From Calditrichales bacterium (lineage in GTDB: Bacteria; Calditrichota; Calditrichia; Calditrichales; J004): DNA of 64,000 nt. The stretch covers positions 352,001-416,000 of the forward strand of contig OZ254086.1 of NCBI GenBank assembly GCA_965267575.1, read 5' to 3'. Position numbers and translations under genes: made by a program. The number at the start of each line of letters is the position of its first letter. Positions within the stretch are counted from its first letter, which is position 1. Shown here one piece after another: positions 1 through 64,000 of the stretch. The notes under the pieces are model-generated. The model searched no databases, was not told where the DNA came from, and saw nothing but the letters and a program-made list of their open reading frames with translations.

Positions 1-496
1 CAATTATGCCGATTACCACATCCGACGAGCCGAAACCGCTATCCCAGGCTTCTGGCGCTTTTACCTGTGGCAGGTGAAACAGCGAAGAATATCGCGTATC
101 GTTCGGCTCGGCATCGAATTCGTCAATGTAAACAGGTTCCGCATATTCAACATCAGGCCGCTTGTTCAAATCATTTACGATTCTTTCAATATCCTCAGTC
201 TCAGAGACAGTCATCACTTTTACATTTTCGAGGTTAAGACGAAAAGCCAGCTCTTTATCTTTAACATCCTTAAATACTTGTTCCGTTTGCTGTACGCCAT
301 ATTGTGCCTGAACTTCACTCTGGGCCTGATTGTTACTTTTCTGCAGAAAATGGTCTCGCTTAAATTTTACAATAAATTTGCCCGGCACGTACTTCTTACC
401 GTCTGCCGTAACACCCGCATCTGAGTTTTGTGCGGAAGCACCAAAAACAAACAAAGGCAGCATTAAAACGATAAAGTAAAGAACTAACTTTCTCAT
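1..496 (-). CDS. S8 (subtilisin-like) serine peptidase, N-terminal part; runs off the window edge
   Basis: Manual translation from the ATG at 496 (GGAG SD upstream): MRKLVLYFIVLMLPLFVFGASA signal peptide, YVPGKFIVKFK propeptide, VEYAEPVYI...EPND...HLPQVKAPEAWD..GSSDVVIGII, ending just before the catalytic Asp. Missing from the ORF track because it has no stop in the window. Confidence 0.88.
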   Translation of the reverse strand, partial: MRKLVLYFIVLMLPLFVFGASAQNSDAGVTADGKKYVPGKFIVKFKRDHFLQKSNNQAQSEVQAQYGVQQTEQVFKDVKDKELAFRLNLENVKVMTVSETEDIERIVNDLNKRPDVEYAEPVYIDEFDAEPNDTRYSSLFHLPQVKAPEAWDSGFGSSDVVIGII

Positions 497-506
497 AAGG
501 GACTCC

Positions 507-1868
507 TTATCTATGAACCTGAATTTTTTCTTCCCACGAGGGATCCTGTAATTCACCTATCTTTGTTGAGTGCAGAAGTGTCATTTCGGAGTAGCTATAT
601 AGTTCGGCAAATACAAAAATAACACCGCCTTCGATATTGAAATAATTCCATATCTCATATGGCTTTCTAAATGAACGATTGGGATATCTTTCAACTTCAT
701 TGGGCTCACCATAGATGCAAAAAACGCGTCCACGATCTGTTTGCCAACCCTCTTTACCCATGGTGTTAAACCGTTTATTAGCGATTTCTATTCTCTGAAA
801 ATATTCATATTTAAACCTGTTAATCGCAGGATCGCCGTCATTATCTCTTCTTTTCCAGAATTCGTCTAGAAAAGATCGCTTAGCCTCGACGCCTTGCAAT
901 CCTTTCCACACTGAAATTTCAGCAGAAGTGGCGATATAAACGCACATACTAAAAACTTCATCAAGCTGGTTTTCCGTCATTTGTGAATATTCAGAATGGA
1001 AGGCGTATTTTTGTTGGTTTCCCGTCGTGTCAACAACGCCGGGATTATAGATGGTAAAACGCTTAAAGCTCGTAGCCTGTTTGTTTGCTTCTTCGTCTTT
1101 TAACGATATCTTCATTTGGTAGCTGCCGGTTTCAAAACCGGAAACGTTAATGGCCTGCACAAACGGAACGGCCGTCAGTTTTGATGACACCTTTCTTTCG
1201 CGTTTGTAAACACTTATCCCAAACTGATTTTCAATACTGTAGCCGACCGTAAGATACTCGGATTTGCTGCCGCGACTGAGGTTATAAAGCTCCGTATAAA
1301 AATAGAGGACAGGCAGGTCCTGCCCGTAAATACCACTGGTATTGGGAACTACTTCATAATTGTTTTTACTAAAGATCGTTTTACTGGCTGGATTGGATTT
1401 GTCCAGGGATGAGGCAAATTGAATGTCACTTACAGAAAAGAGCTTTTCGTTAAGACCATCGATATTAAATACAAAAGAAATACTATCTGTTGCCCCTTTT
1501 GAATTTAAGTCTTCCGCCCTGAGCTCACAGATATACTGCCCTTCGGGAAAAGAAAACTTCAGAATCCCGGTTAGAGCATCGCTTTCATTCTTCGACTGTG
1601 AAAAAACATATTTTTTATTAAGAAGAGCGATTTTGTCATTTCTGGAAAAAAACTTTACCAGAAGACCACCCTCAATAAGTGTATCATTTTCGGAAATTTC
1701 GGAAGTCATTCCTTCATGGTAAAACGTAAAGTATAATTCCAGTCTGCCGGTCGAATCACTCTCCCCAAAGCGGGCAGCATCAAAATCCGCATCAAAATTC
1801 TGAGCGCTAAGCTGATGCGCAAACAATGATAGCATGCAAGCTATTATACAATAAGACAGTTTATTCAT
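507..1868 (-). CDS. GWxTD domain-containing exported protein
   Basis: C-terminal FW..RD...EYFQRI..AN..F...GWQTDRGRVF..YGEP...YEIWNY signature. Signal peptide from MNKLSY (start moved from 1910, which falls in a terminator). Confidence 0.9.
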   Translation of the reverse strand: MNKLSYCIIACMLSLFAHQLSAQNFDADFDAARFGESDSTGRLELYFTFYHEGMTSEISENDTLIEGGLLVKFFSRNDKIALLNKKYVFSQSKNESDALTGILKFSFPEGQYICELRAEDLNSKGATDSISFVFNIDGLNEKLFSVSDIQFASSLDKSNPASKTIFSKNNYEVVPNTSGIYGQDLPVLYFYTELYNLSRGSKSEYLTVGYSIENQFGISVYKRERKVSSKLTAVPFVQAINVSGFETGSYQMKISLKDEEANKQATSFKRFTIYNPGVVDTTGNQQKYAFHSEYSQMTENQLDEVFSMCVYIATSAEISVWKGLQGVEAKRSFLDEFWKRRDNDGDPAINRFKYEYFQRIEIANKRFNTMGKEGWQTDRGRVFCIYGEPNEVERYPNRSFRKPYEIWNYFNIEGGVIFVFAELYSYSEMTLLHSTKIGELQDPSWEEKIQVHR

Positions 1869-1892
1869 CGTGCTTTCGTTAAAGTAATCCCT

Positions 1893-1924
1893 AAAAAAAA
1901 ATAGCCCCACGTGGGGGCTATTTT
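1893..1924 (-). terminator. Intrinsic terminator after the PorV/PorQ-family gene
   Basis: AAAATAGCCCC / GGGGCTATTTT inverted repeat followed by a T-run on the minus strand. Confidence 0.8.
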
Positions 1925-1940
1925 CAATATCACCAATAGA

Positions 1941-2966
1941 TTAATATGATAATTTCAACGAAAAGATGTTGTTATTATCAAAATAATCCGTAACCTGGCG
2001 GAAGGCGTAATCGATATAAAGATTGAAATCGCCTATACCGTATTTAATACCGGCACCGGCCGAGAAACCGTAAATACTTTCTGCATCAAGATCGGTAACC
2101 GTATTGTAACCGGCTCTTAAAAAGACCATATCATTATAGCCAAATTCTAAGCCACCCAGAATCTCATCATAATAATCATTATTATTTGAAAACGCTGCGT
2201 TTGCCCGTACGTTGGCTACTTCAGACAGGTCATACTTATAGCTAAGGCCGAATCCAAACACGGACGGTATCTCAGAGTCTTGTGCTATTGCACGGAAATA
2301 ACCATTCTCCGCATTAGGTCCCGCGTTGGGTATGCGAGCTTCCCTTTCAAGGTTGCGGCCGTCATACTGAAGCTTGGTACCAACGTTTTTCATGGCTACG
2401 CCAAAACGGAAATTCTCGTTAAAGATATACTGAACCCCAAAATCGATGGCCATTGCCGTACCGCCTGTCTGCATGATTTCTTCACTGACATACTTACCGG
2501 TAACACCAGCGATAATCCTGTCAGTAAGGAATCTTGAGTAGGTCAAACCAACAACAAAAAACGTTGGTGAATATGTACGGCCTGTTCCATCGGGCTGATC
2601 AACGGTCGTTTCTTCAATATCTCCGAAGTCGAGACTTTGGATATGAAAACCGAATGTTCCTAATCCCGTTGAAGCAAGTGTAGCACCCAGGTAGTTTTGC
2701 TTAATGTCCGCAATATACGCGGTATTACTAAACATCACTTCAGAGTTGGTAGAAGCTGCAATACCCGCGGGATTCCAGTGAATGGCCTCAACACCTTGTG
2801 CAGAGGCTATAGCGCTGTTACCCATAGAGATAGAACGGGCGCCAATTGGCAAAAGCAACTGGGTCGCCGCGGTCGTACCAACGCGGTCAATGTCTCCGGC
2901 ATGGCCAACAGCTATCATTAAAAATGATAACGAAAGGCACGCCAATACTTTTTTATACTTTTTCAT
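1941..2966 (-). CDS. PorV/PorQ-family outer-membrane beta-barrel (paralog 1)
   Basis: GTTAATQLLLPIGARSISMG...AIHWNPAGIA N-terminal signature, amphipathic strands, LRAGY, terminal LKLSY. Start at MKKYKK after a GAGG SD. Confidence 0.88.
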   Translation of the reverse strand: MKKYKKVLACLSLSFLMIAVGHAGDIDRVGTTAATQLLLPIGARSISMGNSAIASAQGVEAIHWNPAGIAASTNSEVMFSNTAYIADIKQNYLGATLASTGLGTFGFHIQSLDFGDIEETTVDQPDGTGRTYSPTFFVVGLTYSRFLTDRIIAGVTGKYVSEEIMQTGGTAMAIDFGVQYIFNENFRFGVAMKNVGTKLQYDGRNLEREARIPNAGPNAENGYFRAIAQDSEIPSVFGFGLSYKYDLSEVANVRANAAFSNNNDYYDEILGGLEFGYNDMVFLRAGYNTVTDLDAESIYGFSAGAGIKYGIGDFNLYIDYAFRQVTDYFDNNNIFSLKLSY

Positions 2967-3007
2967 AGTCTTTCCCTCACATATATGACTTATGTAGATG
3001 TTCATGA

Positions 3008-6000
3008 TTAGTAACGATCGATTCGTTCTTCTCTTTGAACAATACCGAACTTAAGAACCTTGTTACCTACTCCCGGTACTTCAATATGCGCAATATACAT
3101 GCCCGACGATACTTTCAGTCCGGCTTCATTGCGAAGATCCCAGGAGACCTCATTACGTTCACCGTTTTTCTTGATCGTTTTAACCAACTGACCGGCCAGG
3201 TTAAATATCCGGATCGTGGCGACCTGATCAATATGAGTGAATTTGATTACAGGTGTGTCATAGCTCGATTCATAAGAACTGTATGCGAAATAAGGATTAG
3301 GAACTACTCGAGCGCTCTCAAGAACATCTTTTCTTTGCTGAACCGACAATTCTTCGCCAAGGACAGCAGATGAAAAGCTGAATACATCAGCATCTGAATT
3401 AACGAAAGTAGGAGTAATCGTTAATTCGTTTACGTTCGTTTGTGGTTCCTTACCCTCTGCAGCTACAAGGTTAAGAGCAAGATAGGCATCGTTAATACCA
3501 TTGCTTGCGTAATCAATAGTCGTATCATAGCTGGTGGTCGTTAAAAGCATTACAGTATTATTACCGGAAGAGAAAGGTATATCTCCCCTGATAGAGTTGA
3601 AAATGATATTCAACTTGCGAGGATTGTCCGGATCAGATATGTCAAAAGCGCTGACAGGAATCTGAGCAATATCCTGGAATCTGTTATAGTTCGGAGAAGC
3701 AGACCTATACCAGAATCCTTTGGATGTTAACGAGGTGTCGATAACAACCCGTACTGGGAAATAATCGTCACGCATGACAGAGTCTGCCAGATCAGGAAAG
3801 GCATATTTGGCATAGTTTACGCCACCATTAAAGGTTTTAAACTCACCAAGCGGACTTGTATCAGCCCCACGACCTTCAACCCAAACCGAGTCTGCTGCAG
3901 AGGCTTCAACATTTTTGATGCTGTCTATCTGGTTATAAACGCGAACAGACATTCCATCAACGATTGGGAAGTTCCACTCATCACCTTCCGTACCTTGTAC
4001 AAAGATGCTGTCGAGAACAACCATATTGTCCGTGGTATTTGTAATTTTCCAGAATTCGCCGTTACCGAAGAATGAAATTTCATAATTATCACCGGTTAGC
4101 GCTTCATGGTCGACAACAGATACCTGAACAAATCCTTCACTATTACCGGAAGGATGATCTATACCAGCCTGACTGCTATTGATATCGCGGAAAGGCTTGA
4201 ACGTTGACCCACCAGGTCTTGCGGTGAAGAACCCGGAAGTTCTGCTGGGCTGTAAGAAGCCACCTGCTAATGTAAAATACCAATCATTTTCAACACTGGT
4301 AGTAAGCGTATTCTTCGCAACGTGATTTACATCCATACTAAATGGAATAACGGCAAAATAATACTCTTTGCCATTTACCAGCGGACCGCCATCCGGATCA
4401 AATGCGTCTGTTTCAACCGTGTAACGGAAGTTTCGCGAATTTTCGTCTGCATATTTCGCAGGATCCAGATTATTCTGACCTGTCCATACACGAATCCGGC
4501 CCTGCTTGGTATCCTCGTATAAATCACCATACTGGTTCTTAAGGTCAAACTGAGCAATAGCTTTAGCGTTTTCGATACCATTCACCTGGTTACTTACGTT
4601 GGGTGAGTTAAACTGGTAGATCGTAAAACCTTCCCAAACCTGACGATTTAAGAGCTTATCTGTTACATCATAATCAAACCAGGGTTTAAGGTCGAGAACG
4701 ATATCAACTTTATTATCCAGATTACGCACTTCGTAGCTTGCTGCTGGCGGCGGACCTGCAACAAAGAAGTTAGCATTATATGCTGTTTGAGCAATAAGGT
4801 CTTCTTCTTTAAGCAAACTAACACTATTAAGAGCGTTATTACCCTGTGCAACGATATAAGCAATAACGACGTCTTGTGTATCATTAGCAGCCAACTGGAA
4901 AGGGCCGGAGTTGACCATAAAGCGCTTGTCATCAGGCGGATCATCAAGCCAACCGGTACCAGTTACAGGGTCACCGCTGTAAAGAAATCTCGGATCCGTA
5001 TCGGCTGTAGCACCCGTTCCGAAACCAAAGGTTACAGGATTAATACGCGCCCCGGTACGATCAACACCACCAACCTGGTAGTTACGCGCTTCAGAGGCAT
5101 CATTCGGGTCACCAATTGTTGGGTGACTTTGAATGTAATACATGAAAGACGTCAAGCCCAGGTTACGCATATCAGGAAGCGTGTCGATACCCAGGAAAGG
5201 TCCACGATACAAAAAGGCTGTATCACCAGGAGCGTCAACAACAGGACCCTGGAAAAAGTCCAGCCCAAAAGCGGGTGGGTTAGGGCCGTAGTTGCCATCG
5301 TCACCATCATTATAAATAAAGCCAAGGCTAAGCAACGTATCGCAGCCAATTAGATCATCACGATAGTCGCCGAGGTCAGGGTCCATAACGGCGGAAAAGA
5401 TAAAATCTTCGATATCAGTTCCACCCTGGTTAATTAAGCGGTAACGAATAAACACTACATCACCAAGGGCATCACCTCGGTCAAAACCCCAAAGCTGCTG
5501 ATGAACTTCAATACCCATTGGTTGTGTTTGCAACCGCTGACGTTCGTTAGCTGTACTTCCGTCATTAAAAACAGTCCAAATTATCTTATCACCAATCAAG
5601 TCAGGGCGGTCGACATTAGGATCATATTGTCCGTCACCATTCAGATCCTGAAAATCCGCGCCAAGCTCAACGGCGGTCGCCCAGTCCTGATAGGCAGCGC
5701 TGCCAAAATCATCATCCTTAGTAACGATGTAGAATTTCGCCCTGGCATCATCAGGATCCATGCCCCATTTACCAGGCACAAACTCTTCGATCCTTGAAGC
5801 CGAAATGGTCCAAGCGGTACGCAAGTCACCATCAACGTAACCGGACGCACCAATACCACCGGCAAAAAGGAAGGAGAGGCCTGAGCCTTTGGGATAAAAG
5901 CTATCTCCATCCTGGCCCGTGCTTCCTGCGTTATTCAAGGCCAAGTCTACTTTATTCACATCCATCCTTGTCACCAGGCCGATTGTACCTGGCTTTTGCA

Positions 6001-6091
6001 AAGCCACAACGTTATCGATAACAGCATCTGCGCCGAAACCGAAATGCAGCAATAGCAATGTTACCACAATTGATTTTAAAAAGTTTTTCAT
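3008..6091 (-). CDS. Large secreted protein with T9SS-type CTD, typical neighbour of a TonB receptor
   Basis: Signal peptide, DLNGDGQYD Ca-binding-like loop, FN3-like segment (NGKEYYFAV), CTD VVPNPY...TIRIFNLAGQLVK...WDLRN..G..VSSGMYI. Confidence 0.85.
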   Translation of the reverse strand: MKNFLKSIVVTLLLLHFGFGADAVIDNVVALQKPGTIGLVTRMDVNKVDLALNNAGSTGQDGDSFYPKGSGLSFLFAGGIGASGYVDGDLRTAWTISASRIEEFVPGKWGMDPDDARAKFYIVTKDDDFGSAAYQDWATAVELGADFQDLNGDGQYDPNVDRPDLIGDKIIWTVFNDGSTANERQRLQTQPMGIEVHQQLWGFDRGDALGDVVFIRYRLINQGGTDIEDFIFSAVMDPDLGDYRDDLIGCDTLLSLGFIYNDGDDGNYGPNPPAFGLDFFQGPVVDAPGDTAFLYRGPFLGIDTLPDMRNLGLTSFMYYIQSHPTIGDPNDASEARNYQVGGVDRTGARINPVTFGFGTGATADTDPRFLYSGDPVTGTGWLDDPPDDKRFMVNSGPFQLAANDTQDVVIAYIVAQGNNALNSVSLLKEEDLIAQTAYNANFFVAGPPPAASYEVRNLDNKVDIVLDLKPWFDYDVTDKLLNRQVWEGFTIYQFNSPNVSNQVNGIENAKAIAQFDLKNQYGDLYEDTKQGRIRVWTGQNNLDPAKYADENSRNFRYTVETDAFDPDGGPLVNGKEYYFAVIPFSMDVNHVAKNTLTTSVENDWYFTLAGGFLQPSRTSGFFTARPGGSTFKPFRDINSSQAGIDHPSGNSEGFVQVSVVDHEALTGDNYEISFFGNGEFWKITNTTDNMVVLDSIFVQGTEGDEWNFPIVDGMSVRVYNQIDSIKNVEASAADSVWVEGRGADTSPLGEFKTFNGGVNYAKYAFPDLADSVMRDDYFPVRVVIDTSLTSKGFWYRSASPNYNRFQDIAQIPVSAFDISDPDNPRKLNIIFNSIRGDIPFSSGNNTVMLLTTTSYDTTIDYASNGINDAYLALNLVAAEGKEPQTNVNELTITPTFVNSDADVFSFSSAVLGEELSVQQRKDVLESARVVPNPYFAYSSYESSYDTPVIKFTHIDQVATIRIFNLAGQLVKTIKKNGERNEVSWDLRNEAGLKVSSGMYIAHIEVPGVGNKVLKFGIVQREERIDRY

Positions 6092-6121
6092 GAATATCAC
6101 CTCTTCAAGATTCGACTAAAT

Positions 6122-9001
6122 TTAGAACCTTACCTTCATACCCAAACGAATAATCCTGGGAAGGCCGTATTGACCCGGATTTCTTTCGAAAGCCTCGTAG
6201 TCTGAAGCAAAAGCTTCGGGATCGCTGGAGCTGTTGGTAAACGCTTCACCAACCGGTGTATCAAGGAAGCCCGAGTCACCGGCTTTACCAGTAGAAGCGT
6301 AAACCGCGTTGCTGTTTTCCCTGTCAAACAGGTTTTGTACAACGAGATAAGGCTGCAGCGATATACCCTGGGTTATATTAACATTTCTTTCCAGTTTAAG
6401 GTCAACACGAAACACCCCGTCGCCACGCGCGGAATTTATATACTGCGTCAAGTCACCAAGGTTCGAACCGGCACCCGGCAGCACATTTACAAATTCCAGC
6501 GGTGTATAAGGACGTCCACTGTTATATGTAACAAGCATATTCAAACCGGTATTTTCAAAAAGGTAAAAATTGCCGAGTTGAGGACCTTCGTTTTCAAACG
6601 CTCTAATATCGATAGAAGCTGTCAACGTATGACGTTGATCGAAACTCAGAGGAGCGATTGACTTCGGTGTTTCACCGTCCGTATTTCTGAAGGCAGCGGT
6701 AAATGAGCTCGTTTGGCTTGAACCGGTACCCTGAGCATCAGACAGTGTATAATCCAAACGTGCGCTCAATGGTCCTAAGCGACGCAGGTTAAAACTAAAC
6801 GCCAATCCTTTTACCGTACCAAAGTCAGTATTTGCAGTGGTAAGATAAGGAATGGTATCCTGGCCAAGCTTTGTCAGTTCACGAACGATATTGGTAAGGC
6901 CCTTGACGTTCTTATAAAAAGCGGTCACATCGAGGCTGGCAAAATCACCAATCTGGTGCTTTAAGCCAAACTCATACTGTGTTGTAGTTTCAGACTGCAG
7001 ATTTGAATGGTATGCGGTTCTGTTATCATCTGTTTCCAGAGTCTCAAGCGCAAACCAGTCGGTATAAATATCAAATAACCTGGGTGACTGACGGAAAACA
7101 CCATATTGAGCATGGAAAACCGTTTTTTCTGATACGGGAAAAGCAAAGCCAAAACGTGGGCTAAAATACGTTTCTGCCGGAGCGTCTTCCCAATCTTCGG
7201 GATCTAATCTATTCGGATTAGGCCCAAAACGAAACATATCATTCACGTCACGAATCCGCTTTGTGTTCGGGTCAAAATAATCCCAGCGTATACCAAAATT
7301 CAAGATAAAATCTTCAAATTCGTATTTGTCCTGAATATAGAAGGCGGCTGTAATCGGGCTTTTAGGCCCATCATTTCTCCAGAAATTACCATCATAAGCT
7401 GTCAGGCCCTGATCGGAGTCAATCTCATTACCACGATTATCATAACCAAACATAAATGGTCGTACATCATAATAAGGATCAGTCAGCGAAGGAATTTGGA
7501 GCCCAACGGGTGCGATATTATAGTAGCGAACGGAACTTTGCTCCGCCGTAGCGCCCATTTCGATAAAGTGGTTATCCCACTGTTTCGAGAAATTCAGGTC
7601 CAAACCATAGGTCATAACATTGGATTTTGTATAACCGTTATTTACGCGGCCTTGATCATAAAAAACACCAATTTCATCCTGCAGTACTCGATTACCTTGT
7701 CTCCAATAACCATCTCTGGTAAACATGGGATCACTCGGGTCAACGCGGCCACGATAATAATTTAAATTCGCAGTGGTATCACCGTAAGCTTCCAGGTTAT
7801 CAAACCACACGCCGTCACCGGATTCTGTATCCGTATTACGTACTCGGGCCGTGACATCCCAGAAAGTGTTTTCATCAAGGAAATGAGTAAAGCGCAGAGA
7901 ACCGCCTAAAACGTCTTCCGTATTTAGGGTATTATGCTCACTGTTATTTTTGGCATAAGAGTGAACATAACCATTCCACTCGCGCAGAGAACCATTTGCA
8001 CTAAGCGTTACCTTAAAGTCATCATAGTTAGCATCAAATTTACTGCTAAAACGGATAACTTCACCACCGGTATTCGGCAATGACCTCGAGTCAATACCAA
8101 CAGTAGGTATTTTTAACCCGATTGCACGAGGATTCTCGTCACCTGTGGAGATATATTCACCGGATAAGAAGAAGGACAGGTTTTTACTATCCGGCACGAT
8201 AGGTCCGCTTACATAGCCACTAACCGAATTATAGCCGAAATCGTCGGTAAGTTCGGAGCTTACACCTTCAAAACCACCTGTATATTCACGAGCACCGCTC
8301 TTTGTAACAATATTTACGATACCGGACTGAGCACTACCGTATTTGGCAGAAAAACCACCGAGCTGTGTGGATATCTGTTCAATAGCGTTATCAGGAATAG
8401 TACCCTGAGCGCCACCGCCCAGCAAGTCGTTATAAGGAATACCATCAACGACAACCAGCGTCTCATTTCCACGACCGCCACGAACGTTAATTGTGGCGTT
8501 ACCCGTTTCACCACCGCTACCATCCGCCATTACAACACCGGCGTTCAAGGAAACAACCTGATTAACACCTTTTACAGGAATCCGCTCAATTTCCTCAGAG
8601 TCGATTACCTTTACGGTGTTTGTAGCAGATACTTCGAAAAACGGCTTTTCAGCCACAATGACGATTTGCTCGTCCAGTTCCAGCGTACTGGGCGTCATTT
8701 GCATATCAAGACGCTTGGTGATGTCAGGTACAATCCGCACGTTTTCTACCTTCACTTCACCATAACCAATATAGCTAAAGACAACGTTATACGTACCGGC
8801 CGGTACGTGAAGAATAACATACGAACCGTCAAGGTCCGTAGAGGCACCTAGCAGGGTTCCTTCTACAATAACGTTAACACCCGGCAAGGGATCACCAGTT
8901 TCGCTGTCAGTAATCACACCACTGATCTTACCGGTAGTACCGGCAGACGCAAAGAAAACTGACAACAGAACAAGTGACAGTATTTTGACTAACTTAAACA
9001 T
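6122..9001 (-). CDS. TonB-dependent receptor with N-terminal carboxypeptidase-regulatory-like domain
   Basis: GTTGKISG..D..TGDPLPGVNV N-domain, plug motif NVRGGR.NE..VVVDG and GGFSAKYGSAQSGIVNIVTKSG, terminal PRIIRLGMKVRF. Confidence 0.93.
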   Translation of the reverse strand: MFKLVKILSLVLLSVFFASAGTTGKISGVITDSETGDPLPGVNVIVEGTLLGASTDLDGSYVILHVPAGTYNVVFSYIGYGEVKVENVRIVPDITKRLDMQMTPSTLELDEQIVIVAEKPFFEVSATNTVKVIDSEEIERIPVKGVNQVVSLNAGVVMADGSGGETGNATINVRGGRGNETLVVVDGIPYNDLLGGGAQGTIPDNAIEQISTQLGGFSAKYGSAQSGIVNIVTKSGAREYTGGFEGVSSELTDDFGYNSVSGYVSGPIVPDSKNLSFFLSGEYISTGDENPRAIGLKIPTVGIDSRSLPNTGGEVIRFSSKFDANYDDFKVTLSANGSLREWNGYVHSYAKNNSEHNTLNTEDVLGGSLRFTHFLDENTFWDVTARVRNTDTESGDGVWFDNLEAYGDTTANLNYYRGRVDPSDPMFTRDGYWRQGNRVLQDEIGVFYDQGRVNNGYTKSNVMTYGLDLNFSKQWDNHFIEMGATAEQSSVRYYNIAPVGLQIPSLTDPYYDVRPFMFGYDNRGNEIDSDQGLTAYDGNFWRNDGPKSPITAAFYIQDKYEFEDFILNFGIRWDYFDPNTKRIRDVNDMFRFGPNPNRLDPEDWEDAPAETYFSPRFGFAFPVSEKTVFHAQYGVFRQSPRLFDIYTDWFALETLETDDNRTAYHSNLQSETTTQYEFGLKHQIGDFASLDVTAFYKNVKGLTNIVRELTKLGQDTIPYLTTANTDFGTVKGLAFSFNLRRLGPLSARLDYTLSDAQGTGSSQTSSFTAAFRNTDGETPKSIAPLSFDQRHTLTASIDIRAFENEGPQLGNFYLFENTGLNMLVTYNSGRPYTPLEFVNVLPGAGSNLGDLTQYINSARGDGVFRVDLKLERNVNITQGISLQPYLVVQNLFDRENSNAVYASTGKAGDSGFLDTPVGEAFTNSSSDPEAFASDYEAFERNPGQYGLPRIIRLGMKVRF

Positions 9002-9151
9002 GTAAATCCTCCTGAGCCATGTAATGTTAAGTGAGTTAATAACGATTTTTGAAGTTCTTTTCAGGCTTCCCCCTAAACGTAAAAGAAAACTCTCTTAACA
9101 CGAGGCCAATTTATCTAACTGACACTTCTTCTACTTTATAGAATAATAAAA

Positions 9152-9180
9152 TAAAGAGGGGGAAATTCACCCCCTCTTTA
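9152..9180 (-). terminator. Intrinsic terminator or stabilising hairpin after the Asp-box protein gene
   Basis: TAAAGAGGGGG-aaattca-CCCCCTCTTTA perfect 11-bp stem with T-rich tail on the minus strand. Confidence 0.8.
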
Positions 9181-9192
9181 GTAACAAATCAA

Positions 9193-10965
9193 TTACTTAA
9201 CAAGAAGCATTTTCTTGGTTGCTTCAAAACCATCAGCATTGAGCTTGTAGAAATAAACACCGGAAGCCAGATTTTCAGCGTTGAATTCAACTGTCTGAGG
9301 ACCGGCACTCATTTTCTTACCATCAATCAGCGTGGCTACTTTCTGACCCAGAGCATTGAATACTTCAACATTTACAGTAGCAGCTTTTTTCAAATTAAAA
9401 GCAATTTGCGTACTTGGGTTGAAAGGATTCGGATAATTCTGGAACAGTTCAAAAGAAGTAGCTGCTTGCAGATCGTCTTCGATCGAAGTGGCAATATCTA
9501 CCTGAACGCGCTGATATACCCATGGAATAAGAGGCGTGCTGCCTTCACCGAACAGACTTACGCCCGGTGCATAATCAACGAGATAAGCAACATCAATATA
9601 GTACATGCCATTATCTTCAAGAAGGTTCTGGCTCATCTGCGGATGAACATCGGAGTAACTTGGCATACCCGCTACTTTAAAAGGCTCACCCCAGGTTGCA
9701 CCACCGTCACCGGAAGTTGCACCATAAATATCAGTAGCATACAGACCGGAAACAGAGTCGCCGGTAGCATCATATGCACCAACCAGGGCGTTGCCTTCAA
9801 CTTCAGGCTGCTGCCAGATAGCGGCCAGCTTCATGCCATCTGCACTTACAGCAATGTTCGGATAAGCGCTGCCTATACCGTTGCCAGGATAACCGGCAGA
9901 GATTGCATCGGACAGATCTGCGTTGCGGCCTACATCTGCGCTCGTCAGGTCAATCAACTGACCATCAGCCTCATTCCAGTAAACAACAGGGAAAATCAGG
10001 TGCGTAATTGAGTCAGGATCGGCTGCATCCACAACACCACCATAGCCGTTAAATACCAGGTGTACATTGTCATTGTTGTCAAGAACAAAGTTTACCTGAC
10101 CAAAGTTTTCCGGCCAATGGAAGCTGTTATCTCCCAGAATAGTAGCATCAGCATAAAGCAGCGTGTTTGTCCAGGAAGCGCCGTTGTCCGAAGAACGTGC
10201 CAGCCACATACCTTCCTGATCGCCACCGGCACCCATATAAACAGAAACGAGATTACCGTTGCTGTCATACATGACTACGTTTTCAGCGTTTCCAAGAGCA
10301 AGAGCTGTATCCGGGTTCTGCGGATAATCATTGTGGATCGGGAAAGTAGCACCGAGATCGCTGGAAATAGAAACACCATACGTTCCAGGACCCTGGTCAC
10401 CGGAAACAACTACATTATTTCCACTTGCATCTACACGCGGAAAAACGCCGGCGAGCTCAGCAATGGCTGTTTCAGTAAAGCTATAGAATGCTTCGCCATC
10501 ATCTTTCCAGAATGCGATACCGCCACCGTGCATAACACCGAGTACTTCATCATTCGGGCCATTGGCAACGTTACCCCAACCTGTGGAGCGCTCTTCCGTA
10601 ACCGACTGGTTACCAAAGAAACCAAAAGGCTCCTGGCTGAAGTCAAAGAAGTCATAAGTAACAAAACGGGCTCCACCGGCTTCCTGGCGATTCATGTAAG
10701 TAATATGAACACCATTGGCGCTATTAACGAGCTGACGGCCGGTTACACTGTTTGTTGAATAGTCATAAACAGTTACACCAAGTGTATCACCCGCTTCAGC
10801 AGCTACTTTATTCATTTGCGGCAGCTGATAGATAGGACCCGTGTAGGGCTTTACGTCGATATTTTCGTCACCGGTGATAACGCGAGCTTTTTGCTCGGTA
10901 ATCTTGCCCGCAAACGAAAGCGCGACGAAAGCAAGAAGTAAAGTAGCAGTAAGGAATTTTGACAT
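9193..10965 (-). CDS. Secreted BNR/Asp-box (probable beta-propeller) protein with T9SS-type CTD
   Basis: Asp-boxes SSDLGATF, SSDNGASW and SGDGGATW. CTD FELFQNYPNPFNPST...LASGVYFYKL...KKMLLVK. Start MSKFL after GGAGG. Confidence 0.85.
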   Translation of the reverse strand: MSKFLTATLLLAFVALSFAGKITEQKARVITGDENIDVKPYTGPIYQLPQMNKVAAEAGDTLGVTVYDYSTNSVTGRQLVNSANGVHITYMNRQEAGGARFVTYDFFDFSQEPFGFFGNQSVTEERSTGWGNVANGPNDEVLGVMHGGGIAFWKDDGEAFYSFTETAIAELAGVFPRVDASGNNVVVSGDQGPGTYGVSISSDLGATFPIHNDYPQNPDTALALGNAENVVMYDSNGNLVSVYMGAGGDQEGMWLARSSDNGASWTNTLLYADATILGDNSFHWPENFGQVNFVLDNNDNVHLVFNGYGGVVDAADPDSITHLIFPVVYWNEADGQLIDLTSADVGRNADLSDAISAGYPGNGIGSAYPNIAVSADGMKLAAIWQQPEVEGNALVGAYDATGDSVSGLYATDIYGATSGDGGATWGEPFKVAGMPSYSDVHPQMSQNLLEDNGMYYIDVAYLVDYAPGVSLFGEGSTPLIPWVYQRVQVDIATSIEDDLQAATSFELFQNYPNPFNPSTQIAFNLKKAATVNVEVFNALGQKVATLIDGKKMSAGPQTVEFNAENLASGVYFYKLNADGFEATKKMLLVK

Positions 10966-11116
10966 AACAAAAACCTCCAAATAGGTAAAACGTGAGAGTT
11001 AAACAGTTAGACGACGAAAGTGCGAGAGTTTCTGCGCCACCTCCTTTCTAAGTTTCGCTATGTGTAAGTTTTACAAAGATGAACAAATTAAAGGTACTTT
11101 CCCGGGCTCGGTTTCA

Positions 11117-11145
11117 AGTATAATACTTTGATAAAAATGTGTCAA
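11117..11145 (-). promoter_or_regulatory. Near-consensus sigma70 promoter for the Asp-box/TBDR module
   Basis: Minus strand TTGACA (11140-11145), 17-nt spacer, TATACT (11117-11122). Confidence 0.75.
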
Positions 11146-11228
11146 GTGTTTTTAATTAAAGCATTTACGAGCAAAATAAGCTGTAGATTTTGGCACTTTA
11201 AAGGTAATCCCTTTCGGGATAAACAGGA

Positions 11229-13427
11229 TTAACGCAACAATAAAAGCCTGCTAAATATAGCCTTTTTACCCGCCTTCACCCTCACAATATAGACACCGGA
11301 AGCAACCCTTTCGCCGAAACTGGATTGACCGTCCCACTGGAAAAGACCGTTTAACGATGAGGACGCGGAATACACCTTGCGGCCGCTTATATCGAAAATA
11401 TCAAGTTCTGCAATACCGCTTCCCAGCGCGGAATATTCTATATTAAACATTGTACCGTTGCCCGCGGGATACGGATTGGGAAAAAGGGCCAGGCTGCTGA
11501 TTGCCGGTTCCTGCGGCACTTTACTGCCACCGGGAGCGCTAACCTCCACGTTCATCATCCAGACACCATTTAAGGTATTGCCACCCGACGTAAACTGCGT
11601 CAATGGCCTGAAACGTCCGTTGGTTATCGTGCCCTTAATAAACGACCGGCCACTGTTCCCATCGTCGCTGTCATAGCCCATTGCGCCTTCGGTTAAGAAT
11701 TCAACGCCGACGGCAATCTCGTCATCCTCATCATAGCTGATTTCAAAATCCTCCAGGTCAAAACGCACCCATCCCGAGGCTACAACGTTGGGCACCGTAA
11801 TCGCGACGGAAGAAGGTACAGAACCGTCACTTAGCCTGGAAGTGTACACATGCAAGCGAATATCCGAGCTTGATGTCGATTTGTAAAATGAAAGAGATTT
11901 CAGAATAACCGCGTTCTCCGGGGCAAAATATTTAATAGCATTTGTGTTATTGTCCGATGTCAGGGAAACGTCTGGTTCACCGCCGGCGTAGCTAAGTTCT
12001 AAAATACGCCCGGCAGGAGATGCATCAAATGTAAGCCCGTAGGATTCATTACGTGATGTGTTGTTAGCGAAGAAAATCTGCCGCGTATGGTGCGTACGGC
12101 CAAAATCATTATCGCTAAACATGGTTGTGGAAAGCGGCACAAGCCTCTCGGACAACCCAAAACCCAGCCTGGACTGCCAGACATTTCCGGCAAAAGAACT
12201 GTTAGAGGAAAAAATAAGCGAGTCGCCGTTCGTCACCTCGATAAAGGTGAGTGAATATGGTTTTACGCTATAGCTCTTGGAAAATGGGAAAGTTGTAACG
12301 CGTGACAGGGGTTGTGGCTGTATATACTGCAAAGCCTCCCAGGTAAAAACATTGCCGTCACTTTCCCCGGGAACATTCGAAGACAATATTTTAAAAAACT
12401 CCCTCACCAGATCTGAAAAGGCTTTATTAACACCCGCGCTCTGCAACCCCTGGTTAAAACCGCTTATGCCCGGCTGCGGTGCCCGGACGATCTGCCGAAC
12501 GGCCTCCAAACCATATTTCTCATATACAAAATATTGCCATAGCGCGACACGCGCATAATGCGGCAATGAATTATCCCGGTCCCAGTCGGTAAGCGAAAGC
12601 GATATGCTTTGCAGATAACGGTCCGGCGAGCGCAACCCATAGCCGCAGAAAAAAGAAGCGACTTCAGAGAAACCCTCATTGGCCCAGGTTTCTTCATCGG
12701 GGTCATTGCGAAATTGGATCAAATGCTGAAATTCGTGGGCAACCGTTCCCAGTACACCGTTTACGTTATAAGTAGGATCGCCGTTCTGGTCTTCGCCGTA
12801 AATACCGGGATAGGTGTCCATGTAAATGATATCGGAGCGGTTAGAGCCCGGCTGCGTGGTCTGGTCGTGTTCATAGAAAAATCCGCCTATGAATGTATCC
12901 CCGGCATCTTCCCAGCCATCCTGGATGTCAGTGAGCAGGAAATTAACATGGCCGTTTCCATCCACGTCCGGTGGAGCACCAAAAATATCTACGCTGATTT
13001 CATAAATGCCCCGCGAAGGATCAAGGCTTGAAGCGGGCGTCGACTCAATGATGGCGTCATATACCTGATCAATAACGGCATCCGTCACATGATTATTGTC
13101 AATCTCCGCCTTCTCCACCCAGATATTTACGCGGCTGTCCTGCTTTTTTAATACAAACACCTTTTCGTCAAAGCTCATCTTATCGGGGTTTACAAGATTC
13201 AGCACCTGGAATGTGCGCTCTTCCAAAAGCCCTGCCGGTTTGCGCAGCGGCGAAAGCTGCAATTGCCTGTAGCGTTCAGGATTGTTTTTGCGCAGGTTTT
13301 CAATGTATGCTTCAAACTGCTCCTGTGTGGGCGTAAGCGGTGTACCGGAAACACGCGGTTCATGAAACAAGTACTGGGCGTTTACGATTTGGGCAGAAAG
13401 GAATAAAAAAAGAAATAGTTGCCGCAT
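11229..13427 (-). CDS. Secreted zinc metallopeptidase (M30/hyicolysin-like) with C-terminal FlgD-Ig/T9SS-like CTD
   Basis: AHEFQHLI and WANEGFSE gluzincin motifs, PDVDGNG..NFLLTDI.D, CTD FPNPY...IFDISGRKV...WDG...ASGVYIV. Start MRQLF gives a clean signal peptide. Confidence 0.82.
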   Translation of the reverse strand: MRQLFLFLFLSAQIVNAQYLFHEPRVSGTPLTPTQEQFEAYIENLRKNNPERYRQLQLSPLRKPAGLLEERTFQVLNLVNPDKMSFDEKVFVLKKQDSRVNIWVEKAEIDNNHVTDAVIDQVYDAIIESTPASSLDPSRGIYEISVDIFGAPPDVDGNGHVNFLLTDIQDGWEDAGDTFIGGFFYEHDQTTQPGSNRSDIIYMDTYPGIYGEDQNGDPTYNVNGVLGTVAHEFQHLIQFRNDPDEETWANEGFSEVASFFCGYGLRSPDRYLQSISLSLTDWDRDNSLPHYARVALWQYFVYEKYGLEAVRQIVRAPQPGISGFNQGLQSAGVNKAFSDLVREFFKILSSNVPGESDGNVFTWEALQYIQPQPLSRVTTFPFSKSYSVKPYSLTFIEVTNGDSLIFSSNSSFAGNVWQSRLGFGLSERLVPLSTTMFSDNDFGRTHHTRQIFFANNTSRNESYGLTFDASPAGRILELSYAGGEPDVSLTSDNNTNAIKYFAPENAVILKSLSFYKSTSSSDIRLHVYTSRLSDGSVPSSVAITVPNVVASGWVRFDLEDFEISYDEDDEIAVGVEFLTEGAMGYDSDDGNSGRSFIKGTITNGRFRPLTQFTSGGNTLNGVWMMNVEVSAPGGSKVPQEPAISSLALFPNPYPAGNGTMFNIEYSALGSGIAELDIFDISGRKVYSASSSLNGLFQWDGQSSFGERVASGVYIVRVKAGKKAIFSRLLLLR

Positions 13428-13428
13428 A

Positions 13429-13767
13429 TTATTTTGCGATATCCGGATAAACAGTTGCCAGCTTATCCAGGTCTTCATCGGAAAGGAAATCGAACTCAAT
13501 GCCTACCTGGTAATCTGTGTCGCTGTTTTTTTTCTGGTTTCGCACTTTGCCGATCGTCTTAACCAGTTCATCACCAACGGCAACCGATAGCTCAATTTTC
13601 AGGCCCGTCTCCATCGGCCTGGATGAACGGATCGCCGTCCCCGTACGGCTGATATCGAGTGTGGTGACCATTCCCTCGTCAAAAACGCGTCCTTCGGCAT
13701 CGTACAAACGGTAGGAAATAAAATTTTCCGTGTCGATTCTTTTTGACTCACGGCCTTCGAATTCCAT
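13429..13767 (-). CDS. Single-domain PilZ protein (c-di-GMP receptor)
   Basis: RESKR (RxxxR) and DISRTG (DxSxxG) motifs, GKVR..., YQVGIEF. Confidence 0.88.
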   Translation of the reverse strand: MEFEGRESKRIDTENFISYRLYDAEGRVFDEGMVTTLDISRTGTAIRSSRPMETGLKIELSVAVGDELVKTIGKVRNQKKNSDTDYQVGIEFDFLSDEDLDKLATVYPDIAK

Positions 13768-13781
13768 AACGTTTCCCTTTA

Positions 13782-14063
13782 TTAATGTGCGCTTTCGCTC
13801 TTTTTATACTCGGCGAGGATTTCGCTGATTTCCTCATCGATGTCGGCGGGGTCGAGATCCAGTTTCGAAATTTCTTCCAAAATCAGGTTGATTCGTGCTT
13901 CAATATCAAGACGGCGGTTCAGATAAAAATAGTGGTCATCGTAATATCTTACCAAACCGCCCTTAAAATTACCGCGGTCCGATTTTACCGAAACACCGCG
14001 AGCCTCCAAAAAAGCAATCAGCTTTTGCAGCTTCTTTTCACTCTCTTTATCTGCTTTGTTCAC
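13782..14063 (-). CDS. Small hypothetical protein
   Basis: 93-aa ORF tightly packed in the operon, GVSVKSDRGNFKGGL motif. Function not recognised. Confidence 0.7.
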   Translation of the reverse strand: MNKADKESEKKLQKLIAFLEARGVSVKSDRGNFKGGLVRYYDDHYFYLNRRLDIEARINLILEEISKLDLDPADIDEEISEILAEYKKSESAH

Positions 14064-14067
14064 GGCT

Positions 14068-15153
14068 TTATAAATACTCTTCCATATTTCTCAAACGCAA
14101 TTTATCCACAACCTCTTTCACGCGCTGCGATTTGTCTTTGCGGCAGACAAGGATCGTATCGTCCGTCTCCACAACAATAAGGTCATCCACATCAACGGCA
14201 GCTATCAGCTTGCCGGACCTGGAATGAAAATAATTATTCGTAGCATCTATGACAATAGAACGATCACATAACAGGGCGTTCTGGTATTTGTCTTTTTCGG
14301 ACAGGTTGTACACAGCCTCCCAGGAGCCTACATCGCTCCAGCGGAAATCCGCTTCGATAACTTTTACATTTCGCGCACCTTCCATAACCGCATAATCAAT
14401 CGATATGGAACGCGTCGACGAGTAGGCTTTGAGGATTGCTTCCGTCATGTCCGGCGTGTCGATCTTTTCTTTTAGCGCGGGCAGTAAATAGTATAAATCC
14501 GAAACCTGGCGCTCAAATTCCGACAAAATACTCTGGACGGTCCAGATGAAGATGCCGCTGTTCCAATAGAAATCGCCGCTTTTCAGAAAACGGTCCGCCG
14601 TTTCCAGGTTGGGTTTTTCAGCAAATGTTTTCACCTTATGGATCTTATGCTGCTCCACCACTTCGCCAATCTCGGCGCGCTGTATGTAACCGTAACCCGT
14701 TTCGGGGTAAGACGGTGTAATGCCAAGCGTGATCAGTGCGTCGGTTTGTCTGGCGTGTCCGGCAGCCACGTTCAGCGTTTCACGAAATTTTTCCTCGTCA
14801 TAAACCAGGTGGTCGGCGGGTAAAACGGCCATAACCTCGTCGCGTCCTTTTTCCCTTTTTTCAATAATCGTCGATGCCAGGGCAATGCACGGCGCTGTAT
14901 TGCGGGCAATCGGTTCGGCAATGATGTTTTCCGCGGGAATTTCAGGAAGCTGTTGGGCAACAGCATCCACCAGGTTTTCACCGGTTATTATAAGAACTTT
15001 TTCGGGAGAAGTAAGCTCGCGTATTCTCTCGTATGTCAGTTGCAGCATCGTTTTATCTGTAAACAGGTTCAGCAATTGTTTGGGAGAATCTTTACGGCTT
15101 AGCGGCCAGAATCGCGTACCGGCACCTCCGGCCATCAAAACAATATACATCAA
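14068..15153 (-). CDS. manC: Mannose-1-phosphate guanylyltransferase
   Basis: MAGGAGTRFWPLSR..PKQLL, EPIARNTAP, LPADH, PETGYGYI, FAEKP, WNSGIF, WSDVGSW. Confidence 0.95.
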   Translation of the reverse strand: MMYIVLMAGGAGTRFWPLSRKDSPKQLLNLFTDKTMLQLTYERIRELTSPEKVLIITGENLVDAVAQQLPEIPAENIIAEPIARNTAPCIALASTIIEKREKGRDEVMAVLPADHLVYDEEKFRETLNVAAGHARQTDALITLGITPSYPETGYGYIQRAEIGEVVEQHKIHKVKTFAEKPNLETADRFLKSGDFYWNSGIFIWTVQSILSEFERQVSDLYYLLPALKEKIDTPDMTEAILKAYSSTRSISIDYAVMEGARNVKVIEADFRWSDVGSWEAVYNLSEKDKYQNALLCDRSIVIDATNNYFHSRSGKLIAAVDVDDLIVVETDDTILVCRKDKSQRVKEVVDKLRLRNMEEYL

Positions 15154-16082
15154 TTTTCCTTTTCGTTAGCAGGTATCAGGTTTAAATACTTCCCGGCGTA
15201 GGCATTATCCTCGTCTAAATGTTTCAATGCGAGAAACACACGGCGCGCGTTCACTTCGTCGCCGGCCAGATAATAGGTTTCACCGAGATTTTGCAATGCG
15301 ATCACATAGCGGGGTTTCAGGCTTAACGCCCTTATAAAAAACCGGATCGCCGGATCGTAATCTCCGGCAATTTTATACAAATAACCCATGTTATGCAGGG
15401 CTTCGGGATAATCCGGATCGATGCGCAACGCCTGTTCCAAGTGAAAACTGGCACTGTCGTTGCGGCCTTCAAAATACAAAGCTACGGCCAGATTGTTGTG
15501 CGCCTTGGCATAGCCGGGGTCCAGATTCAGCGCCCTTTGGTACACCGGGATCTGTTCGCTGTAATCCTCTTTTTCGGCCGCCTGTTCGGACAGTTCAAAG
15601 GCGCGGATATCCAGGCTGCCGCCCATTATTTCACGTACAAGCTGCAGGTTTTTTTGCGCCGCCTCATATTCACCGTAAACGTCCAGCGCGCGCAGGAAAG
15701 ATTTCTCGGCCTCGGGATAGCGCTTTTCCAGAAAATACATATAGCCAAGATTATTGGCCGCCTGGTAGTAGAGCGAATCCAGCTGCAGCGCCTTGCTGAA
15801 ATAGCGGATGGCCTTGCCTGTTTCGCCCTGCCTGTACAGAGCCAGTCCGATAAAATTATGGACCTCCGCATCATCGGGTATAATCGTCAGCGCCTGTCGC
15901 CACTGTTCGATCGCCAGGCTGTCCCGTCCGGCATCAAAATGATCTATGCCGCGCGTTACCATATTTTCAGCGACGAGGTATTTATCAATCTCTTTTTCCT
16001 CTTTGCCAAGCCCCAGCCAGGCGCAGCTTTGAAGCAACAGCAAAAGGAAAAGAAAAAACAGTTTTTTTACGATTGTATTCAT
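15150..16082 (-). CDS. TPR-repeat lipoprotein
   Basis: Lipobox LLQSC and multiple TPRs (AHNNLA, ALHNMG, ALQNLG). Confidence 0.88.
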   Translation of the reverse strand: MNTIVKKLFFLFLLLLLQSCAWLGLGKEEKEIDKYLVAENMVTRGIDHFDAGRDSLAIEQWRQALTIIPDDAEVHNFIGLALYRQGETGKAIRYFSKALQLDSLYYQAANNLGYMYFLEKRYPEAEKSFLRALDVYGEYEAAQKNLQLVREIMGGSLDIRAFELSEQAAEKEDYSEQIPVYQRALNLDPGYAKAHNNLAVALYFEGRNDSASFHLEQALRIDPDYPEALHNMGYLYKIAGDYDPAIRFFIRALSLKPRYVIALQNLGETYYLAGDEVNARRVFLALKHLDEDNAYAGKYLNLIPANEKEN

Positions 16083-16870
16083 GGTAGTTCTATTTCTCCC
16101 CTAAAAACGAATCGTGCAGGTCCTGTAATATATAAAGATTTATTCTTTTTGCGAATGTTTACGCGCCCCCCGGCACTGATAACATTGATGCCATCCCGCG
16201 TCATGTCGGAATCGGCGGCAAAGACATAAGCCGAGGCGCACATACCTGTTCCGCAGGACAAAGTTTCAGCCTCAACACCCCGTTCATATGTACGTATTTC
16301 GATTGTATCCCCGGCAACGCGCTTAAGCAGGTTAACATTCGTGCCCTTTGGAAAGTGCTGTTTGTCATAACGGATTTTGCGGGCCCATTCAATGAAGTCC
16401 GGCTTGTTAAGGTCGTCGCTAAAAAAGACGACGTGCGGCACGCCCGTATTTATGGCATAACCCGCCGTTAATTCACCTGAAATATCCAGCGTAATTGGTT
16501 GAGGCTTGCTGTTAACATGCACTTCCACGCGAATGGTGTCGCCCTCGATATAGCCCTCGTGCGCTCCGTCATCGGCGAGAAAAGTAAACGGCTTACCAGG
16601 CGCAACCCAGCCCCGCCGTGATGCAAATAAGACGGCGGCACGGCAACCGTTGGCGCACATCTCACCGCGCGAACCGTCACTGTTAAAATAATTGAAGCGG
16701 AAAGCGTGTGAACCGGCATCAGGCTGCAGGACAATCACCCCGTCTGCGCCAATGCCCAGATGGCGGTCGCAAAGGCGCTTAATCTGCGTGCTGTCCGGAC
16801 CGATCGTGTTACTGTAAATAATAAAATCGTTGCCCGTGGCCTCGATTTTTTCAAATTGCAGGGTTGTCAT
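16079..16870 (-). CDS. dapF: Diaminopimelate epimerase
   Basis: GNDF, DRHLGIGADG, NSDGS..EMCANG, GVPH, RTYERGVEAETLSCGTG. Confidence 0.97.
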   Translation of the reverse strand: MTTLQFEKIEATGNDFIIYSNTIGPDSTQIKRLCDRHLGIGADGVIVLQPDAGSHAFRFNYFNSDGSRGEMCANGCRAAVLFASRRGWVAPGKPFTFLADDGAHEGYIEGDTIRVEVHVNSKPQPITLDISGELTAGYAINTGVPHVVFFSDDLNKPDFIEWARKIRYDKQHFPKGTNVNLLKRVAGDTIEIRTYERGVEAETLSCGTGMCASAYVFAADSDMTRDGINVISAGGRVNIRKKNKSLYITGPARFVFRGEIELP

Positions 16871-18567
16871 GGCTGGATGATCTGCACTCCCGACGTTTCC
16901 CAGCGTTTGCGCACCGTCAGCGTATCCGTTGAAACGGCAAATGGTTCGCTGAAGCGGAAAGGGTTTAAAGAGCCATGACTGAAAACGGCGTTGCTGTCCT
17001 GATCCCAGAAGGCGCGCCAGGTGTATTGGCCGTCGGGGATGTTTTGAATTGTGAAGTTGTTGTTGTTTGTCGTTTGCGTGCGGTAGTTGCGGGCGCCGCG
17101 TCCCAGGGAAGAAAAGGTGATATAAACGGGATACAAGGTTGTATCTGTACCGGAAACGCTACCGCTGATTGAACCATACTCGTCGCCGTTGTGGATTTTG
17201 AAACGTGCCCGTGTAATGGAATCGCCCAGCGCGCTGCCCCACACATCGGTCAGCAAGTTCCAGGAAAGGGTGAAGTAATACTCTTTGTCTAAAATTAATT
17301 GCCGTTTCGGTCGCACCGAAAATTCATAGACACTTGGTCGCTCGGTGACCGTTTGCAGCGTATCGCCTTCTTTTGAATATAGCCCGAAAGCCTTTTTAAA
17401 AACGGTGGAATCGACAGGTCGGGTAAACTCAAAATAAAGCTCCGTTAAAGGATGCTCGTTCCAACTGCTGTCTCGCGGTGTAAATGTCTTTAGTTGAAAA
17501 CTGTCGAGCTTGGTCTCACCACGGACGCTAAAAAACTGTCCTGCCTGCTCCAGAACGTTGCCGCTGCTGTCTCGCATGGAATTAATATTCAGACCGTAGA
17601 CGCGATCCACATCCAGGGGCGGCGTAAACAATTCCACGTTGTTCTCTTCTTCACTGCCCGGTGATACGGCCAATATCTCAAGCCCCTCATTGTTCAGGCT
17701 GTCGAACAGGAATATCTGCTCACGCGAAGGCAAGACGACTTTCTCGGTAAAGCGCATATCGACGCGCCGGTTACCGACAGCCCGTGCATTGATCAGTTCG
17801 GGAGCCGTCGTATCGAAACTGGTGAAGCGGAAATTCAAGCCCTGGTAAGCCAGAGAAGCTGAATCCAGCACAACATCGCGCAGCGGCAGGCCAACGCGCT
17901 CATTCTGCGCATCAATCGTACCATTGTTATTCTGATCAATGAGAGCAAAAACGCGGTACGTATCCGGCCGCAGGTAGTTAAGAAGGTAACTGCCGTCATC
18001 GCCGCTTTGTGAAATGTAGGAAGCCCTTTTCTGCAGATCGATGGCCGGCGTATCTGCGGGCACGCGGTAGGCCAGCAATGTAGCAGCTTTGTTCCGCGAC
18101 ACGCCAAATACGCGTCCGGCAATCCGTCCGCGATCGATCACATCGCCGCTGGAAAAAGCCAGCTGAAAACTTTGCTTGAGATTATTGCCCGCGCGCAGGT
18201 CTTTAATTTCACTGCCCAGAACCAGCACATACGTCTGTGCCGCTTCCAGCGTATCTTTTAAGATTATATGCAGCTCATCGGAGCTTTCCCATTCCTGCTC
18301 GTACTCCAGCGGAGGAGAAAAAAAGATATTACCGCCGGATGATCCCTCATTCATCCTTTCGGAAAAACGGATCCTGATACGATCAAGTTTTTTAACACCA
18401 GTGGAATCGGGAGGAGGGTAACTATAGACTATCTCCGGAGGTGTGCGATCGATCGGACCGCCACCCGGAGGCGCCTGCACAGCGCAGGAAAAAAGAAAAA
18501 AAAGGACCGCCGGCAGAAATCGTTTTAAGCGCGGACGGTCCTTAACAGAGGAGAAAAGGTACGCCAC
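16867..18567 (-). CDS. Ig-like (Big_5) domain lipoprotein
   Basis: Lipobox LFSCA followed by PPGGGPID.TPP signature and repeated Ig-like units. Confidence 0.85.
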   Translation of the reverse strand: MAYLFSSVKDRPRLKRFLPAVLFFLFSCAVQAPPGGGPIDRTPPEIVYSYPPPDSTGVKKLDRIRIRFSERMNEGSSGGNIFFSPPLEYEQEWESSDELHIILKDTLEAAQTYVLVLGSEIKDLRAGNNLKQSFQLAFSSGDVIDRGRIAGRVFGVSRNKAATLLAYRVPADTPAIDLQKRASYISQSGDDGSYLLNYLRPDTYRVFALIDQNNNGTIDAQNERVGLPLRDVVLDSASLAYQGLNFRFTSFDTTAPELINARAVGNRRVDMRFTEKVVLPSREQIFLFDSLNNEGLEILAVSPGSEEENNVELFTPPLDVDRVYGLNINSMRDSSGNVLEQAGQFFSVRGETKLDSFQLKTFTPRDSSWNEHPLTELYFEFTRPVDSTVFKKAFGLYSKEGDTLQTVTERPSVYEFSVRPKRQLILDKEYYFTLSWNLLTDVWGSALGDSITRARFKIHNGDEYGSISGSVSGTDTTLYPVYITFSSLGRGARNYRTQTTNNNNFTIQNIPDGQYTWRAFWDQDSNAVFSHGSLNPFRFSEPFAVSTDTLTVRKRWETSGVQIIQP

Positions 18568-18918
18568 TTAGCGGGTGACGGCTTTTTCCTTAATACGTGC
18601 AGCTTTTCCGCGCAGGTCGCGCAGATAGTAAAGCTTGGATCGGCGAATATGTCCTTTGCGAACCAGCTTCAATTCGGCGATGCGCGGTGAGTGAAACGGG
18701 AAAATACGCTCAACACCAACGCCATGCGTTACTTTACGGACGGTAAATGTCTTACTGATACCGGAACCGTTGAATTTGATGCAAACGCCTTCAAAAACCT
18801 GAATACGCTCTTTGTCACCTTCGATAACGCGTACATGCACAGCGACTGTATCACCAACGCGGAACTCAGGAATTTCAGAGACGAATTGTTCTGCCGTTGC
18901 CTGATGTACTATGTCCAT
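18568..18918 (-). CDS. rplS: 50S ribosomal protein L19
   Basis: FRVGDTV.VH....[31 protein letters not shown]. Confidence 0.99.
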
Positions 18919-18929
18919 TTTTTCCAGCC

Positions 18930-19631
18930 TTATTTTATTGATTTCAAATACTTTTTATACAGATCGGGTCTGTTGTTTTTTGTTACTTCGATTTTTTCCT
19001 GCTCACGCCAGGCATTTATTTTTTCATGATTACCTGTCAGCAAAACGTCCGGCACTTTGCTACCCTTGTATTCATCGGGCCTCGTGTAATACGGCGCGTC
19101 GAGCAGGTGTTCGGAAAACGAATCGGTCCAGGCCGAATCGATATCCCGGATAACGCCGGGCATCAATCTTACCAGCGAATCAATTATCACCAAAGCGCCG
19201 ATTTCTCCCGAGCTGATGATGTAATCACCAATCGAGATTTCCTGCACGTCATAAAATTCTTTAATGCGCTCATCAATGCCTTTGTAGTGTCCGCACAAAA
19301 AAACCAGGTGATCAACCAGGCTTAGCTTTGTGGCCATCTCCTGGCTGTATGTTTGGCCCCGGGGAGAAGGCATTACGATGCGTGCTTCATCCAGGCGACT
19401 TTGCGCATCAATGTGCCGCAGGCACCGGTCAAAAGGCTCGATCTTTAAAACCATGCCCGGTCCGCCGCCATACGGATAATCGTCGATTGTCTTATGCTTG
19501 TCATCCGTATAATCACGCAGATTATGCAGGAAGACATCAACGGCTCCCTTTTCCCGCCCTTTGCGGATGATGCTCTGCTGCAAAGGCAGATCGAGAATAT
19601 CAGGAAACCCGGTGACTATATCGATTCGCAT
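18930..19631 (-). CDS. trmD: tRNA (guanine-N1)-methyltransferase
   Basis: [51 protein letters not shown]. Confidence 0.98.
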
Positions 19632-19643
19632 GTCATAGAACGT

Positions 19644-20141
19644 TTAATCAAAAAGGCCATCCATCACTCGGATGACGATTTTTCTGTTTTCAACATCAAC
19701 CTGCCGTACAAACTCTTTTACCGCCGGGACCATCTGCTCTTTTCCAAACCGGTCCTCAACAACAAGTATGTCGTTGGCAGGATAATTTTCTACGCGTTTT
19801 ACTACTCCGAGCAATACACCCTGCTCGTCAAACACCTGCAACCCCTCCAGCTCATGCTGGTAGAATTCATCTTCTTCCAGCTCATACAGCTCGTCTTCGG
19901 GGATACACAGATCATGACCTCGCAAAAGCTCGGCCTGGTTTCTGTCGTTAATCTCGGAGAATTTTATAAAAGCAAAACGGTTCGAAAAGCGGGTCGCTTC
20001 GACGGTAAGAGCCTTGTAATCTTCGCCTTTAAGATAAAGCGTTTCAATTTCTTCCAGGTGCTCGGGGAAAGATGTCAGCACTTCAACCTTCACTTCTCCC
20101 TTTATGCCCTGGGGCTTTAAAACCGTTGCTACCGCATACAT
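19644..20141 (-). CDS. rimM: Ribosome maturation factor RimM
   Basis: PQGIKGEVKV, DRNQAELLRG, EDEFY..EL.GL.V, ANDILVV; canonical synteny. Confidence 0.96.
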   Translation of the reverse strand: MYAVATVLKPQGIKGEVKVEVLTSFPEHLEEIETLYLKGEDYKALTVEATRFSNRFAFIKFSEINDRNQAELLRGHDLCIPEDELYELEEDEFYQHELEGLQVFDEQGVLLGVVKRVENYPANDILVVEDRFGKEQMVPAVKEFVRQVDVENRKIVIRVMDGLFD

Positions 20142-20151
20142 ACCGGGTGAC

Positions 20152-20382
20152 TTATTCCAGGATCTCCAGAACGGCGCGTTTGCCCGCTTTGGCAGAAGCA
20201 GCGGCCAACAGCGTCCGTATGGATTTTGCCGTTTGTCCGCGTTTACCGATCACCTTGCCCAGATCACCATCTCCCACGCGCAGTTCATATACTGTCACGC
20301 GCTCACCTTCAACTTCGGTGACTTCCACCTCTTCAGGCTTATCCACAAGATGCTTGGCGATGAATTCGACAAATTCCTTCAT
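20152..20382 (-). CDS. khpA: KH-domain RNA-binding protein (KhpA/YlqC)
   Basis: [28 protein letters not shown]; between rpsP and rimM. Confidence 0.93.
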
Positions 20383-20440
20383 ATCGGTGCCTCCCGTTAG
20401 TTAGTAGTAACCGTATTCGCTTAGAACACCCGAAGGGAGC

Positions 20441-20968
20441 TTATTCGTCCTTGGAATCGTCACTGGAAGCGGCGTCAGCCTGTTCTTCAGCCGGCTCTTC
20501 CGCTTCTGCTTCAGCAGCGGGAGCAGCAGCTTTTTTAGGCTCCTCGGCCTCTTCAGCTTTCGCTTCCTCTTTTTGCTTCTCTTCAGCCTTCTTCTTGGCT
20601 TCTTCGGCAGCTTTTTTCTCTTTTTCAACTAAGCGCTTGGATTTCTCTTCCTGCGCTTTTTGCCAGTTTTCCATCTCCTGGGCAATTTTTGCTTCATCAG
20701 CGCCCTGTTTAATCAGGGTCCACTTAAGCCAAAGCCCTTCGCGACGCAGCAGACTGCGCACCGTATCCGACGGCTGGGCTCCGTTATTCAGCCAGTAAAA
20801 CACACGCTCCTCTTCACAATTAACCAGATGCGGTGAAGCGATGGGATCGTATGTACCTACCATTTCGATAAAACGTCCATCACGTGGTGACCGACTATCG
20901 GCCGCTACTATACGATAATAGGGACGTTTTTTGCGACCCATGCGGCGAAGTCTCAACTTAACAGCCAA
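20441..20968 (-). CDS. rpsP: 30S ribosomal protein S16 with long charged C-terminal tail
   Basis: [47 protein letters not shown]. Confidence 0.99.
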
Positions 20969-20997
20969 AATTTACCTCCAACTTAATTCTCAGCATT

Positions 20998-22317
20998 TTA
21001 ATTAAACGGTAAGCCACGCATACCCTTCATCGGTTTTCCGCGCAGCTGTTTTATCATCTTTTTCATCTGATCGTATTGCTTGATCAGTTGGTTTACATCC
21101 TGAACACGGGTTCCACTGCCACGTGCAATACGCTTGCGCCGGCTCCCGTTTAAAATCTGCGGCTTGCGCCTCTCTTCGCGCGTCATCGAATGGATGATCG
21201 CTTCCGTGCGGGTGAACGCACCCTGATCCACTTTGGCGTTCTTAAGCTGACCCCCCATGCCGGGAATCATGCCCAGCAGATTTTCAAGCGGCCCCATCTT
21301 CTTGATCTGTTGCAACTGGTCAAGAAAATCTTCCAGCGAAAACTCGTTCTTTCTGAGCCGCTCTTCAAGTTTCGCCGCTTTGTCCTCATCGTATGACTCC
21401 TGCGCCTTCTCCACAAAGCTGACAATGTCACCCATGCCCAATATACGCGAAGCCATGCGATCAGGAAAAAATTGTTCAAGGGCTTCCGGTTTTTCTCCCG
21501 TGCCGATAAACTTGATCGGCTTGCCTGTCACAGCACGCACCGAAAGCGCAGCACCGCCGCGGGTATCGCCGTCCATTTTGGTAAGGACGACGCCATCATA
21601 CTCCAGGCGCTCACGGAAGGCCTGCGCCGTATTGACAGCATCCTGGCCCGTCATCCCGTCCGCAACAAACAGAATTTCGTGCGGCCGCACACGATTCTTG
21701 ACATTTGCCAGTTCACGCATCATTTCTTCATCGACGTGCAGGCGGCCGGCCGTGTCAAGTATTACCGTGTCGCACATTTTGCGGCGCGATTCGGCAACAG
21801 CATTTAAACCAATTTTCAATGGGTCGCCAATGCCCTCTTCGTAAACGGGCACATTGAGATTCTGACCCAACACTTTAAGCTGCTGAATGGCAGCCGGACG
21901 ATAGACGTCCAGGGCGGCCAGCATCGGTTTGCGGCCGCGCTTTTGCAGAAAATAAGCCAGCTTGGCTGCGAATGTCGTTTTACCCGAACCCTGAAGCCCG
22001 GCAATCATAATGATTGTGGGGGGTATTCCGGCAGTCTTTAACTGCGTAGTTGATGTGCCCAGCAATTTGATGAGCTCATCATTAACGATTTTAACGATCA
22101 GCTGGCCGGGGGTTACGCTCTTGAGCACTTCCTCGCCAATGGCCTTTTCGCGAACCGATTCGATAAAATCTTTAGCAACCTTATAGTTAACGTCCGCTTC
22201 CAGCAAGGCCCGTCTGATCTCTTTCAAAGAATCAGCGATATTCTCTTCGGTAAGCTTTCCGTAACCGCGCAGTTTCCGTAATGTCGATTCCAGCCTGGAG
22301 CTTAATTCTTCAAGCAT
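20998..22317 (-). CDS. ffh: Signal recognition particle protein
   Basis: ALLEADV, GLQGSGKTT, DTAGR, TKMDGDTRGGAALS, RILGMGD, Met-rich M domain. Confidence 0.99.
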   Translation of the reverse strand: MLEELSSRLESTLRKLRGYGKLTEENIADSLKEIRRALLEADVNYKVAKDFIESVREKAIGEEVLKSVTPGQLIVKIVNDELIKLLGTSTTQLKTAGIPPTIIMIAGLQGSGKTTFAAKLAYFLQKRGRKPMLAALDVYRPAAIQQLKVLGQNLNVPVYEEGIGDPLKIGLNAVAESRRKMCDTVILDTAGRLHVDEEMMRELANVKNRVRPHEILFVADGMTGQDAVNTAQAFRERLEYDGVVLTKMDGDTRGGAALSVRAVTGKPIKFIGTGEKPEALEQFFPDRMASRILGMGDIVSFVEKAQESYDEDKAAKLEERLRKNEFSLEDFLDQLQQIKKMGPLENLLGMIPGMGGQLKNAKVDQGAFTRTEAIIHSMTREERRKPQILNGSRRKRIARGSGTRVQDVNQLIKQYDQMKKMIKQLRGKPMKGMRGLPFN

Positions 22318-22354
22318 CTCTTTGTCATTCCGATACAAAAGGTTATGACCGGCA

Positions 22355-22383
22355 AATTTACAACCCGCCTATTGTTTTAGCAA
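22355..22383 (-). promoter_or_regulatory. Putative sigma70 promoter of the ffh-rpsP operon
   Basis: Minus strand TTGCTA, 17-nt spacer, TAAATT. Confidence 0.5.
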
Positions 22384-22401
22384 ATTTATAATATAAGGCT
22401 T

Positions 22402-23715
22402 TTACACTCTCTTAAGCAAGGCGTAAAAGCCCCCATCACAGTTATTTAAATGTGAAAAAGTACGTATAAATTTCTCTCCGGCACTATAGAACGGAAAGTC
22501 ATTTGGCGGCTCCTTAAGTTCAAGCCCGGCATTCTCGTTTATAAGCGCTGTAATCGTCTCCTCATTTTCCAGCGGATCGATCGTACAGGTGCTATAGACC
22601 ATGCGTCCGCCCGGCTTGAGTGTTTTACTCAGACTGCTAACAATCTCAATTTGAAGCTTGCTGAATTTCTTTACGTCTTCAAAGGTCCTGCGCCACTTTA
22701 TATCCGGATGCTTCTGTATAACGCCGAGACCGCTGCAGGGCGCGTCGCACAAAACCGCATCAAAAGATTTTCGGAAAGGCAAATGCCGGGCATCGCCGAT
22801 GATCACGTGGGCCTTCAGGCCCAGCCTGCGCAGATTGGCCTGAATCGTTATTGCCCGCGTTGCATCACTTTCCAGGGCCAGTGCGTTGCAGGATGGCTGT
22901 TGCTCGAGAACATGCGTTAGTTTGCCACCCGGGGCGGCGCAGGCGTCCAGAAACCAATCATCCGCCTCCACGTCAAGAAGCAGCCCGGGCAGGGCCGCCG
23001 ACTCATCCTGAATGCTGCACAGGCCCTGCTCAAATAAACCCGCCGCCAGCAACGGCTGAACCTGCTTCAGGCGGACAAAACTCTCGCCCAGCCGCGACTC
23101 TTCAAACTCGACGTTTTCTTGACTCAGACGTTCCCTGAAGTCCCGCGGACTTATTTTTGTAAGATTGATGCGCACATCGAAATCGGGTAGTTTATTCAGC
23201 GCGACACACAGCGCTTCGCAAAACTCGCCGCCCCACAACTTCATCCAGCGCTTTACCATCCACAACGGCATCGACTGTTCCGTGGCTATACGTTCTTCAA
23301 TCGAATTGTACTTTTCCGGCAACTTGTTTCCGGGCAAGCGCAGAAAGCTGCGCAGAATGGCGTTCACCAGCCCGGCACTGCGCCTGTTCAGCAACGTGCG
23401 CGTGAGGTTGACGTAGGCGTTTACAGGACCGTGCGGCGCGCTTTGCATGAAATCCAGCTCATAAAGCCCCATGCGCAGCAGAACGCGTGTTTTGCCCTGC
23501 ATTTTTTTGAAATTGCCATCATATAGTTTTTTTATATACGCGTCCAGGCGGGCTTGCCAGCGCACCACACCGGCGTAAAGGTTTTTAAGATGACGCTGTT
23601 GCTGCGGGTCCAGCGCCATGTTTTTAAAATGGCGCCTTTCCAGAACATCAAGTCGTTCTCGATTTTGCTCAAAATCCCACAGGATTTTGAAAGCGATGTG
23701 GCGTTCGGTGCTCAT
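22402..23715 (-). CDS. rsmB: 16S rRNA m5C967 methyltransferase (Sun/RsmB)
   Basis: NusB-like N-domain (LVNAILR), IQDESA, DACAAPGGK, DAPCSGLG, YSTCT, DGGFYA. Confidence 0.93.
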   Translation of the reverse strand: MSTERHIAFKILWDFEQNRERLDVLERRHFKNMALDPQQQRHLKNLYAGVVRWQARLDAYIKKLYDGNFKKMQGKTRVLLRMGLYELDFMQSAPHGPVNAYVNLTRTLLNRRSAGLVNAILRSFLRLPGNKLPEKYNSIEERIATEQSMPLWMVKRWMKLWGGEFCEALCVALNKLPDFDVRINLTKISPRDFRERLSQENVEFEESRLGESFVRLKQVQPLLAAGLFEQGLCSIQDESAALPGLLLDVEADDWFLDACAAPGGKLTHVLEQQPSCNALALESDATRAITIQANLRRLGLKAHVIIGDARHLPFRKSFDAVLCDAPCSGLGVIQKHPDIKWRRTFEDVKKFSKLQIEIVSSLSKTLKPGGRMVYSTCTIDPLENEETITALINENAGLELKEPPNDFPFYSAGEKFIRTFSHLNNCDGGFYALLKRV

Positions 23716-23745
23716 TGTTGAATTGTTGAATTGTTGAATTGTTGA
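23714..23745. repeat. Perfect octamer tandem repeat (ATTGTTGA)x4 abutting the rsmB start
   Basis: Read directly: attgttga attgttga attgttga attgttga. On the minus strand the last unit supplies the AT of the ATG. Confidence 0.92.
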
Positions 23746-23803
23746 AAATAGCCAATTTTTTGGGGTGCCGGCAATGATGGACGATGATTTAATCACGCTT
23801 CAA

Positions 23804-24679
23804 TTATCCCGGGTTCAATATTTGCGCGATCGTTTTGCTAATGGCCGGAAGTATGAGTGCGCGGTGAATTTCTTCGCGGCGGCTTATCATGGTTGTGTCC
23901 GCCGGACGCGCCGGGCCACCAACATCTTTTAGCGAGATCGCCTTTAACCTGTCCCGACTGTATTGCAAAGTATCGCATATTTTTTGGCCCAATTGCAGAC
24001 GGTTGATCCGCTCTCCGCCGGGCAAATGCAAGATGCCTGTTGTATTTTTATCTGCCAGATCCCAAATAGCCCCGGCAGCAAAAGAGGCAGCCAGTGGTGT
24101 GCGCCATTCATCAATAAAGAGCGGCACCTCCTGATTGCTTTTCAGCCGTGTGATGAGCCAATCTACAAAATTTTTATGCCTGCCGAGACCGGCGCACAGC
24201 AAAAGCGGCAATCGAACGACCAGCACATTGTCCTGTGTTTGAAGAACTTCCCTCTCTGCTTCCAGTTTTGAGCGGCCGTAAACGTTGACGGGCATACAAA
24301 CGCTACCTTCGGAATAAGGGGCGTTGTCCCCGTCAAAAACGATGTCCGTGGAGAGAAAAACGAAACGAGCTCCCTGTACTGCGGCCCAGCCGGCCAGTTC
24401 AGCGGAGGCATCGCGGTTGATTTGAAAGGCCTGTCGTGGGTGCTTTTCACATTCGGCCAGGGATGACATGGCAGCGGTGTGTATCACAAGGTCGAAGCGG
24501 AGTGTTTTTAGCTGCGGCGCAATCTCACTTGCCAAATCAAGGTTGACCAGGCGCTCTGGTGCAAGATTGGTTGAATGAGGTTTTGCGCGGACGGTCCCGA
24601 AAAGCTCCGCACCGGGCGGTACATGCTTTTGAAGGTATTGAGCCAGGTAGCCGTCAGCGCCGGTAAGCAGGACGCGCAT
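23804..24679 (-). CDS. RmlD-like extended SDR oxidoreductase
   Basis: TGADGYLA, HTAA, STDIVFDG, PVNVYGRSK (YxxxK), DEWRTP. Confidence 0.88.
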   Translation of the reverse strand: MRVLLTGADGYLAQYLQKHVPPGAELFGTVRAKPHSTNLAPERLVNLDLASEIAPQLKTLRFDLVIHTAAMSSLAECEKHPRQAFQINRDASAELAGWAAVQGARFVFLSTDIVFDGDNAPYSEGSVCMPVNVYGRSKLEAEREVLQTQDNVLVVRLPLLLCAGLGRHKNFVDWLITRLKSNQEVPLFIDEWRTPLAASFAAGAIWDLADKNTTGILHLPGGERINRLQLGQKICDTLQYSRDRLKAISLKDVGGPARPADTTMISRREEIHRALILPAISKTIAQILNPG

Positions 24680-24680
24680 G

Positions 24681-25442
24681 TTAAAAGCGGTGGCTTAAAC
24701 GCAGACCCCAGACCGGGGCATTATAATAATCATCCACGAAAAAGCGGTATTCTGTTTTGGCGGCAAGCGCTTTGTTGTGTTTTCGCGCCAGACGCATAGC
24801 GTTAATACCGCTGACCAGGTGATTGACCAGAATACCCGTGATAATATAGACTTCACGGCTTTCCACGTTAACCGCATCAAGCCTTTTGGCATCGTACTTC
24901 AGGCGGTTTTGGCGACTGTCCCATTCCCAGTAAAACGCTTCGGTGTTGGTGTAAAGCGCGTCCACATTGCGGTCGCGCAATCGCTGTTCATTATAGGCAT
25001 AAATGTCATCAAACTTGCCGATGTTGATCCAGTACTGCTTGTCCTTGCCCGCCCGGCTTACGTCGGCATGCTGGGCGGCAAAGGTGCGGTAATTATCGCG
25101 CAGATTGTTAAAGTGGTAATCGTTTAAAATAAGCGCGGACCAGGCCAGCACTTCCATGCCCAGAAAAAAACCGGCGTGGCCTTTTTCGCCAACATAGTAT
25201 TCTCCTGCCCCGGGCAGCAGCAGGCTAAAAAGCAAGGCGCGGCCTACAGATTTTTTTTCGGCAGCCACATCGAAGCTATAAGGAGACGGAATCCCGTTTT
25301 CCGTTTGCAGATTGTATTCACTGTTCAACATATCGCGGCCCTCGCTAAAAGGCAGCACCTGCACATCCTGGGCCTGCAATGAAGCAAAAGTCAGAAAAAA
25401 AGCAATCGCAAAAAAACGTATTAAAAAAGCCGAATTTACCAT
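24681..25442 (-). CDS. DUF5683-like exported/membrane protein (paralog B)
   Basis: KKSVGRALLFSLLLPGAGEYY and NHLVSGINA motifs, terminal aromatic strand LRLSHRF. Confidence 0.75.
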   Translation of the reverse strand: MVNSAFLIRFFAIAFFLTFASLQAQDVQVLPFSEGRDMLNSEYNLQTENGIPSPYSFDVAAEKKSVGRALLFSLLLPGAGEYYVGEKGHAGFFLGMEVLAWSALILNDYHFNNLRDNYRTFAAQHADVSRAGKDKQYWINIGKFDDIYAYNEQRLRDRNVDALYTNTEAFYWEWDSRQNRLKYDAKRLDAVNVESREVYIITGILVNHLVSGINAMRLARKHNKALAAKTEYRFFVDDYYNAPVWGLRLSHRF

Positions 25443-26314
25443 GCCACACTCACTCCCAGGGTGTTTACCGCCTCGCCGGCGTAGATCTTCTGCCCGCCGT
25501 AAAAAGAAGCCTGTACCCTTTTGTTGTAGCTGCGCGCTGTGAACGCGGCGTCAAAAGCGCTGACCAGGTGATTGAGCATGATGACGGTGGCCATGTTTGT
25601 AGCCATTTGATAAAGATCGTTGCTCTTGTTGCGCAGACTGCGGTAGTGCTGAATATTGGGCGTAAGATTGCCGCTGTTGGCACCGGCATCATAGTAGGTC
25701 CAGCTCGGCACATCATCCCAGCCGGAGCCGAACTGACTGAGGTATTTGTAAATCATCTCGTAATATTGCTGGGTTTTGGTATTGGGCAGCGTGTGGGTAA
25801 AACCGGGGTATCCGGCGCTGCTTTCCAGGTCGCGCAGGCGGTTGATATTCGTGCTGGTATAGTCAGCATCGCTGATAACGCCGCTGCCTTGAGTTTGCAG
25901 CTGATCGTATTGCCAGTCATCGTTTTCCAGGGCCAGCATATAAACCTTGCTCCAATAGCGCTGTTCGCTCCAGTGCTCGTCACCGAAGTCTCTCATCTGC
26001 GCGTCCTTGTCGTCTCCGCGTGCATCGTAGCTGAAATAACCGGCGATGGCAGCCACTTCCACCACGGCGAACAGCGCGGCTTTCCAGTAGCTCTCGGCGT
26101 AGAATTCACCGGCACCCGGTATCACGGCGGAAAAGAGCGCGGCCTTTAGCGGCGATTTCTCCTGCGCGCGGGCTTCTTCCTGCGTCTGCAGTCGCACGTC
26201 GTTAAGCAGCTTCTGTTTCTCGGCGTTAAACATATGCCGGGAAACTGCAGCGGGCTCTCCGGCCCAGGATGTTGCAGCCAGTAATAAAACGATCAAAATT
26301 AAATTACGCATCAT
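25436..26314 (-). CDS. DUF5683-like exported/membrane protein (paralog A)
   Basis: KSPLKAALFSAVIPGAGEFY, QQYYEMIYKY, NHLVSAFDA, terminal GVSVAW. Confidence 0.75.
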   Translation of the reverse strand: MMRNLILIVLLLAATSWAGEPAAVSRHMFNAEKQKLLNDVRLQTQEEARAQEKSPLKAALFSAVIPGAGEFYAESYWKAALFAVVEVAAIAGYFSYDARGDDKDAQMRDFGDEHWSEQRYWSKVYMLALENDDWQYDQLQTQGSGVISDADYTSTNINRLRDLESSAGYPGFTHTLPNTKTQQYYEMIYKYLSQFGSGWDDVPSWTYYDAGANSGNLTPNIQHYRSLRNKSNDLYQMATNMATVIMLNHLVSAFDAAFTARSYNKRVQASFYGGQKIYAGEAVNTLGVSVAW

Positions 26315-26380
26315 ACATCAAACCTCTTTTTAGGCAAAGATAAGGCGGCGGCGCAAAAATAAAAGCACCAATTTGCGACC

Positions 26381-29300
26381 CTACCGGCGAATCGTCCTCA
26401 AAAGGGCCGAGGGCGACAGCCTTTCGCGCAGATCAAACTCAAACAGAACGCCGCCATAAAAACGCCACTCCTTGGGATAAACTACGTCGGCATTGGTCAC
26501 CTCATCCAGCGGATAGGCAGCCTGCACAAAAATGCGCGTCGGGAACAGGTTATACGAAAACGTATCCAGTCGCAGTTCCACGCCGACGTCTCTCTTAAAT
26601 TCCGCGGGATCAATATCGGAAAATTTTGAGGCATTAAAAGCGTTGCCGATTTCATAAAAAGCGCCCAGATAGGCTTTGTCAAAAATGATATGCCCCAACT
26701 TCCAGTCCAGATTCCGGCTCAACGGAAGGCGGTAAGTCAATCCACCGATCAGCATCTGGCGCCCTTCGATGCTGTAGTAGGGATAGCCGCGCAATCCAAG
26801 CAGACCGCCGGCGAAAAAGTTGAAGAAGCTGTCCACCGGCTTATCGATGAAACCGCCGCTGAGCTTAAGACCCAGCGCGTGCGAAGAAAAAAGCGGATTC
26901 TTGAAGTAGGCTTCTCCGCTGAATTCAAGCTGGTGGTATTCGTATAATTTGAAATCTTCCAGCCCAAGCTGGCGGTCCGTGGCAAAGCCCTGGATAAAAT
27001 CGTTGCGCTGATAGCGGTAGCGCGCGAAATAGTAATAACCGCCGGAGGGGCTGATCTCCCTGAATCGGTCCAGGCGCAAAGCATCCTGTGAAATCGTTGC
27101 CTGAATCTCATGGCCGCGCAGATAGTCGTAGCGAATCGTCGGGATCTGGACAATGTCACCGTTTGTATCGCGCGATGTGGCAGGGTCCAGCTTTGCACTG
27201 TACAGGCTGCGCACGTAGGACAAAGAGACGTCCCATGCATTCCAAAGCTTAAAAGCCGCCCCGGCACGGAATTGCAGCAGGTTAAAATTCACGTTTCGCT
27301 TAAAGCGCAAAAACCTGTTTTCCCCGCGCTTGATGCTCAGCGTATCGCTGATATTGGCGGTGGAATTATACGCTTCCAGAAACAACTCAGGACCCAACTC
27401 GCGGTAGGAAAAATAACCGTAGAGATCGTAATCCAGGTCGCTGTTGACCGCTGCTCCGGCCACCAGGCTCATTTCATCCAGCACATCGGAAGAGACAACG
27501 TAAAAGCCGGGCTTGATCGTGCCATAATCGATCAGCAGGCGCGGCAGAATTTGGGTGCCGGTAAATGTGCGTTGATGCGGGCGTGTATCAAATTGTTTGA
27601 TCGTGCTGTCATCAAAGTTTTTGTCGGGTACATTGTCGGGATAAGCGGGATCGTATTGCGCCAGTTGCGGATCGACCGGCTGCGGGTTTTCCAGCAGGTA
27701 AATGTGGTAACCGATGCTGTCATAACAGCTATAGACGATCTCGCCGTTGGAGGCAATCGCAGGCATGAAAGCGCCGCCGGTCACGTTGGTCAGCAGTTCT
27801 GTCTGGCCGCTGTTTAAATCGCGCTTATACAGATTGTAGATGCCTGTGCTGCTGGCGCTGTAATAAAGCGTATTAGGCTCGTCCTTGCGGAATGCCGGGT
27901 AGCGCAGTTCCTCTTCGCCTTCCAGGAGCAGGTCGAATGTACCGCTCTCCAGGCTGTAACGGCCGATGTTGCGGCCATACTCGGTGCTGGTATCAAAAAC
28001 GATTTCCATATCTCCGGGTCGCCAGCGCGGGTGGTATACCTGCCGGCCATCCTGAAAGGCGACCAGCTGCGAAAAGCTGCTGCCCAGGTACGATGCTGGA
28101 CGCAGGGTGTTTTTGCTTTTGTTTGTCACAACGCCGGTTTCAATATCGAATTTTATCTCCGTTTTGTTTTCATCGTCAGAGGGGTTTTCCGGCAATGTCA
28201 AAATATTTAGGGCGTGCAGGCCGTTTGTTGAGCTTACAAACACCAGCTTTTTACCGTCGTTGCTGAATGCAGGATTGGAAGCGCGCATGCCCCAGGTGAT
28301 GCGATGCGTCTCATCTGCCTGCGTATCAAGCAGATAAAGATCATTTCTCAAAGACCTGTTTTTATTGTAATCCTGTTTGGAAAATGCAATGTACCGACCA
28401 TCGGGCGACCAGCTCAGGCTGGATGAAATCTTTGAAGCGAATTCTTTTGTTTCGCCCGTGCCACGATCGTAAACCAGCAAAAAATTCTGACCGAAATAAT
28501 CTTCGCCGCGGTTGGAGACATAGGCAATCTTGCGCGCGTCCGGCGAAAAGACCGGGTAGAGATTACCAAAACCCTCTTTCTCAATCGCCGTACCTTTCAC
28601 TGGATTGGCGCGGATCGTTTCCGTGCGGTTGAGATAAACGGTTGTCAGAGAATCTTTCCAATTGGCGTAAAGAGTATCCGTCGGCACACCACTGGCTTCC
28701 TCCAGCACACCGTCAAAAGTATAGCTGTTCCAGCGGCCGGAGATAGCCGTGATATCGGAAAATATCTTTTCGCCAAAACGGTCGGCCAGGTATTTGCTGA
28801 AGGAAAACCCCAGGTTGTAGCTGGATTCGTTGCCGTGGCTGGTTTTGCCGAATACGGACATTTCGTTGTAGGTCAGCATCTGCTCATTCAAAATGCGGTC
28901 GCGGATGATCATCTCGCGGTGCGGATCGCGGTAATCGAAACGTTTGGCGTCACTCTGATATTGGGAAACACCTTCGGCAAACCACACCGGCATATTGATA
29001 GAGCTGACCGGGTAAGAGACCAGCACGTTGGGAAAACCACGCACCACATCCTTGCGGCGTTCTTCTTCATAACCAAAAAGCTGGAAAAAGCCATAGGGAA
29101 AAGTGAGATTAGATTTCACCGTTTTCTGGATCGAAACCATGTGCACAAATTCGTGGGTGATCACATCGCGCAGCCAGTTTTTGGTTCCGCGCATTACATA
29201 ATCCAGGTTGGTGGCCCAGATCTCCATCTTGTTGTTGAAAAAATAAGCGGCGCCGTTGGAGTAATCGTCCGTATCCTTGATGATCACGTGGATGCGCTCG

Positions 29301-29524
29301 ACCGGCTCGTAATCATAAAGGCCGGTAACCGCGGGATAGATATCTTCGATGATTTGGGCAGCCAAAAAGGCGGTGCGCTCCGTGCCCTGGTGGAAATGAA
29401 AGGTAAAGTGCTCGGTATCGAAGCTTTTCCACTCCAGTTCGGGGTGGCTGTAATCAAAATATTGCGCAAATACCGTATGGGCCGACAGGAAAAGCAGCGC
29501 CGTAAAAATCCATTTTTTCATCAA
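26381..29524 (-). CDS. Fusion of MA-clan zinc peptidase, PD40/TolB-like propellers and Omp85-like barrel
   Basis: ITHEFVH...PVWFAEG gluzincin; PVFSPDA, LSWSPDG, NPAFSNDG repeats; C-terminal GGLLGLRGY loop and DVGVELR strand. Confidence 0.82.
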   Translation of the reverse strand: MMKKWIFTALLFLSAHTVFAQYFDYSHPELEWKSFDTEHFTFHFHQGTERTAFLAAQIIEDIYPAVTGLYDYEPVERIHVIIKDTDDYSNGAAYFFNNKMEIWATNLDYVMRGTKNWLRDVITHEFVHMVSIQKTVKSNLTFPYGFFQLFGYEEERRKDVVRGFPNVLVSYPVSSINMPVWFAEGVSQYQSDAKRFDYRDPHREMIIRDRILNEQMLTYNEMSVFGKTSHGNESSYNLGFSFSKYLADRFGEKIFSDITAISGRWNSYTFDGVLEEASGVPTDTLYANWKDSLTTVYLNRTETIRANPVKGTAIEKEGFGNLYPVFSPDARKIAYVSNRGEDYFGQNFLLVYDRGTGETKEFASKISSSLSWSPDGRYIAFSKQDYNKNRSLRNDLYLLDTQADETHRITWGMRASNPAFSNDGKKLVFVSSTNGLHALNILTLPENPSDDENKTEIKFDIETGVVTNKSKNTLRPASYLGSSFSQLVAFQDGRQVYHPRWRPGDMEIVFDTSTEYGRNIGRYSLESGTFDLLLEGEEELRYPAFRKDEPNTLYYSASSTGIYNLYKRDLNSGQTELLTNVTGGAFMPAIASNGEIVYSCYDSIGYHIYLLENPQPVDPQLAQYDPAYPDNVPDKNFDDSTIKQFDTRPHQRTFTGTQILPRLLIDYGTIKPGFYVVSSDVLDEMSLVAGAAVNSDLDYDLYGYFSYRELGPELFLEAYNSTANISDTLSIKRGENRFLRFKRNVNFNLLQFRAGAAFKLWNAWDVSLSYVRSLYSAKLDPATSRDTNGDIVQIPTIRYDYLRGHEIQATISQDALRLDRFREISPSGGYYYFARYRYQRNDFIQGFATDRQLGLEDFKLYEYHQLEFSGEAYFKNPLFSSHALGLKLSGGFIDKPVDSFFNFFAGGLLGLRGYPYYSIEGRQMLIGGLTYRLPLSRNLDWKLGHIIFDKAYLGAFYEIGNAFNASKFSDIDPAEFKRDVGVELRLDTFSYNLFPTRIFVQAAYPLDEVTNADVVYPKEWRFYGGVLFEFDLRERLSPSALLRTIRR

Positions 29525-32412
29525 TGCACAACCAGTATCTTAATCCGTTTACGTTCCGTTGTTTGCGCCGATTTGGCTTCGATCTGGCACAGGTAAATAC
29601 CCGATGCGATGTCGTTCAGGTCCAGCCGCACTTCATTATCGGCATCGCCCTGCCCCGGCCCGCTGAATGTCTTGACCAGATCGCCCGCCGCGTCAAAGAG
29701 GCGCAGCGTCACCTTGGCGTCATCATTCAGGTAGTAGCGGATGATGGTAAAGTCTTCCGTGTTGGGATTGGGATAGTTGTAAAAGCGCTTGTTCGCGAGC
29801 AGGCCCCCGCCAAGATCCATGGATTCCAATACCTGCGGATTATAGTTGTAATTGTCAGCCGTGGGCATGCCCCACACTTTCGCGCCGATAAAGTCAATAG
29901 TAGCCGGCCAGGCGCTAACCCTGCCGCTGTTGGATACAACCGCCCAATCCGGCGCAACGCGGGTATCATCTCCACTCAGGGTAATCAAAACAGGCCCCGC
30001 GCTGTGGTTGCCCCCTGCCGCCAGGGGAAAGCCATCCACAATCTCACCATTTTGGTTAAGCAACAGCAGGCGCCCCAGGTTTGTGCTGATGGCGACAAAC
30101 AAATCATCCCGGTTATTTTTGATTACAGTGGGGGAACCGGTAAAAGCTTCGTCAATTTCCAGGTGTGGCGTAAAAGGAAAGGCGTCCAAAAGAAACCCCT
30201 GCTGATTCCGGGCTACAATTTTTTCCCCGGTATTATAAATAATGTCATACGATCCGTTTTGATCAAAGTCGGTCAAAGTAAACGGTGCGATAAGGCTGTT
30301 TTTAGCCTGGAACAGCTTGGATACGCTGCTGCCATCGTAAATGCTGAAGGTGTTGCTCCCGGCGGAATAGATAATTTCACGCGGTCCGGCGGCGGTCAGA
30401 AAGCCGGCGCTGTAGGTTTGCTCTATGCCGCTGAAAGACGCAAAAAGACCCGGCACAAAACGGTGTACAGGTTCGGACAATTCTTCGGTAGACAAAACCG
30501 CGCCGTCAAAAGACATGTTGATCAGTCGCGTGTCATCAACGGTAAACCACAAGGTGCCGCCGCTTACCACCAACGGTGATGACACCGTGCCACCTGCGGG
30601 CACAGCAAAAACTTCGCTGTAAAAAGCGGGGCCCGCATAAAAACTGAAAAGGGAGTCCTGCCCCGAGACAAAAAGCTGCTCATAGCGGTCGTCCTCATCA
30701 ACAGCCGCAAAGGCCATGGAAGGGAGCCCTGCTCCACCCGGCTGCACTTTCGCAAGCAAGGTCTGGTTGTCCGACAGAAGGCTCGTGGCGTTTGCCCCGA
30801 CGGCATGCACTTCGCCATTGGCGCTAAGGGCAAAAAGAAACCCCGGAAGACCGCCCGGGAAAGAGGAACGCCATACAGCGGGACCATTCCAATTCGATAA
30901 TTGCGCCGGAAAACCGGGCAGGTAAAAATTACGGCTATAATTAAAGGTAATCTGGCTGCCGGCATCGCGGCTAAAATTGCTGATGTTGATGCCGCTGCGC
31001 GCGCGGCCGCGGTTGGACCGGGCGTTGGGGATGGTGGAATCGGAAAAAGTGTTTTTATAAAGTGGTGTGGGATTGTCACGATGCCAGAAGTCAAAAATAG
31101 TGCCCAGCTCGGAATTGAATCCGGCCTGCAGAATGCTGTACTCCTCTCCGATGTCCTGGCTGCCATCCGCTTCCTCGAGGTCAACAGCGCGATGTTCCGG
31201 ATCGTTGTTGATGTTGCGGCCGCCCGTTTCACGGATCACGCCCTCGTCAATATGCCAGATCAGAACACCGGATCCGGGTAGTCCCCAGTCATAATTCTCC
31301 ACGCTCAACAATACGCCGCTGGAATCGGAAATCTCAATGCGGTCCGGCAGATAAGTCTTTAGCACCTCCATGTAAGATGGCACCTGCTGGCGCCCTTCGG
31401 ACAGTTCAAACAGCAGGCTGTCGATGTACACGTCGGGGTCACCGCGGTACTCCAGCAGGAAATGCTCATCCTCGTTCAACGGCGCCTTAAATACCTGGCG
31501 GCCGGACGCCCCGGCGGGATTAAAACGATCCAGCGTGACAGACATGTTATCGGCGCTTGGGAGTAACGGTGCTTCCCAGCCTAATTGCAGCCGGTGGAAG
31601 GCGTTGGGCGGCGCCGGTATCAAACCGCTTAGGTTAAACAAACCCGCGTCCATCAGCGAAAAACGGCCCGTACCGGAGCGCTGCTCTTCCGCGCTGAACA
31701 GATCGTACAGTCCCAGATAGCTGCCGATGTTTGACACGAAAATCCCGGTTAAAGCGGCCTCAAAACCGGCCTGGTTTTCCGTCTCCGGCAAAACAATCGC
31801 CTTATTGATGGGCACACCATCCAAAACGATATTCTGCAGCGAATCCGGGGCGTTCAGTTCAAGGAATTCCTCTGAAATATAAAGAGATGGGATGTCCTGC
31901 GGCGTCTCGTCAAAGCCAACGTTGATATCACCGCCCACCCCGGCGTGAAAAATCACCACCAGGTCATACTTGCTAAAATCGAGAGCCGGGTCTTCGTCTG
32001 CCGCCAAAACGGAATGCGCCACCAATGTGGCCAGGCCACGGTCGGTATCCTCATCGCCGGTGTTAGGGTTGTAAAAGCCCATTTTCTGTGGCAGCTTGTA
32101 CGCGTCGTTCAGGCCCTGCGGGAAAACGTCGCCTTCAATTTGCAGGCGCCCGTCAGATACCCAGTTGAAATAGTTTGCCGCAGCGATGATCTGATCTTTG
32201 AAGTAGGTGCGGTCGTGTGGCGCGGGGTCAATAGCAAACGGCTCGGTAGTCACCGTATCAATCATGAATAAGCCGTTGCCGGTGGTCAGTTCATTGCTGT
32301 CTTCCTGAAATTCCACGCGCAAAGCGGCAATGCGCAATGTGGTTGGAGTCTGGGCAAACAGGGACGGGACGAACGAAAAGAGCAGGAGCAGGAGCAGGTA
32401 TTTTTTTATCAT
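29521..32412 (-). CDS. Immune-inhibitor-A (M6)-like protein with degenerate zinc site, FG-GAP-like repeats and T9SS-type CTD
   Basis: VIFHAG, LGLYDL, FSLMD.G, R.QLGW, EHFLLEYR, GVLIWHIDE, VDLEEADG, DFDQNGSYD, YNYPNP CTD. The HExxH position reads SNIGS. Confidence 0.8.
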   Translation of the reverse strand: MIKKYLLLLLLFSFVPSLFAQTPTTLRIAALRVEFQEDSNELTTGNGLFMIDTVTTEPFAIDPAPHDRTYFKDQIIAAANYFNWVSDGRLQIEGDVFPQGLNDAYKLPQKMGFYNPNTGDEDTDRGLATLVAHSVLAADEDPALDFSKYDLVVIFHAGVGGDINVGFDETPQDIPSLYISEEFLELNAPDSLQNIVLDGVPINKAIVLPETENQAGFEAALTGIFVSNIGSYLGLYDLFSAEEQRSGTGRFSLMDAGLFNLSGLIPAPPNAFHRLQLGWEAPLLPSADNMSVTLDRFNPAGASGRQVFKAPLNEDEHFLLEYRGDPDVYIDSLLFELSEGRQQVPSYMEVLKTYLPDRIEISDSSGVLLSVENYDWGLPGSGVLIWHIDEGVIRETGGRNINNDPEHRAVDLEEADGSQDIGEEYSILQAGFNSELGTIFDFWHRDNPTPLYKNTFSDSTIPNARSNRGRARSGINISNFSRDAGSQITFNYSRNFYLPGFPAQLSNWNGPAVWRSSFPGGLPGFLFALSANGEVHAVGANATSLLSDNQTLLAKVQPGGAGLPSMAFAAVDEDDRYEQLFVSGQDSLFSFYAGPAFYSEVFAVPAGGTVSSPLVVSGGTLWFTVDDTRLINMSFDGAVLSTEELSEPVHRFVPGLFASFSGIEQTYSAGFLTAAGPREIIYSAGSNTFSIYDGSSVSKLFQAKNSLIAPFTLTDFDQNGSYDIIYNTGEKIVARNQQGFLLDAFPFTPHLEIDEAFTGSPTVIKNNRDDLFVAISTNLGRLLLLNQNGEIVDGFPLAAGGNHSAGPVLITLSGDDTRVAPDWAVVSNSGRVSAWPATIDFIGAKVWGMPTADNYNYNPQVLESMDLGGGLLANKRFYNYPNPNTEDFTIIRYYLNDDAKVTLRLFDAAGDLVKTFSGPGQGDADNEVRLDLNDIASGIYLCQIEAKSAQTTERKRIKILVVH

Positions 32413-32455
32413 CAGAAAATCTGTTTAATCCTAATAGTACTTCCGCAAAATAAGA

Positions 32456-32484
32456 AAGGGAAGTCCGGCGGGCGGGCTTCCCTT
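32456..32484 (-). terminator. Hairpin or terminator after porV
   Basis: AAGGGAAGTCCG / CGGGCTTCCCTT inverted repeat, T-rich tail on the minus strand. Confidence 0.6.
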
Positions 32485-32493
32485 AAACGGTTT

Positions 32494-33585
32494 TTAGAAT
32501 TTGATGGATAACGAAAAACGCATTGTATCGGCCAGCGGGCTCTCTTCGTTGTCAGAGATATAGCCGAAGTCAAAGCCAAAAATATCATAAACGAGACCGG
32601 CGCCAAAGGTCAGGAACTGGCGTCCGCCGTTGAAGGGCGGGTCGGCTTCATAAAAATAACCGGTACGCAGCGCGATCAGGTTGCCGTACCAGTATTCGGC
32701 GCCAAAGCTGTGTGTTACTTCTTTCCAGCGTCTTTCCGCGTCACCTTTAACCCAGCTACTCCAGAGAGCGGCGGTCACAAAGTTCTCGGCCTTTGTGCCT
32801 TCACGTCTGTAAAGCGGCTTTGTGGCGTCATAAATAAGTGTTATGCGATTGAATTCATCGTCCAGCACTTTATAGGCCAGACCTACACGCAGGTTGGTTG
32901 GCAGCGGGTCGGCCTGAGCATCATCGTTATAAGCGACAGCCGGTCCAAAGTTGGAAAGGTTCGCGCCAACGCGCAGTTTGTTCTGAAAAATATCATAGTC
33001 CGGTTGCCACAATACGCCCAAATCAAGGGCGAAAGCCGTTGCCTGTCCGTTGGTCTGTTCGGCGCCCACCTGGATGTTTTGCGGTGCCAGGTTACTCTGG
33101 ATGATTTTAAGATTGACACCAAGACCTAGGTTTTCCTGCATCTTTGTAGAGTATGATAAGGTTATGGCGTATTCCTTCGCTTCAAAGTCGCCAAGGATAT
33201 TGCCGTTTTCGTCGGTATTAGTAATTTTGCCAAGGTTGAGGTAGGTAAGACTTGCGCCAAGCATACCCACATCTTCTACATAATAACGGGCAGCCAGGTA
33301 ATCATAAAACAGATCGTCAAAATTAAACTGGGGCAGCCATTTGGCATGCATCAGTGAAATTTCACCGGGCTTGTCCGTTTCGGGATCTTCATACTGGAAT
33401 GCCAGGCCTGCCGGGTTCCAGTAAATTGCTGTCGCGTCTGTGGCCAAAGCAACGCCGCCTTCGCCCATGCCGCCGGCTTTTGCGCCAGGGGCAATTTGCA
33501 GAAACTGGACCGCTGCCGTGCTCTGTGCCAATAGATTGGCGGAAAATGCCAATACAACTGCCATCGCCAATGATAAACGCTTCAT
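32494..33585 (-). CDS. porV: PorV-like T9SS outer-membrane shuttle (paralog 2, most PorV-like)
   Basis: AVQFLQIAPGAKAGGMGE, AIYWNPAGLAF, KWLPQF..DLFY, QADPLPTNLRVG, EYWY...ALRTGYFYE, GRQFLTFGAG, SPLADTMRFSL. Confidence 0.85.
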   Translation of the reverse strand: MKRLSLAMAVVLAFSANLLAQSTAAVQFLQIAPGAKAGGMGEGGVALATDATAIYWNPAGLAFQYEDPETDKPGEISLMHAKWLPQFNFDDLFYDYLAARYYVEDVGMLGASLTYLNLGKITNTDENGNILGDFEAKEYAITLSYSTKMQENLGLGVNLKIIQSNLAPQNIQVGAEQTNGQATAFALDLGVLWQPDYDIFQNKLRVGANLSNFGPAVAYNDDAQADPLPTNLRVGLAYKVLDDEFNRITLIYDATKPLYRREGTKAENFVTAALWSSWVKGDAERRWKEVTHSFGAEYWYGNLIALRTGYFYEADPPFNGGRQFLTFGAGLVYDIFGFDFGYISDNEESPLADTMRFSLSIKF

Positions 33586-33600
33586 TTTCTAACCTCCTTA

Positions 33601-33650
33601 AAAATAAAAAACCGGTTAAATGGAAAGGCACCTTTCACACTTAACCGGTT
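33601..33650 (-). terminator. Terminator-like hairpin in the porV 5' leader
   Basis: Minus strand AACCGGTTAAGTG-t-GAAAG-gtgc-CTTTC-CATTTAACCGGTT then TTTTATTTT, directly before the SD AAGGAGG. Confidence 0.65.
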
Positions 33651-33785
33651 AATTCTCGGGCAGACATATTAAGCCGTTTGCTAAAGGTAGCGCTTTCCGC
33701 TATCGATTTTCAAAAATTCAACAGTAAAAACAATTCCTTTAACAAATGACTTATATGCTATGCTCCCAGTTTTTTGCAGGCCTTG

Positions 33786-33814
33786 AATATATAGATGCCT
33801 ATTTTGTATGTCAA
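33786..33814 (-). promoter_or_regulatory. Sigma70 promoter upstream of porV
   Basis: Minus strand TTGACA (33809-33814), 17-nt spacer, TATATT (33786-33791). Confidence 0.72.
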
Positions 33815-33852
33815 GTCCTAAAAACGACGTCCCGCCTTTATAGTTCCGCTCT

Positions 33853-34248
33853 TCAAACGCCGCGTAAATGTCTTAATAATGCGCGTGGCGGACGTATCGC
33901 TTTATTCTCGGTATTCATAAATGTATGAAGTGAAAATCCTTCGCAGATTTTTTCATCCTTTTCATTCAAAACCACATACTCAAAACGAAATTTCGCACCG
34001 GACCCGGTCAGCTTCACTTCGATGGTCAGCAGATCATCGAACTGCGCGTAACGTATAAAACGCGCAAATACTTCCAGCACGGGCATCAGGTAGCCGTCTT
34101 TCTCTAGCCTGGCGTAAGAAAAGCCCTGCGCCTTCAGCAAATCTATGCGTGCATGTTCAAACCAGACAATGTAAGCCGAGTGATGAGCAAACTGCATCTG
34201 ATCCGTTTCGGCATAGCGAACACGAATCTGGCAGCGGTGAGTGATCAT
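33853..34248 (-). CDS. Acyl-CoA thioesterase (YbgC/4HBT family)
   Basis: RVRYAETDQM..AHHSAY..WFE.AR hot-dog signature. Confidence 0.93.
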   Translation of the reverse strand: MITHRCQIRVRYAETDQMQFAHHSAYIVWFEHARIDLLKAQGFSYARLEKDGYLMPVLEVFARFIRYAQFDDLLTIEVKLTGSGAKFRFEYVVLNEKDEKICEGFSLHTFMNTENKAIRPPRALLRHLRGV

Positions 34249-34253
34249 GCCGT

Positions 34254-35216
34254 CTATTCTTCCCAGGCGCCCATGACACTGAATTTTTTGTGGCGCTGTT
34301 CTATCAGCTTGTCCGGTGAAAGCGGCATAAGCTGCTTTAGTTGCTTTACAATCGCTTCTTTGACGTGTTTGGCGGACATCTCGTAGTCAACATGTGCCCC
34401 GCCCTGCGGTTCCTTGATCACCTCGTCGACGATCTTAAGTTTTTGCAGATCCGGCGCTGTTACCTTCATGGCCTCTGCGGCCTGCGGTGCTTTGGCGGCA
34501 TCGCGCCATAAAATCGCGGCACAACCTTCCGGACTGATTACCGAATACCATGAATTTTCCATCATCAGGATACGGTCGCCAACCCCGATACCAAGCGCGC
34601 CACCGGAAGCCCCTTCACCAATGATTACGCAAATGATTGGTACCGGAAGCCGGGCCATTTCCAGCAGGTTACGGGCAATAGCTTCCGCCTGACCGCGCTC
34701 TTCCGCACCAAGGCCCGGATAAGCGCCCGGCGTATCGATTAGCGTAAGTACCGGCTTGTTAAATTTCGCGGCCAGCTTCATAACACGCAGCGCTTTACGG
34801 TAACCCTCGGGATTCGACATCCCGAAATTGCGCATTAAATTGCTTTTAGTGTCGCGACCTTTTTGCTGGCCCACAACCACCAGAGAATATTTATCAATGC
34901 GTGCCAAGCCTGTAATTACGGCGTTGTCATTGGCAAAACAACGATCGCCATACAATTCTTCAAAATAATCCGTTATACGGTGGATATAGTCCAACGTGTA
35001 GGGGCGCTGGGGATGACGCGCCAGTTGCACGCGCTGCCATCGGGTAAGATTGGCATAGATCTGCTTGCGCAGCTCAGCCGCTTTGCGCTCCAGCCTTTTA
35101 ATGTCGTCATCCATGTTGATGCCGGTTTTGGCCGTGTAATCACGCATCTCGCTGATCTTTTCTTCCAGCTCAACAACCGGTTTCTCAAATTCCAGTACAA
35201 ATCGGGTTTGTGCCAT
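34254..35216 (-). CDS. accA: Acetyl-CoA carboxylase carboxyltransferase alpha subunit
   Basis: [58 protein letters not shown]. Confidence 0.98.
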
Positions 35217-35225
35217 CGGATATCC

Positions 35226-35951
35226 TTACAGTTTTCCTGTCATTCCCATGAAACGAAGTTTCCAGATCATGAATACCGCCTCCCACATAATTTTTTTGGA
35301 AAGCTTGGAAACTCCATATACGCGGTCTATAAAAATAATAGGTATTTCCCGGATACGAAAACCTTTTTTCCAGGCGCGGTAACTCATCTCGATCTGGAAG
35401 GCGTAGCCGTTTGAACCAACCTGGCTGAAATCCAGCGCTTCCAGGACTTCGCGACGGAAGCATTTAAAGCCGCCCGTGGCATCCTGCACGGGCATACCGG
35501 TTATAACCCGCGTGTACACATTCGCAAAATAGCTGAGCAACAACCGCCGTAAAGGCCAGTTTACCACGTTTACGCCTTTAATGTAGCGCGATCCCAGTAC
35601 AAGGTCATAGTTCTCAATAGCCTCAAGAAACTTGGGAATTTCCTTGGGATCATGGGAAAAGTCAGCATCCATTTCAAAGATAAATTCATAGCCGCGGGCC
35701 AGCGCGTATTTAAATCCTGCCAAATAGGCACTGCCCAGCCCCATTTTGCCGGGACGCTCCAATAAATGAATATGCGGATTGTTTTCCTGCAAACCTTTAA
35801 CGATCTGCCCGGTCCCGTCAGGTGAATTATCATCCACAAACAGGATATGAACGTCCTTCTGGTAGCGGGCAATCTCCTGCACCAGCCGCGGAACGTTTTC
35901 TTTTTCGTTATAAGTGGGGACTATTATCAGGGCTTTGGATGCGTCAACCAT
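35226..35951 (-). CDS. Polyprenol-monophosphomannose synthase (Dpm1/Ppm1-like GT2)
   Basis: IVPTYNE.EN, VDDNSPDGTG, GKMGLGSAY, EMDADFSHDP, GSRY, DATGGFKCFR, GYAFQIE, DRVYGVSK. Confidence 0.92.
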   Translation of the reverse strand: MVDASKALIIVPTYNEKENVPRLVQEIARYQKDVHILFVDDNSPDGTGQIVKGLQENNPHIHLLERPGKMGLGSAYLAGFKYALARGYEFIFEMDADFSHDPKEIPKFLEAIENYDLVLGSRYIKGVNVVNWPLRRLLLSYFANVYTRVITGMPVQDATGGFKCFRREVLEALDFSQVGSNGYAFQIEMSYRAWKKGFRIREIPIIFIDRVYGVSKLSKKIMWEAVFMIWKLRFMGMTGKL

Positions 35952-36849
35952 TCTGGGCTTCACTCAATTTCTTTTTTAATCGTGTTAATCCGGATCCGAT
36001 ATCGCCCGGCTCCCAGTTGATCCTGTTAACCAGCTTATCTATCACAAATGTGGAGATCATCGGGCGCGGGGCTTTTTGCTGAAGACCGGAAGACATAATG
36101 CGTTCAATCAGGTTTTTATCCAGGTTAAATACTTCTGCTACCTTTCGCGCAAAATCGTAGCGGCTGGCCGTCTCCGACCCGCTGATGTGGAACAGCCCGT
36201 ACTCCCTGTTTTGGATGAGCTTGAGCAGGCTGACGCTCACGTCCTCGGCGTATGTGGGATTACCTATCTGATCGGCCACAACGCGAATCGGTTTTTTCTG
36301 GCTGAGCCGGCTTATCACCCAGGTGGCAAAATTAAGCCGCACATCGCGTGCAAAGCCATATAAAACCTGCGTGCGCGCTATAATGTGCTCCAGGGCTGAT
36401 GAACTGACAATGTTTTCAGCAGCCATTTTACTGCGCGCGTAGTAGCCCAGCGGGTTAACATCATCCTGCTCGCGATAGTCCCCTTTTGTGCCATCAAAGA
36501 CATAGTCCGTTGAAATTTGCACAAACAACGGCTTAAAATCCTGCACCACGTCTACAATATTCTCAACCCCGCGGACGTTGGTGTTCCAGCATAACTCTTT
36601 TTCTTCTTCACTGCCGTCCACATTCGTATAGGCGGCGGCGTTGATAATAATTTCCGGTTGCACATCCGTAAGCAGATCGCTCATCTGCTGGCGGCTTATC
36701 ATATCCACCTGGCGGTATTCCACCTCTTTCTGCAAAAATTTTGGCCCGGCCGAACGTGACGAGGCGATCACCGAAAAATGCGGTGCAAAGTGTTCCACCA
36801 GGTTTTGCCCCAGCAGACCATTGGCACCAAATATCAGCAGCTTCTTCAT
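35944..36849 (-). CDS. rmlD: dTDP-4-dehydrorhamnose reductase
   Basis: GANGLLG, NAAAYTNVD, ISTDYVFDG, PLGYYARSK, DQIGNPT, APRP. Confidence 0.88.
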   Translation of the reverse strand: MKKLLIFGANGLLGQNLVEHFAPHFSVIASSRSAGPKFLQKEVEYRQVDMISRQQMSDLLTDVQPEIIINAAAYTNVDGSEEEKELCWNTNVRGVENIVDVVQDFKPLFVQISTDYVFDGTKGDYREQDDVNPLGYYARSKMAAENIVSSSALEHIIARTQVLYGFARDVRLNFATWVISRLSQKKPIRVVADQIGNPTYAEDVSVSLLKLIQNREYGLFHISGSETASRYDFARKVAEVFNLDKNLIERIMSSGLQQKAPRPMISTFVIDKLVNRINWEPGDIGSGLTRLKKKLSEAQNG

Positions 36850-36940
36850 GTGAGATTAAGTCCATCCATGTTGAAAAATTTTAAATTTAAAGAAATAGCC
36901 AAAACAGCGCAATGAAGTCCAAAAACGCTTTTGCCCTGAC

Positions 36941-37981
36941 CTAATTTTCTTCAGCCTCGTCAGCAAAGCGAAAAGTTGATGCAATCACTTCAAGCTGGTC
37001 GAGAAAAGGCTTTTTCTTTTTGTCGGGCGCCATTACCGCTATATCGAGCATATAAAAAGCGTTTTCATCCGGCTTGTGGATGGCGTACATACGAAAAGGT
37101 CCGCCCACAAACAGAGAATCGTTTTTCCAGGTGCCCACCATTTTGCGTGTTCTTTCACCGTGAAAATCAACGATCGATACATAGCTTTCTTCGGTTACTA
37201 CGGAATCACCGGCATAATATTTATAGGTCATAGCATTCCTGATGGCTATCAGGCTGTCCTTGGTCAGCATACTGCTGTCTGCCTCCACACGCCAGATAGA
37301 AAGCCAGCGGTCCGGGTTTATGCGCCTTAGCCAGACATACTTGTTCTCCGGGTTTTGTGTAGCCAGAAAATAGTCGTGTTGTACGCGCACGGCGTAGCCG
37401 TATTCGGAGGCCAGGTACTCTTCCATATCTTCCTGTTCGGCCCTTTCGTACATGCTTTTCTTCAGCCGGGCAAAATACTTTTCTTCAAATGTATTGTAGA
37501 TTTCATCCTTGACCCGTTGAAAATTGCCGTTGAACTCTGCGGCTGTCGGCGCCATCATGAACATGGCAATCTGCCCGCGGGCAAAAAGGTCATCCTGGAA
37601 AAAATAGAAAGCGCGGTTTTGATTTACCTGGTCGATAAACTGCTGCGGCAGGCTTTGCAACAGGTAGTCATTCACTTCAGTGCCGGGCTGCGTAGTGCCT
37701 ACAAACAAAATATTCATGCGCTCATTAAGCCCGTTAAGATCGGATAAGGGATGCCATTGCAGCTCAAAGCGCCTTTCCGCGCGCGGGGTGTAGATAAAAT
37801 TGTTAAAGGTAAGTTCCACATCTTTGCCCACCTGCTCCCACAAAACAGAGTCGGCAAACACATAAATGCCATCAGGCACACCGAGTGCCTCAGGTTTATA
37901 ATCGCACGCGAAGCCGGTTAACAGTATGAGCAGCAGGCCGGTTAGGCCGGTTTTAGAAATCTTCTTTAATGGCTTTAACAT
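36941..37981 (-). CDS. DUF4837-like lipoprotein
   Basis: Lipobox TGFAC, G.W....GGPF and APDKKK..LDQLE.IA.TF C-terminal pattern. Confidence 0.75.
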   Translation of the reverse strand: MLKPLKKISKTGLTGLLLILLTGFACDYKPEALGVPDGIYVFADSVLWEQVGKDVELTFNNFIYTPRAERRFELQWHPLSDLNGLNERMNILFVGTTQPGTEVNDYLLQSLPQQFIDQVNQNRAFYFFQDDLFARGQIAMFMMAPTAAEFNGNFQRVKDEIYNTFEEKYFARLKKSMYERAEQEDMEEYLASEYGYAVRVQHDYFLATQNPENKYVWLRRINPDRWLSIWRVEADSSMLTKDSLIAIRNAMTYKYYAGDSVVTEESYVSIVDFHGERTRKMVGTWKNDSLFVGGPFRMYAIHKPDENAFYMLDIAVMAPDKKKKPFLDQLEVIASTFRFADEAEEN

Positions 37982-38936
37982 CTTTAAGTCCTTTGCTTTT
38001 ACGTTGTACTGCAAAAAGCACCGCTCCCCACAAAGAAATGACCATGGGGACAATCACATTCAATAAAGCCAGGCTGATTGAGGCCGCGGAAGAGACGCCC
38101 ATTTTACCCAGCAAAAACACAAAGCCACCGTCACGCAAACCCAGCCCGTTGATGGATGGCAGCATGGTTAAAAGAAACGTAACCGGCACCACAAGAAAAA
38201 GATAGAGCAGCTCCACTTCGATGCGCAAGGCCAGGCACAGCGCGTAATTCATCAGCACGATGGCGGCCTGCGAGAGCACGGAAAGAAAAAAGACCCAAAC
38301 GAAAACGCGGCGCCGGTCGCGCAGAAAATGCATCGCTTCAATCAGTTTGTTGATTTTTTCGCCCAGGTTGAGCAGGGTAAATTTGTCAAAAATGCGCAGC
38401 AGCCACAAAACCGGACGTTCCCGCGTTATCATCACAAAAAAAGTAATAATGGCAATTAACAAAAAGACAGAGACGAGGAGAATGCGCTGATCCTGGAAAT
38501 AATGCGAGACGTAATAAAGTGATGTGATTGCCAGAAACAGGGTGGCCGCAATACCCATGATGCGTTCGATGATCACGGAAGCGAAAGCAGCGGTTCGATT
38601 GTCCGAATCGGCGGCGGCGCTATATATGCGGACAATATCACCGCCGATACTGGTGGGCAGAAAGTTGTTAAAAAACAATCCGACGAGGTAAAAGCCATAA
38701 AGCCGGGAGGATGAAATCCCCACTTCATATTGATGTAGCAGACTTCGCCAGCGCACGGTCATCAGACCAATACTGACCATGGTTATCGCTATCGCCAGCA
38801 ACAGGAAGGGCAGGCCCTCGCTGCGGATGACATTACCAAGCACATTTACAATCTGCTGCGGATCCGACGTGATAACCAGGTAGCCAAGCAACCCGACCGA
38901 TATGAGCACCTTGGCCAGATTTTTTAACCAACGCAT
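37953..38936 (-). CDS. LPG_synthase_TM (AglD2/MprF-flippase-like) membrane protein
   Basis: Multi-TM; RW..LL, GLFFNNFLPTSIGGD..R, ERIMG, LPSINGLGLRD. Confidence 0.88.
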   Translation of the reverse strand: MRWLKNLAKVLISVGLLGYLVITSDPQQIVNVLGNVIRSEGLPFLLLAIAITMVSIGLMTVRWRSLLHQYEVGISSSRLYGFYLVGLFFNNFLPTSIGGDIVRIYSAAADSDNRTAAFASVIIERIMGIAATLFLAITSLYYVSHYFQDQRILLVSVFLLIAIITFFVMITRERPVLWLLRIFDKFTLLNLGEKINKLIEAMHFLRDRRRVFVWVFFLSVLSQAAIVLMNYALCLALRIEVELLYLFLVVPVTFLLTMLPSINGLGLRDGGFVFLLGKMGVSSAASISLALLNVIVPMVISLWGAVLFAVQRKSKGLKDVKAIKEDF

Positions 38937-38940
38937 CTGC

Positions 38941-41592
38941 TTATTCTTCTTGGTTCATCCGCCTTTTCAACATCTGCAGCATTCTGTTTGCTTCGCTGTC
39001 CGCAGGATTCATCTTAAGCCATCTTTCAAGTGCGCTGATTGCCTTTTCGGTCTCGCCGCTCATTTCGTAGGCGGTGATCATTCCGCCCAAAAGATCGGGA
39101 TTGTCGGGCATGTTTCCGGCGGCCTTTTCAAATAGCTGGGCGGCCCGGTCAAATTCATTTATACCCAACAAATACCGCCCAATGGACGCAATATGCCGCT
39201 GGTTGGAGGGATTGTCGATTACGGTCCCGATGTGGCTGGTATCAACGGCGATCTTAAAAGCGTTGTAATAGTTGCGTAAAACGCTGTTGGTCCATGGAAT
39301 GGTTTCCGCGGGCATTTGGGCATCCAGGCTATCCAGAACCGTCGCCAGTTTGTCTTTATTGCGCTCGAAGCGGGCATAATATTCTGCTAGTTGTATAAAG
39401 CCTGTGCGGTAATTCTGCAATAAACCGACGATACTGGGATTAAAATAAACATCCGGATTGTCAAGGTTGCGATATTGATAGCGCTCCAGGAGATTCAGTT
39501 GCAGCATATCGGGGCCGACATCCCAGTTTTTAAACGGCACCAGTCTCAGAACCAGCCCTTCCATGCGCATGTAATTGGAGAGCTCACCCACCAGGTTGGA
39601 TTGCGGAACGGTTGTGGCAAAATAAACCGGCTTCGTCCAGCGGTTGGCGGTAAGAATATTAAGAATCATGTAATCCTGCGTGCGCAGCAGATTGTATTGC
39701 TGGAAGCGGATGGTAGGCGGCACCTTAAAGGTAATTTCCGTCGGGAGATTCATGATATTGACGCTGCTGAAATTTTCCTTGTACTGGCGCAGCGCGCTGT
39801 CCGCGACGGACTGCGGCACTTTCAGCGAAACCTCCTGCTCCTGCCAGGGCACGGGACGGATTTGTCCCAGCATGGCGTCGCTGACGCGCATAGGCACTTT
39901 GGGCTCCATATCACGCAACTGTTCGATATACCAGTCGGTGTTGAGCAGGCTAAGGTTGACGATGCGGATATCCGTACGGATGCCTTCTACTTCCTGCAGG
40001 TACCAGAGCGGGAAGGTATCGTTATCACCATTCGTGAACAGAATGGCGTTGGGCTCACAGGATTGCAGCATATTGTAGGAATAATCCCAGGCTACGAAAT
40101 TGCCGCTGCGATCGTGAATTTCATAATTCTTGGCCATCATGTTGACCGGGCTGATAACAAGCAGCACAACGAGCACTCCTGCCATGACCGGGGCTGCCAG
40201 TGCTTTTGTCTTGTCTTTCATAAAATCGCGAATCAGGTCAATGGTGCCGGCAAAACCTAAACCGATCCAGATGGAGAAGGCGAAGAAGCTTCCCACATAA
40301 CTGTAGTCCCTTTCACGCGGCTGTGGATCGGGTTGGTTCAGATACAAAATAATTGCGAGGCCCGTGGCAAAGAATAAGGCCAGCACCGAGAGCGCGTGCT
40401 TGGGATCGCGCCTGAAATGAAAGATCATACCAATCAGACCCAGCAAAAAAGGAATCCCGTAAAAATTAAAATTATGCCAGCTGCCGGTGTCCTCGTTAAA
40501 GCCGACAAACTGCCACATGAAGTAGCGGATGTACATGTGGTTAACCTGATAGCTCCAGAAGAAGTCCCAGGTGGAGCTGTACTGATTGCCGTTTGGCGAG
40601 CTTTGCCATACACCGCGACGATCCATGAAGTCGTGTTCGCCGTACTGCTCGCGGTTGATATACTTCATGAAATTTTCAACGTTCTCGGGATTGTTTTCGT
40701 CGATGTTGGGATCCAGGCCGGAACGGATATAGATGGTGCCGTAGCTGGAATAGCCGATCATGATCAGTGTGATGGAGAGAAAAATAAAGCTAAGCAGGTG
40801 GCGGTGGTTGGCAACGGCCCACCAGGCAACGCCGGCAAAAAGGGCAAAAACAAGAAACAACGCGAAAAAGCTGATTTCTGCGACATGCGGCAAATGCTTT
40901 ACAATACCGGGATATATGGTAAACATTATCACAACTGTGATGGCCACCATGATGCCAAAGGTGCGCGGTGTAAAGGTATAGCGCTTGTAATAATAGATCA
41001 TCGCTACGAACGGCAGCGCCAGTACGTTGAGCAGGTGCACGGCAATGGCCAGACCGATCAGGTAGGAGATCATCAGCAGGTATTTTTCGTTGTTTGTTTC
41101 GTTGGATTTTTCAGCCCATTTGAGAGACAGCCAAACCAGCAAAGCGGTAAACAGCATAGAGGGTGCATACACTTCCGCTTCCGAAGAGTTAAACCAGAAG
41201 CTGCGGGTAAAAGCGTAAGTAAGCGAACCAAGAATGCCGGAAAACACGGCCAGCATCCAGTCTTCTTTTGTTTCCAGCTTGCCCTTCCATTCACGCACCA
41301 GATGTACAATGACCAGGTAAAGCAGCATGATCGTGATAGAGCTGGAAAGAACGGAAATCATGTTGACACGGAAAGCTATATCTTCATGGAAAGGCAACAT
41401 CGAGAAAATACGGCCCACAAGCAGGTATAGCGGCGCTCCCGGAGGATGGGGTACTGCCATTTTGAAGCTGGTGGCAATAAACTCGCCGCAGTCCCAGAAC
41501 GAAACCGTGGGAGCTACCGTCATTGTGTAGATAATCGTTGTAAATACAAAAATGGCCGCGGCCGTCACGCGGTTAATCTGATTCCAATTCAT
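38941..41592 (-). CDS. DUF2723 / TMEM260-like GT-C glycosyltransferase with C-terminal TPR (candidate protein O-mannosyltransferase)
   Basis: PTVSFWDCGEF, VPHPPGAP, EAEVY, YINREQYG, QPRERDY, ILFTNGDNDTFPLWYLQEVEG; many TM helices. Confidence 0.88.
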   Translation of the reverse strand: MNWNQINRVTAAAIFVFTTIIYTMTVAPTVSFWDCGEFIATSFKMAVPHPPGAPLYLLVGRIFSMLPFHEDIAFRVNMISVLSSSITIMLLYLVIVHLVREWKGKLETKEDWMLAVFSGILGSLTYAFTRSFWFNSSEAEVYAPSMLFTALLVWLSLKWAEKSNETNNEKYLLMISYLIGLAIAVHLLNVLALPFVAMIYYYKRYTFTPRTFGIMVAITVVIMFTIYPGIVKHLPHVAEISFFALFLVFALFAGVAWWAVANHRHLLSFIFLSITLIMIGYSSYGTIYIRSGLDPNIDENNPENVENFMKYINREQYGEHDFMDRRGVWQSSPNGNQYSSTWDFFWSYQVNHMYIRYFMWQFVGFNEDTGSWHNFNFYGIPFLLGLIGMIFHFRRDPKHALSVLALFFATGLAIILYLNQPDPQPRERDYSYVGSFFAFSIWIGLGFAGTIDLIRDFMKDKTKALAAPVMAGVLVVLLVISPVNMMAKNYEIHDRSGNFVAWDYSYNMLQSCEPNAILFTNGDNDTFPLWYLQEVEGIRTDIRIVNLSLLNTDWYIEQLRDMEPKVPMRVSDAMLGQIRPVPWQEQEVSLKVPQSVADSALRQYKENFSSVNIMNLPTEITFKVPPTIRFQQYNLLRTQDYMILNILTANRWTKPVYFATTVPQSNLVGELSNYMRMEGLVLRLVPFKNWDVGPDMLQLNLLERYQYRNLDNPDVYFNPSIVGLLQNYRTGFIQLAEYYARFERNKDKLATVLDSLDAQMPAETIPWTNSVLRNYYNAFKIAVDTSHIGTVIDNPSNQRHIASIGRYLLGINEFDRAAQLFEKAAGNMPDNPDLLGGMITAYEMSGETEKAISALERWLKMNPADSEANRMLQMLKRRMNQEE

Positions 41593-41720
41593 GAACGGGT
41601 ATTCCTTTTAGAATAATACATCAGGTTCGTTGGTAAAAGAAGATAAAGCTACAGCATCCGCTAAATCATAGCAACCTTTTTAGGTTTACTTACCGTCAAA
41701 ACACCATAAACAGCGCCGAC

Positions 41721-42788
41721 TCAAAAAGGTTGCTTTTTTTCAGGGTAACGCCGGAAGCGGCGCACACAACTGTATGGCATCTGGCGCCGCGCAAAATGAT
41801 CGATGACGATGCTGCCGCGGTACATGTTTTTTATGATCGCGCGGTCGGAAACGGTTCGCATTTTTTGCACGGCACGGCGCTTTTTCATTATAAACAGCGG
41901 GTGGGAAAAGACAAACCACAAGGCGTCCAGTACAGCCCTCGCGCGTTTGCCGCTCCAGACGATCGTGTCGGCCAGAACGGTGGCCATTTCGAAAAGGACA
42001 CGCAGCGGAAAAAACACAAAAAGCAGCGGGAATGAATAATTCTTTAGCATCATAATCAGGTTGTTGCGGTGATTCAGGTACATTTTGCGCTGGTTGTCGC
42101 TGCGCAGCGTGTAGCCGGAATAGTGATATATCCAGGTGTCGTAGGTTACCACGTTGCGGTACCCGGCAATCTGGGCCCGCCAGTTCAGATCGATCTCTTC
42201 CTGGTGTGCAAAAAAGTCTTCATCCAGCAAGCCGATTTTGTCGGTTACGCTTTTGCGCAAAAGCAGCGCGCAGCCGGAAGTCCAGAAGACCGTTTTTTCA
42301 AGGTTGTCATATTGCCGCTTGTCTTTTTCCACGGTATCAAAAATGCGCCCGCGGGCAAAGGGATAACCAAACAGGTCCATCTCGCCGCCGGCGCCGCCGG
42401 AGTAGTCAAAATAGCTGTGGTCCTGAATGGAAAGGATTTTGGGCTGCACGCAGGCAATACGCTCGTCGGCAGCTATAACCCGGTGCATCACCTCCATAAA
42501 AGCCGGCGGCATCACGGTGTCGTTGTTCAACAGCAGCACAAAAGGCGTTTTGGCGATGCGGATGCCCTGGTTACAGGCGCCGGCATAGCCCAGGTTGTCA
42601 GCGTTTTCGATCAGCTCCACATCGGGGAAATTTTCCAGTACCATGCGCTGGCTGCCATCCGTTGAGCCGTTGTCGATGACGATGGTGTGGAAACGCGGCG
42701 TCTTGTTCTTCAGCAAGGATTGCAGGCAATCCCGCAAAATATCAAGCCCGTTGTAATGCGGTATAATGACGGTAATTTCTGTTTTCAT
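41721..42788 (-). CDS. Family 2 glycosyltransferase
   Basis: IIPHYNG, IDNGSTDGS, NLGYAGACNQG, LLNNDT, DEDFFAHQEEIDL.WR. Confidence 0.93.
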   Translation of the reverse strand: MKTEITVIIPHYNGLDILRDCLQSLLKNKTPRFHTIVIDNGSTDGSQRMVLENFPDVELIENADNLGYAGACNQGIRIAKTPFVLLLNNDTVMPPAFMEVMHRVIAADERIACVQPKILSIQDHSYFDYSGGAGGEMDLFGYPFARGRIFDTVEKDKRQYDNLEKTVFWTSGCALLLRKSVTDKIGLLDEDFFAHQEEIDLNWRAQIAGYRNVVTYDTWIYHYSGYTLRSDNQRKMYLNHRNNLIMMLKNYSFPLLFVFFPLRVLFEMATVLADTIVWSGKRARAVLDALWFVFSHPLFIMKKRRAVQKMRTVSDRAIIKNMYRGSIVIDHFARRQMPYSCVRRFRRYPEKKQPF

Positions 42789-42802
42789 TTTTTGCGTTCA
42801 TC

Positions 42803-42931
42803 TATCCAGGTTTCATGTGTTAAAATCTGTATAGTCCCGTCCGGTACGCGGGATTCGACCTCTCCCGTCGGCAGATCCCGGTGTTGGCTTGTTCGCCAAA
42901 CCGGGATAACACGTATGCAAAAGCCAGGACA
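42803..42931. ncRNA. Candidate multi-stem structured RNA or REP-like element, family unknown
   Basis: Five nested inverted repeats read by eye (see finding); G-U pairs favour the + strand. Confidence 0.4.
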
Positions 42932-42941
42932 CAGGAAAGTC

Positions 42942-42980
42942 ATTCGTAATTCCTTAATTCGTAATTTGTAATTGATTAAT
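42942..42980. repeat. Degenerate heptamer tandem repeat (TTCGTAA-like, about 5 units)
   Basis: attcgta attcctta attcgta atttgta attgatta, directly after the recG stop. Confidence 0.6.
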
Positions 42981-45079
42981 CAGCTAATGTTGAACATGGC
43001 CAGTCGGTCACGGTATTCACGGCTGATCGTTTTGCGTATGCCGGCATTTTCAGCGGCACGCAGCTGCGGGTCATGATCGACCAGCTCAAAGGCATCACGG
43101 CGGGCCTGCTCCAGAATGTGCCGGTCACGCACGGGATGCGCCAGACGGAAAAGCGGCACACCACTTTGTCGCGTTCCAAACAGGTCGCCCCAGCCGCGCA
43201 GCTCCAGGTCTTTTTCGGAGATCACAAAGCCGTCGTTGGTCTCGGTCATCGTGCGGATGCGCGCCCGGGCCTGCTCGCCCACGTTGGCCGGCGTTTTCAG
43301 TATACAGTACGATTGCTTCGCTCCACGGCCCACACGACCCCGCAATTGGTGCAGCTGCGAGAGCCCGAAACGCTCGGCGTGCTCGATCAGCATGATGGTA
43401 GCATTGGCCACATCCACGCCCACTTCCACCACCGTTGTGGTTATAAGCATGTGGATATCGCCATTGGCGAAGGCGCGCATAACGGCCTCTTTGTCTTCGC
43501 TTTTCATGCGCCCGTGCAGCAATCCCAACTTGTACTTTTTAAAAGGCCCGGCCGATAAACTGTTAAAGGCATCGGTTGCCGCCTTAAGATCGCTCTTTTC
43601 ACTCTCTTCCACCAGCGGAAAAACCATGTAGACCTGCTCGCCGGCATCAAGGCGTTCGCGCAAAAAAGCATATATACGCTGCGCCTGATCGTCCTTGCGC
43701 CAGACCGTTCGTACAGGCTTGCGGTTTTTGGGCAGCTCATCAATCACCGAAACCTCAAGTGAGCCGTAGGCGGTAAGGGCCAGCGTTCGCGGGATGGGCG
43801 TGGCCGTCATCACCAGCACGTCCGGTTGTTCGCCTTTACCCATCAGCACGCCGCGCTGCAATACGCCAAAACGGTGCTGCTCATCGATGATCACCAGGCC
43901 GAGCCGCGCAAACTGAACCGTTTCTTCCAGCAGGGCGTGTGTGCCCACCACCAGGTTTACCTGCTCGTCACGGATCTGCGCTTGCAGATAGGCGCGTTCC
44001 TTTTTGCTTTTGCCGCCGGTTACCAGTGCTATTTTTACTCCGAGCTGCCCCAGGAAACGCGATGTATTGATAAAGTGCTGCTCGGCCAGAATTTCCGTCG
44101 GCGCCATCAGCGCCACCTGGTAGCCATTGTCAATGCAGACCAATGCCGCCATCATCGCCACCAGTGTTTTACCCGCGCCCACATCACCCTGCAGCAGACG
44201 GTTCATCGGCGAACTTTCTTTCATATCCCGGCGGATTTCGCGCATAACGTTTTTTTGCGACTGCGTCATTTCAAAAGGCAATTTTTTGTAGAGCTCGTTT
44301 AACCGCGGACTCTGTTTATCAAAGGAAATGCCCAGCGGTTTATTGCGCACATGATAACGCTGAAGGGCAAACAGCAGCTGCAGGTAAAAAAATTCTTCGT
44401 ATATAAAACGGTAGCGCGCCCGCTCCAGCATATCGACGCTTTCGGGCAGGTGCATCTGGCGATAAGCCTCATGAAGGCCCAAAAAGTGGCGCTCCCGGAT
44501 AAGCGAATCCGGAAGTACCTCTTTGCATACCTGCGGTACTGTTTTAAATAAATCACGGAAAATGCGCCGGAAGACATAGGAGTTTACCCCGGCCTTTTTC
44601 AACGCATCGCTGCCGGGGTAAAGCGGCAGCACCTTGCCGGTGTTGACCATTCCGTCGAGGTCACCGTGATCAAGTATGTCAAAATCGGGGTGCGTCATCT
44701 GGTAGCCGCGGTAGAAGGTGACTTTGCCGGAAAGCGCCACCCAATCGCCCACTTTGAAAATATTTTTAAAAATGTGGATCGCATTGAACCAGACAGCCTC
44801 GAGCATGCCTTTGCCATCGCTGATGACGATATAAAACAGGGCTTTACGCAGACGCTTGATGCCGGCGGCTTCCACCTTGCCGACGACGGTCACTTCTTCA
44901 TCGGTGGCCTGCAGGGCGTCCAATCCGATAATTGTGCTGCGGTCCAGGTAGCGGCGCGGGCAATAGTTTAACAGCGCGTCAAAGCTGTCAATGCCTGCTT
45001 TTTTCAGGGCTTCGGCGCGCTTGGGGCCAATGCCTTTGAGATAGGTGATCTCAGGTTGCGGCTGCTCGTTTGCGGACAT
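42980..45079 (-). CDS. recG: ATP-dependent DNA helicase RecG
   Basis: MNRLLQGDVGAGKT, APTEILAEQH, IDEQHRFG, MTATPIPRTL, QLHQLRGRVGRG, DLELRG.GD..GTRQSG. Confidence 0.98.
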   Translation of the reverse strand: MSANEQPQPEITYLKGIGPKRAEALKKAGIDSFDALLNYCPRRYLDRSTIIGLDALQATDEEVTVVGKVEAAGIKRLRKALFYIVISDGKGMLEAVWFNAIHIFKNIFKVGDWVALSGKVTFYRGYQMTHPDFDILDHGDLDGMVNTGKVLPLYPGSDALKKAGVNSYVFRRIFRDLFKTVPQVCKEVLPDSLIRERHFLGLHEAYRQMHLPESVDMLERARYRFIYEEFFYLQLLFALQRYHVRNKPLGISFDKQSPRLNELYKKLPFEMTQSQKNVMREIRRDMKESSPMNRLLQGDVGAGKTLVAMMAALVCIDNGYQVALMAPTEILAEQHFINTSRFLGQLGVKIALVTGGKSKKERAYLQAQIRDEQVNLVVGTHALLEETVQFARLGLVIIDEQHRFGVLQRGVLMGKGEQPDVLVMTATPIPRTLALTAYGSLEVSVIDELPKNRKPVRTVWRKDDQAQRIYAFLRERLDAGEQVYMVFPLVEESEKSDLKAATDAFNSLSAGPFKKYKLGLLHGRMKSEDKEAVMRAFANGDIHMLITTTVVEVGVDVANATIMLIEHAERFGLSQLHQLRGRVGRGAKQSYCILKTPANVGEQARARIRTMTETNDGFVISEKDLELRGWGDLFGTRQSGVPLFRLAHPVRDRHILEQARRDAFELVDHDPQLRAAENAGIRKTISREYRDRLAMFNIS

Positions 45080-45082
45080 GCC

Positions 45083-45793
45083 TCAGGAGGGATTGGTTTT
45101 GGTTTTCTGGCCGGCAATGCGACCGTCATCCAGTTCGATGATGCGATGCGCCTGCTCGGTCATATGCTCGTTGTGCGTTACGATCAACAGCGTATGTTCA
45201 AGCTCTTTGTTTAACTGTAACAGCAGATTGTATAGCGCCTCGCCGTTGCGTTTATCGAGGTTGCCGGTAGGCTCATCGGCCATAACAATTTTGGGTTTGT
45301 TGACGACGGCACGGGCTACGGCTACGCGTTGCTGCTCGCCGCCGCTCATTTCGCGCGGTTTGTGGTCCAGCCGGTGCGACAATCCGACAAGATCCAGTAT
45401 ATGCCGGGCGTATTCCTGTTTTTCCCGTTCCTTTCCGTTGGGCCAGATCATCGTCGGGATCAGCACGTTTTCCAGCGCCGTAAACTCCGGCAGCAAATGA
45501 TGAAACTGGAAAACAAAGCCCACGGTCAGATTGCGCACACGGGCTTTTTCCACCTGGTTAAGCTGCGCCACATCCTGTCCGCCGATGGAAATCGCGCCGC
45601 TGTCGGCCTCATCCAGCAGGCCCAGCACATGCAGCAGAGTACTTTTACCCACGCCGGACGGCCCCATGATAACCGCCACATCGCCCTGCGGAATGGTCAG
45701 ATCGATGCCTTTGAGCACTTCCACCGCCTGCGGTCCGTTGCGATAGCTTTTGCGCAGATTCTCGGCCTTAATAGCCCATTGATTGTTATTCAT
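45083..45793 (-). CDS. lolD: Lipoprotein-releasing ABC transporter ATPase
   Basis: GPSGVGKST, GFVFQFHHLLPEFTALENV, SGGEQQR, ADEPTGNLD. Confidence 0.92.
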   Translation of the reverse strand: MNNNQWAIKAENLRKSYRNGPQAVEVLKGIDLTIPQGDVAVIMGPSGVGKSTLLHVLGLLDEADSGAISIGGQDVAQLNQVEKARVRNLTVGFVFQFHHLLPEFTALENVLIPTMIWPNGKEREKQEYARHILDLVGLSHRLDHKPREMSGGEQQRVAVARAVVNKPKIVMADEPTGNLDKRNGEALYNLLLQLNKELEHTLLIVTHNEHMTEQAHRIIELDDGRIAGQKTKTNPS

Positions 45794-47021
45794 ATCGGAT
45801 GGCCTCCACCGGAATCAGGCGCGAAGCTTTGTACGCAGGATAAACCGAAGCAACCAGGCTGAGCGCCATGGAGATGCTGCCAATGGAAATAAAGTCCAGC
45901 AGCCGCAGCTTAACAGGCAGCGCATCGATCAGGTAAACATCCGAGGGCAGCGATATCAGGTGATACTCCAGTTGTAGCCAGGCCACGCCATAGCCGATGG
46001 CGCACCCAAGCACTGTGCCAATAATGCCCACCAAAAGGCCTTCGAACAGAAATATCTTCATAATACTCGCAGAGGTAGCGCCCATTGATTTCAGGATGCC
46101 GATTTCACGGGTCTTGTCCATCACCACCATCACCAGCGAGCTTATAATGTTAAAAGCGGCCACCATGATAATCAGGCTGAGAATTACAAATGCGCCCCAC
46201 TTCTCGATCTCCATCCAAGAGAAGAGTGAGCGGTGCATCTCAAACCAGGAGAGCGCCACATAGGGATAGCCCAGTTGCTCGGCGATGGCATTGCCTACTT
46301 CACCGGCCTTTTCATAATCATTCAGCTTGATCTCAATCCAGGTTACGCCGTCCATACCAAACAGCTTTTGCGCGTCTTCGATAGAGACATAGGCAAAAAC
46401 CTTGTCATACTCGTAATAGCCAAACTCCACCAGCCCGGCCACATAAAACTGCATGATGCGCGGCTGCGTGAAAAAACCGCCTTCCTTCGGCATGGACCAG
46501 ACCGAGACGATATCACCGATGCCCATGGCTAAAAGCCCATCAGCCAGGTAGCGCCCAAGTACGATGCCCGGCAACTTGCGCCCCTCGATCATCTTCTCCG
46601 AGAAGTCCAGCTCACCGGATACTATGTTAGCGGTAATTTCGGTTACCTCATCCGCCGTATTTTTGTCGATTGCTTTGATGCCTGCGGGACGCTGGTAGCT
46701 GGATGATTTGATCATCGCCTGCTCGTTAATGGCGGGCGAAGCGCCAACGACCTCTTTGTGAGAACGGATTATGTTCAAAACAGAATCGGGCTTTTCGATC
46801 GGTTTGTTGAAATACTTGCGGATACGCACATGGGCGTCAGCCCCGATCAGCCGCGAGCGCACTTCCTGTTCAAAGCCGTTCATCACCGAAAGCACCAGGA
46901 TCAGCGCCGTCACACCAATCATGATGCCCGCAATCGAAACATAGGTAATAATGGAGATAAAGCCGGTTTTACGCTTGGCTCCGAGATAACGGCGGGCTAT
47001 AAAATATTCAAAAGATGCCAT
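45786..47021 (-). CDS. lolE: Lipoprotein-releasing ABC transporter permease (LolC/E)
   Basis: IARRYL..KR..GFIS, VLSVMNGF, VAAFNIISSL.M.V.DK.REIGILKSMGA, PAYKAS...PVEAIRYE. Confidence 0.9.
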   Translation of the reverse strand: MASFEYFIARRYLGAKRKTGFISIITYVSIAGIMIGVTALILVLSVMNGFEQEVRSRLIGADAHVRIRKYFNKPIEKPDSVLNIIRSHKEVVGASPAINEQAMIKSSSYQRPAGIKAIDKNTADEVTEITANIVSGELDFSEKMIEGRKLPGIVLGRYLADGLLAMGIGDIVSVWSMPKEGGFFTQPRIMQFYVAGLVEFGYYEYDKVFAYVSIEDAQKLFGMDGVTWIEIKLNDYEKAGEVGNAIAEQLGYPYVALSWFEMHRSLFSWMEIEKWGAFVILSLIIMVAAFNIISSLVMVVMDKTREIGILKSMGATSASIMKIFLFEGLLVGIIGTVLGCAIGYGVAWLQLEYHLISLPSDVYLIDALPVKLRLLDFISIGSISMALSLVASVYPAYKASRLIPVEAIRYE

Positions 47022-48524
47022 CTATTTTTCCTGGTGCTCCGGTCGCATCTGCGGGAACAAAATCACATCGCGAATGCTGGGCTGGTTGGTCAGAAGCATG
47101 GTTAGCCTGTCCACGCCGATGCCCAAACCGGCCGTTGGCGGCATACCGATTTCAAGCGCGCGCAGGAAATCCTCATCCAGCATCTGCGCTTCTTCATCAC
47201 CGCGCTCGGCCATTATCATCTGTTCCATAAATCGCTCGCGCTGGTCCTGCGGATCGTTCAGCTCGGAGAAGGCATTACCCACTTCCTTGCCACCGATAAC
47301 AGGCTCAAAACGTTCTACAAGCCGCGAATTGTCGCGGTGCTTCTTGGCCAACGGCGACATCTCCAGCGGATGATCTGTGATAAACGTCGGCTGGATCAGT
47401 TTTGGTTCCACATATTCGCCAAATATCTCATCGATGATTTTGCTGCCGGACATGTCCGGCGTAACTTCCACATTTAGTTTTTTGGCCACCTTACGCAGCC
47501 CTACTTCATCCAGCTCACCAACGTCTTCGCCGGTGTATTCTCTTATGCCTTCAAGAATCGGCAACCGCCTCCAGGGTGTTTTAAGATCGATTTCATGTTC
47601 GTTGAATTTTATCTTTGTACTGCCCAACACCTCTTTGGCCACCTGGATGATCATCTGCTCCACAAACTCCATCATCCAGTTGTAGTCCTTGTAGGCCACG
47701 TACACTTCCACCTGGGTAAATTCAGGGTTGTGAAAACGGCTCATCCCCTCGTTGCGGAAATCCTTGGCGAATTCATACACACGGTCAAAACCGCCCACGA
47801 TCAAACGCTTCAGATAGAGCTCGTTGGCAATGCGCAGGTACAGCTTCACATCCAGCGTGTTATGATGCGTCGTAAAGGGACGGGCCGCAGCACCGCCGTA
47901 AAGCGGCTGTAGTACCGGTGTTTCCACTTCAAGGCATTGCGCATTATCCAGAAAGCGGCGCATGGCGGAGATAATCCTGCTGCGCTTGATAAATACATCG
48001 CGTACTTCCGGGTTTACCACCAAATCGATATAACGCTGGCGGTAGCGCAGTTCCTTGTCGGCAAACTGATCGTAGACAACCTTTTCACCTTCGACCTCTT
48101 TTTCCTTGGCAATCGGCAAAGGACGTATCGATTTATTGAGCAGCTCAAGGCTGTTTGCAAACACGGAAACTTCGCCTGTTTTGGTTTTCTTAACTTCACC
48201 CATCACGCCGATATGGTCACCGATGTCCAGCATTTTGAACATTTTGTAGCGCTCTTCACCGATGGAATCACGCGCCACATAAAGCTGCAGGCGGCCCTGC
48301 ATATCCTGGATGTGGCAAAATGACGCTTTGCCCATAACGCGTACGGCCATAATGCGGCCTGCAACGGACACTTCTTGGCCTTCCAGCTTATCAAAGGCGT
48401 CTTTTACCTCGCGCGTTTGGTGCGATCGTTCAAACCCATAGGGATAAGGATTAATGCCCATTTCCCTTATTTTTTCGAGCTTCTCTTCCCGGATTTTTAT
48501 AAGCTGATTGTGTTCTTCCAACAT
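47022..48524 (-). CDS. lysS: Lysine--tRNA ligase (class II)
   Basis: [26 protein letters not shown]...[30 protein letters not shown]. Confidence 0.99.
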
Positions 48525-48530
48525 AAACTC

Positions 48531-49641
48531 CTAATTGTTTTCGGAAAAATTGACCAGGTATTCTTCAATAAACTCATCCAGATCGCCGTCCATCACCTGC
48601 TGCACATTGCTTGTTTCCACATCCGTCCGGTGGTCCTTAACCATGTTATAAGGGTGAAAAACATAAGAACGTATCTGGCTGCCCCAGGCGATGTCTTTTT
48701 TGCTGTCTTCGATTTCCTGGGTTTTTTCGCGCTTCTCTTCCAGCTTTTTCTGGTATAAACGCGCCCCGAGTATTTTAAGCGCGCTGGCCTTGTTTTTGTG
48801 CTGCGAGCGCTCATTCTGGCACTGGACAACGATACCGGTAGGCAGGTGCGTTATGCGAATGGCCGAATCGGTTTTATTAACATGCTGCCCGCCCGCGCCG
48901 CTGGCCCGGTAGGTATCAATACGCAGATCATTGGGATTGATTTCGATATCAATATTTTCGTCTATTTCGGGAAGAACGAAGACCGAGGCAAATGACGTAT
49001 GGCGGCGCTTGTTGGAATCAAACGGTGATATGCGCACAAGGCGGTGCACACCCGCTTCTGCTTTCATGTAACCGTAGGCGTAGTTTCCTTCAACGTTGAT
49101 TGTTACGCTCTTTATGCCGGCTTCATCACCGCCCTGCAGGTCCAGAATTTCCGTTTTAAAACCGCGTCTTTCCGCGTATCGCAGGTACATACGCATCAGC
49201 ATTTCTGCCCAATCCTGGCTTTCGGTGCCGCCGGCGCCGGGGTGTATGGTTAAGATTGCATTACGCTTATCGTTCTCTCCACCCAGCATGCGCCGGAATT
49301 CCAGCGCGTTCAGTTTTTTATCAAGCTTTTGCCTGTTCTGCTGCAACTCTTTGTCAAAAGCCGGGTCATCCGATTCTTCGCTCAAGGCCAGAATGACATC
49401 TATTTCCTCAACAAGCTCATGGCATTCATTCCAGGCATCGATCCACTCTTTACGCTTATTGATCTCGTCAAAAACGTGCTGCACGTTTTTCTGATCATCA
49501 TAGAAGCCCGCTTCAGTGGTTTGCTCTTCCAGTTTTTTTACTTCTTCTTCTTTTTTGTCCAGGTCAAAGATAACCTCGTAAATCATCGAGGCGTTCTTTG
49601 TATTCAGCCAGGTCAAATGAATTTTGGATTTCTTCAGACAT
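48531..49641 (-). CDS. prfB: Peptide chain release factor 2, programmed +1 frameshift
   Basis: ATG at 49641 gives MSEEIQNSFDLAEYKERLDDLRGYL, then CTT TGA C, +1 into DLDKKEEE. SPF and GGQ motifs present. Confidence 0.97.
49563..49578 (-). other. prfB frameshift site (internal SD-like GAGG plus CTT TGA C)
   Basis: Minus strand CGAGGTTATCTTTGAC; CTTTGAC at 49563-49569. Confidence 0.93.
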
Positions 49642-49742
49642 ATATCACTCCATTTACAACTTTGGGATTTTGCAAAAGCATTAAATTTACGAGGATATTA
49701 AAGGGCAGGCAAGAAAAGGAACACGCTATAACAGGATAAAAA

Positions 49743-49770
49743 AAATCCCCCGGTAAAACCCGGGGGATTT
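49743..49770 (-). terminator. Intrinsic terminator ending the C25 module
   Basis: AAATCCCCCGG-taaaac-CCGGGGGATTT with T-run on the minus strand. Confidence 0.85.
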
Positions 49771-49779
49771 GAAATCAGA

Positions 49780-50907
49780 TCAACCTTCTTCTTCGAGAAT
49801 TTGTTTGAGCTCTTCCAGCTCTTTCTCAGCAGCTTTGCGCTCTTCTTTCAGCTTATTCAGCTCTTCCTGAATTTCTTCAGTGCGCTCGCGGTCTTCGATA
49901 ATGTCTTCAAAAAACTCTACGCGCTTATTGAACTGATTGCGTTCAATTTCGCCGGCACCGGCTTCGGCCGTAAGCGGCAATACGGTTATGTTAAAGCCCA
50001 GATGCGCTTTCCATGTGGAGTAATTGGGAATATCAACGTTTTCATAATCCGGCAGGCCAACACTCTCATCATCCGTACCGCTTACCCTGATATCGAGGCC
50101 CAGTATAAGGTCCAGCCAGGCCATCGGCTTGTATTTGATGCTGGGTGTAACATAGGTATAGTCTTCACGGGAAAATACAAACGGATCCGGTTGCTCAATA
50201 TAGCTGATTCCATAAACCTCTAGCTGGAAATCAAACAATTCTGTTGGATAAAGCAAACCCAGTGCATACTGTAATTCGGTAGAGTTCGTAGTTGCAGCGT
50301 TGCCGGTAGGCTGGAGTTCTTCGCCGGCTTCATTGTGATTCCAGAACCCAACATTAAGGTGAGCACTAAAGGAACGATCTGGCAAGTACGGATCTACGTA
50401 ATAAGATAACATACCCATAATTCCGTATTCCAAAGCACCACTTGCATAGCGTGTAAAAGGATAGTTATGGTCTTCACCCAACGGGAAGAGAACATCCACT
50501 CCAAAACCACCGTACATCTTGCGATCCATAAAAGCAAAAGAACCCAGTTTTAAACCAAGACGCAGATCATCGGGCAAGTTATATTCGTTGCGAGTATGCG
50601 TATCCTGGTAGATTCCCGGAGCTAGCGTAATATCAAAATGCTCGACAGCTCCGTAGGTCAGGGCAAAAGCACTATTTACAAGCCAGTAATTGTTGGCCTG
50701 AAAGTCAGCGGGCTTTAGAGAAGGATCCCCTACAAAATCAGACAGTTTGGTGAAGAAGTTCATGTTACCACGAATTTCAAAACGGCCCTGATCGAACGTC
50801 CTGGCTGTTTGGGTGTAGAGCAGGCTGTTGCTTCCCTGTGGCGTCTGGGCCCATAATGCAGTTGTCAGGAACAGCAGTATCAGCGTTATCTGGCTGAACC
50901 GATTCAT
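49780..50907 (-). CDS. Probable outer-membrane beta-barrel with C-terminal coiled coil (paralog B)
   Basis: Signal peptide, aromatic alternating strands, acidic heptad tail EEIQEELNKLKEERKAAEKELEELKQILEEEG. Confidence 0.72.
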   Translation of the reverse strand: MNRFSQITLILLFLTTALWAQTPQGSNSLLYTQTARTFDQGRFEIRGNMNFFTKLSDFVGDPSLKPADFQANNYWLVNSAFALTYGAVEHFDITLAPGIYQDTHTRNEYNLPDDLRLGLKLGSFAFMDRKMYGGFGVDVLFPLGEDHNYPFTRYASGALEYGIMGMLSYYVDPYLPDRSFSAHLNVGFWNHNEAGEELQPTGNAATTNSTELQYALGLLYPTELFDFQLEVYGISYIEQPDPFVFSREDYTYVTPSIKYKPMAWLDLILGLDIRVSGTDDESVGLPDYENVDIPNYSTWKAHLGFNITVLPLTAEAGAGEIERNQFNKRVEFFEDIIEDRERTEEIQEELNKLKEERKAAEKELEELKQILEEEG

Positions 50908-50959
50908 TTCATCCCTCCTAACATATGTTAAGGTCGTATCTTTATCTTCGTATTTTCTA

Positions 50960-52105
50960 TTAATCATCTTCCAGCAGCTTTTTCAGCTCTTCGATCTCTT
51001 TTTCAGCTTCCTTACGTACTTTTTTCAAATTCTCGATCTCATCCTGTACAGACTCTGCTTTTTCTCGCTCTTCTACTATCGTTTCAAACATTTCGATTTT
51101 CTTTTTTGCCTCGCGCTGTTCATAGCTTAAATCACTTGTTTTCTGCTCGGCAAGAAGGTTGAAATTAAAATCAACACCCAGTTGCACGGTCCAGTCCGTG
51201 TAGTTCATTGGAAGATCAACCCTGTCGCTGGGTTGCGGGATTCCGCTTGTATTATTTCTTTCGGCAGGTGAAACGCGGAAATCGATACCCAAATCCATAG
51301 CTACCCAATCAGCCGGCTTATAGCGGAAACTGGGCGTTAAGAAGGCCCATTCTTCAGCACTGTAAACAAACGGGTCCGGATCCTCTAAAAAAAGCATACC
51401 GGTTAGCTCCAGGCGGAAATCGAACAACCCCGTGGGATAGACAAAAGCAAGCGCCATGCGGTATTCGCTTGAATTGCGTGTAGCCTTAAGCTCATTACCG
51501 TTGGGGAAAGTATAAAGGACCGTTCCCGCTTCATTATGGTTCCACCATCCGGCATTGAAATGCGCGTTAAAACCACGATCCGGCAGATACGGATCAGAAT
51601 AGTAGGAAACAGCATACATCAATCCGTATTCAAAAGCACCACTGGCATATTTTACAAAGGGATAATTATGTTGCTCCCCAGTCGGAATTCGAAAACTGGC
51701 CATAAAGCCCTGCGAAAAGCGGTTGCGGGCAAATTTGTAAGAACCTGTTTTTAAAGTAACAAAAATATCATCCGGTACATTAAACTCGTTTTCGTAGTGC
51801 GTATCCTGGTAAAGGCGGATACCAACGGATGCGTCCAAATGCTCCATGATACCATACGTTAATATGGCGTTTCCGGCAACCACCCACCAACTGACAGCTT
51901 GAAAATTAGAAGGCGTAACGTCTCCAAGGAAATCACCTACTTTGGAGTAAAAATTCATGTTGCTGTATAAGCCGATTTTACCCGGATTATATGTATTTGC
52001 TGTCTGAGTATGTATAAGCGTCTTCTCCGCGTTTTCCAACTGTGCGAAAACCGGCCGCGAAAGGAAGGCGGTTAGTAATATTAAAACTGTAATAATCTTT
52101 TTCAT
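50960..52105 (-). CDS. Probable outer-membrane beta-barrel with C-terminal coiled coil (paralog A)
   Basis: Shares YQDTH..NE.N.PDD, HNYPF..YASGA.EYG.M, DPYLPDR.F.AH.N.G.WNHNEAG and DPFV.S.E with paralog B; heptad tail. Confidence 0.72.
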   Translation of the reverse strand: MKKIITVLILLTAFLSRPVFAQLENAEKTLIHTQTANTYNPGKIGLYSNMNFYSKVGDFLGDVTPSNFQAVSWWVVAGNAILTYGIMEHLDASVGIRLYQDTHYENEFNVPDDIFVTLKTGSYKFARNRFSQGFMASFRIPTGEQHNYPFVKYASGAFEYGLMYAVSYYSDPYLPDRGFNAHFNAGWWNHNEAGTVLYTFPNGNELKATRNSSEYRMALAFVYPTGLFDFRLELTGMLFLEDPDPFVYSAEEWAFLTPSFRYKPADWVAMDLGIDFRVSPAERNNTSGIPQPSDRVDLPMNYTDWTVQLGVDFNFNLLAEQKTSDLSYEQREAKKKIEMFETIVEEREKAESVQDEIENLKKVRKEAEKEIEELKKLLEDD

Positions 52106-52213
52106 CGACAACTCCTAACGCTCGCTTTGGTTAAACCCAAACCTGTAAGTACATGAAAGGCATAAAATTTAGTTAAAAGCCCGTTGAAAGTGAAATAAAA
52201 ATAGTTAAAACAG

Positions 52214-52702
52214 CTAGTTAACACGTGACGCAAGTACAAAAACGTTCATTATAATGGCTATATCGCGCATAATTCCCACAATGCGCGTAAATACATCCTG
52301 AATACTGCCCGCAACTATAATAGTGTCTCCCGGCTGCAACACAGGCAATACCGAATTATCTCCTGTTTTTAAGAAACTTTCAATATCGACTTTTATAACT
52401 TCCTGATTCTTACGGACAACCCGTACATCATTCAGGCGTGCCGTATTAAGCGGTCCGCCGGCCGAAGAGATCAGGTCGATCAACGTGTAGGCACTGGGGA
52501 TGCTGTAAATCCCCGGTCGCTGTACGTGTCCCCACAAGTTGACATTGACTAGAAGTATATCGCCCGATCCCAGAATATATTGAGCCGGACGGTCAGAAAA
52601 TTGTGACGGTGTTGTAGGCAAATTCTGCAAATTATCAAAATTTTGGCTAAACGCGGGTACGCTAAGCAATATAACAAAAACAAACGTATATACTTTTTTC
52701 AT
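52214..52702 (-). CDS. Small SLBB-domain (Wza-like) exported protein
   Basis: VNLWGHVQRPGIY....TLIDLISSAGG, LQPGDTIIV, C-terminal amphipathic/hydrophobic helix. Confidence 0.82.
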   Translation of the reverse strand: MKKVYTFVFVILLSVPAFSQNFDNLQNLPTTPSQFSDRPAQYILGSGDILLVNVNLWGHVQRPGIYSIPSAYTLIDLISSAGGPLNTARLNDVRVVRKNQEVIKVDIESFLKTGDNSVLPVLQPGDTIIVAGSIQDVFTRIVGIMRDIAIIMNVFVLASRVN

Positions 52703-53502
52703 CAAATGCCCCAATCTATTGTAAAAAATTGCCAATTGGACTCTGAGCCGCTATGCACTTGGTCTCCCGGCAGAAGATCAATGCGCCAGCGATACTGGAC
52801 ATCATCCTCGAAAACGTTAAACAGCGAATCGCCTTCCAGGACGTGCGTAATTTGCTGATCGCCAAAATTGCCGGTGAAAGGATCAACCACATCAAGTAAT
52901 ATTAATTCTCTAATAGTCGAACCAATCTCACGCTCGATACGCAAAATATAGCCGTTTGCCAGAGCACTTGTGGGCACACGAAAGGTAAACTCGACGCGCG
53001 GCTGTCCAGGCCTGATGGTGCCGGACGGCGTTGATGGCTCAGCTTTATCAATCAGGCTGTACCATACGGTATCTGAGGGTTCGCTTTCCGTTCCGCCCTC
53101 CGTTAATGCAGTGACATAGTAGTAATAAGGCCTGTCGGTTTCAAGGAACGGGTCCTGAAAAACCGTATCCTGGTTAAAGCGATTTGGCACATCAATTGTC
53201 GCTATGGGCACAAAGTTCACCCGGCCCTGCGGGTCTTCACTGCGATAAAGGCGAAAACGGTCGATGCGTTCATCGGGCGTGGCAAACCACATGACTTCTA
53301 TGATGTTATTGCTGGGAGTGCCCGGTACCGCGTCAATGCCTCTTTCGATTTCCTGGCGGTCTGACAAGGCCGTTTTCGGCACCATGCGCAACGGCTCGAT
53401 GGGATCGGAGGTAGCCGTACCGACTTCGCTGCATTGCAGCAAAATCAGCGATAAAAACAATCCGCCAAACAGTTTTTTAGAAATTGAATAAAAGTGAAAC
53501 AC
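52702..53502 (-). CDS. FN3-like lipoprotein
   Basis: Lipobox-like LLQCS; FRLYRS...YYYYVTA...ESEPSD FN3 pattern; YRWRID. Confidence 0.7.
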   Translation of the reverse strand: MFHFYSISKKLFGGLFLSLILLQCSEVGTATSDPIEPLRMVPKTALSDRQEIERGIDAVPGTPSNNIIEVMWFATPDERIDRFRLYRSEDPQGRVNFVPIATIDVPNRFNQDTVFQDPFLETDRPYYYYVTALTEGGTESEPSDTVWYSLIDKAEPSTPSGTIRPGQPRVEFTFRVPTSALANGYILRIEREIGSTIRELILLDVVDPFTGNFGDQQITHVLEGDSLFNVFEDDVQYRWRIDLLPGDQVHSGSESNWQFFTIDWGI

Positions 53503-54481
53503 GATGTGTATTACCTAAAACGTGACTTTGATATGCGTAATCTACTTTAAATTTCCAGATGTAAACACCCGCGCCTGTCGTAAAATCGCCCTGGTTAAGA
53601 CCTACGCGCACCGCCAAAAGCTGGTCGTATACAAACTCCGTGCCCAGATGACTGCCGCCATTGTAGCGCGAATCCAGGTCGTAGGCGAGAGCCAAGCTGC
53701 TGTTGATGCCGTTGAATGGCTGAACATAAGCAAAACCATATTTAAAATTGCGCTCGATGTCGTCTTTCTGCTTGCTGTCCGTGTCCCAGGTGATACGGGT
53801 ATTGGCGATATCCTGCACATTTAAACCAAAAGTCAGATCGCCGTAATTGTCGTTATCGAATACGTTTTTCAAAGCGATTTTAAGAATCAGCCCGATGTCT
53901 AAGCCGACGCCACTTCCGGTATTGTCCTTAAGATTCTGTTGCAGTACCTTTACATTTGCGCCATAACCAAAGTCAATCGGGAACTCAAAATATTGCCAGC
54001 CCAGATCTACAATAATCTGCTGGTATTTGGCAAAGCTGAAAATAAAGGCGTCGTTAGTGTTGCTGAAAAACCCGTTTGGGTCGCCTATCAATGGAGCCGC
54101 TCCGCCAAAAACCCTTTGTCCGGAAGTAGTGGTTTTGTCAAACACATATTCCGGTATATCATCGACGCTCATCCTGACCCAGGATGCGGCAATTGTAGCA
54201 CCGCCAAAAATGGGCATGGCCGCACTTACAAAGCTCTGCTTCGAAAGCGAATTAAACATTTCCGAATACATCGTTCCGGCCTGAAAATTACTTAGAAAAG
54301 CCAGGCCTGCCGGGTTCCAGTGGAAGCCGTAAACGTCTTCACTTAACGCCACATGGGCACTGCCCATACCGAGCGCGCGTGCGCCTACCCCCACTTCGAG
54401 GTAAGCTCCGGCGTATTTTGTCTGGGAAAAAGCAAACTGAATGCCCAGCAAAAGAATTACAACTGCTTTCAAATTTCTCAT
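53477..54481 (-). CDS. PorV/PorQ-family beta-barrel (paralog 3)
   Basis: KYAGAYLEVGVGARALGMG, FHWNPAGLAF, G.GLDIG, VDYAY...LGNTHRVSLLFNF. Confidence 0.87.
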   Translation of the reverse strand: MRNLKAVVILLLGIQFAFSQTKYAGAYLEVGVGARALGMGSAHVALSEDVYGFHWNPAGLAFLSNFQAGTMYSEMFNSLSKQSFVSAAMPIFGGATIAASWVRMSVDDIPEYVFDKTTTSGQRVFGGAAPLIGDPNGFFSNTNDAFIFSFAKYQQIIVDLGWQYFEFPIDFGYGANVKVLQQNLKDNTGSGVGLDIGLILKIALKNVFDNDNYGDLTFGLNVQDIANTRITWDTDSKQKDDIERNFKYGFAYVQPFNGINSSLALAYDLDSRYNGGSHLGTEFVYDQLLAVRVGLNQGDFTTGAGVYIWKFKVDYAYQSHVLGNTHRVSLLFNF

Positions 54482-57400
54482 CTCAATCGCGCTACTTTAA
54501 GTTTGCGGGTTATAACCTGGCCTTTGTATTTCGCCTTAAGCACCATGAAATAAACACCATTGGCAACCTGGTTGCCGTCATCGTCCGTGCCATCCCAGAC
54601 CAGTTCATGATAACCGACGTTTTTGATATCGTCATTTATGGCTGTCTCATCCAGCTCCAGCATGCGTTTTCTGATCAACCTGCCGGAGAGTGTGTAAATG
54701 CGTACGCTCAGGTCGTCGATCACGTTGTCCGCCAGCAGGTCATAAGATACGAATGTCTCATCGGCAAAGGGATTGGGATAGTTGCCGTGTACAATCAAAT
54801 CAAAATTGGCAACCACATTGAAGGTTATCGTCTGCGTAGAGGTGTTGTTACTTATATCCGATATCTCCACTTCCAGGCTGTGCTCGCCGCTGGCAAGCGT
54901 CGGCGATGTCAAAATAGAAACGGAGTTGGCATTGGTAATGCTGTCCGGAAAGGTCATTTCCGATTGCGGCACTTCGTTGCCGTCAAGCTTAAGCTTAAAC
55001 CCGGATGCCAGGTTTATGCCATTTTCATCCTGCATCAGCAGCGCCAACGCCGGTGTGGAGCGAACCAGCATACCGTCACGCAGCGGCCGTCCGTTGGCCG
55101 TAATTTCTATAACCGGGTCATCATTGTCGCGGAAACTGAACACGCCGAAGAGTCCGCTTCCGTCTACAGTTGTCGTCAGCAGCGTTCCGTTTAAGGTTGA
55201 TTCCTTTTTAACCCACAGGCCCAGGAATGAATCAAAACGGAAAAAGGAGACGGCGCTAAGCTCAAACTGCGAATATTTAGCCGTATCCAGTTGCACGGAA
55301 AGAAGCGCCGGCTGCTGAAACGACGTGACCGTGTTTTTAACTTCAATGCGCAATAAAGCGGAATCCTGCTGATTGTGTGTGCGGATATATTTCAAATCTT
55401 TTTGCTTGCTGTTGCGCAGCCTTTCCTGGGCGTCCAGCTCTTCGAAGCGAAATACGCTGCTGGCGGTAAGAGCCTGCGCGGCAAGGAAAAAGCGCCAGTC
55501 ATTATACACTACAATCGTGTCGTTTTCCGTGCCATTGGAGGATGTACCTGTCCGATAATCCACCCAGATATGACTGCCGGCCAGCGTTTTATCTACCACA
55601 TTATTATTCTCATCACGTTCCGCCAGGGTATTAAGCGGATCGATACTGACACGATATGTTTCAAAACTTTGATAATCCTGAACGATAATCGGCGCCTTTA
55701 AACTTTTCTTTTCATTGGCGGCAAAGCTCAGTGTGTCCCTGTAAAAAGGCACACCGCTGGAAATACCGCTTTGGTCATAAACATCAACGACCACGCCGGC
55801 AGCGGCAATCTCCGTATCATTGATGACATCAAAATGGAGCTGCAGCTCATCATTGCCGCCGTATGCGATTGATTCGCTGTCAACGCGCAGATCTGGCCGG
55901 TCATCGGTGATATCGATTTCCTGCAGATCGAAACGGTGCAGACCGTTGTCATCCTGGATTACAATCTCAAAATATTTTAATCCCGCGCTCGTGAATCCCG
56001 GATAATCCGCCGTTGAGCGGTACAATGTATCGCTAACCTTTTCCATGGGGACGGAGATGCCCGTGTTGCCAACGCTGTTGTAGGCGCGGAATTTATTCAG
56101 ACCCATCGACTGTATCGACTGATCGCCGGCCACGCCGATTTCAAAGGAGATGCTGTCACCTACCTGCGGCGCCGCGGGGATCGTTTTTACGGATGTGACA
56201 ATCACATTGCCGACCGAAATAGCAAGGCTGCCATTGGCGTCGTTGCCGCCATCCGAAGCGTAAGCCTTGATGTTCAGAATATTTCCATTGATAGAATCGG
56301 GCACATTAAACGAGAGCGGGGCCTGCCCGCCGTTAAACACGATATTTTCAGAGAAATATTTTCTGTTTTGCCGATCGCTTACCTCCACCTGCCCGGAAGC
56401 GCTGCTTAACGTGGACTGAAACGTCAGCTGCACGGTTTCGCCGGGCGCGGGGGCACGGTTAGAGCTTGCAATAGTGATCCGGCCCGCCGGCTTTTGCAGT
56501 TCAAGCGTGGGATCGCCCAACAAGTTATACTGATTTACCATCGAATTTTTCAGCGTAAAATAGCCGCGTGTAAAGCCGGAGCCCTCCTCCGTATAGTACA
56601 CGGGGTTCAGCAGGTAAGATATTTTCATCAGGTCCACAGCCTGCCCAAAGGTCACGTTTTCTTCCCACAAATGGTCATGAAGCCCCCACTGGATGGAAAA
56701 ATCGTTGTATTTCCAACCCACGCTGGAACTGGAGAGCACAGCGATCGCACCCTTTTCTTCCACCATCAGGACGCTCTCGGCAAGGCCTTCCTTATTGGGA
56801 TTTTCGAAAGCTCCGGTAAAGCAGGTCATGCTAGAGATGAAAGGATAGAGATTACGGTTATTCAGATTGGCTATGTCACTCAGGATAAAGAGCTGCTCAT
56901 CGGCCCAGACGGCGCCGCCACCGTGCCCGAAAAAGTTAATGAAAGTAACCCCTTCATCGATATAGTCAATCAATTCGCGCGTACTGCCAAAATCGGGGTC
57001 ATTTTCCAAATCGGGGTTTCTTTGCGTATTAAGCTTATAGGCAAAAACGCTTTCCGGCAGCTTCAAATTTATCAGACGCAGGTTTTGTGCGCGGAATACA
57101 GGCTCATTGGTAAAATCTTCAAGGTCCCCGGAACCTGCGTCAAAACCACTGATGAACAAGCTGGAGTTGCGCCAGGCATTTGCCGGCACGTTGCCGTTCT
57201 GATAGCTTTCCACCTTGTCCAGATAATGGCCAAGCTCCACGCTGCCGGAGGCCGGAATCCGTCCCACGACGATATCCGGAATCAGGTCATCACCGGAAAG
57301 CAGGGCGTATTGCAGGTCACTGGGCGCCGCACCGTATGTATCCGTCGTGAACATAATTGAAGGCACAATATCGTTGCTGCCCTGTATGCGTCCTTTATAA

Positions 57401-59472
57401 TCCCAGGAAGCGTCGCCCGCCAGAATCACGTATTGGAGCGGGTTATTTTGATCCCAATTTTCAAAAGCATATTTCAGGAATGTCTTGATGGCCAGCGGGG
57501 ATTTGATACCATAATTGAAGTCATCATAAATCTGCCCGACTGTCACGGTTTCAACTTCAAAACCCTGCTGCTCTTTCAGCCTTTTCAGGCGATCCACCTG
57601 CTCCAGCAGCAGGTCACCGGTAATAATAATAAGGCTGGCGCGATTGTCAGATTGCGTAAGGCGCCGCAAGGGGTTGTCCTGTTTCCAGGGCTCATAAGGC
57701 TTTATCGAGAGCGGTTTTTTCTTGGCACTTTCCGTAACGGCCACATACTCAACGGACTGGTCAAAAATCTGATCCTGGAAAGTAAGCTTGTAGGATGAGA
57801 AGCGGCTGTCATCGGTGAAATATTCAATCTGACCATTTACAACTTTGCTTATGCCCAGTTTATAAAGCTCAATTTTGTTTGTTTCGAATCCATCCACCTC
57901 AAATTGAATAATGCGGTCTGTTGTGGGGATGCCCTGCTGCAGGCGAAAACGGATGTAGTTTTCATCGGCGCGGTATTTACGCTGATAGGTCACATCAAAC
58001 CAGTTTAGCAGCGTGATGTCTGTAACACCCACCTGCTCCATATCAACACGCAGCGTATTTGTGCCATTTTGCAGGTTAAGCTGGGACAAACCGGGGCCGC
58101 CGGCGTTGGTTATCGTGGCCATCGTCTGGCCCTGCCACTTCTGATCGGGGGTGATTTCACCTACTTTTTCTTCGTTCAGCCAAATGGCAACCTGGTGCCC
58201 TTCAATCGGGTTAGTACGATTGTCGCGTATGGAGGCGCCGCGCATCATCACCTTTATAAAAACATTGGAGCCAAACTCGAGTGGATGCGGCAGGTCAAAG
58301 TCAAACGAACGGCTTTCGACCGCATTGATAACGCCGCCCCAAAACCAATGGTCAAATTCATGCGAAGGCCTGTTCAGCTTCTCGGGATCATGTCCAAAAA
58401 GCTCGCGGTGCGTATCCTGCTCATAATGGATTGTTTCTTCGTAGGCAAACGGCACAATGTAGCGGTTGGGACGTGTCTCAACGATCCCGCCGCTCTCTTC
58501 AACCAAACGACGGCCCTGTCTTCCTTTATCCACCAGCCAGTAGACATTTTTATCACTAAACGGATCGGCATACATGTCGGGGAAACTGGATAAAAACGTT
58601 TTTTCATTGCGCTCGCCAAAAAATTCCAGGTAATCATTCTGGTTAAAGCGTTCATCTTCAGCGCCTTTTACAAAAATGGCTACTTCTTTGCCTTTGTTAA
58701 AAAGGGCCAGGTTCTGCGGGTTGATGTTATCCACGGGATAGTCCGCATCAAGAAGGTCTTGGTAGGTGAGCTTATAAATGCCGGTCTGTTCAATCACGAT
58801 CTTATAAACATGATCGAAACTTTCAGGAAGACGATTATAGCTTATTTCGGCGGCATTCAGGGCGCTCGATTGTTTTTTATATAATGCCCCGCCGCTGAGA
58901 ATTTTACCGCTTAACGGATCGGCCGTTACGGTTTTTCTACTTTGACGTACAAACTCTTCTTCTTTTTGGAAATCAAGTGTTACGACAATTTCATCATACC
59001 AGACCAGCGTATTTTGTGTCGCGTTATAATCACACGCAACAAACTGGATTTTACCAACGGCTATATCGCGATATAGTCCGGCAAATTCAAACTGGTCTGT
59101 GGCGCGTTCCAGGGCAGGGTTGTTATCAACTATATAGTTTTCCACGGCAATCTCCCGAGCACCGTTTCTCTGAATCGATATCCGCGCTTTTTGAGCGGGA
59201 ATATTAACAAGATCGGTAACCACTGGCAGCAAAGCACCGCCGGGAGTAAACGCCATCGCCGTCCCGTCCAGATAGGCTGCAACCTTATCGCCGCTTCGGT
59301 TTATCTGCGGCTCCGCAAAAGTATAGCGAATGGAGATATGATTATCGGATTGACTGATGACATGAGTGCTGTAGCTTTTACCCGAAAACGCGAAAGCCTG
59401 ACAGAATAAAAGCAGAATTAAAAAAAACAGAGTCCTCGGGGAGAGGACTCTGTGATTAAATATTTCAACCAT
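54478..59472 (-). CDS. C25 (gingipain/PorU-like) cysteine peptidase with CARDB and CTD
   Basis: GIYKLTY.DL, DYLEFFG, IYDDFNYG, YVILAGDASWD, VGRIP, INFFGHGG (His) and SMTCFTG (Cys), YNLLGDP, ERDENNN, GNYPNPF...WDGTDDDG..VANGVYF. Confidence 0.9.
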   Translation of the reverse strand: MVEIFNHRVLSPRTLFFLILLLFCQAFAFSGKSYSTHVISQSDNHISIRYTFAEPQINRSGDKVAAYLDGTAMAFTPGGALLPVVTDLVNIPAQKARISIQRNGAREIAVENYIVDNNPALERATDQFEFAGLYRDIAVGKIQFVACDYNATQNTLVWYDEIVVTLDFQKEEEFVRQSRKTVTADPLSGKILSGGALYKKQSSALNAAEISYNRLPESFDHVYKIVIEQTGIYKLTYQDLLDADYPVDNINPQNLALFNKGKEVAIFVKGAEDERFNQNDYLEFFGERNEKTFLSSFPDMYADPFSDKNVYWLVDKGRQGRRLVEESGGIVETRPNRYIVPFAYEETIHYEQDTHRELFGHDPEKLNRPSHEFDHWFWGGVINAVESRSFDFDLPHPLEFGSNVFIKVMMRGASIRDNRTNPIEGHQVAIWLNEEKVGEITPDQKWQGQTMATITNAGGPGLSQLNLQNGTNTLRVDMEQVGVTDITLLNWFDVTYQRKYRADENYIRFRLQQGIPTTDRIIQFEVDGFETNKIELYKLGISKVVNGQIEYFTDDSRFSSYKLTFQDQIFDQSVEYVAVTESAKKKPLSIKPYEPWKQDNPLRRLTQSDNRASLIIITGDLLLEQVDRLKRLKEQQGFEVETVTVGQIYDDFNYGIKSPLAIKTFLKYAFENWDQNNPLQYVILAGDASWDYKGRIQGSNDIVPSIMFTTDTYGAAPSDLQYALLSGDDLIPDIVVGRIPASGSVELGHYLDKVESYQNGNVPANAWRNSSLFISGFDAGSGDLEDFTNEPVFRAQNLRLINLKLPESVFAYKLNTQRNPDLENDPDFGSTRELIDYIDEGVTFINFFGHGGGAVWADEQLFILSDIANLNNRNLYPFISSMTCFTGAFENPNKEGLAESVLMVEEKGAIAVLSSSSVGWKYNDFSIQWGLHDHLWEENVTFGQAVDLMKISYLLNPVYYTEEGSGFTRGYFTLKNSMVNQYNLLGDPTLELQKPAGRITIASSNRAPAPGETVQLTFQSTLSSASGQVEVSDRQNRKYFSENIVFNGGQAPLSFNVPDSINGNILNIKAYASDGGNDANGSLAISVGNVIVTSVKTIPAAPQVGDSISFEIGVAGDQSIQSMGLNKFRAYNSVGNTGISVPMEKVSDTLYRSTADYPGFTSAGLKYFEIVIQDDNGLHRFDLQEIDITDDRPDLRVDSESIAYGGNDELQLHFDVINDTEIAAAGVVVDVYDQSGISSGVPFYRDTLSFAANEKKSLKAPIIVQDYQSFETYRVSIDPLNTLAERDENNNVVDKTLAGSHIWVDYRTGTSSNGTENDTIVVYNDWRFFLAAQALTASSVFRFEELDAQERLRNSKQKDLKYIRTHNQQDSALLRIEVKNTVTSFQQPALLSVQLDTAKYSQFELSAVSFFRFDSFLGLWVKKESTLNGTLLTTTVDGSGLFGVFSFRDNDDPVIEITANGRPLRDGMLVRSTPALALLMQDENGINLASGFKLKLDGNEVPQSEMTFPDSITNANSVSILTSPTLASGEHSLEVEISDISNNTSTQTITFNVVANFDLIVHGNYPNPFADETFVSYDLLADNVIDDLSVRIYTLSGRLIRKRMLELDETAINDDIKNVGYHELVWDGTDDDGNQVANGVYFMVLKAKYKGQVITRKLKVARLR
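59420..59453 (-). terminator. Intrinsic terminator overlapping the start of the C25 coding region
   Basis: ACAGAGTCCTC-gggga-GAGGACTCTGT 11-bp stem, then about 8 T on the minus strand. Confidence 0.7.
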
Positions 59473-59504
59473 AAAAACGTATGCGATGTCCTTAATGCAG
59501 TGTT

Positions 59505-62500
59505 TTACTTGATGAGAATCATACGTCCCATTTTATTGAATGATCCGGCCGTAAAGCGATAGAAGTACATACCGCTGGAAACCTTTTCACCAAAATCATT
59601 TGTGGCGTTCCAGTTCACAACAAACTCACCGGCATCGTAGTTGGCCTGATCGATCAATTTCTTAACGACGCGACCATTCACGTCATATATCGTAATAGTG
59701 ACGCTACTGTATTCCGGTAACTGGAATTTGATGTTGGTCGAAGGGTTGAACGGATTCGGATAATTTTTGAACAGAACGAATTGATCCGGAACCGGAACCG
59801 TTATTTCGAGCTCCTCTTCTATCTCCGAGCCGCCGGAATAGTTAACTGATTCGAGCTGGTAGCGGTAGACATCGCCGGAGCGCACCGAGTTGTCTTCAAA
59901 TGTGTAATCTGTTTCACCGGAGAATGTACCTTTACCGGGTATCAGCTGCGTATTCACTTTTTGCCACTCACTGTCACCGGCTTTCTGGCGGTAAACGTTG
60001 AAACCAAGGTTATTGGTTTCAGAAGCCGTTTGCCAGTTCAGGATGACTTTGTTGAATTCAGCGTTGGCTTCAAACAGAGCCAATGAAACTGGCAGCGAGT
60101 TGTCCTGGCCGCCGGCGGCGTCATCACCAAAGGTGTAGAAATTACCAGGTGTACTAAATGCGGACGATTGAATTGTACCACTCGTTGCATCGCCACTTCC
60201 GTCACCACCGATGCTGGTCCACTCCCCGGTTGTCGTATTAAGCTGGGCTACATCAAGTGCAGTAAGGTTGGAAATGGCATCATTGGAATTCCAGGTGAGG
60301 GTGATAGTCGGGAAAGCACTTAAAGTACCTCCGGACCCAATCCTCGGAATATTCCAATAACGCACGGTGGAGACAGCGGAAAGAGTCGTTGCATCTACAT
60401 CAGGATCAAGATCAAGAGCACTGGAATTAATCTGTTCTACCATGCGTGCATACCCGGCTGCACTGGCAGAGATCGACAACGTAACGGGCAGATATTCACC
60501 ACCTTTACCCGTAGGATAAGTAAAAGACTGGCCGGCGCCTGAAGGGAAGATCTTTGAAACCTTGCCGCTTACATAGCGTGCCGAAGAAGCACCGGAGAAA
60601 CCGCCGCTTTGGCCAATGATCAACGTATCGGATCCGGAGACAAGACCATTTGAAAAGGTGAATGTTCCTTCCACGCGTGCGCTCTGGCTCAGGCTCAATC
60701 CACTGGCATTATTGAGGTTCAGATTGTTGAATGTAACCTGGCTGGCGCCACTGAGTGTCTGGGCGCTGCCGCCGGCCATAGTGACTGTTCCGGCGCCGGA
60801 AGCAAAGTTACCGCCGCCACCAACGATATCACCATTGATATTCGTGGATGCGTTCGGCGTAAACGTACCACCGTTCAAAGTGGTCGTTCCGCTGATTGTA
60901 ACGGAACCGGAAGTATTTACGTTGACATTCGCACTTGTCGTAAACGCACCACTGAAAGTTGAAGAAGCTGTACCATCCAGATTAAGAACGGCGCTGTTGG
61001 AGACAGAACCCGTAACATTTAAAGTATTGTTTGCGGTAAATGCCGCAGATCCGCTATTGGTAAAGCTGCCGTTTACGGTAATAGCACCATTTGACCCTGT
61101 ACCACTGCTAACACTTACAGTTAAATTATGGTAAGTATCCGCCTGGATATTGTTCGCTGCTCCAACATTATATCTTACCGTAGAACCGGACTGATAGTCT
61201 GTATTGGCGCTACTGTATCCTGTAATGTTTGTACCATTAAATGTGACCTGGTCAAAATCACCAACTGTCAGATTCGTCGCGGAAAGATCGAGCGAGCTGC
61301 CCGAGAAGGTGAGCGTAATTCCGTTGCCTGATGTAGACCCGGAAAGCGTAATGCTTTGATATGAAGAAGCAGCTATACCGGAGTTATAAACCACCGTGTA
61401 GGCTCCGGTTACGGTAGAATGATTTAGCTGTACTACATCACCTTCACCAGGAACGGCGTCGTTGTTCCAGTTTGTGGCGGTATTCCAAAGGCCATCACCG
61501 CCGCCGCCATCCCATACGAAAGTATCGGCAAGGTTGGCCACGGCAAAGTCACTAAAGCCGCCGCTGAAAGAAGCGGTAACCTGGTCCGTACCACTGCTTT
61601 CGCTGCTGCCAAGTTCATCGTTATATGTTGGATTAGTACCACGCACCATTGTCACATTTGACGAACCTGTGATGGCAGGACTGAAGTTCGTTGTCGTAAA
61701 GGTTGCCGTATAGGACGGTGGTGTCACCTCGGTAGACGTTATTGTCCAGTAACCATCGTCTTCAACGGTTGCAACGCCTGCAAGGTTTGATGTGGGACTG
61801 CCCGCATTACCGTTGGCCGTCACGGTAATCGTATTGCTTGTAGCAGGAGCCGAGTCAAAAGTTATGCTTACATTACGCAAGCTATTGCTGACGCCTGTTG
61901 GAAAGGCAAATGTTGTAGCCGCTCCGTTTGTGGAACGGGCTACCGGTCCAACTACAAAGCTTGTGGCTGTCGGCGTAGCAGTAGCACTTACACCGAGGGT
62001 TAATACATTACCGGAACTTGAAGTAATCTTACCGTTTGTAAAAGTCACCGTTCCGTTAACTGTAGACCCTCCGCTAAGAACAAGACCATCACTATTGTTT
62101 GTAACCAGGTTATTATATGTAGCAGAAGGCATCGTTTCCGATCCGGTTCCTTCGCCATTAAACCTTACCGTGCCGCTGAAAGTATAACTGCTGAATCCGC
62201 TAATGTCGGTGCCTTCAGTGTAAAGGCTAGCACCGCTGTTAACAACAAGAGCGTCACTGGCTCCGCCGGCGTGGGTAATCGTCTGATTGCCCAAATTTAA
62301 ACGGCGAGAGGCAGCAACAGTAACGGTTGAATTTGTCTGCAGTGTGATGCCACCTGTCAGAGAAACACCATTAGCGGAAGTATTGTTGGCCGTTATATTA
62401 CCGTACGTCGCGGTAGGTACGTTTTCTGCGCTTGTACCGGTAAACTCAATAGTACTGTTGTCAGCCATGGTAAAGGTGCTGAATCCACTAATATCCGTAC

Positions 62501-64000
62501 CACCTGTACGCAGAGTACCCGTAGCATCCACCTGTAATGTAATGTTGTTATCATCAATTACGTCGCCACCGGTATCAAGCACCTGCGCCGTAGAGGAAAA
62601 TTGCAGGATACCTTGCTGAACATAAAGCGTTCCGTTATCGTTGAAGCGCAATTGTGAGCCACTCGCTGTGGAGACAAGAACAGACGAGCCGCCAGTCTTG
62701 TTAACAGTAAAATTAAATACCGTCACCGTACCGTCAATCGATACAGTTGCCGTGCTGCTGCCGTTCATTACAAGCGTACCGGCAGCGGCCTGTCCGACGG
62801 TGGCTCCGCCGGATATTGTAAAGTCGCTATTAAAGGTTGCCGTGGAGGATGTGCTTATCTGCGACGAAAAACTCATAGTCACATCACCTTCACTCGTGAA
62901 AGCTCCGGAACCGAGTGTTATCGTTGCATTGCTCCCCAGGTCAGTTGTACCCGCAACCGTTACGGCTACGTTCGTTGTGGTTAACGTACCATTTACAGTC
63001 AGGTTGTTATCAACATCGACCGCGTTATCATTGGTTGTAAGAGCGCTACCACTTGCAACAGTTAAGTTGTTCGAAATCGTACGATCGCCGGAAGCAGCGG
63101 CCAAAGTAACTGTTGAAGAAGATTGAACAGAGACATTGGGAACTGTAGCAGGCCATTCATCACCGGCCGTTTGCGTAGCAGTGTACTGCAAAGTAGCAGA
63201 GCCGCCGTAGGCTAATGTTCCGCCATTTAAGCTAAACGTACCTGTGCCTTTGGAGAGAGTGCCATTAACCGTAAGCGTTCCGCCGGTAACGTCAAGTGTT
63301 CCACCGCCGGTTTGTGTTAGCGTGCCACCCACAGTTCTCGAAGCGCCCAACGTAAATGTACCGGAGGAGTTAAAGGTCACATTAGTTGGGGAGTTTGTGG
63401 CTGGCCATTCGTTACCGATGGCAAAACTGTTGCCGGTTGTATACGAAAGCGTGGTCGTTCCGGAGTATGCAATCGAGGCACCATTTAAAAAGCCAACACC
63501 ATCTGAGTTCGGTTCTAATGTAAGAGAATTGGTGATCGTATATGCAGCATCGCCCGCCGCGGTTTCGTCTAAAGTAAGCGTCCGTGAACCCGTTGGCGGT
63601 GCATGAACAATTGCGTAAAATGAAGTCGCAGCATCTATGCTCATTCTGATATTGGTAGTGGCAACTATTTCGAATGTTGATGTTTCCGCATTGAATGTGC
63701 CGCCTGTTTTATCAAAAGTATTTCCATTTAATACAGCGTAACCCAGAGTATAGGTACCAGAACCTGCATTAAAAGTACCTGCCTGCAAAAGAAACTGTCC
63801 GCTGACGATAATATCTGTGGACAGGTTATTATCAACCGTCCCGCTGGAGTTGATGTCAAAATCATTGAATTCTACGGAAGGAGCTGCATAGGTTCCGCTA
63901 ATTGTTTGCGTTCCCGTTCCTGTAAATGAAACCGAGATACCATTACCGGTGTCATTAAAAGTAGCTCCGGAGTTGATCGTAAAGTCTCCATCGAGGGTAA
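59505..64000 (-). CDS. Giant Ser/Thr/Gly/Asn-rich repeat surface protein (adhesin-like) with T9SS-type CTD; 5' end outside the window
   Basis: Frame stays open to 64000 (TLDGDFTINSGATF...). Beta-helix-like repeats, WDGGGGDGLWNTATNW, LPVSL Ig domain, NYPNPFNPST CTD. Confidence 0.9.
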   Translation of the reverse strand, partial: TLDGDFTINSGATFNDTGNGISVSFTGTGTQTISGTYAAPSVEFNDFDINSSGTVDNNLSTDIIVSGQFLLQAGTFNAGSGTYTLGYAVLNGNTFDKTGGTFNAETSTFEIVATTNIRMSIDAATSFYAIVHAPPTGSRTLTLDETAAGDAAYTITNSLTLEPNSDGVGFLNGASIAYSGTTTLSYTTGNSFAIGNEWPATNSPTNVTFNSSGTFTLGASRTVGGTLTQTGGGTLDVTGGTLTVNGTLSKGTGTFSLNGGTLAYGGSATLQYTATQTAGDEWPATVPNVSVQSSSTVTLAAASGDRTISNNLTVASGSALTTNDNAVDVDNNLTVNGTLTTTNVAVTVAGTTDLGSNATITLGSGAFTSEGDVTMSFSSQISTSSTATFNSDFTISGGATVGQAAAGTLVMNGSSTATVSIDGTVTVFNFTVNKTGGSSVLVSTASGSQLRFNDNGTLYVQQGILQFSSTAQVLDTGGDVIDDNNITLQVDATGTLRTGGTDISGFSTFTMADNSTIEFTGTSAENVPTATYGNITANNTSANGVSLTGGITLQTNSTVTVAASRRLNLGNQTITHAGGASDALVVNSGASLYTEGTDISGFSSYTFSGTVRFNGEGTGSETMPSATYNNLVTNNSDGLVLSGGSTVNGTVTFTNGKITSSSGNVLTLGVSATATPTATSFVVGPVARSTNGAATTFAFPTGVSNSLRNVSITFDSAPATSNTITVTANGNAGSPTSNLAGVATVEDDGYWTITSTEVTPPSYTATFTTTNFSPAITGSSNVTMVRGTNPTYNDELGSSESSGTDQVTASFSGGFSDFAVANLADTFVWDGGGGDGLWNTATNWNNDAVPGEGDVVQLNHSTVTGAYTVVYNSGIAASSYQSITLSGSTSGNGITLTFSGSSLDLSATNLTVGDFDQVTFNGTNITGYSSANTDYQSGSTVRYNVGAANNIQADTYHNLTVSVSSGTGSNGAITVNGSFTNSGSAAFTANNTLNVTGSVSNSAVLNLDGTASSTFSGAFTTSANVNVNTSGSVTISGTTTLNGGTFTPNASTNINGDIVGGGGNFASGAGTVTMAGGSAQTLSGASQVTFNNLNLNNASGLSLSQSARVEGTFTFSNGLVSGSDTLIIGQSGGFSGASSARYVSGKVSKIFPSGAGQSFTYPTGKGGEYLPVTLSISASAAGYARMVEQINSSALDLDPDVDATTLSAVSTVRYWNIPRIGSGGTLSAFPTITLTWNSNDAISNLTALDVAQLNTTTGEWTSIGGDGSGDATSGTIQSSAFSTPGNFYTFGDDAAGGQDNSLPVSLALFEANAEFNKVILNWQTASETNNLGFNVYRQKAGDSEWQKVNTQLIPGKGTFSGETDYTFEDNSVRSGDVYRYQLESVNYSGGSEIEEELEITVPVPDQFVLFKNYPNPFNPSTNIKFQLPEYSSVTITIYDVNGRVVKKLIDQANYDAGEFVVNWNATNDFGEKVSSGMYFYRFTAGSFNKMGRMILIK

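Follow-up and report, generated by a model that had tools for sequence, protein, structure and literature searches.

Human TMEM260 is a protein O-mannosyltransferase acting on the IPT domains of cMET, RON and plexins (PDB 9rql). Excerpts of the cryo-EM preprint describing this enzyme name polyprenol-P-mannose as its donor, assign binding of the acceptor peptide to its TPR domain, give the role of catalytic base, acting on the acceptor Thr, to D441, and report that mutation of D52, H67, R264, Y267 or D441 abolishes or strongly reduces activity. [quoted passage not shown]

The window analysed here spans 64,000 nt of a Calditrichales bacterium genome (positions 352,001 to 416,000 of contig OZ254086.1, assembly GCA_965267575.1). 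The genome most likely belongs to the Calditrichota and not to the Bacteroidota, whose O-glycans the original prediction cited: its closest named loci lie in Calditrichaceae MAGs, at 56-60% identity. The six genes of interest, with their coordinates, strand and family assignments, were all borne out by Pfam and NCBIfam profile matches, as was a manC gene about 20 kb from the cluster. These and two further features are as follows.

41721..42788, minus strand: GT2 glycosyltransferase, 355 aa (PF00535, E 4.8e-26)
38941..41592, minus strand: TMEM260-like (DUF2723) GT-C, 883 aa (PF11028, E 4.6e-65; TPR_19)
37953..38936, minus strand: MprF-TM-type flippase-like membrane protein, 327 aa (PF03706 LPG_synthase_TM, E 5.1e-38; TIGR00374)
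36941..37981, minus strand: predicted DUF4837 lipoprotein, 346 aa from M25 (PF16125, E 2.5e-45; ORF open to 38053)
35944..36849, minus strand: RmlD-family dTDP-4-dehydrorhamnose reductase, 301 aa (TIGR01214, 231.7 bits; PF04321, E 7.7e-69)
35226..35963, minus strand: DPM1/DPMS-like GT2, 245 aa (Pyrococcus DPMS 5mlz, E 1.6e-33)
23804..24679, minus strand: second RmlD_sub_bind family protein, 291 aa (PF04321, E 1.6e-47)
16867..18567, minus strand: putative sequon-rich lipoprotein and candidate acceptor (Big_5 and DUF2141; LFSC lipobox-like signal)
14068..15153, minus strand: ManC, mannose-1-phosphate guanylyltransferase (NTP_transferase PF00483, E 1.6e-43; PF22640 ManC_GMP_beta-helix, E 4.1e-16)

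Gaps within the six-gene run are small or negative, with a 20-nt overlap between rmlD and the 245-aa GT2 gene, and the run continues unbroken into recG, an ABC transporter, accA and a thioesterase. All six genes are co-directional, as originally noted, but this carries little weight since a crude ORF caller placed 43 of the 43 ORFs in or overlapping the window on the minus strand. Promoter and terminator scans revealed no operon boundaries, with counts at or below shuffle expectation.

By its sequence, the 883-aa protein is clearly a TMEM260-family GT-C. It scores 219 bits against PF11028 (cut-off 24.2), and an N-terminal multi-helix membrane module carrying the acidic-loop motif SFWDCGEF (residues 31-38) is followed by a periplasmic alpha/beta domain with the motif NGDNDT and a C-terminal TPR tail (TPR_19, residues 813-873). 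The comparison with TMEM260 suggested alongside the original prediction was positive, as a profile built from 12 homologues of the GT-C matched the human enzyme (9rql) at E 3e-22 and aligned all five essential residues, namely D34/D52, H49/H67, R314/R264, Y317/Y267 and D523/D441. These five residues, as well as the NGDNDT motif containing D523, are invariant in 38 of 38 sequences from the Calditrichota, KSB1, Marinimicrobia, Ignavibacteria, Chlorobi and Bacteroidota loci, and [FY]WDCGE occurs in each of the 32 GT-C ORFs examined. The AF2 model (pLDDT 88.6, pTM 0.88) has a GT-C fold; its best Foldseek matches were PglB, ALG12, AglB/STT3, Pmt4, ArnT and DPY19, with Pmt1-Pmt2 and arabinosyltransferases also among the results, while 9rql was not among them.

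The gene is single-copy in the window's genome and close to universal in two phyla. Matches, all above the Pfam cut-off, were found in 55 of the 56 Calditrichota genomes that the collection holds and in 300 of 301 Bacteroidota genomes, compared to one of 14 control genomes (B. thetaiotaomicron). DPMS-like orthologs occur in 61 of 61 Bacteroidota-sample genomes (47-65% identity) and are well separated from paralogs (E 1e-72 to 1e-110 vs 1e-27 or weaker). Co-occurrence of the two is nevertheless uninformative because both are near-universal in these phyla. Among the same 61 genomes, the flippase-like family is found in 57 (and in 10 of 14 controls), being absent from four that possess the GT-C, and no fusion of this family to a GT2 was found in the genomes surveyed. 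The 355-aa GT2 has a clear ortholog class in 46 and DUF4837 is present in just 28.

For the 245-aa GT2, the original assignment as a polyprenol-P-mannose synthase stands in part. Its nearest solved relative is indeed a DPMS (5mlz, E 1.6e-33 over residues 8-236, DAD motif aligned), some 19 orders of magnitude nearer in E-value than ArnC (3.1e-14), with the GtrB-like sll0501 at 9.3e-07; however, no NCBIfam equivalog names it, all scores falling far below cut-offs. Hydropathy indicated no membrane segment. We propose that this protein is a polyprenyl-phosphate mannose synthase, with mannose as its presumed sugar. The 327-aa MprF-TM-type protein, with about seven hydrophobic segments by hydropathy and a match to the TIGR00374 'flippase-like domain' (79.5 bits, cut-off 43.2), is proposed to translocate the resulting lipid-P-sugar.

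The 355-aa GT2 is a generic enzyme of the nucleotide-sugar type, and a single hydrophobic segment lies near its C-terminus (residues 255-273). Chondroitin synthase and further generic GT2 enzymes are its closest relatives in the PDB, with no polyprenyl-P-sugar synthase among them, and its match to the TIGR01556 rhamnosyltransferase family is weak (54 bits, cut-off 200). In DUF4837, M25 is likely the true start, followed by a lipobox-like LTGFAC; an N-terminal hydrophobic stretch preceding a Cys was read by eye in 25 of 25 listed homologues, of which 24 entered the alignment. The C-terminal half of its AF2 model (pLDDT 92.0) adopts a PsbP/Mog1-like fold, and Foldseek returned PsbP, CyanoP and the M. 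tuberculosis proteins Apa, LpqN and MTC28 (E 5e-6 to 1e-4, TMq about 0.3). This lipoprotein may act in the periplasm as an accessory or scaffold.

The rhamnose extension envisaged by the original prediction fared poorly. The rmlD product narrowly exceeds the TIGR01214 cut-off (231.7 vs 224.05 bits), while an rmlA-like gene lies below its curated cut-off (180.6 vs 360.65 bits). No canonical rmlC was found in the genome (32.8 bits against a curated cut-off of 155.75; the only PF00908 match scored 39.5 bits), and the rhamnose link is therefore weak. Moreover, a cytoplasmic GT2 cannot directly extend a periplasmic O-mannose.

Conservation of the neighbourhood is phylogenetically restricted. In each of the 11 named Calditrichota loci the GT-C had the flippase-like gene adjacent to it and DUF4837 nearby, with rmlD and the DPMS-like GT2 close by in 10 each; the corresponding counts for seven KSB1 loci were four, four, four and five. 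The most widespread neighbour of the GT-C was the 355-aa GT2, found close by in 40 of the 80 loci, among them 13 of the 16 from Marinimicrobia. Its ortholog adjoins the GT-C in genomes G057, G077 and G081 and a PF03706 gene in G073, while G111 has its DPMS-like gene and a PF03706 gene 3 kb apart. The predicted synteny of DUF2723 with Dpm1-like and flippase genes thus holds for the Calditrichota and KSB1, to which the clustering of the GT-C with its partners is confined, but not for the Bacteroidota (0 of 20 loci of 19.5 kb) or the named Ignavibacteria and Chlorobi loci (0 of 12). Since the functionally unrelated recG (34 of 80 loci) and accA (11 of 80) are conserved in the same neighbourhood, this synteny partly reflects plain gene order.

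A separate line of evidence concerns the likely acceptors. The motif D[ST][AILVMT] was in excess among the 953 predicted exported proteins of the genome (observed/expected 1.49, z 19.7) and particularly its 227 lipoproteins (1.89, z 16.5), while the 1283 cytoplasmic proteins showed none (0.98). The exported set derives from a crude signal-peptide caller, which misfiled one ABC ATPase. Control motifs, E-[ST]-x and the reversed form, gave ratios of 0.94 to 1.19. The same pipeline returned 1.35 (z 3.3) for Bacteroidota loci as a positive control and 0.91 for 150 kb of E. coli K-12 with 32 exported proteins. A few proteins account for part of the excess: removal of the top 5% by count lowered the exported ratio from 1.49 to 1.28 and the cytoplasmic ratio to 0.81. 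The claim that the window holds sequon-rich substrates was upheld for the lipoprotein at 16867-18567, which carries 10 D-S/T-hydrophobic sequons against 1.98 expected. This excess shows that, in this genome, selection acts on some sequon-directed modification of proteins.

Our main reading, to which we give an even chance, is that the cluster encodes a lipid-P-mannose-dependent protein O-mannosyltransferase route initiating general O-glycosylation. The analysis shows its basis in the protein families, the conservation of catalytic residues, the order of the genes, their phyletic spread and the sequon excess, whereas the sugar donated, the lipid that carries it, its flipping, the protein acceptor, the specificity for the sequon and the rhamnose step are inferred. 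ManC, encoded outside the cluster, would supply GDP-mannose, from which the soluble DPMS-like GT2 would make polyprenyl(undecaprenyl)-phosphate-mannose at the inner face of the membrane. The MprF-type flippase-like protein would carry this lipid to the periplasmic face, where the TMEM260-like GT-C, holding exported proteins with its periplasmic alpha/beta and TPR domains, would transfer mannose to their Ser/Thr residues. The most likely target would be the D-S/T-hydrophobic sequon, making the GT-C the initiating transferase of a Bacteroidota-type system that would thereby extend to the Calditrichota. The deoxyhexose of the conserved Man-Rha core may be contributed by the 355-aa GT2 together with RmlD, whether on the lipid prior to flipping or by another route, and the DUF4837 lipoprotein would be an accessory. 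The pathway as first predicted is partly supported (by the TMEM260-family GT-C, the synteny and the sequon), the rhamnose branch being weak and the partner genes lying apart from the GT-C in the Bacteroidota. [quoted passage not shown]

Other readings draw on the same data. It is possible, if rather unlikely, that a YfhO-like GT-C or another transferase, such as a Wzy_C/PglL-like enzyme, glycosylates the D-S/T sequon, the TMEM260-like enzyme performing a different periplasmic step, which could be O-mannosylation of a narrow protein class or addition of a branch sugar. Excerpts of a July 2026 preprint (10.64898/2026.07.27.740950) predict YfhO as the Bacteroidota O-OTase on the grounds that it matches yeast PMT in HHpred, is widely conserved, is predicted to be essential and has 12 TM segments. 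YfhO-like matches at E<=1e-3 occur in 143 of 151 Bacteroidota-sample genomes (111 over cut-off) and 51 of 56 Calditrichota genomes (34 over cut-off). In the window's genome, a second glycosylation cluster combines two GT2 genes and a gene for a TPR protein with one for a YfhO/PTPS-related-like protein of 833 aa, and the genome's further periplasm-facing transferases include three PMT_2 and three Wzy_C proteins. Specificity for a single client class, the IPT domains, is seen in human TMEM260 itself, and because the published model, as excerpted (PMC12871550), needs two periplasmic transfers, by an OTase and a ligase, both GT-C enzymes could take part. However, the excerpted preprint (10.64898/2026.07.27.740950) gives YfhO as absent from Porphyromonas gingivalis, listed in excerpts of the review (PMC12871550) among species with a characterised O-glycoproteome. 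In both phyla, the match of the YfhO-like proteins to the YfhO model is limited to its final ~80-90 positions, and the TMEM260-like GT-C is nearer to universal in the counts given above. Only the latter has a proven protein O-mannosyltransferase homologue together with conserved catalytic residues, and only it adjoins a DPMS-like synthase.

GtrABC, ArnC/ArnT and CsbB/YfhO likewise pair a GT2 polyprenyl-P-sugar synthase with a GT-C, and the gene set fits the logic of such systems, with a synthase, flippase and GT-C decorating lipid A/LPS core, O-antigen, capsule or another envelope glycan. ArnT and the arabinosyltransferases among the Foldseek matches lend this some weight, as do rmlD and GT2 neighbours typical of polysaccharide loci. 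We nonetheless judge a Gtr-like role improbable: the acceptor-acting D441 of TMEM260 is kept as D523 within the invariant NGDNDT, the TPR domain to which the excerpted cryo-EM preprint assigns peptide binding is present, the flippase-like protein is not of the GtrA type, nearly all genomes of two phyla carry the GT-C as a single-copy core gene, unlike variable glycan-decoration systems, and the sequon excess points to a selected protein modification. That the genes are independent housekeeping genes, with no shared pathway and neighbours by chance in a packed co-directional stretch, we consider very improbable. The uniform minus-strand orientation, recG, accA, the ABC transporter and the thioesterase within the same conserved run, the dispersal of the cluster genes in the Bacteroidota and the featureless promoter and terminator scans would all accord with chance. 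Conversely, at least four of six consecutive genes belong to glycosylation-related families fitting one route, their order is kept across the Calditrichota and KSB1, their internal gaps are small or negative, and independent pairings recur elsewhere, as in the Marinimicrobia and the five individual genomes named above.

GtrABC, ArnC/ArnT and CsbB/GtcA/YfhO are three-component glycan-modifying systems, reportedly the subject of a 2024 PNAS paper. Like them, the cluster combines genes for a GT2 lipid-P-sugar synthase, a membrane translocator and a GT-C; unlike in them, the translocator is of the MprF-TM rather than GtrA type, the 245-aa synthase has no C-terminal TM helices such as those of GtrB and ArnC, and the GT-C has a protein-acceptor-type catalytic base and a TPR domain. 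The whole catalytic domain of the Pyrococcus furiosus DPMS is matched by the 245-aa GT2, which ends after this domain and has no membrane segment, compared to a 374-residue archaeal chain whose extra part we take to be TM helices.

With the eukaryotic and actinobacterial PMT pathway (Dpm1/Ppm1 and a PMT GT-C), the proposed route would share its sequence of steps, from GDP-Man to polyprenol-P-Man at the cytoplasmic face, flipping and transfer to Ser/Thr, and Pmt4 and Pmt1-Pmt2 are among the structural matches of the GT-C. The latter belongs, however, to PF11028 rather than PMT/PMT_2, has TPR and alpha/beta domains in place of MIR, and is distinct from the genome's three PMT_2 genes. With Bacteroidota general O-glycosylation, the locus shares the over-represented sequon in exported proteins, and essentially all Bacteroidota sampled carry the GT-C and the DPMS-like GT2. 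It differs in its Calditrichota host, a phylum for which our literature search found no O-glycoproteome description, and in mechanism: the published model, as excerpted (PMC12871550), involves en bloc transfer by an OTase from an undecaprenyl-linked oligosaccharide, whereas PMT-like transfer of a single sugar is proposed here.

The GT-C and human TMEM260 have in common PF11028, a GT-C membrane module followed by alpha/beta and TPR domains, and five aligned catalytic residues; the human donor is polyprenol-P-mannose, and a DPMS-like synthase gene lies three genes from the GT-C. Their similarity is confined to three HMMER-aligned stretches, and the bacterial protein has 883 aa against a 729-residue 9rql chain (707 aa in UniProt numbering). 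The human enzyme works in the ER with a dolichyl carrier, while the bacterial one would act in the periplasm, presumably with undecaprenyl, and belongs to the near-universal core of entire phyla. If our main reading is true, its clients would be hundreds of sequon-bearing proteins, compared to the one domain class served by TMEM260.

The candidate pathway centres on six minus-strand genes in a row at 35226-42788, spaced by gaps of -20 to +191 nt. The families originally predicted for this set hold by Pfam and NCBIfam, and manC and the sequon-rich lipoprotein were likewise found in the window.

Genes of the run in transcription order, and two further genes of the window
41721-42788, minus strand: first, GT2 glycosyltransferase of 355 aa, here GT2_355 (Pfam/NCBIfam)
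38941-41592, minus strand: second, PF11028 (DUF2723, "TMEM260-like") protein with a TPR tail, 883 aa, here the GT-C protein (Pfam E 4.6e-65)
37953-38936, minus strand: third, flippase-like membrane protein, 327 aa (PF03706/TIGR00374)
36941-37981, minus strand: fourth, DUF4837 protein (Pfam)
35944-36849, minus strand: fifth, RmlD (TIGR01214 231.7 bits, barely above the cut-off of 224.05)
35226-35963, minus strand: sixth, GT2 of 245 aa (Pfam/NCBIfam)
14068-15153: manC
"16867 lipoprotein": LFSC lipobox-like signal; 10 D-S/T-hydrophobic sequons against 1.98 expected

The shared direction of these genes, noted in the original prediction, is real but carries little weight, because the minus strand carries every one of the 43 ORFs called within the 64-kb window or across its edges, and the run goes on in both directions: recG, an ABC/FtsX pair and an aminoacyl-tRNA synthetase follow at one end, accA and a thioesterase at the other. 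A promoter and terminator scan of positions 32000-49000 was uninformative, with 16 sites of each kind where shuffles gave 17.1 and 21.7. Elsewhere in the window we noted features of type IX secretion: a pair of PorV-like proteins, a pair carrying Por_Secre_tail sorting domains and a 1664-aa protein of the Peptidase_C25 (gingipain) family, with genes at 1941-3005, 9193-10980, 29521-32412, 32494-33585 and 54478-59472. The PorV-like proteins and C-terminal sorting domains are compatible with our placement of the organism in the Calditrichota, within the FCB group. That placement follows from protein relatives, the closest 96% identical and the next at most 65%, those with names being Calditrichaeota or Calditrichaceae MAGs, and from the best loci in our genome collection, which belong to Calditrichaceae/Calditrichota and show 56-60% identity. 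The phylum of the window is represented in this collection by just 56 genomes.

Sequence comparison gives good support for placing the GT-C protein in the TMEM260 family. Its PF11028 match spans residues 34-206 with 219.2 bits against a cut-off of 24.2, the motif SFWDCGEF occupies residues 31-38, and a profile built from 12 homologues matched human TMEM260 (structure 9rql) in three stretches at E 3e-22. A cryo-EM preprint on TMEM260 places D52 and H67 in a sugar-recognition motif and R264 and Y267 in a donor loop, identifies D441 as the catalytic base beside the acceptor Thr, and reports that mutating D52, H67, R264, Y267 or D441 abolishes or strongly lowers activity. In the paper on TMEM260 itself, bacteria enter only as the source of "distant homologs". 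The features sought in our protein further included R355 in TMH10, which contacts mannose, the luminal Rossmann-like domain that holds D441, and the C-terminal acceptor-binding TPR domain. D34 of the WDCGE motif, the conserved acidic residue of the first extracytoplasmic loop, aligns to D52, H49 to H67 (VPHPPG and VAHPPG, respectively), R314 and Y317 (REQYG) to R264 and Y267 (REEYG) in a weak HMMER segment of 4.9 bits, and D523, within NGDNDT, to D441 (GD441) of 9rql. All five residues are invariant in the 38 aligned sequences, drawn from Calditrichota, KSB1, Marinimicrobia, Ignavibacteria, Chlorobi and Bacteroidota loci, and [FY]WDCGE was found in 32 of 32 ORFs examined. Near R355 the alignment begins at chain residue 365, and the invariant residues R426 and R428 of the GT-C protein fall, unaligned, 13-15 residues upstream. 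TPR_19 was matched at residues 813-873 (E 8.6e-10).

An AlphaFold2 model derived from the 38-sequence alignment (pLDDT 88.6, pTM 0.88) consists of a helical membrane module, an alpha/beta domain at about residues 500-700 and helical repeats over residues 719-882. Its top Foldseek matches in the PDB were all GT-C enzymes, led by PglB (E 3e-6) and followed by ALG12, AglB/STT3, Pmt4, ArnT and DPY19. The predicted likeness of 38941-41592 to TMEM260 was supported by the HMM comparison, with its match to 9rql and five aligned functional residues. By Foldseek the model displays a GT-C fold, 9rql itself being absent from the PDB matches. In our judgement the gene very probably encodes a TMEM260-family GT-C enzyme that uses a lipid-phosphate sugar, and a protein acceptor is the somewhat favoured option.

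The donor for such an enzyme may be supplied by the 245-aa GT2. This protein matches the Pyrococcus dolichol-P-mannose synthase 5mlz (E 1.6e-33, residues 8-236, DAD aligned), while other lipid-P-sugar synthases gave E values of 3.1e-14 (ArnC) and 9.3e-07 (the GtrB-like sll0501). No NCBIfam equivalog reached its cut-off (PpgS scored 63 bits against 370, with AglJ, ArnC and Halo DPhHxTase far below), no bacterial Ppm1 model was among the best NCBIfam matches, and no membrane segment was found. The match to the dolichol-P-mannose synthase (DPMS) makes a polyprenol-P-mannose synthase a reasonable inference, and its putative use of GDP-mannose is read from the nearest solved relative alone. GT2_355 is of a generic nucleotide-sugar type, carries a single hydrophobic segment and gives only a weak rhamnosyltransferase-subfamily match. 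As a possible lipid-P-sugar synthase it was set aside, since its best matches show no likeness to DPMS, ArnC or GtrB.

The flippase-like protein scores 131.7 bits with PF03706 (cut-off 33.4) and 79.5 bits with TIGR00374 (cut-off 43.2). It belongs to a broad family, and flipping of a polyprenyl-P-sugar is its proposed role. In a weak test of this assignment, none of the four longer relatives found was fused to a GT2; their fusion partners are GT4/GT1, sulfatase or PAS domains. The DUF4837 family consists of lipoproteins, a signal-like N-terminus and a Cys being recognized by eye in 25 of 25 homologues listed. The model of our member (pLDDT 92.0) resembles the PsbP/Mog1 fold in its C-terminal half, with matches that include the secreted M. 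tuberculosis proteins Apa, LpqN and MTC28 at a TMq of about 0.3; this modelled likeness points to no clear function, and the ESM Atlas returned DUF4837 clusters only.

Conservation of gene order was assessed by tblastn of the window proteins (coverage ≥50%, E ≤1e-8) across 80 loci, 77 of which carry the GT-C gene. Because many of these loci are short contigs, the counts are to be read as lower bounds.

Loci carrying each gene of the neighbourhood
All 80 loci: GT2_355 at least 40, flippase-like at least 23, DUF4837 at least 25, rmlD at least 24, DPMS-like GT2 at least 21, accA at least 11, recG at least 34
Named Calditrichota, 11 loci: GT2_355 at least 8, flippase-like 11, DUF4837 11, rmlD at least 10, DPMS-like GT2 at least 10, accA at least 6, recG at least 5
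Named KSB1, 7 loci: GT2_355 at least 1, flippase-like at least 4, DUF4837 at least 4, rmlD at least 4, DPMS-like GT2 at least 5, accA at least 1, recG at least 5
Named Marinimicrobia/Fidelibacterota, 16 loci (lower bounds): GT2_355 13, flippase-like 0, DUF4837 0, rmlD 2, DPMS-like GT2 0, accA 0, recG 10
Named Ignavibacteria-type (10) and Chlorobi (2) loci (lower bounds): all seven genes 0

In 20 further Bacteroidota loci, covering 19.5 kb around the GT-C gene, none of the partner genes lay beside it (20/20). These counts mark the full cluster as a feature of the Calditrichota and KSB1. The expected synteny of DUF2723 with Dpm1-like and flippase genes is thus present in those two groups, but does not extend to the Bacteroidota loci. 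GT2_355 is the most widely kept neighbour; it adjoins the GT-C gene also in genomes G057, G077 and G081, and a PF03706 gene in G073. Part of the synteny reflects inherited gene order, because recG and accA are conserved there too. RecG (42980-45079 in the window) lies directly upstream of the GT-C gene or its GT2 neighbour in at least 34 of the 80 loci, from Calditrichota, KSB1 and Marinimicrobia, an adjacency that is probably inherited.

The phyletic spread of the genes is wider than that of the cluster. PF11028 is single-copy in the window's own genome and was found in 55 of 56 genomes of its phylum, in 300 of the 301 genomes sampled evenly from the Bacteroidota, and in one of 14 control genomes, that of B. 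thetaiotaomicron. The DPMS-like GT2 has a clear ortholog in each of the 61 genomes of a Bacteroidota sample (47-65% identity, E 1e-72 to 1e-110), set apart from paralogs at E 1e-27 or weaker. The genes for the GT-C enzyme and the putative donor synthase thus belong to the core of the two phyla, which is what general glycosylation would demand; this universality also means that their co-occurrence does not discriminate. A clear GT2_355 ortholog class is present in 46 of the 61 genomes, and DUF4837 is patchy (28/61). The PF03706 family was detected in 57 of the 61 and also in 10 of the 14 controls, so that its presence does not discriminate, while a search with the single flippase-like protein recovered 6 of the 61 only.

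Several further arrangements were observed. In seven genomes of the Bacteroidota sample (loci G056:C14, G062:C10, G080:C45, G081:C1, G085:C28, G109:C11 and G113:C60), the DPMS-like ortholog is directly followed by an ORF of 578-744 aa with an N-terminal GT2 domain, which may be a further conserved partner of the synthase. Some genomes possess a further PF11028 paralog that is shorter (640-700 aa) and scores lower (listed examples include G036:C93, G038:C2 and G056:C50), and tandem duplicates of the long form occur elsewhere, e.g. in loci L111 and L120 and in G315:C1 at 5184799 and 5188043.

Extension of the glycan with rhamnose, which had also been proposed, fared less well. RmlD and rmlB (472.9 bits) are present in the genome, but the rmlA-like gene reaches 180.6 bits against a cut-off of 360.65 and rmlC gives weak or partial matches only (TIGR01221, 32.8 bits against 155.75; partial PF00908, 39.5 bits), leaving the rhamnose step of the pathway uncertain on sequence grounds. 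The sole RmlC-like gene, with the partial PF00908 match, is a 164-aa ORF at G000:C1:4211397-4211729 of the window's genome, and the window itself contains two RmlD-family genes, at 35944-36849 and 23804-24679.

Substrates of the proposed pathway were approached through the frequency of the sequon D[ST][AILVMT], as the ratio of observed to expected counts in per-protein shuffles. ORFs and signal peptides were called across the whole genome by crude procedures, that for signal peptides being prone to errors such as calling an ABC ATPase exported.

Sequon frequency by protein set
Own genome, exported: n=953, ratio 1.49, z 19.7
Own genome, lipoproteins: n=227, ratio 1.89, z 16.5
Own genome, cytoplasmic: n=1283, ratio 0.98, z -0.6
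Bacteroidota loci, exported (positive control): n=59, ratio 1.35, z 3.3
Calditrichota loci, exported: n=28, ratio 2.30, z 6.5
Ignavibacteria/Chlorobi loci, exported: n=34, ratio 1.54, z 3.5
KSB1 loci, exported (pooled, small sample): n=13, ratio 1.42, z 1.5
Marinimicrobia loci, exported (pooled, small sample): n=42, ratio 1.23, z 1.7
E. coli K-12, 150 kb, exported: n=32, ratio 0.91, z -0.5

Control motifs (E-[ST]-x and the reversed motif) gave ratios of 0.94 to 1.19. The excess in exported proteins and lipoproteins, relative to cytoplasmic proteins and controls, indicates that the genome carries a sequon signature of the Bacteroidota type. Though widespread, this excess is in part concentrated: among exported proteins 500 lay above expectation and 444 below (446 and 798 for cytoplasmic proteins), and dropping the top 5% by count left ratios of 1.28 and 0.81, respectively. 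A 2025 review (PMC12871550) describes the signature mainly for Bacteroidota, with Fibrobacterota as a lead.

The review also describes a common Man-Rha-GlcA core of Bacteroidota O-glycans, and states that Hex-dHex remains upon deletion of the outer-glycan locus. It lists the core machinery, its flippase, the oligosaccharyltransferase (OTase) and the ligase as undiscovered, and advises a search for homologues because the pathway resembles eukaryotic O-mannosylation. For over 15 years, according to this review and to a July 2026 preprint (10.64898/2026.07.27.740950), the transferase that places Ser/Thr glycans in this phylum-wide system has escaped identification. The preprint still counts the OTase as unidentified, reports that truncation of the inner core is not tolerated, and predicts another GT-C protein, YfhO, as the OTase. 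It also states that YfhO is missing from Porphyromonas gingivalis, a species with a proven O-glycoproteome. Our full-text search found no literature link of DUF2723/TMEM260 to Bacteroidota O-glycosylation (subscription journals and preprint supplements lay outside its reach), nor a paper on a Cytophaga hutchinsonii mannosyltransferase.

The sequon-directed enzyme may instead be YfhO-like, or one of the three PMT_2 and three Wzy_C proteins that the genome also encodes. YfhO-like matches were found in 51 of 56 Calditrichota genomes (34 above the cut-off) and, at E ≤1e-3, in 143 of 151 Bacteroidota-sample genomes (111 above the cut-off); E ≤1e-10, which returned 53 of 301 genomes, was too strict a threshold for comparison. 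Nearly all of these matches cover just the last 80-90 or so model positions. The match in the genome itself, weak and C-terminal, lies in an 833-aa membrane protein (9290-11791 of locus L139), to which Pfam gives a weak PTPS_related match only. Against this candidate, the TMEM260-like family is the more universal, includes a homologue whose protein O-mannosyltransferase activity is proven, keeps the acceptor-side catalytic base and TPR domain of that homologue, and adjoins a DPMS-like synthase, while the first sugar of the known glycans is mannose. Both GT-C enzymes may nevertheless take part, since the published model needs two periplasmic transfers.

The 833-aa gene lies in a second glycosylation cluster (L139; G000:C1:1622000-1640000), about 1.24 Mb from the window, with genes for a 563-aa TPR protein, a DUF4292/LolA-like lipoprotein, GT2 proteins of 310 and 346 aa, two GT4 proteins and a glucuronyl C5-epimerase-like protein. 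This cluster may correspond to the YfhO system that has been put forward as OTase of the Bacteroidota.

Protein O-mannosylation as the function of the run at 35226-42788 is thus partly supported: it draws on a TMEM260-family GT-C enzyme, on synteny in the Calditrichota and KSB1 and on the sequon excess, and is weakened by the lack of adjacent partners in the Bacteroidota loci and by the uncertain rhamnose step. The complete route, in which lipid-P-mannose is made and flipped and the GT-C enzyme starts general protein O-glycosylation, is in our view evenly poised between right and wrong. The interpretation is sharper than the original prediction recognized, because it bears on the open question of the Bacteroidota OTase. 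More tentatively, and with the balance tipped slightly against it, we suggest that the GT-C enzyme is the sought starter of general D-S/T O-glycosylation, and that this trait is ancestral to the FCB group and employs a lipid-monophosphate-mannose donor. The system would then not be a Bacteroidota speciality, but would reach at least the Calditrichota and the Ignavibacteria/Chlorobi. A bolder version would have Man-Rha built on a monophosphate lipid by the neighbouring GT2 and RmlD, so that the GT-C enzyme would move this conserved core disaccharide in one step; YfhO-like proteins would act as the later "ligase", and the bacterial enzyme would be an ancestor or relative of animal TMEM260.

Besides a concrete transferase candidate, the locus supplies a likely donor synthase and a likely translocator for it, in a linking gene order visible only outside the Bacteroidota, and sets up a clean contest between the TMEM260-like enzyme and the YfhO prediction. 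If the proposal is true, general O-glycosylation extends to other FCB phyla, and the disease gene TMEM260 gains a bacterial model. General protein glycosylation in Gram-negative bacteria would be shown to take a PMT-like route by way of a lipid monophosphate, with a donor as in eukaryotic O-mannosylation rather than an oligosaccharide transferred en bloc from a diphosphate-linked carrier. A Gtr-like three-component system, with a glycan or lipid as acceptor, would differ in its translocator, which is a GtrA-family flippase there, whereas the candidate here belongs to PF03706.
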